Shown here: positions 1 to 47,436 of the stretch, piece by piece
How the letters are laid out: each line of letters opens with the position of its first letter
Position numbering within the stretch: position 1 is the stretch's first letter
NCBI GenBank assembly: GCA_018260615.1
Contig: JAGWDQ010000084.1
Coordinates: 1 to 47,436 of the forward strand
DNA from: Candidatus Altarchaeum sp.
GTDB lineage: Archaea; Altiarchaeota; Altiarchaeia; Altiarchaeales; Altiarchaeaceae
DNA length: 47,436 nucleotides
Reading direction: 5' to 3'
Notes under the pieces: model-generated
What the model was told of the DNA's origin: nothing
Databases searched by the model: none
The model's input: the letters and a program-made list of their open reading frames with translations, nothing else
Translations under genes and position numbers: made by a program

Positions 1-1
1 A

Positions 2-280
2 GCACATAATAATTTAGGAGTTTTATTGCAAAATTTAAAACGCTATGAAGAAGCAGAGAAAGAATACAGAGAAGCAATACGGATAAATCCAAATTATGCC
101 GATGCACATTATAATTTAGCATGTTTGTATTCTGTTAAAAATGACTTGAAAAAAGCAATTGATTGGCTGAAAAAAGCAATTGAAATTGATGAAAAATATA
201 AAGAAATGGCAAAAGAAGATAAGGACTTTGAGAATATTAAAGATGGAAAGGACTTTAAAGATGCAATTGGACGGGTGTAA
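2..280 (+). CDS. TPR-repeat protein, C-terminal part (5' end outside window)
   Basis: Frame is open from base 2 (AHNNLGVLLQNLKRYEEAEKEYREAIRINPNYADAHYNLACLYS...), typical TPR helical pattern. Confidence 0.8.
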   Translation, partial: AHNNLGVLLQNLKRYEEAEKEYREAIRINPNYADAHYNLACLYSVKNDLKKAIDWLKKAIEIDEKYKEMAKEDKDFENIKDGKDFKDAIGRV

Positions 281-347
281 AAATTTAAATCAGTAATATT
301 TATCCAATAAAATTTTGGAAGAATTGAAAAATTTAAAATAAAACAAC

Positions 348-379
348 AATGTTGTATAACAAAAATGTTGTATAACAAA
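348..379. repeat. Tandem 16-bp repeat AATGTTGTATAACAAA x2 with a near-palindromic core, possible operator
   Basis: Copies at 348-363 and 364-379; core TGTTGTATAACA is an imperfect palindrome; lies upstream of the mazEF pair. Confidence 0.4.
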
Positions 380-614
380 ATTGTTATGAAAATGGTATTT
401 ATCTAGCTAATTGGATTTTTACTTTGTCATATTTGATTTTGTTGTTATTTTTATTGTTATTTTTATTGTTATTTTTAAATTTATTTAAAAATCTCCGAAT
501 GAAATGGGGTGGTTTTTTCACACTTAATTTTTTAAGCGGATAAACAAATCCGTTGTTTTTATTATTAATAATTAAAACGCGTCATAATTAAATTACATCA
601 GATATAATTAAAAA

Positions 615-863
615 ATGGATGTGGTTGTGATTCCGATAGGCAATTTGGGATGGGTGAGAATACCCGAAACGGTATTAGAGCAATGCCGCATTGAACAAGA
701 GGTCATCTTAAATGTTAAAGACGACAAGGTTGTTATTAAGCCAATAAGAAACGAACCGAGAAAGGGTTGGAAAGAATCCTTTAAAAAAATGGCAGAAAAC
801 AAAGACGACAAATTGATTATTGATGATGTGATTGATTCGTATCTTGAAGAATGGGAATGGTAA
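615..863 (+). CDS. mazE: AbrB/MazE-family antitoxin
   Basis: IGNLGWVRIP...L.V.DDKVVIKP swapped-hairpin pattern, acidic W-rich C-terminus, directly upstream of MazF. Confidence 0.8.
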   Translation: MDVVVIPIGNLGWVRIPETVLEQCRIEQEVILNVKDDKVVIKPIRNEPRKGWKESFKKMAENKDDKLIIDDVIDSYLEEWEW

Positions 864-867
864 CAAA

Positions 868-1200
868 ATGGATACAAAAATAATAAACCAATACGACATT
901 TTCCTCATTTCCCTTGATCCCACAATTGGTCATGAGATAAAAAAGGTGCGACCATGTGTTGTTATCTCCCCTAATGAGATGAATGAATATATCTCAACGG
1001 TTATCATTGCGCCTATGACTACAAAAACACATTCCTACCCGATTCGTGTTCCCGTTGAATTCAATGGAAAAAGAGGTGAGATAGTGTTAGATCAAATTCG
1101 CACTGTTGACAAAAGAAGATTGATTAAGAAAATTGGAAAAGTAGATGAAAACACAATAAATAATATAAAGTCGGTTATAAAAGAGATGTTGGTTGACTGA
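868..1200 (+). CDS. mazF: MazF/PemK-family endoribonuclease toxin (start probably ATG 868 rather than 832)
   Basis: LDPTIGHEIKKVRPCVVISPNEMN...IIAPMTT...LDQIRTVDKRRL signature. Confidence 0.9.
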   Translation: MDTKIINQYDIFLISLDPTIGHEIKKVRPCVVISPNEMNEYISTVIIAPMTTKTHSYPIRVPVEFNGKRGEIVLDQIRTVDKRRLIKKIGKVDENTINNIKSVIKEMLVD

Positions 1201-1249
1201 ATAAGGGTTAAATTTTTTGATAAATTTTGACATTTAATAAATTTTTAGG

Positions 1250-1909
1250 ATGGAAATAATCTTCGTTCCGTGTTATTATACTAAGGAAATTTCAGGGGAA
1301 TTGCTGAATGAATTGTTAAAGTATGTAGAAGGTGTTGGAAAAACAGGAATAACTTATGTCATTCAGCACGAAAAAAACGCTCATCAGTTAAAAAAATTTC
1401 TTGAAGAAAATAAAAAGCATGCAATCATTTGCGGAAAAATTTTGGGCTGCGATATTTCAAATGCAAAGAACCATGAGGCGGAAGTTGAAAAATTTATATA
1501 TGTCGGCTCGGGAAAATTTCATCCTTATAATTTGAAGGCACGGATTGGGAAAGATGTATTGATTTTGGATCCGATTTCGCAAACGATAACAAAAATTTCA
1601 GATGATGAAATAAAGTTGATGGAAAGAAAAAGATATGCGCGAATAGCAAAGGCATCCCTCGCAAGGACTTATGGAATTCTCGTTTCTCTGAGAACATACC
1701 AAATGAACATAGAGAAGGCATTTCAGCTGAAGGAAAAAATAGAATCCGCGGGAAGGAAGGCATTTATATTTGTCGGAAATGATATAAACGATTCAAATTT
1801 ATTGGGTTTTGAAGTTGATGCATTCGTAAATACTGCCTGTCCGAGAATTAACGAAGATGAATTTTCAAAGGTAATAATAAATGCGGATGAGGTTGAATAT
1901 ATTTTGTAA
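1250..1909 (+). CDS. dph2: Diphthamide biosynthesis protein Dph2-like (short form)
   Basis: GKILGCD, YVGSGKFHP, DAFVNTACPRI motifs. Confidence 0.8.
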   Translation: MEIIFVPCYYTKEISGELLNELLKYVEGVGKTGITYVIQHEKNAHQLKKFLEENKKHAIICGKILGCDISNAKNHEAEVEKFIYVGSGKFHPYNLKARIGKDVLILDPISQTITKISDDEIKLMERKRYARIAKASLARTYGILVSLRTYQMNIEKAFQLKEKIESAGRKAFIFVGNDINDSNLLGFEVDAFVNTACPRINEDEFSKVIINADEVEYIL

Positions 1910-2175
1910 CAATAAAATACAACAATAAAAGAAAAATTTTAAATGAAAATTTTAAACAAATGGGTAATTCTTAATAAATTTTTCTGAAGTTTTGCGTTTT
2001 TACTTTTTTGATAAATTTATATTTATAAAAGTAATTTTTTAAGAAATCGGCAAATAAATTTTCCTATGTCTGAAATCCAAAAAATATGCATAGTTATACA
2101 TTTAGTCACAATAATTTAACAATCTTGAAAATTTTGCCATACAATGTAAAAAATATTTGAGATACAACCAATATA

Positions 2176-2541
2176 ATGAAACGGGAAACCAAAATTTGGC
2201 GGGACAAAGCAAACAGGGACTTTGAAGTGGCGAAAAAACTTTTTGATGGAGGAGATTATACATATTGCTCTTTTTGGTGCCAACAGGCAGCTGAGAAAGC
2301 ACTTAAAGCCCTGCTTTTAGAAAAAACAGGTATTTTGATACCTACCCACGATCTCGTATTGTTATCAAAAAAACTGGGTGCCCCTTATAGCATCATCTAT
2401 CTTTGTAAAGAACTATCTCCTGTTTACATGGAAAGCAGATATCCCGATGTGGAAGAGTTTAGAGAATACACAAAAGAAGAAAGTGAAACAGATTTAAAAA
2501 ATTCAAATGAAATTTTACAATGGGTCGAAAAAAACATATAA
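2176..2541 (+). CDS. HEPN-domain protein (HEPN-MNT toxin)
   Basis: A..LFDGGDY..CSFWCQQAAEKALKA, THDL, Y.ESRYPD pattern; overlaps MNT gene. Confidence 0.85.
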   Translation: MKRETKIWRDKANRDFEVAKKLFDGGDYTYCSFWCQQAAEKALKALLLEKTGILIPTHDLVLLSKKLGAPYSIIYLCKELSPVYMESRYPDVEEFREYTKEESETDLKNSNEILQWVEKNI

Positions 2542-2837
2542 TTGAAGTTTTGGAAGACTTTAAGAAGGAAACATCAAAAAAAATACCTATCTCAAAAATC
2601 ATTTTTTTCGGAAGTAGAGTGACTGGAAAACCGCGTGAATACAGCGATATTGATATGATTGTGGTTTCCCGGAAATTTAAAGGTATGAAATTTAGGGAGC
2701 GTGTTACTCAAATGTATGACTACTGGAATCTATATTATCCCGTAGATTTCCTCTGCTACACACCAGAGGAGTTCGAAAAGAAAAAGACGATGGGTGGGAT
2801 AGTTCGTGAGGCGGTTGTGAATGGCATTGAGATTTGA
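2520..2837 (+). CDS. Minimal nucleotidyltransferase (MNT antitoxin)
   Basis: FFGSRVTG...SDIDMIVVS Pol-beta-like motif, VDFLCYTPEEF. Confidence 0.85.
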   Translation: MGRKKHIIEVLEDFKKETSKKIPISKIIFFGSRVTGKPREYSDIDMIVVSRKFKGMKFRERVTQMYDYWNLYYPVDFLCYTPEEFEKKKTMGGIVREAVVNGIEI

Positions 2838-2910
2838 GGAAAAAATTTTAAACAAAATTTTAAACAAAATTTTAACAAAAGCGTAATTCTTAATAAATTT
2901 TAATCTTTAT

Positions 2911-3008
2911 GGGTTTGTGGTCTAGCGGTTATAACCTCACTCCGTTCGGATATTTAAAATTTCTCACAGAAATTTTAAATGATGTCTGCCTCACACGCAG
3001 AAGGTCCC
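2911..3008 (+). pseudogene. Interrupted tRNA-Val(CAC) copy
   Basis: 2911-2930 matches tRNA 3100-3119 at 17/20; 2979-3008 is identical to 3121-3150; separated by a 48-bp hairpin repeat unit; no T arm follows. Confidence 0.7.
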
Positions 3009-3099
3009 TGCAGCCGCCTTTTCTTAAAAAGAAAATGCGGGCGAAAAGAAAAATTTTAAAACAAAACCATAATTTATAACACTAAATTTAACATCTAAT

Positions 3100-3173
3100 G
3101 GGCTTGTAGTCTAGTGGTTTATGATGTCTGCCTCACACGCAGAAGGTCCCCAGTCCGAATCTGGGCAAGCCCA
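3100..3173 (+). tRNA. tRNA-Val (anticodon CAC)
   Basis: Acceptor GGGCTTG/CAAGCCC, anticodon arm TCTGC-CTCACAC-GCAGA, T arm CCCAG-TCCGAAT-CTGGG, discriminator A, no encoded CCA. Confidence 0.92.
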
Positions 3174-3183
3174 TATTATAAAA

Positions 3184-3588
3184 ATGAAATTACCTCCGGG
3201 AATAAGGGAAAGAAAAAGATATGTAATTTTCAAAGTTGTTTCAGAAAACGACAGGCGATTTTCAAAGGAAGAAATTTTACGAGGTTGCTTATATGCAGTT
3301 CATTCATTTTTGGGCGATAATAGAATGGGTGACGCAAATATTTATCTTATTGACTGGAATGAAAATTTAGGCATTGGAATTTTAAAGACGACACACAAAA
3401 CGAAAGACGATGTTATTGTTGCATTATCTTTACTTTCCGCAATAAACGAAACAAAAATTTCAATTATTCCGCTAAACACAACCGGAACTATAAAAAAAGC
3501 AAAAGAAATTATTATGTCTTTAAAATCAGTTGAAAAGACATTATGGAACAAAACAGAAGACAAAAATAAAACAGAAGATAAAATTTAA
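3184..3588 (+). CDS. rnp2: Ribonuclease P protein component 2 (Pop5/Rpp14); true start at ATG 3184, downstream of the tRNA
   Basis: LPP.IRERKRYVIFKV...GILK...SGT-like 'NTTGTIKKA' Pop5 pattern. Confidence 0.85.
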   Translation: MKLPPGIRERKRYVIFKVVSENDRRFSKEEILRGCLYAVHSFLGDNRMGDANIYLIDWNENLGIGILKTTHKTKDDVIVALSLLSAINETKISIIPLNTTGTIKKAKEIIMSLKSVEKTLWNKTEDKNKTEDKI

Positions 3589-3592
3589 AAAA

Positions 3593-4714
3593 ATGCCACA
3601 GAAACCAAAGTCAAAATTTAACATGTCTAAAAAAACAATTTTTAGAAGAATCGGAGAAGAAGAAACGAACTATGCAACCCATCATTTATACAGGTATCCG
3701 GGACAATTTGTTCCCCAAATTCCGGGATTTTTAATTGAGAAATTTTCAAAAAAGTACGATGTTGTTTTAGACCCTTTTTGCGGCAGCGGAACAACCCTGG
3801 TTGAGGCAAATTTACTGCATCGTAACTCTTACGGAACAGATGTCCATCCGATTGCGAGATTAGTTACGAAGGTCAAAACCAGAAAAATAAGTATGAGCAA
3901 TGATGAATTAATAACAATAACCAATATAAATCCGGATTTTGACGATTTTGATGAAATTGCAGAGGAATGCAAAAAATTTGAATATAGTTACCTTTTTAAC
4001 AGGGAAAATTTAATGCCGCTCTTAAAGCTCCGAAAAGAAATTTATGAAAATTATACGGATGATATAAGAAATTTTTTACTTGTCTGCCTGCTTTCTATTG
4101 TAAAGTCCTGTGCAAATATTGACGAGCATAAAGTAAGAATAGTAAGAGAGAAAAAAGATGCAATAAATGTGTTTGAAATTTTTAAGCAAACTGTCCGTGT
4201 AAATTTAAAAAAACTTGCATCTCTTAATACGGATGTGTTTGCGGAAGTGCTTAACTGCAACGCAAAGAAAATTTCCCTTGACAATAATACAGTTGATTTG
4301 GTTGTTACATCCCCTCCTTATTTAAATGCGTTAAACTATATAAAAATCCACCACATAGAAATGGCGTTGCTCAACGAGAGAGCCGATGAAAAAAATTATA
4401 TAGGAGTTGATAAGGTAACTGACGGAACCGGAAGCAGCAGCGATGCAGGTAAAAAGTTAATGGCGATAGAAATTTATTTTAAGGACATGGAAAATGCAAT
4501 TTCGGAAATTTCCAGAGTTCTGAAAAGCAGCGGAGTATGTGGTATGATTGTAGATAAAGACAGGAAAATAAAAAATGTAAGGTTTAAATTTGCCAGTGAA
4601 TTAATTGAGAGGGCAAAAAATTATAACATGGTGTTAGAGGATAAATTTTACAGATACGCAACGAAGGAAAATAAAAGCGAAGGTGAAAGAATACTGGTGT
4701 TTAGGAAAATTTAA
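3593..4714 (+). CDS. N4-C/N6-A DNA methyltransferase, apparently orphan (start probably ATG 3593)
   Basis: HHLYRYPGQF, motif I LDPFCGSGTT preceding catalytic VVTSPPY; no endonuclease-like neighbour. Confidence 0.8.
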   Translation: MPQKPKSKFNMSKKTIFRRIGEEETNYATHHLYRYPGQFVPQIPGFLIEKFSKKYDVVLDPFCGSGTTLVEANLLHRNSYGTDVHPIARLVTKVKTRKISMSNDELITITNINPDFDDFDEIAEECKKFEYSYLFNRENLMPLLKLRKEIYENYTDDIRNFLLVCLLSIVKSCANIDEHKVRIVREKKDAINVFEIFKQTVRVNLKKLASLNTDVFAEVLNCNAKKISLDNNTVDLVVTSPPYLNALNYIKIHHIEMALLNERADEKNYIGVDKVTDGTGSSSDAGKKLMAIEIYFKDMENAISEISRVLKSSGVCGMIVDKDRKIKNVRFKFASELIERAKNYNMVLEDKFYRYATKENKSEGERILVFRKI

Positions 4715-4723
4715 TTTTTTGAG

Positions 4724-4864
4724 CGTACAGGAAAGTTCGTTTTATTGTTCTCTCACACCAAGACACGGAGACACAAAGGAGAAATATACTGAAAACTACA
4801 AGTTTTCAATCTTTAAAAATCTGCTGATTTTTAAATACTCTGTGACTTTGTGGCTTTGTGTGAG
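4724..4864. mobile_element. MITE-like element with 9-bp periodic imperfect inverted ends (CTCACAC...GTGTGAG)
   Basis: 4724-4753 is identical to 47194-47223; CACCAAGACAC.GAGACACAAAG and its inverted counterpart recur at 47274-47434. Confidence 0.6.
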
Positions 4865-4985
4865 CATTTTTTAATTTTTATAAATTTATGAAATTTCAAC
4901 TTCACTTTCGTAAATTTTCTCATACTTTTTCTCATGCCGATACACTGAAAGAGCTGCCGATACACTGAACCGTTTTAAATTTTTT

Positions 4986-6953
4986 TTAAAATTTTATTTC
5001 ATTAACTCTTTCCCAGTCGTTTTCATTCAAAACAACGATTTTATCATCGCCAATTATATACAAATAATCATTTATGTAGATTGCCCTTCTGGCAGAAATT
5101 TCGCTGACCGCTTTTATCAGTTTCAATTTATCATCTTTATACGAAAAAACATACCCTCCTTTACTGCCCGGCAGGAAAAATATTTCGTGCTTCGTGTCTA
5201 ACAAAAATGCGTGATGCGTGTTTAGAATATCTGACCACGACTCGTCCAAAAGGTATTTATCTGATTCTTTCGGATTTTTCACATCCGAAACATCAAACAG
5301 GGAAATTTTTACCTGCCAGTTTTCTTTTCCGATGCCTAAAATTTTGTCTTTTGTGAGGGGATGCAGATAAGATGAATATCCGGGAATCTTCAGCTCGCCC
5401 TTTAATTCCGGTTTTTGCGGATCGGATAAGTCCAGAACATAGAAAGGATCTATCTGGCGGAATGTAACTAAATAACCCTTATCTCCGATAAACCTTGCCG
5501 AATAAATTTTCTCTGTTTTGCCCAAATCCTTTACAGCACCCAAAATTTTCAAATTTTTATCCAGAACATAAACATCATTTGCCGATTCGCTCCTGCCAAA
5601 TCCGAAACTGCCACCTCCGAAACGCTCACCGACAGTTGTGGCAATTCTTAAATTTCCCTGATATTCGTCCAAAGCAAACTGGTTTAACGGAAACCCGGGA
5701 ACACTACCTGTTGCTGTTACTTCAAATTTTTCCAGTCCGATCTTTACGAGCCCGCTCTTTTCCAGTTCTCTTTTTTCCTTCCCGTAATAGTCAGACATTC
5801 TGTTGTTCATTTCGTTTCCAATCTTTAGTTGTTCGTCATTTGTCAATGTCTTACTATATTTTTCAAAAATGGTTTGCAGTTCCATCAGTTTGGCCTGGTC
5901 GCTGATGTCATAACTTTCTAACTTTTTGAGCTTTTCCAAAATTTCTTTTGGAAATAAGTCAGAACATTCTTCCCTGAAAAATTTGGACGCAAACTTAAAC
6001 ACGCTCTCCTGATAATAATAAGTAACATATATCGCGTTTTCTGACATATACACAATTGATTGACTGTATGAGCCAACAAATGAAATTTTGTTTTCAACTT
6101 CACCCGAAACCGGATTCAATATTATCGCTGAAAAGGTAACATCTGTCTGAACAGGTGAAACGGGGTGATAAATTTCTTTACATTCAATAACTAACGGATT
6201 TTCTCCAATCGTTAATGGCATTATCGGGCAGGGGTTGTATTCATTAATATAATTTCTTAAAACCAGATAAATTTTGCCATTGTAAAGCCGGGAAGTGACG
6301 ATTGATGTGTCATTTAATTTTATATCCCACTTTTTTACTGGGGACTTGGGATTAGAAACATCATAGCCCCCAATATTTTGGCTTGAAAAAATTACTAAAA
6401 CATCCTTTGTCAGAAGCAAGTTACCTGTGTTGTTGATTTCACCGTCAAGCGATAAATCAGCGGGAGGGAAGGCGTTGATGATGTTTGTTTTTGGTTCTTC
6501 GTAATAAGACGGAGATATTTTTTCTTCCATCATTAGCTCTCTTTTCAGATATGTCCATTTTCTTTCGGGGGAAAAATAAATTTTCTTGCCGTCTGTTTTG
6601 ACAATATCCGGTTCATCAATACCCTCCACCTGGACATTGGTTTCTGAAACCCTTTCAAAATAAGTGCCATCGCCAGTTGGTGCGCCAATTTTTTGGGTAC
6701 CGCCTTCAGCAAAAGCAAGGTCAGATGTCTGTGCAGTCATCATTGTATTAGATCGCAATCCGTAAGAATAATATCCCTGTGCCGTCTTTGTTTCTTCCAG
6801 ATAACTTTTAAAGTCCTCTGCGGAGGAAAATTTTTCAATTGCAGAAATTTGTGTTGTATTCTCTTTTGGTTTTTCTTCAATACATCCGCTAATCAAAACA
6901 ATTCCGATTACTACTAATGCCAAAATTCCTACCACTATATTTTTTGTATCCAT
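4986..6953 (-). CDS. Secreted/lipoprotein beta-propeller domain protein (COG4880-like)
   Basis: Signal with ISGC lipobox-like end; SETNVQVEGIDEPDIVKTDG; LNQFALDEY..LRIATT; YLVTFRQIDPFYVLDLSDP..P...GELKIPGYSSYLHP. Confidence 0.85.
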   Translation of the reverse strand: MDTKNIVVGILALVVIGIVLISGCIEEKPKENTTQISAIEKFSSAEDFKSYLEETKTAQGYYSYGLRSNTMMTAQTSDLAFAEGGTQKIGAPTGDGTYFERVSETNVQVEGIDEPDIVKTDGKKIYFSPERKWTYLKRELMMEEKISPSYYEEPKTNIINAFPPADLSLDGEINNTGNLLLTKDVLVIFSSQNIGGYDVSNPKSPVKKWDIKLNDTSIVTSRLYNGKIYLVLRNYINEYNPCPIMPLTIGENPLVIECKEIYHPVSPVQTDVTFSAIILNPVSGEVENKISFVGSYSQSIVYMSENAIYVTYYYQESVFKFASKFFREECSDLFPKEILEKLKKLESYDISDQAKLMELQTIFEKYSKTLTNDEQLKIGNEMNNRMSDYYGKEKRELEKSGLVKIGLEKFEVTATGSVPGFPLNQFALDEYQGNLRIATTVGERFGGGSFGFGRSESANDVYVLDKNLKILGAVKDLGKTEKIYSARFIGDKGYLVTFRQIDPFYVLDLSDPQKPELKGELKIPGYSSYLHPLTKDKILGIGKENWQVKISLFDVSDVKNPKESDKYLLDESWSDILNTHHAFLLDTKHEIFFLPGSKGGYVFSYKDDKLKLIKAVSEISARRAIYINDYLYIIGDDKIVVLNENDWERVNEIKF

Positions 6954-7096
6954 TTTAAAATTTTATTTTAATTTTTATTTTATAAATTTATTTTGCATTT
7001 ACTTTTATTTTTAAATTTCCGCTTTTTGCATTTACTTTTTTTGTTCCCTTTGTTTTTGTTGTGGTTTTCATATTCATTTTTATTATTTTATCACAA

Positions 7097-9736
7097 TCAA
7101 TCTACATAATATCTTCTCCCATCATTATACTTTTCATAAGGCAATTTAACTTCATTAATATAGGTAATATTCTTTAAATCATTCATCTTCACCTTCTTGT
7201 CTGAGATCGTATACAAAACATCATCCATATAAAGTGACCTTTTAACAGAGTATGGCGAATCAAAATAATATCCGCTTTTCATAAGTACTTCCGGATCATC
7301 TATGTGCGTCACTCTGCCCCGTAATTTAAAACCTTTATCTAATGAAATATCGTAAATGTATGCTCCCTGAAATGTGAATTCACCCTCCATTCCTTTCCAG
7401 TCAGATGATTTTTTCTGGGCATCAGATATTTCTGCAAGTTTTATCGGAATAACGAGTAAATTTTTCTCTTTGTCAAATAAAAATGCCTTATGATCCTGTG
7501 TTGCCTCGGACTCAGTTCCGCGATCACCGATAACCACCTTGTACATTTCAACCGGATGCTCAATATCACTCACATCAAATAATGCAAGTTTTATTCCCTG
7601 AATGGCAGTGTAATAAACCGCATCACTGCTGTGCACTTTATCAGCATCAATACTCTCATCAACTTCCTTGCCAATTCCGATTAAATGATTTTCATCATAA
7701 GGATGCAGATAGTCAGAATAACCGGGTATTTTAAGTTTTCCCACAAGTGTCGGTTTTTCGGGATTTGACAAGTCAATCACAAACAAAGGATCTACTCGCT
7801 TAAATGTCACCATATATGCCTTTTTACCCATAAATCTTACCGAATAAATACTTTCTCCGGGTGCAATATCCTCAACTTTTCCGATAATTTTTAAATTTTC
7901 ATCCAAAACATAAATGTTATTTGCCTGCTTATCGTTACCTTTTTGCGTAGTTGTTGCTATCCTGAAATTTTTGTTGTACTCATCCATTGAAAACTGGTTG
8001 AGAATTGTTCCTGGAACGCTTCCGCTTGCTTTCGGAGTAATCCTTCCGTCTTTTATTCCAATCCGGTTAATTACCGTCTGCTCACCGGATTTTTCAAGGT
8101 CGTTTTGAATTTCCTGCATTTTATCGTTTATTTTCTTCTGAAAGTCCTGCATTTCTTGAGCGTCAAGATTTGCAAAATATTCTTTTATTACAAGGATTCG
8201 TTCAAATTTCTTAACATAGAAACTCTTGTTTGAGTTTTCTATTTCTTTTATTTCATCCTGCTTATCCTTAGGGAGATTAGGTATTACAACTTCGTCATAT
8301 ACCTTCTCCAAAATTTCCTGCCGGCTCATCCATTTTGTTCGTGTTACATATATATTTTCAGGCGAGACATATATATTTTGGGCATCACTCATAACAAGGA
8401 ACTTTTTGTTTGGTTTTGCATCTTTATCCTGTGTATCTACTGATAAAATAGTTGTGAAACGATAAGAGGTCTCATGAATATCCCAGTAATAAATTTCGGG
8501 GAAATTTTCATCGGTTTTTTTGCCATCCATTGTTACTTCCGGAAATTTAATGTCTTCCGTAATACATTTCATATCAACTTCGGCGCCTTTATAAATCCGG
8601 CATGGCTGATAATATATCGGTTCGTTAATTATCACATACACATAATCACCTATCATTCTTGAATCAAAATAATTTCCATCGGCACTTATTTCACGCTCAA
8701 TTTTCGGATTTTTCCGGTCTGAAATATCGTAAATCGCTATATTTGTCTTCGTCTGCGAGCCATAGTAGTATTCCTGACGCGAATTGTAATTGTATTCCTG
8801 CGTGAAAACAACCAGCTTGTCCTTGTTTATAAAAATTTCAGACGGGGTTTCGTTAAATTTAATTTCCGATAAAATTTTTGCATTTTTTGCAGGATATCCG
8901 TCAATTATAACAATTTTTTTGCCTGAAACGACATATATGTATTTTCCGTCATTTTTTACAATATCTGCCTCATCAACGCCTTTAACCTGAATGTTCGTTT
9001 GCGAAAATTCGGATGTGGAAGAACCTGCACCCGGATCAGATGTAGTGCCTGATGTGCCGGAGGGTGCTGACTCTTGAACAAACGCATTTTTTGTAGCCAT
9101 CATTCCATCAAAAACATCGCCACTTTCATTAGTTGTGTAACTCCTATAAAAACCAATTCCGCTTTCAGCAGAATATTTTATATAAGCGTTAAGATCTTCC
9201 TGCGAGGAAAATTTTTTCATAAATCCATCTCCCCCGGAAAAGGTATCGCCCGTGTAGTTGTATGCCTGATTTGTAGTGGTTGGGTTAATAAACGGCATCT
9301 GGCTTTGATTGAGTATATAAATTCCAAATCCCAAAACAATAATCCCTATCGCAAGTAAAGGCAGTAATGACTTTAAAGCAGAAATCGTATCCTCCTTCCT
9401 CATGCTTTTCGGTGCAATTACAATAAATTTTTCTTCGGGAGCATAAATTTTCATCTCAACATTTTTTTCGCTTTGCTTTGTTCCGATAATCTTTATTAAT
9501 CCGGTATCCTGTAATTTCTTTAAACTATATTCGCCGGTTGATAAAGCAATTTCCAGTTCCGCACAAATTTCCGTTAATGTCATCGGCTTATCCGAAAGCA
9601 GGGATAAAATTTTGCGTGCCGTATCATTTGCCAGAGCCAGTGAAATTTCCTTTGAATTGTCATCAAGTGGCATTACAATTATCTTTTTTCCTTTATCTTC
9701 TATCTCAATTTTACCATTATTTTTATGTTCGCTCAT
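7097..9736 (-). CDS. ArsR-like wHTH + transmembrane helix + extracellular beta-propeller fusion
   Basis: N-term LANDTARKILSLLSDKPMTLTEICAELEIALSTGEYSLKKL..GLI; TM LLPLLAIGIIVLGFGIYIL; paralogous propeller motifs TNIQVKGVDEADIVKNDG, KIPGYSDYLHP. Confidence 0.85.
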   Translation of the reverse strand: MSEHKNNGKIEIEDKGKKIIVMPLDDNSKEISLALANDTARKILSLLSDKPMTLTEICAELEIALSTGEYSLKKLQDTGLIKIIGTKQSEKNVEMKIYAPEEKFIVIAPKSMRKEDTISALKSLLPLLAIGIIVLGFGIYILNQSQMPFINPTTTNQAYNYTGDTFSGGDGFMKKFSSQEDLNAYIKYSAESGIGFYRSYTTNESGDVFDGMMATKNAFVQESAPSGTSGTTSDPGAGSSTSEFSQTNIQVKGVDEADIVKNDGKYIYVVSGKKIVIIDGYPAKNAKILSEIKFNETPSEIFINKDKLVVFTQEYNYNSRQEYYYGSQTKTNIAIYDISDRKNPKIEREISADGNYFDSRMIGDYVYVIINEPIYYQPCRIYKGAEVDMKCITEDIKFPEVTMDGKKTDENFPEIYYWDIHETSYRFTTILSVDTQDKDAKPNKKFLVMSDAQNIYVSPENIYVTRTKWMSRQEILEKVYDEVVIPNLPKDKQDEIKEIENSNKSFYVKKFERILVIKEYFANLDAQEMQDFQKKINDKMQEIQNDLEKSGEQTVINRIGIKDGRITPKASGSVPGTILNQFSMDEYNKNFRIATTTQKGNDKQANNIYVLDENLKIIGKVEDIAPGESIYSVRFMGKKAYMVTFKRVDPLFVIDLSNPEKPTLVGKLKIPGYSDYLHPYDENHLIGIGKEVDESIDADKVHSSDAVYYTAIQGIKLALFDVSDIEHPVEMYKVVIGDRGTESEATQDHKAFLFDKEKNLLVIPIKLAEISDAQKKSSDWKGMEGEFTFQGAYIYDISLDKGFKLRGRVTHIDDPEVLMKSGYYFDSPYSVKRSLYMDDVLYTISDKKVKMNDLKNITYINEVKLPYEKYNDGRRYYVD

Positions 9737-9790
9737 TTTGGATTGTTAAAATATAGATTGTTAAAATTTTAAATTTTTAAATATGTAATA

Positions 9791-9842
9791 TAAATTTACC
9801 AAATTTCTATAAATATTATATTCGGATAAATTTGAACCTATC
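9791..9842. repeat. 52-bp repeat R (copies 9791-9842, 10081-10132, 12219-12270), probable promoter/operator
   Basis: TAAATTTAYCAAA...TATAAATA.TA.AT.CG.ATAAATTTGAAC.TATC present three times, each just upstream of a minus-strand gene or leader. Confidence 0.55.
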
Positions 9843-10040
9843 GCCTTCAAATTTTGTTAATTCCGCACAAATTTCAGTTAATGTCATCGGCTTATCCGAA
9901 AGCAGGGATAAAATTTTGCGTGCCGTATCGTTTGCCAGAGCCAGTGAAATTTCCTTTGAATTATCATCAAGTGGCATCACAATTATCTTTTTTCCTTTGT
10001 CTTCCATCTCAAATTTTCCGTTATTTTTTGTTTGGCTCAT
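9816..10040 (-). pseudogene. Truncated duplicate of the HTH N-terminus of the 7097-9736 gene
   Basis: Near-identical to the first ~60 codons of 9736 up to 'EICAEL', then runs into a non-coding repeat. Confidence 0.75.
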
Positions 10041-10202
10041 TTTGGATTGTTAAAATTTGGTTAAATTTTTAAATTTTATATAAATTTATCAAAAGAGTAT
10101 AAATAATATATTCGGATAAATTTGAACATATCACAGTCAAATCTTGTTAATTCTGCACAAATTTCCTTTAATGTCAAATACAAAACCAACAATTACAATA
10201 TT

Positions 10203-11999
10203 TTAATAACATTTCATTTCTTCCTCAACACATTCTACTTTGCCATTTCCATAAGGTTCTTCCTCTGGCAAAATTTTTGTTATTATTACTTTAATTCTAT
10301 CAAGATCTTTTTCATCAAATTTATCTGAAAATTTGAATATTAAAGTGTAGTTTTTAGTGTCCTCGCATCCATCAAAATAAATTTTTTCGTAATGAAGAGC
10401 AAGCATTATTTTGAATATACTTGAAAAAGAAATACCTTTGTTAAGTAAAGTTTTAATTACATACTTATCCATTTTATCTCTGCTTTTTAATCCAAGATTA
10501 TAAAATTCGGATAAATTGCACGGAGATAATATTCCGTAAATTATAGTTTCGTTTATGGTTTCGTTTTTCTCTTTTGTTATGTTCTTTGTTATCAGAAAAG
10601 AAAAGAATCTTATATTTTCTCCTCCTTCCAGTCTTATTTTTAAAGTATTATTTTCACAACTCTCATTTTCAATACCTTTTTTAATTTCCCAGTCAATTGT
10701 TTTATTTTCAAGATTTATTTTTCCCTCTTTTCCGTTGTCTGAATATTCAAAACAAATATGAGAATCTTTTGTATAAAACGCATCAATATATTGCTCTGGA
10801 TTTTCAAATTCATAAATTTTTATTTCTCCGCTTTCATTTTTTACTTCAAATTTGCTTATATCTGTAAATTCAATTATATAAGATACATATTCGCCGCTAT
10901 ACTTGCTATACTCCTCATATTTCATCAATTCCTCATCTCGCTTTATATTTGTCACTAAATAATCTACTATAACGCCATTATTATATTTAACCCTTATAAA
11001 CGATGTGTTGTTACCTAAAGGTGATATTTTAATTATTTCACATTTTGAAAAACCTAAAGAATTTAAAATTTCTTTGTCAGCAATTTTGGAGAGATTGATT
11101 AAAGGTTTAACTATTCCTGTTCTAGGATGTTTTAATACTGCTTCATTTCCCTGCAACCCGATCATTACCGTGTGTAGTAAGGCGTGTCGTGAGTTATTTT
11201 CATTTTCTATATTCGGCACTATAAAAAGACTTTCATTATCATTGTCTTTTAAAAATTTCACATTCATCAGTAAGTTAATATAATCCAAAATTTTTTTCTT
11301 GTCATTTTCATCAAAATTCCATTTAAATGAAAATTTGGGTCTTTCTTTTATATGCTCGGGTTTTGAGGAATAAAAAGTGTCTAAATACCAACTTACATCG
11401 TCATTTTTGTTCGTACAAAGGCGCTGAAGGGAAATTCTATATAAATTTTCCACACTTTCATTTAATAACTGATAATGCCCCCTTTCCACATCTTCATATT
11501 TTTTCAAAGGGAACTCAAATATATTAATCTCATATGCATTGATAGAATTATCTATATTTATTGCTTCAAGAGGAATTCCATAAGATGATATTGCTCGTGC
11601 CCCTTTACATCCATACTCTCTGGGAGCAGATAATCCGTCTGGAACATTGACCCATGAAAAATATGAATTGTTTCCATATGTTGACCATGCAAATTCATCA
11701 ATTCCTATAATTCCGACACCTCCCGTGCGAACGCTTTCTTTACTGCTCAATAAATCAATACAACGGGTATAATTGTAATTTTTCGCTACAATTTTATTTT
11801 CTTCTACAGTTATGTTTTCTATGCCATTTGCACTTGGTTCTTTCACAGGTTTTGCATTATTGTCATCTCCTTGAGCATTCGCAACTGCAAATACTACTCC
11901 AACTACAAGTGCTATTAGCACTCCTGCTATTACTATCTGCCCAAACCATTTCAACCGCTCTTTCATGAGCGTGGCGGTATTTTTTATCGTATTTGTCAT
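10203..11999 (-). CDS. Secreted or membrane-anchored hypothetical protein
   Basis: 598-aa ORF with N-terminal hydrophobic segment ending AVANA; no family recognised. Confidence 0.6.
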   Translation of the reverse strand: MTNTIKNTATLMKERLKWFGQIVIAGVLIALVVGVVFAVANAQGDDNNAKPVKEPSANGIENITVEENKIVAKNYNYTRCIDLLSSKESVRTGGVGIIGIDEFAWSTYGNNSYFSWVNVPDGLSAPREYGCKGARAISSYGIPLEAINIDNSINAYEINIFEFPLKKYEDVERGHYQLLNESVENLYRISLQRLCTNKNDDVSWYLDTFYSSKPEHIKERPKFSFKWNFDENDKKKILDYINLLMNVKFLKDNDNESLFIVPNIENENNSRHALLHTVMIGLQGNEAVLKHPRTGIVKPLINLSKIADKEILNSLGFSKCEIIKISPLGNNTSFIRVKYNNGVIVDYLVTNIKRDEELMKYEEYSKYSGEYVSYIIEFTDISKFEVKNESGEIKIYEFENPEQYIDAFYTKDSHICFEYSDNGKEGKINLENKTIDWEIKKGIENESCENNTLKIRLEGGENIRFFSFLITKNITKEKNETINETIIYGILSPCNLSEFYNLGLKSRDKMDKYVIKTLLNKGISFSSIFKIMLALHYEKIYFDGCEDTKNYTLIFKFSDKFDEKDLDRIKVIITKILPEEEPYGNGKVECVEEEMKCY

Positions 12000-12074
12000 A
12001 TTTGTTTTGTTTAATATTTGTTTATTTTTAAATTTTTATTCTAATTTATTTCAACATTCTGTCGGGATCCCCTA

Positions 12075-12145
12075 TGGGTTCTCTCTTCATGAAGTTAATC
12101 CCCTTTGTATTTAACCCGCCAAAACTCCATGAATCACCGAACCCA
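12075..12145 (-). ncRNA. Structured 5' leader hairpin with a K-turn-like tandem G-A core
   Basis: Minus strand UGGGUUC-GGUGA-UUCAUGGAGUU...AACUUCAUGAA-GAGA-GAACCCA; 7-bp plus 11-bp helices; the G-U pair favours this strand. Confidence 0.5.
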
Positions 12146-12325
12146 AACATAATTTTTGCCGTTTTTGTTATCACCTTTTTAAAGTTTTTTAAAATTTTAA
12201 ATTTCCAAACTTCAGAAATAAATTTACCAAATTTCTATAAATAATACATACGAATAAATTTGAACATATCCCCTGTTTTAAAATATCCTTTTGAAAATTA
12301 AATTTTAAACATTTTCTTAAATACA

Positions 12326-13405
12326 ATGCATAAGACAATAGTAATTGGCGGTGTAATCGGCGCTTACGGAGCAAAATTTTTGGCAGAAAATAACGAGGTT
12401 GCACTTATTGAGGAGCATAAAAACGAAGAGCAGCCGGTTCATTGTGCGGGCCTGATAAGTAAAAGCGGATTTGAGCGGCTTAACATAAATCCCGATAAAT
12501 TTATCCTCAACAAAATCAGAGGTGCAAAATTTTTCTCTCAAAATACATCTTTTGAAATCAGAACAAACGAGACAAAGGCGTATGTTATAGACAGAAAGAG
12601 GTTTGACAATGAGCTTCTCAACTCTGCGATTGACAGCGGTGTCCGGTTTATCAATGAAAGAGCAACTGACATCAATGCCGGAGAAAATTGGACAGTCAGG
12701 ACAAAAAGCAGCGAGTTTAATGCAAAAAATTTAATTCTGGCAACGGGAGCAAATTATAAACTACACAGGATGTTAAATCTCCCCATTCCGAAATTTTTAA
12801 ATGCACTGCAATATGAAATTTTTGCTGAATGCGAGCAGGATATGGTTGAGTTGCATCTGACGAAGGACTTCTTTGCGTGGCTCATTCCCGTTGATGGTTA
12901 TGCAAGGGTTGGAATTGCGGGTTATGGAAATGTCAGGGAAAATCTGGACAATTTTATTACAAATTTAAGAGCGCATAGAAAAGTCGGGGAAATTTTAATG
13001 AAACATGCAGGGTTAATTCCGATATATGATCCAAAATTTAAAACGGACTATAAATTTAGCGATTTAAATTTACGATTAGTCGGCGATGCGGCAGCACAGG
13101 TTAAGGCAACAACAGGAGGAGGCGTTGTAATGGGATGTCTGGCGGCGAGGCACTTGGCGGACAAAAATTATGAAAATGGCTGGAGAAAAGATATTGGGAA
13201 TGAACTTTATCTGCATTTAATGATACGAAAATTTTTAAACAAAAGATACAAAAAATTTGATGACATGCTCGCATTTGCAAATAAACATAAGGAAATTTTC
13301 TATTCGGGAGATATGGATTTCGCATCTAAACTTTTTAAAAATTTGGGACTTGAATTTGTCAGGCATCCGCTGATGGCAACAGATGTATTTAAAATTTTGT
13401 TTTGA
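12326..13405 (+). CDS. Geranylgeranyl reductase family FAD oxidoreductase
   Basis: CAGLIS, DRKRFDNEL, FFAWLIP...ARVG, LVGDAAAQVKATTGGGV. Confidence 0.85.
   Translation: MHKTIVIGGVIGAYGAKFLAENNEVALIEEHKNEEQPVHCAGLISKSGFERLNINPDKFILNKIRGAKFFSQNTSFEIRTNETKAYVIDRKRFDNELLNSAIDSGVRFINERATDINAGENWTVRTKSSEFNAKNLILATGANYKLHRMLNLPIPKFLNALQYEIFAECEQDMVELHLTKDFFAWLIPVDGYARVGIAGYGNVRENLDNFITNLRAHRKVGEILMKHAGLIPIYDPKFKTDYKFSDLNLRLVGDAAAQVKATTGGGVVMGCLAARHLADKNYENGWRKDIGNELYLHLMIRKFLNKRYKKFDDMLAFANKHKEIFYSGDMDFASKLFKNLGLEFVRHPLMATDVFKILF
13351..13403 (+). repeat. 53-bp direct repeat, left copy (3' end of GGR gene)
   Basis: 51/53 identical to 14223-14275; the pair brackets a TA module. Confidence 0.85.
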
Positions 13406-13469
13406 AATTTAATTTATTTATTATAAAATTTTTAAATGAACATATTATAAAATTTCAAATTTTGTTAAA

Positions 13470-13709
13470 GTGGAAACAGTAACAATAAATATTCCAAAAG
13501 ATTTGGAGATAGTGCTTAACAGCATAGTAGAAAAGTTCGGATTTAAAAGCAAACAGGAGTTTGTTGAAGCCGCAACAAAAGAGAAGGTTTTGGAAATGAA
13601 AAAGCGACTTTTTTTTGAGATAAGCGACGAGATCGCGGAGGGGTTGAGGAAAAGGGGAATAAGTGAAGAAGAAATTTTGGAGGAATTTGAAAAAACGAGG
13701 CGAAAATGA
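13470..13709 (+). CDS. Putative antitoxin (RHH/CopG-like)
   Basis: VTINIPKDL...SKQEFVEAA pattern; overlaps PIN gene by 4 nt. Confidence 0.6.
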   Translation: METVTINIPKDLEIVLNSIVEKFGFKSKQEFVEAATKEKVLEMKKRLFFEISDEIAEGLRKRGISEEEILEEFEKTRRK

Positions 13710-14113
13710 AGGTGTGTGTTGATGCGAATGTGATTATTTCTGCCCTGATCGGAGGAGTGACGAGAGAGATACTGTTTGATCCGAAATTTGAGTTCATATC
13801 AACGGAATTTACGATAAATGAAGTAAGAAAATACATGCCTTTGATTGCTGAAAAATCCCGAGCCAGCGTAAAGAAAGCCAAAATAGCTCTTTCCGTGCTG
13901 CCCATAAATATTTACAAAAGAGAACATTATTCAGGCAAAATTGAAGAGGCAAATAGAATAATAGGTAAAATCGATGAAAATGACGTGGATATCCTGGCGT
14001 TAGCATTAAAATTCGGATGTTATTTGTGGAGTAATGACAAACATTTTGATTGTATTCCGGAGAATATCAAAACGAGATGTATCAAAACAAAGGAAATTAT
14101 CGCTTTTGGATGA
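13706..14113 (+). CDS. PIN-domain (VapC-like) toxin
   Basis: VDANVIISAL, E, DENDVDILALAL...LWSNDKHF acidic tetrad. Confidence 0.85.
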   Translation: MKVCVDANVIISALIGGVTREILFDPKFEFISTEFTINEVRKYMPLIAEKSRASVKKAKIALSVLPINIYKREHYSGKIEEANRIIGKIDENDVDILALALKFGCYLWSNDKHFDCIPENIKTRCIKTKEIIAFG

Positions 14114-14222
14114 CTGAATAATGGCAAATAAAATATGGAATAATTTTTACGAATTTTGTTTTGAAATCACAATTCATCACAAATTTTAAAATTTAACTTA
14201 AAAATTTAATAAATTTAACCGC

Positions 14223-14275
14223 TGAATTTGTCAGGCATCCGTTAATGGCAACAGATGTATTTAAAATTTTGTTTT
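14223..14275 (+). repeat. 53-bp direct repeat, right copy
   Basis: Duplicate of GGR 3' end 13351-13403. Confidence 0.85.
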
Positions 14276-14344
14276 AATTTTGTTTTAGGATTTAAATTTA
14301 TTATGTAAATTTTAAAATTTAATATTAATATATGTATTGACAAA

Positions 14345-14584
14345 ATGACAATTAATGTATATGGAAATGTTACATTGGAAAGAGTTAAAAAAGAGATTGA
14401 AAACATGCTGCCCGAAGAACAATTGAATTTGATAGACATACTTATCCATAAATTAATATCGCAGAGAGTTGTCAGAAAGAAAACAACCGTGAATATTGCT
14501 GATTTTTATGGGTTATGCAGAGGTATGTGGAATAATGAAGATGCTCAGGAATATGTTAATAAATTAAGAGAAGAAAGAATATGA
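14345..14584 (+). CDS. Putative antitoxin (VapB-like)
   Basis: Small ORF with 'DFYGLCRGMW..EDAQEYVNKLREE' end; ATGA overlap with PIN gene. Confidence 0.6.
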   Translation: MTINVYGNVTLERVKKEIENMLPEEQLNLIDILIHKLISQRVVRKKTTVNIADFYGLCRGMWNNEDAQEYVNKLREERI

Positions 14585-15048
14585 ATAATGTGGCTAATTT
14601 ATCAGAAGACCTTGAACAAATTAAAACAATATTCTTTGACACAGCACCAATAATCTATTATATTGAGGCAAATCCAATATTCGGACATCTTGCAAAAGAA
14701 GTTATGGATAAAGTACAGTCAGGAGAGTTAATCGCCTTTTCATCAGTTATAACTCTCACAGAGGTTTTACCTAAACCCATCAATATGGGAAAGAAAGATC
14801 TTGCAGACAGGTTTGTAAAATTTTTGAAAAACGGGAAAAATTTTAATCTTATGGAAATTTCAGTTAACATAGGAGAAAAAGCAGGACGCCTGAGAGGAAA
14901 ATATCCTGCCCTTAGAAGTATGGATGCAATCCAAATTTCTGCAGCTCTAAATGCTAAAGCTGATATATTTCTTACTAACGATAACAAACTTAAACAAATA
15001 AAGGAAATCAAAGTTATTGTCTTAAAAGATTATTTAAAAAACGAATAA
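14581..15048 (+). CDS. vapC: PIN-domain VapC toxin
   Basis: FFDTAPIIYY, TLTEV, LRSMDAIQISAA...FLTNDNKL. Confidence 0.85.
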   Translation: MNNVANLSEDLEQIKTIFFDTAPIIYYIEANPIFGHLAKEVMDKVQSGELIAFSSVITLTEVLPKPINMGKKDLADRFVKFLKNGKNFNLMEISVNIGEKAGRLRGKYPALRSMDAIQISAALNAKADIFLTNDNKLKQIKEIKVIVLKDYLKNE

Positions 15049-15135
15049 TTTTGGTAACTATTCAGCAACCCCTTAAAATACATGTTTTAATAAATTTAAA
15101 ATTTAATCCTAATTTAATAAATGTAAAAATTTAAA

Positions 15136-16548
15136 ATGAGTAATTACGAAATTTATGTATCGGACTACAACTTTGCCGATGAGGTTAAAAAAGAGCAAAA
15201 TATAAAAAATGTCCAAATTTGCGACACAACTTTGCGTGACGGAGAACAAACCGCAGGCGTTCTGTTTTCGCTTGAAGAAAAGGTTGAAATTGCCAAAGCC
15301 CTTGCTGAACTTGGTGTTGAGCAGATTGAAGCAGGGATTCCCGTTGTTTCACAAAGTGATATTGATGCAATAAAAGCAATTGTTAAGGAAAAAGAAGAAA
15401 GAAATTTAAAGGTAAGCATTATGGGCTGGAGCAGGGCAAACAAAAATGATATTGATAAAGTAATTGAAACCGGCTGTGATGCAATTGCCATAAGTTTGGC
15501 AACATCAAATATTCATTTAGAGTATAAACTTCATAAGACAAAAGAGGAAATTTTAAACATGGCTGCCGAAGCGGTAAGTTATGCACACTCCCATGGATTA
15601 TACATTTCATTTAATGCAGAGGACGGCAGCAGAACCGACTACGACTTTCTTATTGAATATATAAAGACCTGCAAAAATGCGGGAGGCAACCGACTGCGAC
15701 TTTGTGATACCGTCTCGGCGTTAAATCCGACAGCGACAAAATTTTTGATAAAAAATCTCAAAGAAAATACAGGGATTCCGATAGAGATTCATGCACATAA
15801 TGATTACGGACTGGCTGTTGCAAATTCGCTTGCGGCAATTGAAGCGGGAGCGGAATATGTTTCAACAACTGTGGATGGAATCGGCGAAAGGAGCGGAAAT
15901 GCGTCACTTGAACAGCTCATAATGTCTTTAAGATGCCTGTATAGAACTGATTCAAAATATAAAACGGAAAATTTAAAAAAAATTTCAGAGTATGTTGAAA
16001 AGGCATCAAAAATAAAGGTCTCGCAAATGCTGCCTATTGTTGGGGAGAATGCTTTCAGGCATGAGTCGGGAATACATGTTGACGGACTGCTTAAATTTCC
16101 ATTTACTTATCAGACATATCCGCCCGAGATGGTCGGACAAAAGATGAAACTGATTGTCGGGAAGATGTCCGGAAAGAGTGCAATAAAAGGAAAACTTGAT
16201 GAATATAAAATCAAAGCAGGCGAAACTGACATAGATGAAATTTTAAAGATGGTCAAAATTGCTGCTGAAAGACGAAAATCTGCCTTACTTGATGAAGAAT
16301 TTATTGAAATTGTAGATAATGTTATGAAAAAAGAGGCATTTATATTGGTCGAAGTGCTTCCAAAAGAAAGGCTGAGGGTTTATGACGAAATCGGGGAAAT
16401 TTCAGATATTGAAGCTTATAAGGTTGCGGGGGATGTGGATATTATAGTGAAGACAACACAAAAGAGTGCAGACACTATTGTCGGGAAAATTAATGAAATT
16501 GATGGGGTAACAAAGACGACAACTTATGAAGTAGTTAAACGACTGTAA
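15136..16548 (+). CDS. Homocitrate synthase/LeuA-family (DRE-TIM) enzyme with C-terminal Lrp/AsnC (RAM) domain
   Basis: DTTLRDGEQ, HAHNDYGLAVANS, GIGERSGNA, HESGIHVDG; C-term AFILVEV...VAGDVDIIVK...GVTKTTT. Confidence 0.8.
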   Translation: MSNYEIYVSDYNFADEVKKEQNIKNVQICDTTLRDGEQTAGVLFSLEEKVEIAKALAELGVEQIEAGIPVVSQSDIDAIKAIVKEKEERNLKVSIMGWSRANKNDIDKVIETGCDAIAISLATSNIHLEYKLHKTKEEILNMAAEAVSYAHSHGLYISFNAEDGSRTDYDFLIEYIKTCKNAGGNRLRLCDTVSALNPTATKFLIKNLKENTGIPIEIHAHNDYGLAVANSLAAIEAGAEYVSTTVDGIGERSGNASLEQLIMSLRCLYRTDSKYKTENLKKISEYVEKASKIKVSQMLPIVGENAFRHESGIHVDGLLKFPFTYQTYPPEMVGQKMKLIVGKMSGKSAIKGKLDEYKIKAGETDIDEILKMVKIAAERRKSALLDEEFIEIVDNVMKKEAFILVEVLPKERLRVYDEIGEISDIEAYKVAGDVDIIVKTTQKSADTIVGKINEIDGVTKTTTYEVVKRL

Positions 16549-16644
16549 ATAGACCTTTTCTTCATAAAAGAAAGGCACTGTGGAAAAGAAAAAATTGAAT
16601 CATTTAAAATTTAATTTCGCAGAGTAAATTTAATAATAAATTTT

Positions 16645-16785
16645 GTAACTGTTCAGAGGGTGCAAAAATTTACCTGTGAAAATTTCAAAAAATACAATTT
16701 TCAGACTTGTCTGAAAATACACGAACGAAGTGAGCGTAAAAAACAAAAAATTTACCTGTGATTTTTTGGGTGGCTGAATAGTTAC
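16645..16785. mobile_element. MITE with ~12-bp TIR and 8-bp target duplication
   Basis: GTAACTGTTCAG...CTGAATAGTTAC flanked by TAAATTTT on both sides; inverted relative at 46814-46960. Confidence 0.8.
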
Positions 16786-16932
16786 TAAATTTTAATATAA
16801 ATTTAATAATACAAACACATAAAATTTAATAAATTTAAAATAAGTTCGTTTCACTCTCATATTTAAAATTTAAAATAATTTAAAATAATTTCACTTCGTT
16901 CAAATATTTCAAAAATTTATAAAATTTTTAAA

Positions 16933-17829
16933 ATGGCACAAACAATTAACATGGACGATTTTGGTGACTCGGTAAGAAAGGGACAACAGCAGATACATGG
17001 AAGCATGAAGATTATCGGAATAGTTGCAGTATTATTTTTTGCACTCATATTCCTCTTTGGTTTTTGTATTGTAACAATTCCTGCAGGACATGTCGGAGTC
17101 CAGTATTCCTGGTTTGGAGGGGTGCAGGAATATGAATTTACAGAGGGGTGGCATTTAAAGGCGCCGTGGATTTCGGTAACAACATACAGTATCAGAACAA
17201 TTGAAAAAACAGAAGTCATGCACGCTTTATCTAACGAGGGATTGAGTGTAAATATGGAAGCAACTGTTTTGTACCACATCATTCCTGATAAAGCAAATGA
17301 GGTACATAAAGGCATTGGTCCCAATTATGAAGGTGTTGTTGTTATGCCTCAGTTCAGATCTGTTGTCCGGGAAGTTGTGGCAGAATATCAGGCAATAGAC
17401 ATTTATACTGAAAAAAGAGCGGTTCTTGAAAATAAGGTGTTTGAAGATGCAAGCAAACGACTTAAAGGAAAAAATATAGTTGTGGAAAGTGTTCTTTTCA
17501 GGAATGTGGAACTTCCGCAGCAGTTAAAGAATTCTATTGAAGAAAAGAAAAAAGCAGAACAGGATTCACTTAGAATGGAATACATACTTGAAAAAGAGAA
17601 AAAGGAAGCGGACAGAAAAAGAATTGAAGCACAGGGTATTTCTGATGCAAACAAAATAATTGCAAATTCATTAACATCGCAATATTTAACATGGTACTGG
17701 ATATCCAACCTTGATAAGCATAACAGCGTGATTTATGTTCCGATAGGCGACAACGGAATGCCTATGTTTAAGAATGTTGATAGTGTTCGCACAGATATTG
17801 TTACTAATGTTACGAATTCCACGGGATAA
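16933..17829 (+). CDS. SPFH/prohibitin (band 7) protein
   Basis: TM then TIPAGHVGVQYS.FGGV, EGWHLKAPW, coiled-coil AEQDSLRMEYILEKEKKEADRKRIEAQG. Confidence 0.85.
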   Translation: MAQTINMDDFGDSVRKGQQQIHGSMKIIGIVAVLFFALIFLFGFCIVTIPAGHVGVQYSWFGGVQEYEFTEGWHLKAPWISVTTYSIRTIEKTEVMHALSNEGLSVNMEATVLYHIIPDKANEVHKGIGPNYEGVVVMPQFRSVVREVVAEYQAIDIYTEKRAVLENKVFEDASKRLKGKNIVVESVLFRNVELPQQLKNSIEEKKKAEQDSLRMEYILEKEKKEADRKRIEAQGISDANKIIANSLTSQYLTWYWISNLDKHNSVIYVPIGDNGMPMFKNVDSVRTDIVTNVTNSTG

Positions 17830-18012
17830 TTCCATGAAAATAAGAAAAATTGAAAAAAGAATAACCTAACTTGAAAAAGCGAATAATAATACAAAGGAAT
17901 AACAAGATAAAATAAACTAATGCGCTGCCGGACGATAAAATTTTGCGAAATTTAAATTTTCCTTTTTCTAAAATTTGCCAAATAATTGTATTTAAATTTA
18001 TCCTTAAATTTA

Positions 18013-19143
18013 TCATCCGACCATTTCATCAACAAACCATTTTGCATCAAATTCCCTGATATCTTCATAAGATTGCCCGATTCCCATAAATATGATCGGC
18101 TTTTGAATTGTGTGGGCAATGCTTAATGCACAGCCACCCTTTGCGGTATCCATTTTGGCAATAATTACCGCATCTATCCCTACCGCTTCATTAAATTCCC
18201 TTGCCTGTTCAACGGCATCGTTTCCCGTCAGTGCATCGGCAACGAATACCTTTAAATCCGGCTTCATAACCTTAACAACTTTCTTCATTTCATTCATTAA
18301 ATCCTTGTTTGTCTGCATCCTTCCGGCAGTATCTGCAAATACAAAGTCAATATAATGTGCTTTTGCATATTCAACTGTATCATATATAATTGCAGCAGCA
18401 TCAGTGCCTCTCTTCTCCGGCTTTATAACCTTAATTCCTAATCGTTCTCCGTGGACTGAAATTTGTTCAATTGCACCGGCCCTGAATGTATCGCCCGCTG
18501 CAAATACAACGCTCTTGTTCTTATTGAGCAAAAATTTCCCGAATTTTGCGATTGTTGTTGTCTTTCCTGTCCCGTTTATCCCAAAGAAAACGAGCTTTAT
18601 CGGCTTCGTTTTTGTCTTTGCCCATTCCATAAATTTCATATTGAGCTCGTTCTTATTTAAAATTTCCAGCAAAGCGTTCTTTATTTCTCTATTTACAAAT
18701 TTATCAATCTCATTTTTGTTTATTTCCTTGTCCTTCAGACGCTCAAAAATTTTCTCGCAAATTTTCCCGGATGTCTCATAAGCAACATCGCTGTCTATTA
18801 AATTCATCCGTAATTCCTCAATTGCCGGTTTTAAGTCACTTTCGGTTAATTTTATGTTGCTTGTAAATATGCCTTTTATTTTTGAGATGAGGGACAAATC
18901 AATCTTTATTCCCTTTTCCTTTCCGGTTTCTTCTTTTGCTTCCTTCGTCTCTTTTGTCTCTGTTACTTCAGCCCTCTTTGTCTCTGTTTGTGCTTCAGAA
19001 ATTTTCTCCGTTTCAGTCATCACAGCACAAATTTCTTCCTTTTTCTCTATCTGCTTTTCTTCCTTTACTTCTTTTTCATCCTCTTTTTTCTTTGTCAGCG
19101 AGGATATAAAAGTCGTAAATTTATTTTTAAGTATGCCGAACAT
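18013..19143 (-). CDS. ftsY: Signal recognition particle receptor FtsY
   Basis: GINGTGKTTTIAK, GDTFRAGAIEQ, DTAGR, DALTGNDA, AKMDTAKGG, GIGQSYEDI. Confidence 0.93.
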   Translation of the reverse strand: MFGILKNKFTTFISSLTKKKEDEKEVKEEKQIEKKEEICAVMTETEKISEAQTETKRAEVTETKETKEAKEETGKEKGIKIDLSLISKIKGIFTSNIKLTESDLKPAIEELRMNLIDSDVAYETSGKICEKIFERLKDKEINKNEIDKFVNREIKNALLEILNKNELNMKFMEWAKTKTKPIKLVFFGINGTGKTTTIAKFGKFLLNKNKSVVFAAGDTFRAGAIEQISVHGERLGIKVIKPEKRGTDAAAIIYDTVEYAKAHYIDFVFADTAGRMQTNKDLMNEMKKVVKVMKPDLKVFVADALTGNDAVEQAREFNEAVGIDAVIIAKMDTAKGGCALSIAHTIQKPIIFMGIGQSYEDIREFDAKWFVDEMVG

Positions 19144-19307
19144 TTTACTGATTTTGTATTAATTTAAAAATTAGAATTTAGAAAATTTAAATCAAATAAA
19201 TTTTCAACATGTTTCTAATATCATCTTTTTATTTTCATTGTTTTGTAATTTTTAAATTTGTTTAAATCTTAATGTAATTTTAATGTAATTATTTTATAGA
19301 ATATTGT

Positions 19308-22300
19308 TTGTGCTTAAAAATGTCAAATGTAAACAAGGATAAATTATTTCCTTTAATGGTAACGATAGTCATTGTCGGATTGTTATTATATTTTACCCCG
19401 GGTTTTGCGATTACAATAACCATAAATATGCCAAACGGAGAAATTTATAGATCCGGCGATGTAAATGCGATAGAATTTAACATTAATATAACAATTCCGG
19501 GCAATGAACTTATTCCAATAAATGAAGTCAGGTTTACGATAGTTGATGTTCACGGAAACAATCGTACGTGCAATTTGCCTTTAAATAACGGAAGTTATGA
19601 AATAAATTGTAATGATTATAATATTTCTGTTTTTGTATATGATAATTGCAATTATGAGTACGGACATCTCAATGTAAAAGAACCTTTTAATTACACATGG
19701 GGATTTGGTTATGGTTATGGAGCATCTAATTTGGGATGTAATAGAAGTTACAACATAACATGGAAATTAATAAATCCATATCCCGGTAATTATACGGTAG
19801 AAATTAAAATCATTTCAGACGGGAAGGAATTTATTCAGAAAAAAAAATTTACGATACTTCATCCATGTCAGGATGCCGACGGAGATGGTTATGGTGTTTG
19901 CCCGAATTGCAATACGACACACAACTGCACTTATGACGGAGACGATTGTAACGATTCAAATTCGGGCATCCATCCGGGAGCAACGGAAGTATGTAACAAC
20001 ATTGATGACAACTGCAACAATCAGATAGATGAAGGCAATGTTTGCTTTACAACCTATTATTGTGATAATGATTCAGATACTTACTTTGATAAACAAGCAG
20101 ACGGAACATGCAATTCTTACAAATGTGTCCCGGCAGGATGCCGGATAACACAGGGAAATGACTGCAACGACACAAATACATCAATAAAGCCAGGAGCAAT
20201 AGAAATCTGCGAAAACGGAATAGATGAGGATTGTAATGGATTTGATCTTAAATGCGGAGAGTGTCAGGATGCCGACGGAGATGGTTACGGTGTTTGTCCG
20301 AATTGCAATAATACTCTGAATAATTGCATTTATAATGGCAATGACTGTGACGACACAAATAACTTAATTCATCCGGGAGCGGCAGAAACCTGTAATGGCG
20401 TTGATGATAATTGTGATGGAATTACGGATATTAGTAATGGGATTAATACTTGTCCACTAATAACTTATTATTGTGATGGTGATGGTGACGGATACATAAG
20501 TAATATCTCTTCCGGAACATGCAGCATATACAATTGCGTTCCAGTAAATTGTTCCGCAATCCGGGGAAATGATTGTAATGACAATAATAATTCAATTCAT
20601 CCCGGTGCAACAGAATTGTATAACGGAGTGGATGATAATTGTAACGGATTAACTGACTATGGCAAAGGCGAAATTACAAACTTTGTCATAACACCCGCAG
20701 GCAGGATTATAAAGAATACGGACATTGAATTCAAAATAAATTTCAATAACACGGGGGAAATGAACCTGAATGTTACGCCTTGCATAAATATAACAAAACC
20801 GGATGGAACTATAATTTCATTTATCGGAAATACGACGAGTTTGGACGAATTTTCAAGTAGCGTTTTAAATATCACATGGAAAGCAAATTTAACTCCGGCT
20901 TACTACACCATAAAGCCATACATAATATACGAGTACGGAGGAATCATAAAAACCGCAACTTACAACTCAACAGAAATAAGAATTTTAAAACAAGCAGGAA
21001 TTGCAGTGCGTCCGAAAATAGTAAATGTCGAATTAAATCCGAATAAAAAAGCGGAAATCACGTTGTTTATAGAAAATACGGGAGAAGTTAAACTGGAAAA
21101 TGTTGCCCTTCATTCTGTAACGAATAACATCTCTATTTTTAATTTCACGAAAAATAATTTTAATTTATCAAATTCAAATATTACTGCGGTTACAATGTAT
21201 GTGACTTCTAACAAAACAGGTTATCATACAGAACAGTTACAAATAACCGCGAATAATGCGAATCCGGTTAATGTAACCTTCAATGTAAATGTAACTTCTG
21301 ATGCGCATGCTGTTGTAGATAAACAGGAAACAGTGTACATAATTAACGAAACGCAGAAGGAGATACCTATAAAAGATACACTTAATCTGCAGAATACGGG
21401 AAACAAAACGATAATAAACATAACTATAAATAAGACCGGAACTGCAAAAGAATTTATAAATATTGACAATTTTACGATTCCTGAAAATCTCACCGAAGAT
21501 AACAATCTCGCAATAAATTATACACTTTCCGTTCCAAATAATACCTCTCCAGGAACTTATACGACGGATGTTGAAATATGTTTTGTCGGATCTCCGGTCA
21601 GATGTATTTACTGTAGTATTGATGTGATTGTACTCGGTTCAAGCATAGATGTTGATATCAGCGAACGGATGTCTCCATTAGATATAAAAGCCGGCGATAC
21701 TGTCAAAGATATACCTGTTACTTTAACAAACAAAGGCAATGAAACGATTATCATACACTTGATTGCCAGAGATCTTATATCAGGGGAAGGAAAAAAGATA
21801 TCCGCGGAAAATATAAAATTTTCAGACAATGATGTACTGCTCGATGCCTCGGGGTATAATAAAAGAGTAATTTATACGGATATTTCCGTACCTCCGGGCA
21901 CGCCTCCCGGCATATATTCCGGCGAAATTGAAGTGAGAGAATATGGAGACAACTACGAAATCAGATTTGAGAAATCAATAAATATGGTGATAAATGTTCC
22001 CGTTCAGGAAATAATTACGGATTCGTACAAGGGAGGCGGGGGAGGAGCGGGTGTCAGAGGTACCGGGACAATTCCTTTACCTGGACAATTAACAAAAAGT
22101 GAAGCCGGCATTATTTTAACAAATTCAAAACATGAAGGTCCGTTGAGCATAACAATAATCCTTTTTACCGATGTAAATGGAAGTGTTATAATTACCGCTC
22201 CGTATTTCAAAGAACCGGCTGATGTTGTTCCGTTAACAGATGACTTTGTAGTTTATTTTGGAATTGATCTTGTCAATATAAGCAACGAAGACATAAAAAA

Positions 22301-23666
22301 TAGAATTATTGAGTTAATAATAAATAAAAGCTGGATGGATGAAAATTATGTAAATAAGAGAACGGTTAAATTATGGCATTATCTTGACGGATGGAAAGAA
22401 GTTCGCGTAAATGCAACAGAAAATGAATGTTTTATAAAGTTAACTGCACAAGTTGTTTCTTTCTCCTACTTTGCTCTTACGGCAAAATATGAACCGCAGC
22501 TGCAGATTGATGTATCTTCAATGATAGAAAATGAAATATTTTTCGTAAAAATTACATACGATTTAAAACCCGTTGCCAACGCGAGCGTAAAGTATAATGA
22601 CGAATATAAAAATACAGACACGAACGGAACGGTAAATTTTACTGCAAAGAGAGGAAAGTGCGAAATAATCGCGAGCAAAAAAGGATATATGCCATCTTCT
22701 TTATCAGTTTGTCCGAAACTAATTTTGAATATCAATTCGCCGGATAAAGTGACTGTCGGTGAAAAATTTGATGTAGTAGTTACGGATATTGAAGGAAATT
22801 TAATAAAAAATGTGAAAGTCATCGTAAAATATAATTCCGGAAAAACAGATATTGCAACGACTGACGAGAAAGGTTTGTGTACTTTTACTGCATCTGAAAA
22901 CGGAACGATAGTCATAACTGCACAGGGTGAAGAATATAAAAGTATGGAAAGTATAAGCACGATTGAAGCAAAAATTGAAGAAAGCAAAGACGATATGAAT
23001 TTACTTTATGTGTTGACTGGAATAATTCTTGCCGGAATTGTGATAGGATTTATAATTTTGAGATTCAAAAAAGTACAAAAATTTAAAACGGAAGAAACAG
23101 AAAAGTCGGAAGCAGAAGAAACAGAAAAATCGGAAGCAGAAGAAACAGAAAAGTCGGAAGCAGAAGAAACAGAAAAGTCGGAAGCAGAAGAAACAGAAAA
23201 ATCGGAAATATCGGAAACAGAAAAACTTCCGGAAAATGTCAGGTGTGTTCTGAATGAAAAGGAAATGAACGTAATAAATATATTATCAAAAGAGGATCAT
23301 CTAACTCAGACAGAAATTTGTTCCAAAATTGGCATTCCGCGGGCAACTGCAAGTTATTGTCTGAACAGATTGGAATTGCGGGGCATGATTAAAAGATTTG
23401 AAAAAAGAACGAGCAAAGTTGTGACCTTGGAAGAATGGGTTAAAAATGTGTTGTACGAAAGTAAAGGAAACGAATACTGGTTGAGAATTGTTCTTGCGCT
23501 ACGGGAAGAAAATAATTTAAATCAAAAAACATTATCAGAAAGGACAAATATTCCGGAAGCTACATTGTCAAACATTTTGCGAATAGTAGAAGAAAACGGA
23601 ATAATCAGAAAAGTAAAGCACGGAATGAGCGTAATCATTCAACTGGCAAAGTATCAAAAAAACTAA
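19308..23666 (+). CDS. Giant surface protein: Cys/Asp-rich MopE-like repeats, Ig-like domains, PGF-pre-PGF domain, TM, acidic linker, two C-terminal wHTH domains
   Basis: DADGDGYG...DCND...HPGATE.CN..DDNC repeats; KSW...LWHY..GWKEV...SFSYFAL; TM LYVLTGIILAGIVIGFIIL; LTQTEICSKIGIPRATASYCLNRLE.RGMI and LNQKTLSERTNIPEATLSNILRIVEENGII. Confidence 0.8.
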   Translation: MCLKMSNVNKDKLFPLMVTIVIVGLLLYFTPGFAITITINMPNGEIYRSGDVNAIEFNINITIPGNELIPINEVRFTIVDVHGNNRTCNLPLNNGSYEINCNDYNISVFVYDNCNYEYGHLNVKEPFNYTWGFGYGYGASNLGCNRSYNITWKLINPYPGNYTVEIKIISDGKEFIQKKKFTILHPCQDADGDGYGVCPNCNTTHNCTYDGDDCNDSNSGIHPGATEVCNNIDDNCNNQIDEGNVCFTTYYCDNDSDTYFDKQADGTCNSYKCVPAGCRITQGNDCNDTNTSIKPGAIEICENGIDEDCNGFDLKCGECQDADGDGYGVCPNCNNTLNNCIYNGNDCDDTNNLIHPGAAETCNGVDDNCDGITDISNGINTCPLITYYCDGDGDGYISNISSGTCSIYNCVPVNCSAIRGNDCNDNNNSIHPGATELYNGVDDNCNGLTDYGKGEITNFVITPAGRIIKNTDIEFKINFNNTGEMNLNVTPCINITKPDGTIISFIGNTTSLDEFSSSVLNITWKANLTPAYYTIKPYIIYEYGGIIKTATYNSTEIRILKQAGIAVRPKIVNVELNPNKKAEITLFIENTGEVKLENVALHSVTNNISIFNFTKNNFNLSNSNITAVTMYVTSNKTGYHTEQLQITANNANPVNVTFNVNVTSDAHAVVDKQETVYIINETQKEIPIKDTLNLQNTGNKTIINITINKTGTAKEFINIDNFTIPENLTEDNNLAINYTLSVPNNTSPGTYTTDVEICFVGSPVRCIYCSIDVIVLGSSIDVDISERMSPLDIKAGDTVKDIPVTLTNKGNETIIIHLIARDLISGEGKKISAENIKFSDNDVLLDASGYNKRVIYTDISVPPGTPPGIYSGEIEVREYGDNYEIRFEKSINMVINVPVQEIITDSYKGGGGGAGVRGTGTIPLPGQLTKSEAGIILTNSKHEGPLSITIILFTDVNGSVIITAPYFKEPADVVPLTDDFVVYFGIDLVNISNEDIKNRIIELIINKSWMDENYVNKRTVKLWHYLDGWKEVRVNATENECFIKLTAQVVSFSYFALTAKYEPQLQIDVSSMIENEIFFVKITYDLKPVANASVKYNDEYKNTDTNGTVNFTAKRGKCEIIASKKGYMPSSLSVCPKLILNINSPDKVTVGEKFDVVVTDIEGNLIKNVKVIVKYNSGKTDIATTDEKGLCTFTASENGTIVITAQGEEYKSMESISTIEAKIEESKDDMNLLYVLTGIILAGIVIGFIILRFKKVQKFKTEETEKSEAEETEKSEAEETEKSEAEETEKSEAEETEKSEISETEKLPENVRCVLNEKEMNVINILSKEDHLTQTEICSKIGIPRATASYCLNRLELRGMIKRFEKRTSKVVTLEEWVKNVLYESKGNEYWLRIVLALREENNLNQKTLSERTNIPEATLSNILRIVEENGIIRKVKHGMSVIIQLAKYQKN
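23091..23225 (+). repeat. In-frame 24-bp tandem repeat (EETEKSEA)x5
   Basis: GAAGAAACAGAAAARTCGGAAGCA units from 23091. Confidence 0.9.
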
Positions 23667-23691
23667 TTTCTTAATTTTTTGTTAAAATTCT

Positions 23692-23869
23692 TTGTTCAAA
23701 CTTGTCCAATTTTATGGATAAATTGTCCAAACTGAATTCCGGATTATTTTCACCTTTGGTTCATTTCTAATTTTTTGTTCAGACAGTTCAAAAGTTGTCC
23801 AGAAAACTGATTCTGATTCTTTAAATTTTCATCTGTGAACTTTTCTTTTTCACGGCAAATTTTTGTCCA
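23692..23869 (+). promoter_or_regulatory. Six same-orientation TTGTYCA heptamers, candidate operator array
   Basis: Starts at 23692, 23702, 23723, 23775, 23795, 23863. Confidence 0.45.
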
Positions 23870-23974
23870 AAAAACTGATTCAAAAATCCAGATATGCTGT
23901 TCATGCCCATTTATTAATACAGAAAATTAAAAAAATTAAAAAAATTAAAAAATAAAAATTTAACAAAAATTAAG

Positions 23975-24973
23975 ATGAGCAGCATAAAAAGCATAAAAAA
24001 TAAAATTTTTGGAGGGATTAAAAGGGGGATAATAAAAGGGAAGAACAATAAAACAAAAACAAAAATATCCGATAAAAACAAAAATATAACACTATCTTTA
24101 ATATTGACAAGTGTTATAATTGGATTGCTGGTGTTTTCCGGATCGGGACCAGGAATAGTTGAAGAAGTTTCAGCAGCATCTGGTTTTGGGTATAAAGATG
24201 GTGATGGTGGTGCTCATCCAGATCCGGATGGTAGTAAAGGTATAACCACAATTACAGAAAAAACAATTGAAAAAAATGGAAAAACAATCTCATACTCTTA
24301 CACAAAAAATTATAAGGGAGAGATAATTGATGGAGTAGTAAGTGTTACAGATGAAAGTAAAATAAATATCAATGCGGGCAACAAAAACGTGATTATTACG
24401 GGTATAAACACTGGAACACTTAAAGATCCGGATAAAATGAACACATATAAAGAATGGGCAAAAGATAATGATGCTATTTTAGTTATATGTTATCCCAACA
24501 CGAACATATTCAGTGGAGTATTCCAAGTACTTGCAGCCAACTTTGGGATAAAAACCAAAGAAAACGGATTAAAAAATATAGAATCTATTAAGACCGAAGG
24601 AACTATCATAGCACATAGCGGAGGGGCAACAACACTTAATCAATTAACAAAAGAAAATAAGATAGCAGCCAAAGAAATAATATATTGCTCTCCACAACTC
24701 ATAACTCAAAAAGAACTTGAGTATATCAACGAGGGTAAAAATGAAGAGAAAAAAATAGCTATATATAGTATTACTGGAACGGGTGATGGGTCGAAGAATT
24801 ATGATTATATACTATTTTATAAACACAAATCAAACCAAGAAAACAACATAAAGGTATTACATCCTGATGGGGGTCATTCGAGTTATGTTGGAAAAACGAT
24901 AGAATATCTTAAAGGACCAAGCGAACAAGGTGATTGGTATACTCCAGAGGAACTTGGATATGCATATGTTTAA
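23975..24973 (+). CDS. Secreted protein, conserved signal region plus alpha/beta-hydrolase-like payload
   Basis: SLILTS.IIG.LVFSG.GPG...EVSA signal; IAHSGGA nucleophile-elbow-like motif. Confidence 0.55.
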   Translation: MSSIKSIKNKIFGGIKRGIIKGKNNKTKTKISDKNKNITLSLILTSVIIGLLVFSGSGPGIVEEVSAASGFGYKDGDGGAHPDPDGSKGITTITEKTIEKNGKTISYSYTKNYKGEIIDGVVSVTDESKININAGNKNVIITGINTGTLKDPDKMNTYKEWAKDNDAILVICYPNTNIFSGVFQVLAANFGIKTKENGLKNIESIKTEGTIIAHSGGATTLNQLTKENKIAAKEIIYCSPQLITQKELEYINEGKNEEKKIAIYSITGTGDGSKNYDYILFYKHKSNQENNIKVLHPDGGHSSYVGKTIEYLKGPSEQGDWYTPEELGYAYV

Positions 24974-25014
24974 CATAATTAAAATTAAAATTAAAATTTT
25001 GAATATGTTTAAAA

Positions 25015-25467
25015 ATGAAAAATACTATATCAAAAACGAAAATAAAAAATAACAGAAAAACAGAAATATTGAATGAAAACAAAGATAAAATACCATCTTT
25101 AATATTGACAAGTTTTATAATTGGAGTGTTAGTTTTTTCTGGACTGGGACCAGGAACAATTAAAGAAGTTTCAGCAGATTATAACCCTCCAGGATGGGGA
25201 GGAGGAGGAAGTATATATGGATATCCTCCTGATGCTTGGGTTGGTGATGGCCCAGATAAAAAAATGAGAAGTGGTGTGGGTACAATCCCACCAAAAGACA
25301 CTGATGTGGATTTTGTCAAAATCAATGGCGAATGGTGGAAGATAGCAGGACCCGTGTATATAGACGATAGGGGGAAGATATGGGGGTTGTGGCCGCCAAA
25401 GATTAGCAATGTAGACGAAAACGGGAATCCGTGGAATTGGGATTCATGTATTAACTACGGTTATTAA
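25015..25467 (+). CDS. Secreted protein with the same signal region and an unrelated Gly/Pro/Trp-rich payload
   Basis: SLILTSFIIGVLVFSGLGPGTIKEVSA nearly identical to the 23975 gene; rest dissimilar. Confidence 0.55.
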   Translation: MKNTISKTKIKNNRKTEILNENKDKIPSLILTSFIIGVLVFSGLGPGTIKEVSADYNPPGWGGGGSIYGYPPDAWVGDGPDKKMRSGVGTIPPKDTDVDFVKINGEWWKIAGPVYIDDRGKIWGLWPPKISNVDENGNPWNWDSCINYGY

Positions 25468-25521
25468 AGAGGAAAACAATAAAACAAAAATCAAAAATAT
25501 ATTTGTGTTATCACTAATAAA

Positions 25522-25872
25522 ATGCCATCAAATCAATACCAAAAAGTATTTATAGGATATGGATTTAATGTCAGCAGCGTGCAGAATATGATAAAACAAT
25601 ATAATAGCAGAATTGTAGTTTTAGAGGCTGAAAAATCGTTATACAATACCAGAACAAGTTCCATAGCATATTACCTCGTAGATAACAATGGATATACTTG
25701 TATTTGGATGAAAAAAGTCAAAAGAAAAAGATATCCTGAAAAAGTGTTGAAAATAGTACTCGTTCCGGAAAGTGAATCTACAGAGAAACCGGAAGAAAAT
25801 TCAGTTTCATTCCGTTCAAAGTTTTGGAGTGGCGTTCCTGATACATTCAAACATGAGGAACTTAAAAAATAA
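25522..25872 (+). CDS. Hypothetical protein
   Basis: 116-aa ORF, no family recognised, ends 4 nt before leader copy A. Confidence 0.35.
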   Translation: MPSNQYQKVFIGYGFNVSSVQNMIKQYNSRIVVLEAEKSLYNTRTSSIAYYLVDNNGYTCIWMKKVKRKRYPEKVLKIVLVPESESTEKPEENSVSFRSKFWSGVPDTFKHEELKK

Positions 25873-25876
25873 ATAA

Positions 25877-26016
25877 AGCCGAGCTTTTCTGTGCGGCGGC
25901 ATTTCGGTTCGGTGCCGGTTAAAAACACAGAAAATGCATACAGGCAAGAACCGGGCGCCGAGGAGGGGCGCTTTACAAGGTCAAACTACAATGGGAACCT
26001 TGCGTAAGTAAATACT
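25877..26016 (+). ncRNA. 140-nt structured leader, copy A
   Basis: Near-identical to B, C, D; stems TTTTCTGTG/CACAGAAAA, CGGCAT/GTGCCG, GCGCC/GGCGC, CAAGG/CCTTG; 29 nt before ATG 26046. Confidence 0.7.
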
Positions 26017-26045
26017 AAAAAAATAAATAGAGGGAGAAAGGTAAA

Positions 26046-27023
26046 ATGAAAAAAATTTTAATTATGTGTATAATTGCGGTTGTGGCTTTTGCATTGGTGA
26101 GCTTGAGTGTGAGTGCAGATAATTTGTCACTTAAAGTGATGAATATGGAAGGAAATCAAAATTGTATTGACTTAACACAAGATGCAAATTTTGAAGTAGA
26201 TGTCATCGTGAATCATGATAAGCCCGTTTTGGGAGCGGCATTTAATTTGAATTATGATACAAACGTTCTTGAAACGGTTCTAATGACCGAAGGAAGCGTA
26301 ATGCATGAATGTAGTTCAACATCTTATTCGATGGTGCCTCCAAATGATACGGGGTGCGGAAATATAACTTTTCAGGATGTGTGTTTTGGTGGAAGCACAA
26401 CAAAAAATGGAACGATATTCAAAGTAACATTCCATGTGAAACAAGATATTAACTGCACAAATATAAGTGTGACTAATGGAGAGTTGTTTAACACTTCCGG
26501 ATATCCAATAGGTGTGTCTAACACAAACTTAAAGATTTGCAAAAATCAACCACCTATTGCAAAAGCGGTATTCCCAACATGCGGATATACAGATGAAATA
26601 TTGATGTTTAATGGAAATGGTTCTTATGATCCGGATGGCTCCATAAAAAGTTATCTTTGGGCATTTGATGATGGATACTTTACGAACATTACTGACACTT
26701 GGAAAGCACATCACGCTTATTCCATACCGGGAATGTATTTCGCTTCATTGGCAGTGAGAGACAACTGCGAAGCATTGAGCGTTACATTTAATGCCCCGAA
26801 TGCAACATGCATATTGCTCTCAGGAGATGTTGACCATAACGGACTTGTTAATGTGTATGATCTTGCCCTGCTGGCAGCATCGTTTGATAAGTGCTGTCCA
26901 AATATAAATGCAAATGTAGATTTCAACGGGGATAAATGTGTTAATATTTTGGATGCCGCTAAATTAGCCGCGAACTGGGGAAAAACATACACTGTCACTT
27001 GTAACTGCAGTAAGATGTGTTAA
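26046..27023 (+). CDS. Secreted cohesin-PKD-dockerin protein (adaptor scaffoldin-like)
   Basis: Cohesin-like FEVDV...FNLNYDTNVL...G.ITF...NGTIFKVTF; PKD NQPPIA...GSYDPDG..YLWAFDDG; dockerin GDVDHNGLVNVYD...DFNGDKCVNILD. Confidence 0.75.
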   Translation: MKKILIMCIIAVVAFALVSLSVSADNLSLKVMNMEGNQNCIDLTQDANFEVDVIVNHDKPVLGAAFNLNYDTNVLETVLMTEGSVMHECSSTSYSMVPPNDTGCGNITFQDVCFGGSTTKNGTIFKVTFHVKQDINCTNISVTNGELFNTSGYPIGVSNTNLKICKNQPPIAKAVFPTCGYTDEILMFNGNGSYDPDGSIKSYLWAFDDGYFTNITDTWKAHHAYSIPGMYFASLAVRDNCEALSVTFNAPNATCILLSGDVDHNGLVNVYDLALLAASFDKCCPNINANVDFNGDKCVNILDAAKLAANWGKTYTVTCNCSKMC

Positions 27024-27098
27024 TAGAAACTATGCTGAAGAGATTGTAATTGTTTTTTATTTTTTTAATTTTTTTAAATAAAATTTACATTAAAAAAT

Positions 27099-28358
27099 TT
27101 GTTAAAATTTAATAACCGAAAGATGGAACAAAAATATATAATGTTGGGAATATTTGGCGTTATTTTGATGTTGTCAGTAGGAATAGTTGTATCTGAAAAC
27201 GCAAAGGAGTATAAAATTGAAACTGTCAGTGAAATTTTAAGTGAACATGTCGGAGGAGAAGCAGTCATCAGAATTAATATGTCCGGAGAAAATCTTCTCG
27301 GAACCGGGTTTGATGTTCTGTTTGACAATGAAATTCTGGAGGCAATATCTGTTGAAGAGGGAAGCATAATGAAAAAATGTAAAAAAACGACATTTGAAGC
27401 ACTTCCTCCTGAAATAAACAATACAAAAGGAATTGTGACATTTCAGGATCTCTGTCTGGGCGAGGCAGTCAGCGAAAATGGAAATGTTGCCGTTATAAAA
27501 TTCACATCAAAGAAAATCGGAAAAAGCTATATAAAGCTTAACAATACATACTTGTTTGACAAAAATGGAGATCCGATAAATATCTCTCCGGTACTTGCAG
27601 GAAATGTATTTGTAAGTGTTGGTCATCCGATGTATAATGCTTCGCTAAAAATTGAAAAGGTCTCCGGGGAAAAGTACGGAGACGTATTCGTATTTAAGGT
27701 CTTATCTGTTGAGGGAAAACCTGTTGAAGGTGCAAAAGTAAAAATTTTAAATAATGTCTTATATACGGATACAAATGGAACGGCAGAAATAATTCTGAAA
27801 CATACAGGAAATTTTGAAGTTGCTGCGGAAAAGGAAAATTACACTTCCTGTTCGGATATGTTTAATTTACAGCCATTGGGAAATTTAAAAATAATTGTGC
27901 CCGAGGATATAAATTTAGGTGACGAAATATCTATAAAGATAGCATATAGCAATGAAACTCCGGCAGGCGGCGTAAAAGTTAGCATAAAGGATGAAAGTTT
28001 TGTTACGGATGAAACCGGAGAAATAAAGTATAATATCGGGAAAGGAGTCGTTAAAATCAGTGCGGAGAAAGAAGGTTACAAGGGAGATGAGAAAGAAATA
28101 TTTGCAAAAGGGGGAATAGTTTGCGGAGACAAAAAGTGCGAAGGGAATGAGAATTGTAAAACATGCGAAGAGGACTGCGGAAAATGTATTGTCTGCGGAG
28201 ACAAAAAGTGCGAAGGGAATGAAACCGCTCAAAACTGTCCTGGAGATTGTGATTCGTCTTCATCAATGTGGACAATCATAGCTGTAATTGCTGCGATTGT
28301 AGTAATTATTCTGATAGTAGCAATAATAATGTCAAAAAAGAAAAAACAAAATAGATAA
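27099..28358 (+). CDS. Membrane-anchored cohesin protein (anchoring scaffoldin-like)
   Basis: Cohesin GFDVLFDNEIL...EGS...G.VTFQD...NGNVAVIKF; Ig-like PVEGAKV repeats; CGDKKCEGNE x2; C-terminal TM plus KKKKQNR tail. Confidence 0.75.
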   Translation: MLKFNNRKMEQKYIMLGIFGVILMLSVGIVVSENAKEYKIETVSEILSEHVGGEAVIRINMSGENLLGTGFDVLFDNEILEAISVEEGSIMKKCKKTTFEALPPEINNTKGIVTFQDLCLGEAVSENGNVAVIKFTSKKIGKSYIKLNNTYLFDKNGDPINISPVLAGNVFVSVGHPMYNASLKIEKVSGEKYGDVFVFKVLSVEGKPVEGAKVKILNNVLYTDTNGTAEIILKHTGNFEVAAEKENYTSCSDMFNLQPLGNLKIIVPEDINLGDEISIKIAYSNETPAGGVKVSIKDESFVTDETGEIKYNIGKGVVKISAEKEGYKGDEKEIFAKGGIVCGDKKCEGNENCKTCEEDCGKCIVCGDKKCEGNETAQNCPGDCDSSSSMWTIIAVIAAIVVIILIVAIIMSKKKKQNR

Positions 28359-28434
28359 TAAATAAATTTAGAAATTTGAAATTTGAATCTGCCACGAAGA
28401 CGGTTTAATCGTAGGGGTTTTGAAATTGAAATTT

Positions 28435-28574
28435 AGCCGAGCTTTTTTGTGCGGCGGCATTTCGGTTTGATGCCGAGTAAAAGCACAGAAAATGCATAAA
28501 GGCAAGAACCGGGCGCCGAGGAGGGGCGCTTTACAAGGTCAAACTACAATGGGAACCTTGCGTAAGTAAATACT
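28435..28574 (+). ncRNA. 140-nt structured leader, copy B
   Basis: Repeat of copy A, 43 nt before ATG 28618; 69/140 G+C. Confidence 0.7.
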
Positions 28575-28617
28575 CAAAAAATAAAGGAAATTTAAGAACA
28601 TATAAACAAAATATAAA

Positions 28618-30705
28618 ATGAAAGGTAAAATTTTAAGTAAACTGAAAAACAAAACTAAATGTGCCACCAGTGTCCATGAGAGAGCGGTTAATGGTTTTGG
28701 GCAAATATTAAATGAAAATTTAGGACGAAGTTTAATAGGTACCGTGATATTTTTGGGATTAGTTTTGGGTTTGAGTTGTGGCGTAAATGCCCACTATGAT
28801 TCCGATTGGCAAACTTTTAATAGTCAAGGTGGAGCTTGCTGTTGTTACGGTGATAATTGCCATGCTTGTCACACACAAGGAGGTTATTGTGGTTGTAAAG
28901 CATCTGGTTTTGGTTTGGTTTGGCTTCAAAAGCAGAATAAATGTAGAGATGGTGGAGACTATCACTTTTTGTGTGGTGGTGGCAATAAATTTAAATCCAG
29001 CTGTAATATAATGTGGGGTGCAGGAATGGGACAAACAGTTGATATTCCTTCTACAGGAGATTATTATGTTTCAATAATGGCTGAGTGGGATAATAAGGCA
29101 ACTGCTGAGAATCTCTATGTGGGAGTCAACAGTTGGGGTAGCAATACATACAGAAGACTTGCCCGTGACTTCAGTACTACAACAAAGTGTGTTTTTAAGA
29201 ATAAATTCAATATTAATTCAGACCCTGCAAAAATCTGGGTTGAATCTTCTGAGAATTCTGGTTCTGTTCATGTAAAAGTATTTAGGGTTTCAGATTGTAT
29301 TCCTGATATACCTGGGTTAGTTTATTGTGAGAGTGGTGATCCAGCAATTCCTAACTGTTGTTTTGACAATGATGGCGACGGCTACAACTCAACAGGCGGC
29401 ACCTGCGGACCAATTGACTGCAACGACAACAACAACCAAATTTACCCAGGAAGCTCACATTCTTGCGGATATTGCAACGGCACAACAGGAACAATATCAT
29501 ATTCTCCAACAACCACAATCTGCAGAGCATCAGCAGGAGATTGCGATAATGCAGAATATTGTTCTGGCTCGGGTTTAGATTGTCCATCAGATACATTTAA
29601 ACCAACAACACAAATTTGCAGAGCATCAGCAGGAGATTGCGACAGCGAAGAAAAATGTACAGGAACAACAGCAGCCTGCCCCTCAGATACATTTAAACCA
29701 ACAACACAAATCTGCAGAGCATCAGCAGGAGATTGCGACAGCGAAGAAAAATGTACAGGAACAACAGCAGCCTGCCCCTCAGATACATTTAAACCAACAA
29801 CACAAATCTGCAGAGCATCAGCAGGAGATTGCGACAGCGAAGAAAAATGTACAGGAACAACAGCAGCCTGCCCCTCAGATACATTTAAACCAACAACACA
29901 AATCTGCAGAGCATCAGCAGGAGATTGCGACAGCGAAGAAAAATGTACAGGAACAACAGCAGCATGTCCATCGGATACATTTAAACCAGCAGGGACATCC
30001 TGCTCAGACGGAACTTATTGCAACGGAGCAGAGACATGCAACGGAGCAGGAAATTGTCAAGCAGGAACAGCAATTAACTGCTCATCAAACAACCAACCAG
30101 CAATCGCAACCTGCACCAACAATCCAGATAATAACCCATTCACATGGGACAATAGACCAGCATTTACCTCAACCTGCAACGAAGCAACACAATCCTGCAC
30201 ATCTTCAACTCAAACACTAACGCACACCTGCAACCAATCCTGCGGAGGATGTTTATCAAACAGCGACTGCAATGACAACGATGCAGGAACAATCGACACT
30301 TGCAACACAACAACCTGCGGATGCGCACACGCAACCAGTTGCACAGACAACGATCACGACGGCTACAACTCAACAGGCGGCAGCTGCGGACCAATTGATT
30401 GCAATGACACCAACGCATCTATACATTCCGGAGCAACCGAAATTTATTGTAATGGTATAGATGAAGATTGTGATGGAGTTGATGCGTGCAACTGTCTTGG
30501 ATGTGTTCTAAAGCCAATTGGCGATGCAAATCAAGATAGATGTGTTAATAGTATAGATCTCACGATACTACAGAAAGCCTATGGACACATATATGGGGAT
30601 GTAAATTACGATGTAAGAGCAGACTTTAACTGTGACTGTAAAGTTGATATAAGGGATTTGGTGATCCTTATGAAAAACTGGCGAAAGCAATCTGTATGCA
30701 GTTGA
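28618..30705 (+). CDS. Secreted Cys-rich protein with disintegrin-like repeats, MopE-like motifs and C-terminal dockerin
   Basis: CRASAGDCD.EE.C.G....CPSD x5; DNDGDGYN...DCND; GDANQDRCVNSID...ADFNCDCKVDIRD. Confidence 0.75.
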   Translation: MKGKILSKLKNKTKCATSVHERAVNGFGQILNENLGRSLIGTVIFLGLVLGLSCGVNAHYDSDWQTFNSQGGACCCYGDNCHACHTQGGYCGCKASGFGLVWLQKQNKCRDGGDYHFLCGGGNKFKSSCNIMWGAGMGQTVDIPSTGDYYVSIMAEWDNKATAENLYVGVNSWGSNTYRRLARDFSTTTKCVFKNKFNINSDPAKIWVESSENSGSVHVKVFRVSDCIPDIPGLVYCESGDPAIPNCCFDNDGDGYNSTGGTCGPIDCNDNNNQIYPGSSHSCGYCNGTTGTISYSPTTTICRASAGDCDNAEYCSGSGLDCPSDTFKPTTQICRASAGDCDSEEKCTGTTAACPSDTFKPTTQICRASAGDCDSEEKCTGTTAACPSDTFKPTTQICRASAGDCDSEEKCTGTTAACPSDTFKPTTQICRASAGDCDSEEKCTGTTAACPSDTFKPAGTSCSDGTYCNGAETCNGAGNCQAGTAINCSSNNQPAIATCTNNPDNNPFTWDNRPAFTSTCNEATQSCTSSTQTLTHTCNQSCGGCLSNSDCNDNDAGTIDTCNTTTCGCAHATSCTDNDHDGYNSTGGSCGPIDCNDTNASIHSGATEIYCNGIDEDCDGVDACNCLGCVLKPIGDANQDRCVNSIDLTILQKAYGHIYGDVNYDVRADFNCDCKVDIRDLVILMKNWRKQSVCS
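29506..29985 (+). repeat. In-frame 96-bp tandem repeat x5 (32-aa disintegrin-like unit)
   Basis: Units start at 29506, 29602, 29698, 29794, 29890; the last four encode identical peptides. Confidence 0.92.
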
Positions 30706-30751
30706 TTTCAATAAATCTCTTTGCGAAATCGAGATACTTGTTGACGAAACC
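30653..30751 (+). repeat. 99-bp repeat: dockerin tail plus 3' hairpin, copy 1
   Basis: Near-identical to 32246-32344; hairpin TCAATAA-ATCTC...GAGAT-AC-TTGTTGA immediately after the TGA. Confidence 0.8.
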
Positions 30752-30882
30752 CTTTTTAAATTTTTTATTTTTTTTAAATTTTTCAGAATCAATCCAATCA
30801 TTTATAAATTCACAATCATTTTCATCAAAAATTAAGGAATAAAATTCCAGAGACAGAGTAACTGTAGGAATTAAAAAAATTT

Positions 30883-31022
30883 AGCCGAGCTTTTTTGTGC
30901 GGCGGCATTTCGGTTCGATGCCGAATAAAAGCACAGAAAATGCATAAAGGCGAGAACCGGGCGCCGAGGAGGGGCGCTTTACAAGGTCAAACTACAATGG
31001 GAACCTTGCGTAAGTAAATACT
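30883..31022 (+). ncRNA. 140-nt structured leader, copy C
   Basis: Repeat of copy A, 31 nt before ATG 31054. Confidence 0.7.
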
Positions 31023-31053
31023 CAAAAAAATAAAAGATAAAAAGAAAGGTAAA

Positions 31054-32298
31054 ATGCAAAAAAGAAATAAAATAGCGTCTTTACTGACAACTTTTATAGT
31101 CGGATTGATGATGTTTTTTGGGATGATTTCAAGTTCAGCAGCAACTTGTGTTTCATGGACACCAAATGTAGAACTTATTGGTAGTTGGTGGACTGGTTCG
31201 TTTAATTCGCCGACAACGGGAGAGCATAAATGTACTGTAACTGTGTGGGACTATGATAATGGTGGTTATTGGCTTCAAAATGAAGAGTATGACGATGTTT
31301 ACATAAATAGCCAATATATTGGAAAAACCACTGACTATAAATGTAATGAATGGTGCACAATTTCAGGGGGAGCGGGCCCTGATTGTCCTTTCACTGGAGA
31401 ATATAGATGGGACCATCCTGATAAACCAATTTGTAAGTACTATGGACCACCTATATCAAGTTCGGTTACCACAAATAGTGTAATTTTAAATCCAACAAAT
31501 AACATAATTGGATTATATGGACATCAGAGCCATAAGGTTTCAGAGGTCAAAGTATGTTGCGAACCAATTAACAAACCACCAAAAGCAAATGCCGGTCCTG
31601 ATCAAGTCGTTAATCACAGCAGCAGTTCATGTAGTGCGTTAGTAACTCTTGATGGATCTGGTTCAACTGATGATGGCTATATATCTCCCTTAACATATAA
31701 TTGGATATGGGTAGGAGGATCAACAACTGGGGTTACTCCTAAGGTAACTTTCATATTGGGAACAAGAACGGTAAATTTGACTGTCTACGATGGGCAATTT
31801 TATAATAAGGACACAGTCGACATCACGGTGCAGGATAAAACGCCACCAAACATAACATGTCCGCCGGATGTTACGGTATGGCAAGAAAGCAGGAACGGAA
31901 CTGTCGTAAACTTGACAGCAAATGCAACAGACATCTGCGATTCAAATGTAAGTATAACAAGCAATAAATTAGCAATATATCCTGTTGGCACAACAACTGT
32001 TACTTTCATTGCAACAGATGATTTTGGAAACAATGCAAGTTGTTCAACAAAGGTTACTGTACTATGCATGTGTATTTCAAGTCCGATTGGAGATACTAAC
32101 GGAGACGGGTGTGTGGATGAGAAAGATCTTACTATACTGTCGAGTGTGTACGGAAGCAGATTTGTATGGAATAATGATACCTGCAACACCGTAAGCGAGA
32201 ATGCGAGATTTTCCGACTTTAATTGTGATGGAAAAGTAGACAAACGGGATTTGGTGATCCTTATGAAAAACTTCCGAAAGCAATCCATATGCAGTTGA
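31054..32298 (+). CDS. Secreted protein: unknown N-domain, PKD-like, HYR, C-terminal dockerin
   Basis: NKPPKANAGPDQ...LDGSGS; DKTPPNITCP...TVTFIATDDFGN; GDTNGDGCVDEKD...DFNCDGKVDKRD. Confidence 0.75.
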   Translation: MQKRNKIASLLTTFIVGLMMFFGMISSSAATCVSWTPNVELIGSWWTGSFNSPTTGEHKCTVTVWDYDNGGYWLQNEEYDDVYINSQYIGKTTDYKCNEWCTISGGAGPDCPFTGEYRWDHPDKPICKYYGPPISSSVTTNSVILNPTNNIIGLYGHQSHKVSEVKVCCEPINKPPKANAGPDQVVNHSSSSCSALVTLDGSGSTDDGYISPLTYNWIWVGGSTTGVTPKVTFILGTRTVNLTVYDGQFYNKDTVDITVQDKTPPNITCPPDVTVWQESRNGTVVNLTANATDICDSNVSITSNKLAIYPVGTTTVTFIATDDFGNNASCSTKVTVLCMCISSPIGDTNGDGCVDEKDLTILSSVYGSRFVWNNDTCNTVSENARFSDFNCDGKVDKRDLVILMKNFRKQSICS

Positions 32299-32344
32299 TT
32301 TCAATAAATCTCTTTGCGAAATTGAGATACTTGTTGACGAAACC
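32246..32344 (+). repeat. 99-bp repeat: dockerin tail plus 3' hairpin, copy 2
   Basis: Near-identical to 30653-30751. Confidence 0.8.
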
Positions 32345-32374
32345 ATTTTTAAATTTTTTTATTTTTAAATTTTA

Positions 32375-32514
32375 AGCCGAGCTTTTCTGTGCGGCGGCAT
32401 TTCGGTTTGATGCCGAGTAAAAGCACAGAAAATGCATAAAGGCGAGAACCGGGCGCCGATGAGGGGCGCTTTACAAGGTCAAACTACAATGGGAACCTTG
32501 CGTGAGTAAATACT
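32375..32514 (+). ncRNA. 140-nt structured leader, copy D
   Basis: Repeat of copy A, 27 nt before ATG 32542. Confidence 0.7.
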
Positions 32515-32541
32515 CAAAAAAAATTGTGAAATTAAAAGAAA

Positions 32542-32922
32542 ATGACGATAAATAAAAACACATTATTTGCGTTAATAGCTACAGGAGTAATGGTGGGGGC
32601 TTTAGTGATGACTGGTGCAAATCCATCAAATGGTTCGTGCGATCCGTGCGGAAAATGTGGAAGTGCAACTTGTGAGTATTGGCCCGGATCCGGTGCTTGT
32701 TTTGGATATGGATATGTGGGTACGGGTTGTATCGGAGATGTGAACAACGATAAAAAGATAAATCATGAGGATCTTGTTTTACTTCAACAAGCTTATGGTT
32801 CTCATAAAGGTGACCCAAAATACAATCAGAATCCAAGGGCAGATCTAAATTGTGATGGCAAAGTGGACATAAGAGATTTGGTCTTGCTGGCAAAAAATTT
32901 CGGAAAAACCTGCTGCCCATAA
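32542..32922 (+). CDS. Small secreted Cys-rich peptide fused to a dockerin
   Basis: Signal peptide, CDPCGKCGSATCEYWPGSGAC, GDVNNDKKINHED...ADLNCDGKVDIRD. Confidence 0.75.
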   Translation: MTINKNTLFALIATGVMVGALVMTGANPSNGSCDPCGKCGSATCEYWPGSGACFGYGYVGTGCIGDVNNDKKINHEDLVLLQQAYGSHKGDPKYNQNPRADLNCDGKVDIRDLVLLAKNFGKTCCP

Positions 32923-33097
32923 GATAATGAAAAATTTTTCATAACGACATTCCGTGCATTCAATCAATTTTTTTATTTTTTCTTTATTTTAACATCGTTT
33001 AATCTTCTGTGGTTATAAATTATCTTTTACAAATTTTAGTATAGGAAAGTTCGTTTATTTTTAAATTCCACATAATAAATTTATTGAACTTTCAAAG

Positions 33098-33721
33098 TCA
33101 TTGACCAATTAACTCATTAATTTTCTTAACTACTTTTCCGGAATCAAAATAAAGTTCCGCTCCGAACTCATTCATTTCTTTATGGATTATATCTTTATCA
33201 AAATCCTTTGTATTCTTATTCAAATGTATTCTAACTCCCTTATTTTCTTTTACAAAGGCATTGATTGATTCATAGATAGATGCGTCAGGTTCCGGAAGTC
33301 CGTATAATCCGTTAAGAGTCATCAAAAATGCGTTTTTATGAATCTCTGTTGTATATGGGATGATTACGGAGACATCCTTTATACTTTGGATAAAGCCATC
33401 AATAATTTCTTTATCTTTATTGACACTCTCTTCAATCAATTTCCCTATGTTTTTCATTTGTTCAGATAATATATGACCATGCTCGCTGCGTTTCATCTGG
33501 TTTGCTTCTTCTTTAAGGGCAATAGATAATTCTAATCTTCTTTTAGATTTTTTTGTAAAAACACTCCACATTTCATGAAGAGATATTTCCGGTACGACTA
33601 ACTTTATTCTACCTGCCAATACAAGGTCAAATAGATATGCTACATTTTTATCCTGCTGGTATCCTAAATCAACCACAAAATTGGTCTCACCAATCAGATA
33701 AATAATCTGATTACTGTCCAC
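33098..33721 (-). CDS. PIN-domain-like protein
   Basis: LIGETNFVV, VVPEISLHE, PEPDASIY...LNKNTKDF. Confidence 0.6.
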   Translation of the reverse strand: MDSNQIIYLIGETNFVVDLGYQQDKNVAYLFDLVLAGRIKLVVPEISLHEMWSVFTKKSKRRLELSIALKEEANQMKRSEHGHILSEQMKNIGKLIEESVNKDKEIIDGFIQSIKDVSVIIPYTTEIHKNAFLMTLNGLYGLPEPDASIYESINAFVKENKGVRIHLNKNTKDFDKDIIHKEMNEFGAELYFDSGKVVKKINELIGQ

Positions 33722-33875
33722 TTTCAGTTATTTTTATACCTTTTTTAAAATCCTCGGGAGTTAGGGTCGTTTTTTCCAATACACCAATTATCCTGTGTTT
33801 TATTTTATTTATTTCGCTTTCTGTTAGTTTTTTATGTTGTTTTTCGCTTTCCTCTTTTGTAAGTTTTTTTTCCAT
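33711..33875 (-). CDS. Putative 54-aa antitoxin overlapping the PIN gene (absent from ORF track)
   Basis: ATG 33875, MEKKLTKEESEKQHKK...GIKITESGQ*; stop overlaps the PIN start by 11 nt. Confidence 0.5.
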   Translation of the reverse strand: MEKKLTKEESEKQHKKLTESEINKIKHRIIGVLEKTTLTPEDFKKGIKITESGQ

Positions 33876-34136
33876 TTTTTTAAATTAAATAATACCTCTT
33901 CCATTCATTTTATAACAAATTTTTAAATTTATTTTTAAATTTAGATTTAAAATATTAAAATAGAGATATAATTAATTTTATATAATTAATTTTTAATAAA
34001 TTATCTTTGAATAACGAGCAATTCAAAATAAAACTATTAAAAAATTATACCCTAAATTAAAAAATTGATATCGTTTAATCTTCTGTAATTATAAATTATC
34101 TTTTAATACAAATTTTTAAATTGTAATTTATAACAA

Positions 34137-35090
34137 TTGATGACTATGAAGAAAGCGTATTCTAAAAGGAAAAAGAAACAAAATAAACCAAAGCAAAAGC
34201 ATGTAATCTGCAAATATCTGTTTGACTGGGACGATGTTCCCGGAAAAGATGACAAGAAATTAAAGGACTTTTTGAAAGAGAGATTTTATATCAGCTGGGT
34301 TAAAAATGCGAAAATAGAAAAAAGCAAAAAAAATGGCGAAGAAGTAATTTCCGTAGTTTCTGCCGTTGATTCTCAAAAATTTGTCAACCTGCGATATAAA
34401 AAAGATGAATATAAAGTGACACTTAAGACAGACAAAAACTTATGCGATGAATTGATAGTCAGGAAAGAGGATAATTTATTAAAAATTTACTGCGAGTTGA
34501 TAACCATAGAAAATATACTTGCTTCAATTAAATTAAATTTAGAAGACACCGAATCGGATTATATTGAAACATGCGAATCATCTTCAAAAAAACTGAATTT
34601 GAAAAGAATCATGGAGTGCAAAGATTCCGGCTTCATTTACGATAAATGCAGATTTCCGTGTTTAGTATACAGAATTAAAAATCCCGAACTGGCGATGCTG
34701 GTATTTAATTCCGGAAATATTATTTGCACGGGTGCTAAAAAGGAAGAAGATGTCTATCGGGCAAAAGATATATTGTTCGGGAAGTTTGAGAGCATTGGCA
34801 TTCATTTAAACTGGGAATCATCGAAGGTGCATGTTCAAAATATAGTTGCTTCAGCGATGTTTTATTCCATGATAGATCTGGACATTTTGGCGGACTGCGA
34901 AAATACGGGATACGAGCCGGAGATATTTTCCGGACTTACTTACAAACTCAAAGACCCGAAAACGGCTATGCTTATATTCAGATCGGGAAAGATTGTTATT
35001 ACGGGAGCGGGTAGCACGGAAGCGGCAATTATGGCGGCAGAAAAGACAAAAAAATTAATAATGGATGCAAATGCCATAATAGTTGAATGA
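34137..35090 (+). CDS. tbp: Divergent TATA-box binding protein with ~120-aa N-terminal extra domain
   Basis: Two TBP repeats: ENILAS...FPCLVYRI..P..AMLVFNSGNIICTGAK and QNIVAS...YEPEIFSGLTYK...MLIFRSGKIVITGA. Confidence 0.8.
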   Translation: MMTMKKAYSKRKKKQNKPKQKHVICKYLFDWDDVPGKDDKKLKDFLKERFYISWVKNAKIEKSKKNGEEVISVVSAVDSQKFVNLRYKKDEYKVTLKTDKNLCDELIVRKEDNLLKIYCELITIENILASIKLNLEDTESDYIETCESSSKKLNLKRIMECKDSGFIYDKCRFPCLVYRIKNPELAMLVFNSGNIICTGAKKEEDVYRAKDILFGKFESIGIHLNWESSKVHVQNIVASAMFYSMIDLDILADCENTGYEPEIFSGLTYKLKDPKTAMLIFRSGKIVITGAGSTEAAIMAAEKTKKLIMDANAIIVE

Positions 35091-35189
35091 TTGGTTTATT
35101 TTGTAACTATTCATCCATCCAAAATTAGAAATGAAATTTAAATCAAAGAAATTTTAATTATAGCACATAAAACTTTAAATGTCTAAAAC

Positions 35190-35873
35190 TTGGAGATGAA
35201 TACAAAATATCTGACCGAAGAAAGAAAATACCGGGAAATTTTAAATTTAAATCCGTTTAATGCAGATGCACATTATAATTTTGGAAATGTGTTGTTTGCG
35301 GAAGAAAAATTTGAAGAAGCGGAAAAGGCATACGCAGAAGCAATAAGAATCAATCCGAAATTTGCAGATGCCCACAATGCTATGGGAAAATTATTGCAGA
35401 CCTATGCCGAAAAGCCGAGAGTGAAATATCTCACCGAATGGAATTCGGAAATCATACTTCCCGATCCGAAAAAATTTTCAGAAGCGGAAAAAGAGTACCG
35501 AAAAGCGATAGAAATAGAGCCGTGTTATGTTGAAGGTCATAATAATCTGGCAAATTTGCTTTTTAAATTAGGACGGCTGGAAGAAGCAAAGAAGGAATAT
35601 GAAGAAATTTTAAAAATTTTGCCAAATTTTGCCGAGGCACATTTTAATCTGGGATTTATATTGTTTAATAAGGGAAATTTTGCCGAAGCAGAGAGCGAAT
35701 ACAGAAAAGCGATATCAATAGAGGAAAATTTTGCAGAGGCGTATGAAATGTTAGGTGCTGTTTTACTTAAAACCAAAAAGACGGGAGAGGGATTAAGATG
35801 TTTTGACAGAGCGGTTTTCTTAAAGCCGGAATTAAGGGAAGAAATTGAGGAAATTAAGAGAGGGATGATGTAA
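35190..35873 (+). CDS. TPR-repeat protein
   Basis: Repeated AHYN.G/AHNNLA...EEA.KEY..AI patterns. Confidence 0.85.
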   Translation: MEMNTKYLTEERKYREILNLNPFNADAHYNFGNVLFAEEKFEEAEKAYAEAIRINPKFADAHNAMGKLLQTYAEKPRVKYLTEWNSEIILPDPKKFSEAEKEYRKAIEIEPCYVEGHNNLANLLFKLGRLEEAKKEYEEILKILPNFAEAHFNLGFILFNKGNFAEAESEYRKAISIEENFAEAYEMLGAVLLKTKKTGEGLRCFDRAVFLKPELREEIEEIKRGMM

Positions 35874-35933
35874 ATTTAATTTAAATTGGAAACAAACATA
35901 ATTTATTAAAATTTAAAAATTTAAAAAAGCAAA

Positions 35934-36992
35934 ATGTCAAACAAATATATTGTTCCGATAGGGGTCTTAATTGCAGCAGTCCTGATAAGTGTGGGGGGAT
36001 TTTTAATTTTAAATCCGTATCAGCCGGGTTCACCTGATAATGCACCGGATAATGATTCGTATGTTGAACCTTCGGAAGGTGAAGCACATTCATTTATGCC
36101 GGAATTAAAGGTAACAGAAGATGCATCAAAACAGAATGCCGATGTTCCGCTCAAGGTTGGAAAAAAGTATGAATACAAAACAACAATGCAAAATACTTAT
36201 GAAGATATGGAGTGCAAGACAAAAGAAAGCGAAGAAGAGTATTACAGAAGAATGCAGATGTATTATAGCGGGATGGATGAAAAGGGCAATAATAATTTAA
36301 CACAACCCGAACTTCCGCCGGGATGCGAACGCAAGAATAAGACAACTACAACAAGTAGCACAACAGAATACAATGTTGAAAAGACAGAAAGGGCTGAAGG
36401 AAAGGATTGTTATGTTGTTAGCGTAAAGCCAAAACAGGATATGGAAGAAATAAAAAAGAGCATAAGAGAATATAAGAGTGATGCAAGTGAAGAAGAAATT
36501 GAGAAAATGGCAGAACAACAGAAAGCGATGGCGGAACAGCAAACGACAACATATTATTACGACAAAGAAAACGGGAAGATAATTAAAATTGTGATGAAAA
36601 TGGGAAATACCGAAATGACCTATACGGAGGATTTGGCAAATGTTATGTCAACTATGATGGGGATGTATATGGGATTTCCTGTGCTCAGCCAGTGGATGCT
36701 CGCATTAGATGAAAATTTCAGATGGATTCAGACCATAGAAGAAAAAGGAGGGGAGAAACACAAAGCAGAAATAGAGTATAAATTTGTTGAAACTGAAAAG
36801 GCAAACAACAGGGAATGTTTTAAGGTTGAAATAACACTCAAAGATAAATCGTCTGTAAAATCAGAAGGGTATAGTTCAATGGATATGAAAACGATTGTCT
36901 GGATAGATAAAGAAAAAAGAATTTTGGTTAAATCACAGACAAAAGCAGAAGGTCTAATGACTTCTGAAACAAATTTAATTCCCGAAAGTTAG
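35934..36992 (+). CDS. Membrane-anchored hypothetical protein, paralog 1 of 3
   Basis: MSNKYIV + TM; QWMLALDENF.W; VWIDKEKRILVK. Confidence 0.65.
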   Translation: MSNKYIVPIGVLIAAVLISVGGFLILNPYQPGSPDNAPDNDSYVEPSEGEAHSFMPELKVTEDASKQNADVPLKVGKKYEYKTTMQNTYEDMECKTKESEEEYYRRMQMYYSGMDEKGNNNLTQPELPPGCERKNKTTTTSSTTEYNVEKTERAEGKDCYVVSVKPKQDMEEIKKSIREYKSDASEEEIEKMAEQQKAMAEQQTTTYYYDKENGKIIKIVMKMGNTEMTYTEDLANVMSTMMGMYMGFPVLSQWMLALDENFRWIQTIEEKGGEKHKAEIEYKFVETEKANNRECFKVEITLKDKSSVKSEGYSSMDMKTIVWIDKEKRILVKSQTKAEGLMTSETNLIPES

Positions 36993-37030
36993 GACTAAAC
37001 TTTTGATAAAAATTTAAAAAAATTTATAAA

Positions 37031-38035
37031 ATGTCAAACAAATATATTGTTTCGACAGGGGTTTTAATAGTAACAATATTAATAATTGTTGGTGGTTTTT
37101 TAATCTTTTCTCCTTTATATCAAGGCGAAGATGATAAAAGAAATATTAGCAATAATGACTCTTATTTTGAACCGGTAGTAAGCAACGCACATCTGCCAGC
37201 ACTTGTAGTGACAGAAGCGGAATTAAAGCCGAATGCAAAAGTTCCGTTTGCTGTTGGAAAGAAATATGAATATAAAACCATAGCACAAGCATCATTCGGA
37301 GTGGCTGATTGTAAAGAACCTCAGGAAATTAATGGACATTTAGAAATTGTTGAATCAACTGCTATTTATACGAATATGGATGGAAGTGAAAAATTACCTG
37401 AGGGTTGTGTAATGAAGAATATGACCTCCACACAAAAGGCCAATGTAGAGTTTTATGTTAAAGGAATAGAAAGAGTTGAAAATGAGGATTGTTATGTTGT
37501 TTCTGCTAAAATAGAACAAGAAACTCCTGCAGGACAAGATACATCAGAAAAGGGAAATATGAAATCTTATGACATATCAAGTGGAATGATGGAGCAACAA
37601 AATATGACTTATTATTACAATAAAGAAACAGGAAAGATGATGAAAATTGTAATAAAAAATAGAAATACTGAGACAACCTATACAAAGGACTTGGCAAATG
37701 CTATGCTAACTACGCAAGGTGGGAATATGCCATTCTTAGTGTTCAGTCAATGGATGCTCTCATTAGATGAGAATTTTAACTGGATTCAAACAAAAGAAGA
37801 TAAAGAGTGGGGGCATAAAGCTAAAATAGAATACAAAGTGGTCGGTGTTGAAAAAATAAACAATAAGGACTGCTTTAAGGTTGAGATAATGACCAAAGAT
37901 AAATCCTATTTGAATATAACAACAGAAACAAAAATGACGATTTGGGTAGATAAAGAAAAAAGAATTTTGGTTAAGGCAGACGAAAGAGAAGAAGGTAGTG
38001 TGACCGCAGAAACAAATTTAATTTCCGAAAGTTAG
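37031..38035 (+). CDS. Membrane-anchored hypothetical protein, paralog 2 of 3
   Basis: Same terminal motifs as paralog 1. Confidence 0.65.
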   Translation: MSNKYIVSTGVLIVTILIIVGGFLIFSPLYQGEDDKRNISNNDSYFEPVVSNAHLPALVVTEAELKPNAKVPFAVGKKYEYKTIAQASFGVADCKEPQEINGHLEIVESTAIYTNMDGSEKLPEGCVMKNMTSTQKANVEFYVKGIERVENEDCYVVSAKIEQETPAGQDTSEKGNMKSYDISSGMMEQQNMTYYYNKETGKMMKIVIKNRNTETTYTKDLANAMLTTQGGNMPFLVFSQWMLSLDENFNWIQTKEDKEWGHKAKIEYKVVGVEKINNKDCFKVEIMTKDKSYLNITTETKMTIWVDKEKRILVKADEREEGSVTAETNLISES

Positions 38036-38073
38036 GACTAAACTTTTGATAAAAATTTATAAAAATTTAAAAA

Positions 38074-39099
38074 ATGTCAAACAAATATATTGTTCCGATG
38101 GGAATATTGGTTGCGGCAATTTTGATAAGTGTAGGAGGATTTTTAATTTTTAATCCACACACCACTACAACACCTTCTGAACCGGATAATGAATGTTATA
38201 TTGAAGAAACACAAAATTTTATTCCCGATGTTAAAATTCAGCAGGGAGAACTTAAAAGAAATGCCGATTTGCAATTAAAGATTGGCAACAGATACAGATA
38301 TGAATATAATATAGCATATCCTTTAAACCTGACGTCTGCTCTCGTCGGAGGAAGCAACGGAACATCGGGAAAGACCCAAAATACAGTTATGAAAATGTCC
38401 GGAAGCGTGGATATTGTGGTTGACAGGAAAGAAAGATATAATAAAAGTGATGTTTATGTTTTGAAATACACATCAACAATGAAATTTGAAAATATGGAAG
38501 AATTGATGATGGCGGATAAAAATGGGAAGGCAATGACACAGCAGGAAATGCAGCAGATGAATATGTTCAAAGAAGGAATAAATACAAGCGGAGAAACGTG
38601 GATAAATAATGACGGAAAAACAGTAAAAACAATAACAAAAATGTTCGGAATGGAGATGACAATAGAAGGCGAAAAGGCAGAAGGCGGCGGTACGATGGGT
38701 GGAGTTAGCCCAAGCATGATGATTCAACCGTGGATGCTCGCATTGAATGAAAATTTTGAATGGACTAAAAACACAACTATGGATATGAGCGGCTTTAAAA
38801 GCACAAGCAGCGAAACTATGGATATGAGCGGCTTTAAAAGCACAAGCAGCGAAAGATATAAAGTTGTCGGTGTGGAAGAAATTGATACAAAAAACGGAAA
38901 GAAAAAGTGTTATAAAGTAGAGCAGGAATCTGCAAGCAGTATGGATATGTCAGGAAAATCCGGAGGTACTACTAATACCAAAATTTCAGCAAGAAGTATT
39001 TTATGGATTGATTATAATAACCGAATATTAGTCAAAACAGAAGAATGGATGGAAAATTTAAAAATCGGAAGTGTTGAGTTAGTTGATGAAAAAATTTAA
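38074..39099 (+). CDS. Membrane-anchored hypothetical protein, paralog 3 of 3
   Basis: Same motifs; exact 39-bp internal duplication 38776-38853 (TMDMSGFKSTSSE x2). Confidence 0.65.
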   Translation: MSNKYIVPMGILVAAILISVGGFLIFNPHTTTTPSEPDNECYIEETQNFIPDVKIQQGELKRNADLQLKIGNRYRYEYNIAYPLNLTSALVGGSNGTSGKTQNTVMKMSGSVDIVVDRKERYNKSDVYVLKYTSTMKFENMEELMMADKNGKAMTQQEMQQMNMFKEGINTSGETWINNDGKTVKTITKMFGMEMTIEGEKAEGGGTMGGVSPSMMIQPWMLALNENFEWTKNTTMDMSGFKSTSSETMDMSGFKSTSSERYKVVGVEEIDTKNGKKKCYKVEQESASSMDMSGKSGGTTNTKISARSILWIDYNNRILVKTEEWMENLKIGSVELVDEKI

Positions 39100-39121
39100 A
39101 ACCTAAATTTAAAATGTCGGA

Positions 39122-39607
39122 ATGCCTTTAACTCCTTTTCATATCGGTATTGGACTTGCATTGGGAATGCTGTTGTTCAGATATATAAATTTACCGGCAG
39201 TTTTGCTTGCGGGCGTTATTGTTGACATTGAGCCGATATATTGCATGTTTATCGGAAATTGCCAGTTGCACGGATTTAGCCATACATTTATCGGAGGGAC
39301 TTTATTTGCAATTGCTGTTATTATTATAATTGTTGCATTGCGGACACATCTGAGCAAAATTTCAAAAATTTTTAGGGTTGAGCAGGATTATTCGTTAAAA
39401 TCAATCGTTCTTGCATCATTTGTTGGAGTTTACGCTCATTTGGTGCTGGACTCATTTATGCACGGCGATATGAATCCGTTCTGGCCGATAGAAGGAAATC
39501 CTTTATTGGGAATGATAAGTAATTCGTTATGTCTTGATTTATGTATTGCCGGATTTTTTGCCGGAATAGCAATTTACATATTTCACCTATTAAAGAATAA
39601 AAAATGA
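39122..39607 (+). CDS. Membrane-bound metal-dependent hydrolase-like protein
   Basis: MPLTPFH, VIVDIE, HGFSHT, HLVLDSFMH..PFWP. Confidence 0.7.
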   Translation: MPLTPFHIGIGLALGMLLFRYINLPAVLLAGVIVDIEPIYCMFIGNCQLHGFSHTFIGGTLFAIAVIIIIVALRTHLSKISKIFRVEQDYSLKSIVLASFVGVYAHLVLDSFMHGDMNPFWPIEGNPLLGMISNSLCLDLCIAGFFAGIAIYIFHLLKNKK

Positions 39608-39679
39608 AAATTTAAACTTGAAATTTTAAATTTAAATCACCTCACTTCGTTCGGAGATTTCAAAAACATCGTTTTTAAA

Positions 39680-40273
39680 ATGGACATCTTATTTCCCGGA
39701 AGGTTTAGCATTTTAACAAAAGTTCACGAAGGCGTAATCAGGCACATATCAGATAAGTATGTTGCTGACGAAGGAAAATTGTATATTGGCTTACGAATAA
39801 TTATTGATGAAAACTGGACAAATTACGACAATCCTTTTACTTATGACGAAAGAAAAGAAATGTTCAATATTGTTTTTGGCAAAGAGATTGCAAACGGAAA
39901 ATTTTGTGTTGTTCCAATTAGTTATAATCCTTTATCTTTACATCAGGATATAAACAAACATTGCGAAGGTAAAGTTACCATATATACACGGGAGAAAACA
40001 TGGGCAGTATGCTGTAAAATTTTGGGCGTTCCGACAATATATGAAAACAGGGAGGGATTTTCAGCAACAAATATAAAGGAAAAAATTTATGAAATTTTAA
40101 AAAAACAAAACAAATTGCCTGTGTCTATAGATGGAATTGATGACAAAATATTAAATTTTATGAATAATGAACAAATACTAAATCGCCTGAAAAATTTTGC
40201 CGCTCATCCTGATAAAAACAAAGATAAATTTGGAATAAATTACAGATTAAGAAAAATTTTCCTGTTTAAATAA
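39680..40273 (+). CDS. Cytidylyltransferase-like (NMN adenylyltransferase-like) protein, divergent
   Basis: FPGRF..LTKVH (HIGH-like), NPFTYDERKEM, SATNIKE. Confidence 0.55.
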   Translation: MDILFPGRFSILTKVHEGVIRHISDKYVADEGKLYIGLRIIIDENWTNYDNPFTYDERKEMFNIVFGKEIANGKFCVVPISYNPLSLHQDINKHCEGKVTIYTREKTWAVCCKILGVPTIYENREGFSATNIKEKIYEILKKQNKLPVSIDGIDDKILNFMNNEQILNRLKNFAAHPDKNKDKFGINYRLRKIFLFK

Positions 40274-40276
40274 AAA

Positions 40277-41161
40277 ATGGTTAAAGATACTTGCGGAAGG
40301 GAAATTACACACATACGACTTTCGGTTACACAGAAATGTAATTTAAATTGTCTTTATTGCCACAGAGAGGGCGAGGGCGATAAAAATGGATGTGATAAAG
40401 AAATTTCGGTTTCGGAAATAAAAGGAATTATGGGGGCAGCATCAGAATTGGGAATAAAAAAGGTCAAAATAACAGGTGGAGAGCCGTTATTAAGGAACGA
40501 TATTGTTGAAATTGTAAAAGAAATCTCAGAAATTGAAGGCATTAAGGATATTTCAATGACAACAAACGGATTTTTTCTGGCTCAATTTGCTCACCGGTTA
40601 AAAAACAACGGGTTGAACAGGATAAATATCGGCTGTGATTCACTTTCATCAAGCATTCTTCAAAAAAACATAGGAAATATAGAAAAGGGTCTGAAAAGTG
40701 CAGAGGACGCCGGATTAAACCCACTCAAGATAAATATGGTCGTGCTAAAAGGCATAAATGAAAATGAAACAGGCAAAATGCTCGAAATTTCAAAAAAATA
40801 CAACGCAATATTGCAGTTAATAGAACTTATTCCGACAAATAAATTTTTCTTTGATAAATTTTTCTTTTCGCTTGAAGGTATTGAGAAGGAACTTGAAAGA
40901 AAGGCAGACAAAATTTTTGTCAGGGATGTAAATTTCAGGAAGCAGTATTTTGTTGATGGTGCGGTTGTTGAGGTTGTCAGGGCGCATTTAAACCAAAATT
41001 TCTGCAAAAACTGCAGGAAGATACGAATCACAAGCGATGGATTTATAAAGCCGTGTTTAATGAGGGATGATAACTTAGTTAAGATAAATTTTAAGAGCGA
41101 TGAAGAAATTATGAAATCGCTTCTGGAAGGTATAAATAAGAGGGAAATTTATTACAGGTGA
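40277..41161 (+). CDS. moaA: GTP 3',8-cyclase MoaA
   Basis: RLSVTQKCNLNCLYCH, ITGGEPLLR, FCKNCRKIRITSDGFIKPCL. Confidence 0.9.
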   Translation: MVKDTCGREITHIRLSVTQKCNLNCLYCHREGEGDKNGCDKEISVSEIKGIMGAASELGIKKVKITGGEPLLRNDIVEIVKEISEIEGIKDISMTTNGFFLAQFAHRLKNNGLNRINIGCDSLSSSILQKNIGNIEKGLKSAEDAGLNPLKINMVVLKGINENETGKMLEISKKYNAILQLIELIPTNKFFFDKFFFSLEGIEKELERKADKIFVRDVNFRKQYFVDGAVVEVVRAHLNQNFCKNCRKIRITSDGFIKPCLMRDDNLVKINFKSDEEIMKSLLEGINKREIYYR

Positions 41162-41190
41162 TAAATAAAGGATGAAAATTTTATACAATT

Positions 41191-43413
41191 TTATAATATA
41201 TAATTCTGCTTTTCTTTTTCCTTTTCACTCATCTTATTATCAATATTCTGATAATATTCCGCTACATTCTTCGGAATTGATGGTGCAATCTTTTTCATTG
41301 CGTCTTCAAAATGTTTCATACACACGATATTTGCATTTATATTTTCTCTCAAAGCATTTAGACCTGCTTCCCTGCATAAATTTTCAATATCCGCTCCCGT
41401 AAAGCCATCCGCCTTTTCATTCAGTAAATCAATATTTACATCATTTGCAAGCGGCATTCTTTTTGTATGAACATTAAATATGCTTTTTCTTGCTTCTTTA
41501 TCAGGAAGATGCACTAAAATTTTTGCCCCTAATCTTCCCGGACGGAGTAATGCGGGGTCTATTATATCCAGCCGGTTTGTTGCTGCTATAACGAAAACCT
41601 CATCTAATGGTTTCATTCCGTCAAGTTCTGTTAAAATCTGATTTACAATAGTTCTTGATATACCTCCGGTGTCCGACGCATAGGATGTTCTGACAGATGC
41701 CATTGCGTCAAATTCATCAAAGAAAATTATACACGGGGAAGATTGTCTTGCCTTTCTAAAAATTTCCCTGATGCCTTTTTCTGTCTCTCCAACCCACATT
41801 GAAAGCAATTCCGGGCCGTTTATGACTATAAAATTTGCTTCGCTTTCCGTTGCCACTGCCTTTGCGAGCATCGTTTTTCCTGTTCCGGGAGGGCCATAAA
41901 GTATGATTCCTTTCGGAGGACTTATTCCGATGTTTTTAAATGACTCGGGATGTGTTAGCGGCCATTCTACCATTTCCATTAGTCGCTGCTTTATATCTTC
42001 CAGTCCCCCGATGTCGCTCCATTTTATATTGGGTTTTTCAATCAGCACTTCCCTCAATACAGACGGCTGAACATTTTTCATTGCATCAAGAAAGTCCTCT
42101 TTTTCTATATTTAGGTTATTCAAAATATCTATGGGAATTTCAAAACTTGTTTTTGTTTCCATATCAATTTTTTGAAGCACCCCCGACCTTCTTAATGCCG
42201 CCATCGCTGCCTCTCTGCACAACGCTGCAATGTCTGCTCCCACAAAACCATGAATTGTTCTTGCTACCTCATCCAAATCAATATTTTTTGACAGAGGCAT
42301 ACCTCTTGTATGAATGGTTAAAATTTCTTTTCTTCCGGCAGTGTCAGGCACGGAAAATTCTATTTCCCGGTCAAATCTTCCCGGTCTTCTTAATGCAGAA
42401 TCAATATCATTTTGTCTGTTAGTTGCTCCGATAACCACAACATTATTTCTTGTGGCTAATCCATCCATTAATGTTAAGAGTTGTGCAACAACCCTTTTTT
42501 CAACCTCTCCTCTTACTACCTCCCGCTTTGGAGCTATGCTGTCTATTTCATCTATAAAAATTATTGACGGTGCTTTTTCATCTGCTTCTTTAAAAATATC
42601 CCTTAATTTCCTTTCTGACTCGCCATAATACTTATCAATTATTTCGGGACCATTTAGACATATAAAATTGGCCTTTGTTTCATTGGCAATTGCCCTGGCG
42701 AGCAATGTTTTTCCGCTTCCGGGAGGGCCATAAAATAAAATTCCCCTCGGAGGGTCAATTCCTAATCGTTTAAACACTTCGGGATATTTAAGGGGAAGTT
42801 CTATCATCTCTCTTATCTTTCGGGTTATGTTCTTTAAGCCGCCAAGATCTTCATAAGATACGCCTTTCACAGCACCTTTTTCCTTCAACAAATATGCTTT
42901 TGAATCATAAGTGATTTCTACAATCGTATAGTCCGAACACATAACAAAACCCTGCGGAATAATTTTTACAACAACAAGGTTTTTCCACACACCCAGGCCA
43001 ATGGATATCGGCAGCAAGTCCCCCTCGCCTAACGGAATTCCTGTATTTTGCAGATACTGTTTAATTAAATTTGTTGCATTTTTTGAAAATGTCTCATTAC
43101 TTTTTACAGGTGCAATTATTATGTGATCCGCATCTTTTATATCTGCTTTTGAAAGAGCAACTTTTTCGCCTATAGAAACGCCGGTATTTCTCCTGACCCA
43201 CCCGTCCATTCTTATAATTTGCTTTCCGTAATCCTCATAATGCAAAGGCAGGGAAATTGCAACAGAAGGATATTTTCCGGTTATCATAACTGCATCGCCT
43301 GAGATGATATTGAGAAATTTCATAGTAATATCATCTATTCTAACCTTGCCTCTTCCGACATCTCCTGTCATGGCTTCTTCAACAATCAACGATATCTTTG
43401 CTTTTTCATCCAT
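41191..43413 (-). CDS. cdc48: CDC48/VCP AAA+ ATPase
   Basis: Two AAA modules ([16 protein letters not shown]; IFIDEID, IFFDEFD; [15 protein letters not shown]). Confidence 0.93.
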
Positions 43414-43439
43414 TTTAAAATTTCATAATATTAATTCGC

Positions 43440-45032
43440 TCATATACTCATGATTAATGATTGATTTCTTTGAGTTCTGTAGCGTAAACCCGTTGATGCT
43501 ATTGTACAAGTATTATGCAACTCGCATACGGAACATTTTATTGGACTGCTTAATTTCCATAGAGCATTCTTTAGCCATTCATAGGATTTTTTGACGCCTA
43601 TTTTTAAAATATTCACTGCTCCATTCAGGTCAGCATTCCAGACCTTGTTTAAAATTGTGTCTTTGAAAAGTCCTCTTTCTGTTCTTTTTCCTTTGTATAT
43701 ATCTCCTTCCTCCCCCTCTACCCAATTGAGTGGGACTGGTTTGGAAGGAGCGTGATTATCTGCGAGATTTTTTTCCTGAACTTTGTTTATGTTTGCTGTA
43801 ATGCAACTCGTCTTGCTTGTGTATGCTTCATCAACAAAATGTAAAGAAATATTATATTCTTTTGCTTTGTATTTGAAAATTTCAAATAAGGATAAAAAAG
43901 GAATTTGAATGAAATCTCGCTTTACTCTTGTTTTCAATTTGCATTTTCCATTATTCTTTAATTCCGCTAATGTATTAGAAATATACAAATCTGTTACTTT
44001 GTTGATATGTAAATATTCCAACATTCCTTTTGATATTTTATGAAATTGATCTTTAAAATACTTCTTCCTTTCTTCAAACATTACACTTATTTCTTCCTTT
44101 ATTTTTATTCCGTTTTCCGTGTATGTTTTTGGATATTTTGTTCCTGTCTTTGATGCCCCCCATTCCTTTACTTCTTTTGTAGTTAGTTCTGTTTGAAGAG
44201 CGGACAATTCATTATTAAACTTGTTGTTATAACTCTGTAAATCTCCTCCGTTTATTACCAAAGAAGGTGTTTTATTGTCATCAACAAAACAAGAGATAAT
44301 GTTTTTTATTCCAATATCAAGACCGGCATCCTTTTTTGTTAATGAGGTTGTTTCATTTATTTCTTTGTAATAACCTGTTTGTAAATACAAATATCCGTTA
44401 GAATATACTAATTTTGCACTCTTTATTTTCTTTTTTGTTAAATTCAAGCCGTCAGTTATTTCCGGATTTATTATTATATACTTCATTTCGCTATTCAGGT
44501 TAATTCCAAAGACACTCATATTTTCAAGCCTGCAAAGTGAAACACTATGAGCATTATTCAAATCAATTGCATAATTTACTATTTTTGATAGTTTTTTAGG
44601 TTGCGGAGGGTTTGGTTTTTCAGTGAGCTCTTTCTTTTCGTAAGCTTTCAGGAGTTCAAAATAAGAAGTATATGTATTTTTAACCCTGCTAATCAAAGAA
44701 GGGGCATTATTATGACCAACTGCTTTTGCACTTTTTAATAATTCCTGAAAAATAGGATATTGAGAATATTTCTCGGTTATATATTTCTTTTCATTTTTCG
44801 CTTTGCCATCATAATCAAAAAGAACATTCTGCATCAAAAAAGCATTAGTTAAATATCTGAAATCGTTTGTATCTTTTCCTTCTTTAAATCTTTCATAATT
44901 CTCTTTGAGCAAAATAAGCAACAAATTTTCAAATTGTCTGCAAGTAAATAAATAATCCATCGATTCTTTATAAAATCCTTCCGTGCAGATTTTCTCGTTT
45001 AACTGAATCGTAAAAGTTCTTAATTCTTCCAT
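43440..45032 (-). mobile_element. tnpB: TnpB-family RNA-guided nuclease (IS200/605/607 type) without adjacent TnpA
   Basis: RuvC-I GLDIGIKN, VDEAYTSK, RTERGLF, RuvC-III NADLNGAVNIL. Confidence 0.85.
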
Positions 45033-45083
45033 ATTATATACTTTAACATTTTTAATTATTATTCAAAGAAAATATCTTTTGTC

Positions 45084-45230
45084 ATTTTAAATTTCTTATA
45101 GAAATTTTAAATATCCGAGCGTTAGCGAGGTTATTTTAAATTTCTTATAGAAATTTTAAATATCCGAACGAAGTGAGGCGATAGTAAAATCCTTATAGGA
45201 TTTTAATATCTCCGAGCGTAAGCGAGGTAA
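45084..45230. repeat. Three tandem ~49-bp hairpin units (REP/PATE-like)
   Basis: Units 45084-45132, 45133-45180, 45181-45230; stems AAATTTCT/AGAAATTT and AAAATCCT/AGGATTTT followed by CCGARCG..AGYGAGG. Confidence 0.75.
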
Positions 45231-45429
45231 TTATCAATGAAAATCAATATAAGAGCGTATTAATTTTATTTTTTAGTTTAAATTTTGAAATTTATGTTAA
45301 ATTTCCGTTCTACTTCTGTTTATCACTCAACAATGCAGCGTTACTTCCCAATATGAGTATATATTCTACAAATGCTAATTATTATTGTAGAAAATTTAAA
45401 ATATACGAAATTTAAAACACAGAAGAAAT

Positions 45430-46674
45430 ATGAATACAAAAGGAGTAACTCTACAACAGGAGTTTGAGAAAGCAATAGTTGACATGGGATATACCGAGTT
45501 AACTGAAATACAGGAAAAATGTATACCTTTGATACAACAGGGGAAGGATATAATTGGTTTGGCATATACCGGTTCGGGAAAGACCGCAGCGTACGGTTTG
45601 CCCTCACTTGAAAAAATATTACCAAAGGATGGAATACAAATGTTGGTTATTGTTCCTACAAGGGAACTTTGCACGCAGGTTGCAGAAGAATTTAGAAAAT
45701 ATACAAAATACAGAAAAACAAAGATAGTTGAAATATACGGAGGGATGCCTATGGGCTCGCAGGTTGAAAATTTAAGAAGAGGTGATGTAATAGTCGGTAC
45801 TCCCGGAAGGCTTTTAGATCATCTTTCACGGGGAACTTTTGATTTATATGAGATAAAAGTACTTGTTCTTGATGAAGCGGATAAAATGTTTGACATGGGA
45901 TTTGTTGAAGATATGGAGAAAATTATCGCAGAAGTTCCGAAAAACAGCCAAAAGTTATTATTCGGTGCAACAATGCCTGCCGAAATAATGAAGATAGTGA
46001 AGAAATATCTTGATAACCCGGAAAAGATTACTTTAAGACAATATGTAGACAGGACAAAACTTATTCAGAGTTATTACGAAGTGAGCAAAGACGATAAATT
46101 TTCTTTATTAGTCCATCTGCTAAAAAAAGAGCAAACCGGAGCAACACTTATTTTCTGCGGAACCCGAAATTTTGTTGATATGGTAAATACAAATCTCAAC
46201 AAACAAAATATAAATTCGGAGGCGCTTCATGGGGGGGTCTCACAATATAAAAGAAATCAGATCATGGGTGCATATAAGGATGGAAAAATTAATGTTTTGG
46301 TGGCAACTGATGTGGCTGCACGGGGAATAGATGTAAAGAATATAGGCACGATAATAAATTATGATTTGCCAAGAGCACCGGAGGAATATGTTCACAGAAT
46401 AGGAAGAACTGCAAGAGCGGGAACCGAAGGAAAAGCAATTTCTTTACTGACCGGCAGGGATAGCGCGAACATAAGAAGAATTTTCGGAGATAATTTTTTA
46501 TCTGTTCATAAAATGAAAAACCCGCAGTTTGAACATGTGAGCTTTATCATGATGGAAACAGAACACGAACACGGAGGTGATTATCGCAGATCACGAGGCA
46601 GAGAAGGAAGCGACAGGCGGCCAGCGTCAAAATATAAAAGTTTTTCAAGATCAAGAAATAATAAGAGGTGGTAA
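45430..46674 (+). CDS. DEAD-box RNA helicase
   Basis: Q motif, TGSGKT, PTREL, LDEAD, GAT, TDVAARGID, HRIGRTAR. Confidence 0.92.
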   Translation: MNTKGVTLQQEFEKAIVDMGYTELTEIQEKCIPLIQQGKDIIGLAYTGSGKTAAYGLPSLEKILPKDGIQMLVIVPTRELCTQVAEEFRKYTKYRKTKIVEIYGGMPMGSQVENLRRGDVIVGTPGRLLDHLSRGTFDLYEIKVLVLDEADKMFDMGFVEDMEKIIAEVPKNSQKLLFGATMPAEIMKIVKKYLDNPEKITLRQYVDRTKLIQSYYEVSKDDKFSLLVHLLKKEQTGATLIFCGTRNFVDMVNTNLNKQNINSEALHGGVSQYKRNQIMGAYKDGKINVLVATDVAARGIDVKNIGTIINYDLPRAPEEYVHRIGRTARAGTEGKAISLLTGRDSANIRRIFGDNFLSVHKMKNPQFEHVSFIMMETEHEHGGDYRRSRGREGSDRRPASKYKSFSRSRNNKRW

Positions 46675-46813
46675 AAATATAGACGGGCAATCTTTTTTGC
46701 CTGTTATTTTTTAAATTTTTGTTAATTGGTTTTAAATTTTTCCTGAATAACTTGTATGCTGGTTAAATTCCTAAATTTTTAACTCATAAGTGGATTAAAA
46801 TATTGAATTTTTG

Positions 46814-46960
46814 GTAACTACTCACCATCCCAAAAAATTGCAGGTAAATTTTTTGATTTTTACGCTCACTTCGTTCGTGTATTTTCAAAACTCTGCGTTT
46901 TGAAAATTGTGTTTTTTTGAAAGTTTTACAGGTAAATTTTGTTAACCCGTGAGTAGTTAC
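46814..46960. mobile_element. MITE, 12-bp TIR, 8-bp TSD
   Basis: GTAACTACTCAC...GTGAGTAGTTAC flanked by AATTTTTG both sides; homologous to 16645-16785. Confidence 0.8.
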
Positions 46961-46967
46961 AATTTTT

Positions 46968-47121
46968 GTAACTATTCCGCCCCCATAAAAAATTACTGGT
47001 AAAATTTTAATTTTTTGTATTTTTTTCGAAAATTTCACAAGTAATTTAAAAATACCAAAGTATTTTTAAAGATTGAAAATCTTATAGATTTTCAGTAATT
47101 TGACACCCTCCGAATAGTTAC
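46968..47121. mobile_element. MITE of the same TIR family, more degenerate
   Basis: GTAACTATTC...GAATAGTTAC; flanks only imperfectly duplicated. Confidence 0.6.
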
Positions 47122-47193
47122 GATTTTTTAACTCATATGTGGGTTAAATTTCTAAAATTTGCAAATATTTGCAATGGCAATGCAATTTTTTAT

Positions 47194-47434
47194 CGTACAG
47201 GAAAGTTCGTTTTATTGTTCTCTAACCTCGCTGTTGCTCGGATATTTTCAAAAACTCCGCGTTTTGAAAATCGCACCAAGACACAGAGACACAAAGGAGT
47301 TATATTCTGTAACCTGGTGACTTTGTGGCTTTTTCAAAACCCAAAGGTTTTGAAAATCTCCGAGCATTTTCAAAACGCGAAGTTTTGAAAATCTCCGAGC
47401 AACAGCGAGGTGAACAGCGAGGTTATTGTGTGAG
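47194..47434. mobile_element. Second copy of the 4724-4864 element carrying nested hairpin units at both ends
   Basis: Shared 30-bp left flank and CAC.RAG repeats; extra AACCTCGCTGTTGCTCGG+hairpin units at 47224-47273 and ~47333-47426. Confidence 0.65.
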
Positions 47435-47436
47435 TA

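Follow-up and report, generated by a model that had tools for sequence, protein, structure and literature searches.

Orphan riboswitch candidates and structured 5'-UTR motifs are known from comparative genomics, through the Breaker/Weinberg motif surveys and the cis-regulatory families of Rfam. The c-di-GMP-I and c-di-GMP-II (GEMM) riboswitches control bacterial pili, adhesins and secreted proteins. Other 5'-UTR elements stabilise the mRNAs of highly expressed envelope-protein genes, such as the 5' stem-loops of ompA, the leaders of S-layer genes and the STAB-SD of cryIIIA, and ribosomal-protein and other protein-binding autoregulatory leaders consist of modular 5'-UTR hairpins with conserved loops or linkers. 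In the cip-cel cellulosome operon of Ruminiclostridium cellulolyticum, selective RNA processing and stabilisation (SRPS) takes place, and its stem-loops are gene-specific 3'-end hairpins of one operon transcript (PMC4423207).

In this study, a stretch of 47,436 nt of DNA from a Candidatus Altarchaeum sp., hereafter named the window, was analyzed for such elements. Four direct repeats of 140 nt each are found on its + strand, 95-98% identical to one another (BLAST E values 5e-59 to 2e-68), with flanks that do not align to one another. Copy A (25877..26016) begins 4 nt past the stop codon of the ORF at 25522-25872, and 29 nt separate its end from the ATG at 26046. Between the end of copy B (28435..28574), our reference, and the ATG at 28618 there are 43 nt; the spacing is 31 nt for copy C (30883..31022; ATG at 31054) and 27 nt for copy D (32375..32514; ATG at 32542). 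GC content is 49-51% in the elements, as compared to 14-28% in the adjoining spacers and 34% in the whole window. Conservation sets in sharply at AGCCGAGC, and a TATA-like TTTTTAAAT box lies ~24 nt 5' of the first base of copy D. The original prediction of four GC-rich copies placed before dockerin ATGs was thus confirmed by BLAST and by a check of positions, and so was its remark that the cohesin-only gene 27099 is devoid of the element: covariance-model searches gave no copy there, nor any further credible copy in the window. The whole genome (2.2 Mb) has five members, the four window copies and a diverged one on contig C139.

Dockerin_1 is present in all four proteins encoded downstream of the window copies. 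The gene following copy A (26046..27023, +) encodes a signal peptide, a cohesin, a PKD and a dockerin, and the one following copy B (28618..30705, +) an N-terminal anchor, Cys-rich 96-nt tandem repeats (disintegrin-like/MopE) and a dockerin. Copy C precedes a gene for a signal peptide, a HYR domain and a dockerin (31054..32298, +), and copy D a gene for a small 126-aa signal-peptide protein with a dockerin (32542..32922, +). The 3' module of gene B (30622..30783, +), made of the dockerin end, a small hairpin and T5-T8 runs, recurs at 32215-32374 after gene C with 89% identity. We infer that its hairpin and T-runs form an archaeal terminator, in which case copies C and D would need promoters of their own. 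The cluster is flanked by a gene for a membrane-anchored wHTH protein (19308-23666) and by that of an extended TBP, a TBP paralog (34137-35090). The element had been predicted to stand in front of every dockerin gene. This holds inside the cluster but not genome-wide, as two other dockerin genes of the same genome, on contigs C130 and C88, have AT-rich upstream regions without it: the association of element and dockerin is local. Co-regulation of dockerin subunits, the role first proposed, is not supported for this reason, and also because homologs of the element precede non-dockerin genes.

A search with Rfam 15 (4227 families) gave no match to the elements, whether in the region 25800-32600 at E<=10 or at ten homolog loci at E<=1, and the sole match in the window at the gathering threshold was a tRNA. 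The expectation that no known riboswitch or ribozyme class would be recognised here was therefore borne out. Judging from their sequences, the four repeats are members of a previously undescribed, Altiarchaeota-specific family of structured RNA. In copy B (+ strand), MFE folds predict a 5' domain (28441..28495) in which P1 (28441-28452 with 28483-28495) encloses P2 (28455-28460 with 28470-28475). The P2 loop (28462-28468) would form a pseudoknot with GAACCGG at 28506..28512, directly 5' of P3; in-register compensatory changes in five sequence types back this pairing. P3 (28513..28529) is a GCGCC/GGCGC hairpin with a 7-nt purine-rich loop, GAGGAGG. P4 (28534..28560) has an outer helix (28534-28539 with 28555-28560) and, set off from it by an internal loop (CAA / A), an inner helix P4b (28544-28546 with 28550-28552). 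It is followed by the mini-hairpin P5 (28561-28566), a C-G pair closing a GUAA tetraloop, and by a single-stranded tail, UAAAUAC (28567-28573), conserved in homologs. P4b, P5 and the tail are predicted parts that add to the fold proposed earlier. Across the family, P5 has a stem of 1-5 bp, and the conserved unpaired nucleotides are GA..GG in the P3 loop, which is frequently SD-like (GAGGAGG, GGAGG), WUAC in the J3/4 linker, and the UAAAUAY tail, the most conserved primary sequence of the family. ACA is found 3' of P3 in most members. Archaeal box C/D and H/ACA guide sRNAs were considered and rejected: no copy contains TGATGA or CTGA, and, as regards H/ACA sRNAs, the simple 5-bp hairpin P3 has no pocket and ACA after P3 is non-diagnostic when alone.

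The Altiarchaeales, to which this genome belongs, are uncultured groundwater archaea. Using covariance models, diverged relatives of the element were detected in 7-8 of 61 Altiarchaeota genomes, belonging to 4 of 9 families, as well as on metagenome contigs; at ~8 genomes out of 61, the family is rare. Homologs are present in G000, in G003 (Ca. Altarchaeum CG2_30), in G060 (Altiarchaeales WOR_SM1, 4 copies), and in G046, G030, G035 and G056, with a partial match in G012. All 16 full members are co-oriented with a gene, the ATG of which lies 18-39 nt 3' of the model match, and none of the 16 has a T-run of >=5 between element and ATG. These genes are not restricted to dockerin genes. By a purpose-made rule, 10-11 of 14 independent downstream genes have a signal-peptide-like start (the 11th being gene B, with its N-terminal anchor), versus 15% in the background (p = 4e-6 for 10/14), and three downstream genes encode non-exported proteins. 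The possibility that the element is an independent small non-coding RNA gene, trans-acting or structural, and merely located upstream of these genes, draws on its being a GC-rich structured island within an AT-rich genome, on its sharp conservation start and on the TATA-like box of copy D. But the orientation and start-codon distance fixed in the 16 full members, the lack of an oligo-T terminator between element and gene, and the non-random set of downstream genes make it decidedly unlikely.

Like the stem-loops of cip-cel, the elements of the window are intergenic RNA structures in a cohesin/dockerin cluster and could set subunit ratios. In contrast to cip-cel, each gene is preceded by one conserved multi-helix element, putative T-run terminators lie ahead of at least two copies, and members of the family are also found away from dockerin clusters. 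The cip-cel analogy (PMC4423207), together with the position of copies between co-oriented genes, copy A starting so close to the upstream stop codon, might suggest an RNA processing signal or a self-cleaving ribozyme that splits polycistronic transcripts into separate mRNAs. We give this a very slim chance, as strong T-runs precede copies C and D, no known ribozyme family of Rfam was matched, and the elements of G046 and G030 stand beside their own promoter region, not inside an operon. In these two genomes, the element occurs by itself within an AT-rich promoter region, and the region in G046 is common to an opposite-strand gene. In the G060 locus named G060a, the 5' domain overlaps the 3' end of the upstream ORF.

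Being a repeated unit sited between genes, the element could also bring to mind a selfish repeat (MITE) or an integron attC-type recombination site. The genome has only five copies in 2.2 Mb, which is why we do not consider it a MITE, and all are co-oriented upstream of genes, at odds with the scattered copies in random orientation by which the original prediction would have recognised one. Moreover, the two ends of the element do not form inverted repeats (AGCCGAGC... versus ...GTAAATACT), no target duplication is seen, the element is not one long imperfect palindrome, and relatives in other families are single-copy and diverged, with no match in viral contigs. As for attC sites, ATAAC...GTTAT ends are absent, and it is from the downstream start, not the upstream stop, that the element keeps a set distance. 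The probability of either is, in our opinion, negligible.

We then examined covariation. In P3 and P4, pairing is kept in 95.4% of cells, and for 7 of the 11 pairs both partners have changed, a count matched in 0 of 500 shuffles and reaching at most 2 in slid controls, in alignments that were fitted by the model and comprise few independent lineages. Formal pair counts concern P3 and P4; for P1, P2, the pseudoknot, P4b and P5, the evidence consists of independent folds and in-register compensatory changes. The P3 stem has changed from GC to AU, CG or UA in homologs, and P4b reads CUA/UGG, CCUA/UAGG, CUU/AAG, GC/GC or CC/GG depending on the homolog. P3, P4 and P4b were recovered in the individual MFE fold of each homolog, and separate MFE folds of L021, G060a, G003 and C139 led to the same P1-P2 arrangement built from other sequences. 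In the pseudoknot, five positions have changed in register between five sequence types. Its strands, located at the same site (-43 to -50) each time, read CGGUUY x GAACCG, CAUCUCU x AGAGAUG, UUGGCUC x GAGCCGA and UGGCUGUG x CACAGCCA; the energies of these duplexes range from -6 to -15 kcal/mol. One strain variant disrupts a pseudoknot pair. Covariation in diverged homologs was thus found for P3/P4, the pseudoknot and P1-P2, and all the helices initially drawn by hand, P1 to P4 and the pairing of the P2 loop with the linker, are retained through compensatory changes. A conserved, structured and aptamer-like fold with covariation, as in riboswitches, was therefore observed.

Among the four copies and one ortholog, six stem positions vary. 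Four of the changes lead to a G-U pair on the + strand, as had been claimed for the stem differences, while one breaks the terminal P1 pair of copy A and one improves a pair. In the family, the ratio of compatible to incompatible substituted pairs is 20:10 on the + strand versus 5:21 on the - strand (Fisher p = 5e-4, with counts that are non-independent), and internal G-U pairs number 34 on the + strand versus 12 on the - strand. This asymmetry favours a structured RNA read from the sense (+) strand, in keeping with the original prediction. It also bears on control at the DNA level, in which P3 and P4 would be palindromic operators and the tail (TAAATAC) or the J3/4 linker (TTTACA) a TATA box. 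Such control would fit with the perfect inverted repeat of P3, GCGCC-N7-GGCGC, with the TATA-like tail 23-44 nt from the ATG, and with the adjacent wHTH and extended TBP genes. However, not only are G-U pairs strand-asymmetric, but an interleaved pseudoknot, variable-length P4b and P5, and GNRA-type loops are meaningless for an operator. A canonical SD lies between tail and ATG in G046, G035, G012, G060a and copy A (none is seen in copies B and D), and would fall 5' of any start site positioned by the tail; finally, the tRNA promoters of this genome are GAAAAATTTAAA, not GTAAATAC. Altogether we regard DNA-level control as highly unlikely.

More consideration is due to a true riboswitch, whose pseudoknotted fold would bind a small molecule or ion (a second messenger, or an envelope-relevant metal) and switch exported-protein genes. 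In its favour are the complex pseudoknotted fold with covariation and conserved unpaired nucleotides, and the several copies per genome before functionally related genes. In addition, GCRAG may compete with the 5' strand of P4 for CUUGC in the window type and L021; this alternative pairing, part of the original prediction, is not kept in the other homologs, beyond these close relatives. No conserved expression platform was found, as terminators are lacking and sequestration of the SD is not a general feature, so that the riboswitch-like mechanism first suggested is not supported on this point. Furthermore, the genes downstream are not of the metabolic or transport type from which a ligand could be guessed, and entire domains are dispensable: the 5' domain (P1, P2 and pseudoknot) is present in the family of the window and one other family and missing in families f4 and f5, G035 and G056 have other hairpins in place of P4, and G056 also has an altered P3 loop. 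This modular architecture is unusual for a ligand aptamer and leaves a small essential core. We therefore hold a riboswitch to be unlikely, and it is likewise doubtful that the element is the first Altiarchaeota-specific class of RNA that senses a ligand or signal, coordinately switching the exported and surface proteome, including the cohesin-dockerin assembly. If true, a new archaeal class of regulatory RNA with a new effector would have been found in an uncultured subsurface archaeon. Like the GEMM riboswitches, the element is one motif that precedes numerous genes for surface or secreted proteins, some of them arranged in tandem, but it has no sequence or structure match to them (none with RF01051 or RF01786), its host is an archaeon, and no ligand or signalling pathway is indicated. 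It resembles orphan 5'-UTR motifs in being GC-rich, multi-helix and pseudoknotted, with compensatory changes, a fixed upstream position and several copies per genome, and differs from them by its restriction to a single uncultured archaeal phylum, an optional 5' domain and no recognisable expression platform.

We consider it probable, from comparative sequence evidence, that the element is a structured cis-acting RNA forming part of the 5' leader of the following gene, where it would set stability and/or translation; both its transcription as 5' UTR and this role are what we infer. A protein-bound or stabilising role seems more likely than ligand sensing. According to this proposal, the element would be read on the + strand within the leader of the next gene, for which the constant orientation and spacing, the lack of a terminator before the gene and the SD sequences further downstream speak indirectly. 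Its conserved core would be the 3' module, made of P3 with its purine-rich loop, the bipartite P4/P4b, P5, the UAAAUAY tail and an A-rich spacer, to which the optional 5' domain would be added, with P1 enclosing P2 and the P2 loop pairing with the 7-9 nt that immediately precede P3. It would act in cis on mRNAs mostly encoding exported or surface proteins, and the protected, structured 5' end, probably recognised by a protein, would set mRNA stability and/or translation. Hairpins near the 5' end of exported-protein genes, an SD-like P3 loop and an unstructured A-rich spacer are points in common with the mRNA stabilisers of envelope-protein genes, yet these are simple lineage-specific hairpins, as opposed to a conserved pseudoknotted family whose stabilising role is conjectural. 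With protein-binding autoregulatory leaders, the family shares modular hairpins, conserved loops and linkers, and peripheral helices free to vary; here, however, it precedes diverse genes and not a single autoregulated one.

Within the cohesin-dockerin cluster, a unit composed of dockerin end, terminator, promoter and leader has probably been multiplied. Gene conversion would hold the window copies nearly identical, and their near-identity probably reflects it in part. Also in favour of the leader proposal, copy D is 91.8% identical to its ortholog, whereas the figure falls to 81.2% for the CDS, to 77% when third codon positions are considered, and to 53% for the flank on the 3' side.

Alignment and repeat finding recovered four direct copies of the leader element on the forward strand, each 140 nt long and starting at 25877, 28435, 30883 and 32375 (copies A to D), where the original prediction had placed them. 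The conserved block begins abruptly at AGCCGAGC and stops just past GTAAATACT, and the flanking DNA is unalignable. Identity to copy B is 98, 97 and 95% for the three remaining copies, and the elements contain 49-51% GC, against 14-28% in the spacers. From the end of the element to the next ATG, the gap is 29, 43, 31 and 27 nt for copies A to D. The genes downstream of all four copies encode Dockerin_1 proteins, and the element is missing ahead of the cohesin-only gene at 27099. As first proposed, the element belongs to no known class: a cmscan against Rfam 15 gave no match on the elements, neither in the window (whole window at the gathering threshold, 25800-32600 at E<=10) nor in twelve homolog loci (E<=1-5). 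The candidate leader RNA lies outside every curated family, and we regard it as a new family within a known kind.

The host assembly (2.23 Mb, 148 contigs, 33% GC, 87% complete) holds only five members, the four of the window and a diverged one on another contig, C139. The test for a MITE named in the original prediction was run: a MITE is excluded because the genome has only five copies, which share a single orientation and lack inverted termini. An attC site, grouped with the MITE among the rival readings, also has evidence against it. A viral or mobile origin was also considered, and pattern scans of viral contigs gave no match. The element had been described as standing in front of every dockerin gene; this is right for the four dockerin genes of the cluster and wrong for those on contigs C130 and C88, whose upstream DNA is AT-rich (10-20% GC) and devoid of the element. 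The dockerin association is local. After the long-form C139 element (L005) comes only a 27-codon GTG ORF, probably what is left of a truncated gene close to the end of the contig, whose start (VSYAKLN...) resembles that of a 202-aa gene (MSFAKLN...; 5137-5742) following the element of a metagenome variant, L021.

All 61 Altiarchaeota genomes of the collection, where phylum and class coincide, were searched with a covariance model built on the 3' half (R1, then R2 and R3). The model detected one member in Ca. Altarchaeum CG2_30 (G003), four in Altiarchaeales WOR_SM1 (G060), two of them in tandem, and one apiece in G046, G030, G035 and G056; the member of G012 is partial, with P3 only. Members span 4 of 9 families. 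Two more loci, an ortholog of copy D (L025) and the new variant L021, were added by a pattern scan of metagenome contigs. The class-wide search for the tail pattern GTAAATAYCCRAAA returned only known members and chance matches within coding regions, and a protein search with the copy-D protein found two proteins only, with no further diverged loci. Weak covariance-model matches (L034-L037, L039, which is partial, and L052) were discarded as lying in coding regions or otherwise unconvincing, one of them adjoining a tRNA gene, and the pattern matches L020, L022, L023 and L030 were attributed to chance. Near one leader copy of WOR_SM1 (contig C257), about 300 nt away, positions 1511-1547 of locus L041 give a weak, sub-threshold match to the CRISPR direct repeat RF01329 (25 bits, E 0.27).

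Helices P1 to P4 and the pseudoknot, originally derived by hand, all hold up against these diverged relatives, through compensatory changes and independent folds. P3, GCGCC/GGCGC in the window, becomes GCACC/GGUGC, CCGCC/GGCGG or UCGCC/GGCGA in relatives, and P4, CAAGG/CCUUG, becomes CAGGG/CCCUG, with G-U variants in G030 and in copy c of WOR_SM1. Over 16 distinct sequences, pairing holds in 95.4% of the P3 and P4 cells and 7 of 11 pairs have changed on both sides, in an alignment that was fitted to the structure by the model and so leans towards it. None of 500 shuffles matched the observed P3/P4 values, and with the partner displaced by 1-3 columns at most 2 such pairs remained. Separate minimum free energy (MFE) folds of the 3' modules brought back P3 and P4 in most homologs, together with an inner helix P4b (CUA/UGG, CCUA/UAGG, CUU/AAG, GC/GC or CC/GG). 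Immediately 3' of P4 lies P5, a mini-hairpin with a stem of 1-5 bp and loops GUAA, GUGA, GAAA, GAAU, UUAA or AAGA; it is followed by UAAAUAC or UAAAUAU, the most conserved primary sequence, and then by an A-rich spacer. MFE z-scores of single copies are weak (-1.2 to -2.4) and fail to tell one strand from the other. In the window type, the P3-P4 linker (UUUA) could pair with the tail (UAAA), but such a helix was rejected for want of covariation, since the linker changes to UAUA, AAUA or CAUA while the tail stays constant. Three motifs judged by eye were rejected as inconsistent across homologs: a K-turn in P4, P4/P4b as a bulge-helix-bulge or BHL splicing motif, and GGUAAAUAC as a mimic of the 16S 530 loop.

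For the 5' domain, we compared five sequence types (window type, L021, copy a of WOR_SM1, CG2_30 and C139), the upstream parts being folded alone. All five share one architecture, a long P1 enclosing a P2 hairpin with a loop of 7-10 nt, in unrelated sequences: P1, for example, is UUUUYUGUG/CACAGAAAA in the window and UUCCUUGAU/AUUGAGGAA in L021. In all five, the 7-9 nt that directly precede P3 are complementary to the P2 loop, at a constant distance (-43 to -50). Loop and linker read CGGUUY and GAACCG in the window type, CAUCUCU and AGAGAUG in L021, UUGGCUC and GAGCCGA in the WOR_SM1 copy, UGGCUGUG and CACAGCCA in CG2_30, and UGGAUGU and GCAGCCA, with one mismatch, in C139. Counted in register from P3, 5 of 7 positions show changes on both sides, and duplex energies range from -6 to -15 kcal/mol. 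A mononucleotide shuffle test was only moderately significant (combined p = 5e-4), because shuffling preserves the complementary composition; the in-register comparison across types is the stronger argument for the pseudoknot. In families f4 and f5 the 3' module stands alone and adjoins, on its 5' side, an AT-rich region resembling a promoter.

Among the four copies and L025, 6 of 88 paired and 9 of 52 unpaired positions vary. Four of the six variable paired positions change to G-U on the forward strand, a mismatch on the reverse, and one does the opposite, which bears out the earlier claim that stem differences favour the forward strand. In a strand-symmetric test, where structure was predicted from one sequence and substitutions were scored in relatives, compatible and incompatible substitutions in the window type numbered 20:10 on the forward and 5:21 on the reverse strand (Fisher p = 5e-4, on counts that are not independent). 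Internal G-U pairs in eleven sequence types point the same way, 34 on the forward against 12 on the reverse strand (p = 0.002). A 25-codon upstream ORF through the element (MHKGKNRAP...) was rejected as coding, because all four substitutions among copies are non-synonymous and its frame is broken in L025. The fold is conserved, strand-specific and pseudoknotted, with a fixed place ahead of genes; the case for an RNA is solid, and its phylogenetic range is narrow.

Copy D and L025 are 91.8% identical over the element, 81.2% over the coding sequence, 77% at third codon positions and 53% over the 3' flank. In strain contigs (L053-L056), copy D takes the state of copies A-C at positions 34, 86 and 130, a pattern that we read as the mark of gene conversion between the four elements; two further strain variants are new, and one of these breaks a pseudoknot pair. 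The 95-98% identity of the copies thus owes much to gene conversion, and not to selection alone. A dockerin C-terminal end with 68 nt of 3' flank, consisting of a small hairpin and then T5-T8 runs, is repeated with 89% identity after genes B and C (30622-30773 and 32215-32366), so that the duplicated unit of the cluster seems to be "dockerin end, terminator, promoter, leader". Such tandem leader-gene units, homogenised by gene conversion, illustrate how a cohesin-dockerin cluster can expand by using one control module again.

Every full member lies on the same strand as an ATG found 18-39 nt beyond the model match, and none has a T-run of at least 5 between element and ATG. This invariant orientation and distance and the lack of an intervening terminator suggest that the element is transcribed together with the gene as a 5' leader, and so do good Shine-Dalgarno (SD) sequences between tail and ATG in G046, G035, G012, copy a of WOR_SM1 and copy A; a separate sRNA gene is one of the remaining rivals. 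Copies C and D are preceded by T5-T8 runs and would thus need their own promoter, and a TTTTTAAAT box lies about 24 nt ahead of the first base of copy D, which also fits a leader. A DNA operator or TATA region is a further rival, and the strand results speak against it. For the majority of members, the tail as a TATA box or leaderless promoter was rejected: canonical SD sequences would fall upstream of the start site, and the tRNA promoters of this genome look different.

A signal-peptide-like start, by a crude rule, was found in 10 of 14 independent downstream genes, against 15% of long ORFs in the host genome (binomial p = 4e-6); gene B, with an N-terminal anchor, is an eleventh case. Recognised domains are cohesin, PKD, HYR, MopE/disintegrin-like, DUF11 and DUF7507. 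Three downstream genes encode uncharacterised, non-exported proteins, one of them followed by a papain-type protease gene. Atlas look-alikes of downstream proteins without signal peptide were CarboxypepD_reg-like and GEVED-like, all weak (scores below 0.9 or unnamed clusters). The motif labels a group of genes for exported and surface proteins, possibly a single regulon; Altiarchaeota are known for elaborate surface structures.

No conserved helix sequestering the SD or AUG was found, nor any attenuator, and between families whole domains are gained or lost, P3, P5 and the tail being the constant parts. On these grounds we favour, with some confidence and counting its variants, a leader recognised by a protein and/or protecting the 5' end, which would set the stability or translation of exported-protein mRNAs. 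A ligand-sensing riboswitch, which the same lack of sequestering helix and attenuator speaks against, is less likely and seems improbable. The element would resemble in its working the structured 5'-UTR motifs and orphan riboswitch candidates of bacteria, as well as 5' elements that stabilise mRNAs of envelope proteins. The remaining rivals, each with evidence against it, also include a processing site or ribozyme. The cip-cel stem-loops, in contrast to the present leaders, are gene-specific and at 3' ends, within one operon transcript (PMC4423207).

The literature search found no paper linking Altiarchaea with riboswitches or with dockerins. To our knowledge, few conserved cis-regulatory RNA structures have been described in Archaea, and our search turned up none for Altiarchaeota. 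The covariation is sufficient for depositing the motif as a new RNA family. The motif also opens a concrete way into the post-transcriptional control of an uncultured phylum, and a testable one, since Ca. Altiarchaeum metatranscriptomes are published (PMC12133352). Those from the MSI site are under BioProject PRJNA1005487 (SRX21390066-68), those from Crystal Geyser under SAMN14515498, SAMN14515403 and SAMN14515402.

Directly upstream of the cohesin-dockerin cluster, a gene at 19308-23666 (+) encodes a 1452-aa protein with four MopE-type metal-binding repeats, CarboxypepD_reg/Ig-like domains, a linker of 24-nt tandem repeats (23044-23235) and two C-terminal winged-helix domains of MarR/TrmB type, possibly a membrane-spanning one-component regulator of transcription. 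A paralog of the TATA-binding protein is encoded at 34137-35090 (+), 1.2 kb downstream of the cluster; its 317 aa include an N-terminal extension of about 130-220 aa, and a TPR protein (35190-35873) comes next. Three tandem paralogs of 334-352 aa (35934-39099, +) have conserved N-terminal anchors and a weak LolA-like match. Other repeats of the window include three tandem units of about 41 nt (45081-45218, spacing 48-49 nt), each with a AAATTTCT-TATA-GAAATTT palindrome, and an inverted copy of this unit at 2930-2989, adjoining the tRNA-Val gene at 3099. The regions 16631-16789 and 46810-46974, 30 kb apart, are linked by two inverted repeats, one of 62 nt (76% complementary) and one of 78 nt (90% complementary), and a direct repeat joins 4753-4797 and 47271-47315 (84% identical).

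Follow-up and report, generated by a model that had tools for sequence, protein, structure and literature searches.

A predicted membrane-tethered, non-enzymatic cohesin–dockerin assembly encoded by a five-gene locus of Candidatus Altiarchaeum

Introduction

Bacterial cellulosomes are recognized by a multi-cohesin scaffoldin carrying a CBM, by dockerin-bearing CAZymes and by anchoring through SLH domains or sortase, and two dockerin specificities give these assemblies their hierarchy. Single-cohesin proteins also belong to them, either as adaptors that combine one cohesin with one dockerin, such as ScaC of Ruminococcus flavefaciens, or as monovalent scaffoldins that anchor one cohesin to the envelope, such as OlpA and OlpC of Clostridium thermocellum. 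In Archaeoglobus fulgidus (PDB 2xdh) and in ANME archaea, cohesins and dockerins occur on non-CAZyme secreted proteins, with no cellulose degradation. The ANME examples comprise multi-cohesin proteins, solute-binding-protein cargos and dockerin proteins with S-layer domains (Chadwick et al. 2022, PMC9012536), and in the A. fulgidus work cited there archaeal cohesin–dockerin pairs are reported to bind specifically. No paper linking the Altiarchaeales with cohesin was found in the literature searched.

Altiarchaeum is an abundant, uncultivated primary producer of the subsurface, with biofilms, grappling-hook appendages and a rare double membrane. The locus described here lies on a contig of Ca. 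Altiarchaeum, in a window of 47,436 nucleotides (the whole stretch of DNA analysed), and most likely encodes a cohesin–dockerin system of a known kind in a new lineage and layout. Unlike in A. fulgidus and the ANME archaea, a full set is found in a single 6.9-kb locus, where an anchor ending in a transmembrane (TM) helix is joined by an adaptor with one cohesin and by three cargos that share a dockerin subtype. The outer-membrane and hamus-anchoring components of Altiarchaeum are still unknown (PMC4500143) and, since the cell has two membranes, "surface" may here mean the inter-membrane space.

Domain Composition of the Five Proteins

Five genes on the forward strand make up the locus (26046–32922), encoding an adaptor, an anchor and three cargo proteins that end in a dockerin. 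The ORF coordinates were checked, and an N-terminal hydrophobic signal segment was seen by hydropathy on all five proteins. Domains were called with Pfam profiles at curated cut-offs (24.1 bits for Cohesin, PF00963; 22.9 bits for Dockerin_1, PF00404). Both cohesins and the three cargo dockerins exceeded these values, and the adaptor dockerin was borderline. An earlier note on this DNA had proposed a five-gene cohesin–dockerin set, and our data bear this out: all ORFs were recovered at their coordinates, their domains were matched by Pfam, and the identity of the modules was upheld by profile search, by motif and, for the adaptor cohesin, by fold.

The adaptor (26046–27023, 325 aa) consists of a signal peptide, a cohesin (residues ~25–165), a PKD domain (167–243) and a dockerin (260–313). 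The cohesin scored 44.8 bits (46.0 in a six-frame search) and PKD_4 51.5 bits, while Dockerin_1 reached 21.4 bits in hmmscan, against the cut-off of 22.9, and 23.1 bits in the six-frame search. Among PDB sequences, this dockerin matched the Cel48 cellulosomal dockerin 2y3n_B (6e-7, phmmer), and the PKD domain matched that of ColH (1.8e-16). The calcium loops of the adaptor dockerin are DVDHNGLVNVYD and DFNGDKCVNILD. An AF2 model of residues 20–165 (pLDDT 88.6, pTM 0.83) was all-beta, and its best ~50 Foldseek matches in the PDB were all cohesins (TM ~0.7), including that of A. fulgidus (2xdh), on which it superposed with an E-value of 2.5e-8 and a TM of 0.69. The cohesins of Clostridium thermocellum OlpA/OlpC (3ul4, 4dh2) were also among the matches. 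As modelled, the adaptor module has the nine-stranded flattened beta-sandwich (jelly-roll) fold of cohesins. A single-sequence AF2 prediction of the entire adaptor (pLDDT 37) was not usable.

The anchor (27099–28358, 419 aa) carries a signal peptide, a cohesin (residues 57–157), two CarboxypepD_reg Ig-like domains, two copies of a Cys motif (CGDKKCEGNE...C..DC) and, in a Kyte–Doolittle scan, a C-terminal TM helix (386–416) followed by the tail KKKKQNR. Its true start is probably the ATG at 27123, giving a protein of 411 aa, and this 411-aa form is present in the database. Pfam detected the cohesin with 31.4 bits (34.8 in the six-frame search), as well as the CarboxypepD_reg-like Ig domains. 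A PDB sequence search with the anchor gave no match at E ≤ 1, a metagenome scan with the same query returned no relative, and GG_III-CTERM matched only weakly, below threshold. The TM helix and Lys tail would place the anchor most simply in the cytoplasmic membrane.

Cargo 1 (28618–30705, 695 aa, 9.8% Cys) comprises a signal segment (residues 35–58), an N-domain, MopE-type Cys/Asp motifs, five disintegrin-loop repeats and a dockerin (636–690), with Pfam scores of 53.3 bits in five stretches for Disintegrin (cut-off 35.1), 40.6 bits for the MopE motif and 26.6 bits for Dockerin_1. The repeats are encoded by a 96-nt tandem array detected by TRF and, as families D1/D5, by repeat finding (29506–29988; five copies, four of them 98–100% identical), each unit corresponding to 32 aa with an ADAM-type loop. 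Within the ADAM/snake-venom disintegrin profile (PF00200) they align to positions 45–75, the loop half at its C-terminal end, and they show the pattern CR...DCD...C.G...CP.D; in contrast to ADAM disintegrins, cargo 1 has the loop half only, tandemly amplified, and in an archaeon without integrins. No Pfam family was found for its N-domain, and ESM Atlas look-alikes of residues 59–230 were galactose-binding-like/DUF642/CBM_4_9 proteins (0.91), which we take as a lead only.

Cargo 2 (31054–32298, 414 aa) contains a signal peptide, an N-domain (residues 28–172), a PKD-like domain, an HYR domain and a dockerin (347–409). HYR scored 36.8 bits and Dockerin_1 34.3 bits, PKD was weak, and the N-domain had no known family in Pfam and gave no lead in the ESM Atlas. 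Cargo 3 (32542–32922, 126 aa), with a signal peptide, a Cys-rich peptide of ~30 aa and a dockerin (66–122; Dockerin_1, 41.0 bits), is essentially a bare dockerin.

No CAZyme or protease family was detected among the five proteins (Pfam, E ≤ 0.1), in line with what the note had held, and the cargos carry binding-type modules. The features that define a cellulosome were likewise absent from the locus: no protein has more than a single cohesin, Pfam showed no CBM family, none of the cargos is a dockerin-bearing CAZyme (Pfam, E ≤ 0.1), and at its C-terminus the anchor has a TM helix with a Lys tail in place of SLH domains or a sortase signal. The description of the system as archaeal and non-cellulosomal thus stands, given its archaeal host. 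The locus shares with bacterial scaffoldins a predicted single cohesin-plus-dockerin adaptor and a predicted single-cohesin envelope anchor, but differs from them in its C-terminal TM anchoring and in having neither a CBM nor an enzyme cargo.

Two Dockerin Classes and the Predicted Chain

All four dockerins of the locus contain two 12-residue loops of the form D-x-[ND]-x-[DN]-x6-[DE], each followed by a helix; both calcium loops are also present in the dockerins of two other contigs of this genome (C130 and C88) and of the genome G003. The cargo dockerins are 48–58% identical to one another (cargo 1 vs. cargo 2, 55%; cargo 1 vs. cargo 3, 58%), and their second repeat is nearly invariant (D[FL]NCD.KVD.RD LV.L.KN), whereas the adaptor dockerin shares 35–41% identity with them and differs in both repeats. 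Judged by sequence, the locus contains two dockerin subtypes, a cargo subtype and an adaptor subtype, recalling the two specificities that underlie hierarchy in bacterial cellulosomes. The cohesins of the anchor and the adaptor are only 28% identical (E 1.5e-17) and, together with the two dockerin subtypes, this fits a two-tier anchor–adaptor–cargo chain. The parts named earlier for such a chain were all identified, namely one TM cohesin, one cohesin-plus-dockerin protein and three cargos with a common dockerin subtype. The pairing scheme derived from these classes is a prediction, and other pairings are conceivable: the anchor might receive the cargo dockerins without an intermediate, or the partner of the adaptor might be the anchor encoded on contig C130.

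Cohesins and Dockerins in the Genome and Its Relatives

A six-frame search of the 2.2-Mb genome (G000) yielded three Pfam-level cohesins and about six dockerins, of which two and four, respectively, fall within the 6.9 kb of the locus. The third cohesin, on C130, also adjoins a dockerin gene, and this clustering is far from chance. The order of a cohesin-plus-dockerin protein followed by a cohesin-stalk-TM-Lys anchor recurs on C130 in a diverged form: the stalk/TM part of the anchor studied here is 35% identical to the C130 anchor, and the dockerin protein of C130 has an N-domain that may be cohesin-like, with an hhalign cohesin probability of only 10% and 27% BLAST identity to the C130 anchor. 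On C88, a C25 peptidase with a dockerin was the sole dockerin-bearing enzyme found in the genome, so a protease cargo exists elsewhere. The claim of a complete, self-contained system was therefore too strong, given this peptidase and the second adaptor-like/anchor pair.

An orthologue of the C130 adaptor–anchor pair was found in G001 (contig C42), and contig C147 of G003 encodes a CARDB-Coh-Doc protein, a Coh-TM anchor and a Coh-only protein (Pfam). Regarding synteny, the adaptor-then-anchor order therefore recurs in congeners, but searches of three further species genomes from the genus did not recover the five-gene locus, which indicates that it is not a core function. A synteny comparison looking for a possible insertion placed homologues of FtsY and TBP on separate contigs in a related MAG. 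In one family of eight genomes (f3), a dockerin was present in all eight and a detectable cohesin in one. The many relatives having dockerins without detectable cohesins suggest that such dockerins need not always act through cohesins.

A Repeated Element Upstream of the Dockerin Genes

A GC-rich repeat of ~145 nt precedes all four dockerin genes in one orientation, with copies 95–97% identical. Copies lie before the adaptor gene (25877–26027; repeat family D2, BLAST 95%, CM R1 105.8 bits), cargo 1 (28432–28617), cargo 2 (30880–31037; BLAST 97%) and cargo 3 (32372–32536; 94%), all on the forward strand. All four were recovered by repeat finding, alignment and CM R1, and the first three also by BLAST. 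Only one further, partial copy occurs elsewhere in the genome, and no Rfam family matched the element at gathering or lenient thresholds. The presence of a near-identical element before the four dockerin genes suggests that they are probably co-regulated.

The element always ends at a fixed distance ahead of the start codon, and an invariant GTAAATAC is found 35–50 nt before each ATG. This motif could be a TATA box, in which case the element would lie upstream of the promoter and outside the mRNA. The RNA fold of the second copy had a free energy of −43.9 kcal/mol (z = −1.88). Across seven copies of the 3′ domain, 98.7% of cells were paired, compared with 30–54% when the partners were slid. 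Two-sided changes comprised one clean case in helix 1 (G003) and four in helix 2, the latter from G060 alone and with a one-base register shift in the alignment; in helix 1, pairs that change from G-U to A-U speak for a sense-strand RNA. The earlier note had assigned the system its own dedicated leader RNA. The repeat is real and may be a leader RNA, but it is not dedicated, since diverged copies stand before non-dockerin genes in G003 and G060.

Proposed Assembly and Alternative Explanations

We propose, with a probability of roughly two in three, that the products of the five genes form a small cohesin–dockerin assembly that depends on Ca2+, has no enzymatic part and is fastened to the Ca. 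Altiarchaeum cell membrane; its internal pairing, calcium dependence, location, function and regulation we infer. The anchor would be a type I membrane protein which, after removal of its signal peptide, is held in the cytoplasmic membrane by its C-terminal helix and Lys tail, its two Ig-like domains and two Cys motifs forming the stalk for a single cohesin. The secreted adaptor most likely plugs its distinct dockerin into this cohesin, and the three cargos, with their common dockerin subtype, are most likely competitors for the cohesin of the adaptor. Each anchor would thus display one exchangeable head, either the disintegrin-repeat protein, the PKD/HYR protein or a bare dockerin (cargo 3) that could serve as a cap. 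Since the heads resemble binding modules, their most likely role is not catalysis but binding, whether to a ligand, to some surface or to a further component of the envelope. A role in adhesion or biofilm may be conjectured.

The same assembly might instead work between the two membranes of Altiarchaeum, organising or tethering periplasm-like proteins or linking components of the outer membrane or the hami to the inner membrane, and would then not expose adhesins on the cell exterior. Such a placement would suit a cell with a double membrane whose outer-membrane parts and hamus anchors have yet to be identified (PMC4500143), an anchor with a plain TM helix, a positive inside tail and no recognisable outer-membrane targeting feature, and the three LolA-like/DUF3108-like paralogues, albeit weak matches, located 3 kb downstream. 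The sequence itself does not assign a compartment, however, and the ectodomain chain from anchor to cargo is long, with PKD, HYR and disintegrin-like modules typical of exposed adhesins. We regard this location as unlikely. Far less credible is the view that the modules are unpaired, so that the dockerins would bind calcium for stability or bind some other ligand, and the cohesin-like domains would be mere Ig-like spacers in secreted proteins that have nothing to do with each other. Dockerins without cohesins are indeed common in related genomes, but the concentration of both module types at the locus, the recurrence of adaptor–anchor gene pairs at three diverged loci, the two matched classes of each module and the binding of archaeal pairs reported in the A. 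fulgidus work that PMC9012536 cites all argue against it.

The repeats also raise the question of a cassette array, in which the element would be a recombination site like the attC/VCR of chromosomal integrons and the cohesin–dockerin content would be incidental to mobility. Four near-identical repeats in the same orientation between gene units would be expected of such an array, and cargo genes 1 and 2 have a common 3′ end (152 nt at 89% identity) but unrelated middles; the absence of the locus from the congeners examined points the same way. However, no integrase/Xer family was found among the window's ORFs of 100 aa or more, to which this search was confined, and the element has just the one partial copy outside the locus, keeps, in the manner of a promoter or leader, a set distance from the start codon, and is single in G060, where it follows a homologous small ORF. 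The gene contents, sockets and plugs, are moreover functionally matched and not random. We consider a cassette array improbable.

The membrane-tethered assembly, as predicted, would extend the cohesin–dockerin principle in archaea to a membrane-helix-anchored, monovalent, two-tier, non-enzymatic layout, which could supply orthogonal parts for synthetic protein display. The locus provides envelope proteins that make up a compact, self-consistent group and whose mutual binding is open to in vitro work on recombinant modules without culturing, and it offers candidates for envelope study in an organism whose outer-envelope proteins and appendage-anchoring factors are still unknown (PMC4500143).

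A small ORF of 116 aa without a signal peptide (25522–25872, forward strand) lies directly upstream of the first element copy and is a candidate partner of the element. It had no Pfam/NCBIfam family, and a word-indexed protein search gave no match beyond an ORF of G060. In a speculative and rather doubtful extension of the proposed assembly, the 116-aa protein would be a regulator that binds the element, as RNA or as DNA, and thereby chooses the head in a single membrane-anchored socket, making the envelope system switchable; the small ORF plus element would then be a device, not described before, by which Altiarchaeia regulate Cys-rich proteins secreted to the envelope, perhaps for attachment to partners such as hami, biofilm matrix or episymbionts. 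The G060 homologue, an ORF of 122 aa (36% identity over 84 aa, E 2e-15), lies directly upstream of the single R1 element of that genome, which is followed by a secreted Cys-rich gene.

Domain Organization of the Five Proteins and Predicted Fold of the Adaptor Cohesin

The five ORFs of the locus (26046–32922) are carried by the forward strand and start at positions 26046, 27099 (probable start 27123), 28618, 31054, and 32542, and each of the five proteins has an N-terminal signal segment. Pfam analysis assigned a cohesin, a PKD, and a dockerin domain to the adaptor (26046–27023), and a cohesin followed by CarboxypepD_reg-type Ig-like domains to the anchor (27099–28358), the only one of the five to end in a TM helix followed by KKKKQNR. 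Cargo 1 (28618–30705) contains five Disintegrin domains, a MopE motif, and a dockerin, cargo 2 (31054–32298) PKD-like, HYR, and dockerin domains, and cargo 3 (32542–32922) a dockerin alone, preceded by a ~30-aa Cys-rich peptide. The curated cut-offs were reached by every domain except the dockerin of the adaptor (21.4 bits, cut-off 22.9). That dockerin reached 23.1 bits in a six-frame search, has two canonical Ca loops, and matched the cellulosomal dockerin 2y3n_B (phmmer, 6e-7). No CAZyme or protease family was detected in the five proteins by Pfam, corroborating, together with the coordinates and domain assignments, an earlier note that had described five cohesin/dockerin ORFs lacking such motifs.

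An exhaustive HMMER search of 1.84 billion representatives (E ≤ 1e-3) returned 63 cohesin relatives, many of which are multi-cohesin proteins. The adaptor cohesin was modeled by AF2 from an alignment of such relatives (A3, 23 sequences) as an all-beta domain (pLDDT 88.6, pTM 0.83). When this model was compared with the PDB by Foldseek, the best ~50 matches were all cohesins (TM ~0.7), one of them 2xdh, a non-cellulosomal cohesin from A. fulgidus; for the module tested, the adaptor cohesin, the predicted fold is therefore not other than that proposed from the sequence. Members of the A3 subfamily, including both window cohesins, share a conserved Cys pair (consensus ...K.C...T.....P.I.N..GKI.F.D.C.G...), which suggests a putative intradomain disulfide or metal site; we know of no such site in classical cellulosomal cohesins.

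No enzyme family was found in cargos 1–3 with the HMM libraries used. Cargo 1 has a Cys content of 9.8%, and its five ADAM-type disintegrin-loop repeats (32 aa each) are the product of a tandem array of 96-nt units, the last four of them 98–100% identical. This near-identity points to a recent amplification, with copy-number variation or assembly collapse being possible. The N-domain of cargo 1 shows a galactose-binding-like/CBM-type resemblance, a language-model lead only. The PKD and HYR modules of cargo 2 are Ig-like, and cargo 3, an almost bare dockerin, could serve as a cap or a competitor. "Adhesin-like" is a reasonable, if putative, label for the cargos.

A Predicted Anchor–Adaptor–Cargo Chain

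Cellulosomes are organized hierarchically by pairing different dockerin classes with different cohesins. Identity among the three cargo dockerins is 48–58%, with a nearly invariant repeat 2 (loop D[FL]NCD.KVD.RD, helix LV.L.KN) and a variable repeat 1; the adaptor dockerin shares 35–41% identity with this group and departs from it in repeats 1 and 2 alike, and the adaptor and anchor cohesins share 28% identity. The simplest reading of these sequences would be that the cargo dockerins bind the adaptor cohesin and that the adaptor dockerin binds the anchor cohesin. With one cohesin per scaffold, the anchor:adaptor:cargo stoichiometry would then be 1:1:1, with the three cargos in competition for a single socket.

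Monovalent anchoring and adaptor scaffoldins offer the closest likeness to this predicted minimal hierarchical chain. In contrast to a cellulosome, the locus has no multi-cohesin scaffoldin, CBM, CAZyme cargo, or SLH or sortase anchoring; the system thus fails every defining cellulosome feature and was rightly described as archaeal and non-cellulosomal. Archaeal modules of this kind are established in A. fulgidus, in ANME archaea, and in the survey of Peer et al., as relayed in PMC9012536, and no report linking Altiarchaeales to cohesins was found in the literature searched.

Recurrence in the Genome and in Related Genomes

Cohesins were found in 10, and dockerins in 20, of the 41 genomes of the class. 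The third and last cohesin of the genome is located on contig C130, in a 757-aa anchor paralogue containing MopE motifs, two CarboxypepD_reg domains, two CGD..C...C..DC motifs, a TM helix, and KKKK. The gene directly 5' encodes a 295-aa dockerin protein whose N-domain is possibly cohesin-like, and the pair has orthologues in a related genome, G001. On contig C88 (5887–8256, minus strand), a 789-aa Peptidase_C25 protein (gingipain family) ends in a dockerin nearest to the C130 subtype and may be an enzyme cargo of the C130 anchor; dockerin matches in frames of 792 aa and 793 aa in G001 and G002 may be its counterparts. A third cohesin cluster, without sequence kinship to the others, was found in G003 (contig C147, 139–3743), and encodes a CARDB-cohesin-dockerin protein (474 aa), a CGDGKC...C..DC repeat protein (191 aa), a cohesin-TM-KKK anchor (260 aa), and a cohesin-only protein (216 aa) with a C-terminal half-dockerin-like CDVNHDG motif.

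The anchor had only six database matches, and no close homologue of the adaptor was found in the genomes available for three other species of the genus. A system of this kind is thus typical of the lineage, and the particular locus of five genes resembles an expansion that is species-specific and evolving fast.

Among the nearest cohesin relatives are proteins of Altiarchaeota with hypothetical or beta-helix annotations. Two right-handed beta-helix/NosD proteins are encoded by a Candidatus Altiarchaeota MAG under consecutive accessions: P0022 has a Pfam cohesin, PKD, and MopE motifs, and P0019, in which Pfam identifies no cohesin, was matched by HMMER through the query cohesin only. The hamus protein, as published, has a NosD domain (PMC4975002), and, given the NosD domains common to both, it is worth examining whether cohesin modules are linked to hamus-like proteins.

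The Upstream Element

Four copies of a GC-rich repeat (D2; ~145-nt core, 95–97% identical) stop 20–45 nt 5' of the adaptor start codon and of those of the three cargo genes, and the coding sequences that follow are unrelated from copy to copy; no copy precedes the anchor. The predicted fold comprises three hairpins (−43.9 kcal/mol, z −1.88), and no Rfam family was matched. Diverged copies of the 3' domain were detected by BLAST and a covariance model (R1) on C139 of the same genome, on C108 of G003, upstream of a gene for a 214-aa protein without a signal peptide, and on C246 of G060, upstream of a gene for a secreted Cys-rich protein. Across seven copies of this domain, 98.7% of cells pair, compared with 30–54% with slid partners. 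A clean two-sided change was observed only once (in G003, GCGCC/GGCGC to GCACC/GGTGC); helix 2 adds four to the count, all of them from G060, whose register is shifted by one base in the model-fitted alignment. Changes from G-U to A-U favor a sense-strand RNA.

D2 is thus a possible leader RNA. However, an invariant GTAAATAC found 35–50 nt 5' of each ATG of the four D2-preceded genes could be a TATA box, which would place the element 5' of the promoter and outside the mRNA. T-runs are present 3' of the adaptor and cargo genes, suggesting that these may be separate transcription units. The "own dedicated leader RNA" of the earlier note is real as a conserved ~145-nt repeat, but "dedicated" was incorrect, as copies precede non-dockerin genes in G003 and G060.

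The repeat-gene-repeat layout and the 3' ends common to cargo genes 1 and 2 (repeat family D3) would also fit a cassette array of repeat-separated genes, but no recombinase was found among the scanned ORFs of at least 100 aa in the window and the fixed position of the element 5' of the start codons agrees poorly with such an array, which we consider highly improbable. It is unlikely that the cohesin and dockerin modules do not interact, because of their clustering and the recurrent adaptor–anchor pairs. Altiarchaeum forms subsurface biofilms and has hami and a double membrane, the components of the outer membrane being unknown (PMC4500143); an assembly located between the two membranes would be consistent with this envelope, although we regard it as rather doubtful.

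Neighboring Secreted Genes and Contig Setting

Directly 5' of the first D2 copy, a 116-aa ORF (25522–25872) is homologous to a 122-aa ORF (36% identity, E 2e-15) that lies directly 5' of the G060 element, and a weaker relative in G021 is likewise 5' of a secreted-protein gene. No Pfam or NCBIfam family was assigned to the 116-aa ORF, and a word-indexed protein search gave no further match. The module formed by small ORF, element, and secreted gene is not confined to genes of the cohesin-dockerin type.

Two secreted proteins that lack a dockerin (23975–24973 and 25015–25467, plus strand) belong to no Pfam or NCBIfam family; their Lys-rich N-region and signal segment are 83% identical as DNA (repeat family D4), followed by complete divergence, and an AHSGG motif in the first could be a serine-hydrolase nucleophile elbow. 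Adjoining this secreted-protein block on its upstream side, the gene at 19308–23666 (plus strand) encodes a protein of 1452 aa in which a signal peptide is accompanied by a ~1200-aa ectodomain of module types common to the anchors (MopE Cys/Asp motifs, PGF-pre-PGF, CarboxypepD_reg), one TM helix (1229–1257), an acidic spacer (ETEKSEA)x5, and a cytoplasmic pair of winged-helix domains (MarR/TrmB/ArsR-like, with weak similarity to Lrs14). The protein resembles a membrane-tethered one-component regulator, and a search of a related MAG gave no full-length counterpart. Two large Beta_propel (PF09826) proteins are encoded at 4986–9736 (minus strand); the second, of 879 aa, has an N-terminal ArsR-type HTH and is a further example of a DNA-binding domain fused to an extracytoplasmic-type domain.

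Contig C84, which is the window, belongs to an assembly of 2.2 Mb (148 contigs, ~87% complete). The gene content of the contig is archaeal (TBP, CDC48, FtsY, and HTH-fused beta-propeller proteins), its GC content is ~34%, and its FtsY is 77–91% identical to Candidatus Altarchaeum/Altiarchaeales MAG proteins. The TBP (34137–35090, plus strand, 317 aa) has an N-terminal extension of ~130 aa, and a related MAG encodes homologues of this extension within many unrelated proteins, with eight other frames matching query residues ~9–157. Three tandem paralogues of ~340 aa each (35934–39099, plus strand) gave weak LolA_like/DUF3108 matches (outer-membrane lipoprotein-sorting-like folds), which is notable for an archaeon with a second membrane. 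A 530-aa TnpB-like protein (43440–45032, minus strand; OrfB_IS605 and Cas12f1-like TNB domain) is encoded next to the CDC48 gene. Toxin-antitoxin-type genes (MazF/PemK, a HEPN and nucleotidyltransferase pair, and three PIN-domain proteins) are dense at 832–2837, 13706–14113, 14581–15048, and 33098–33721, and a PIN_12 gene lies directly downstream of the cohesin-dockerin locus on the opposite strand.
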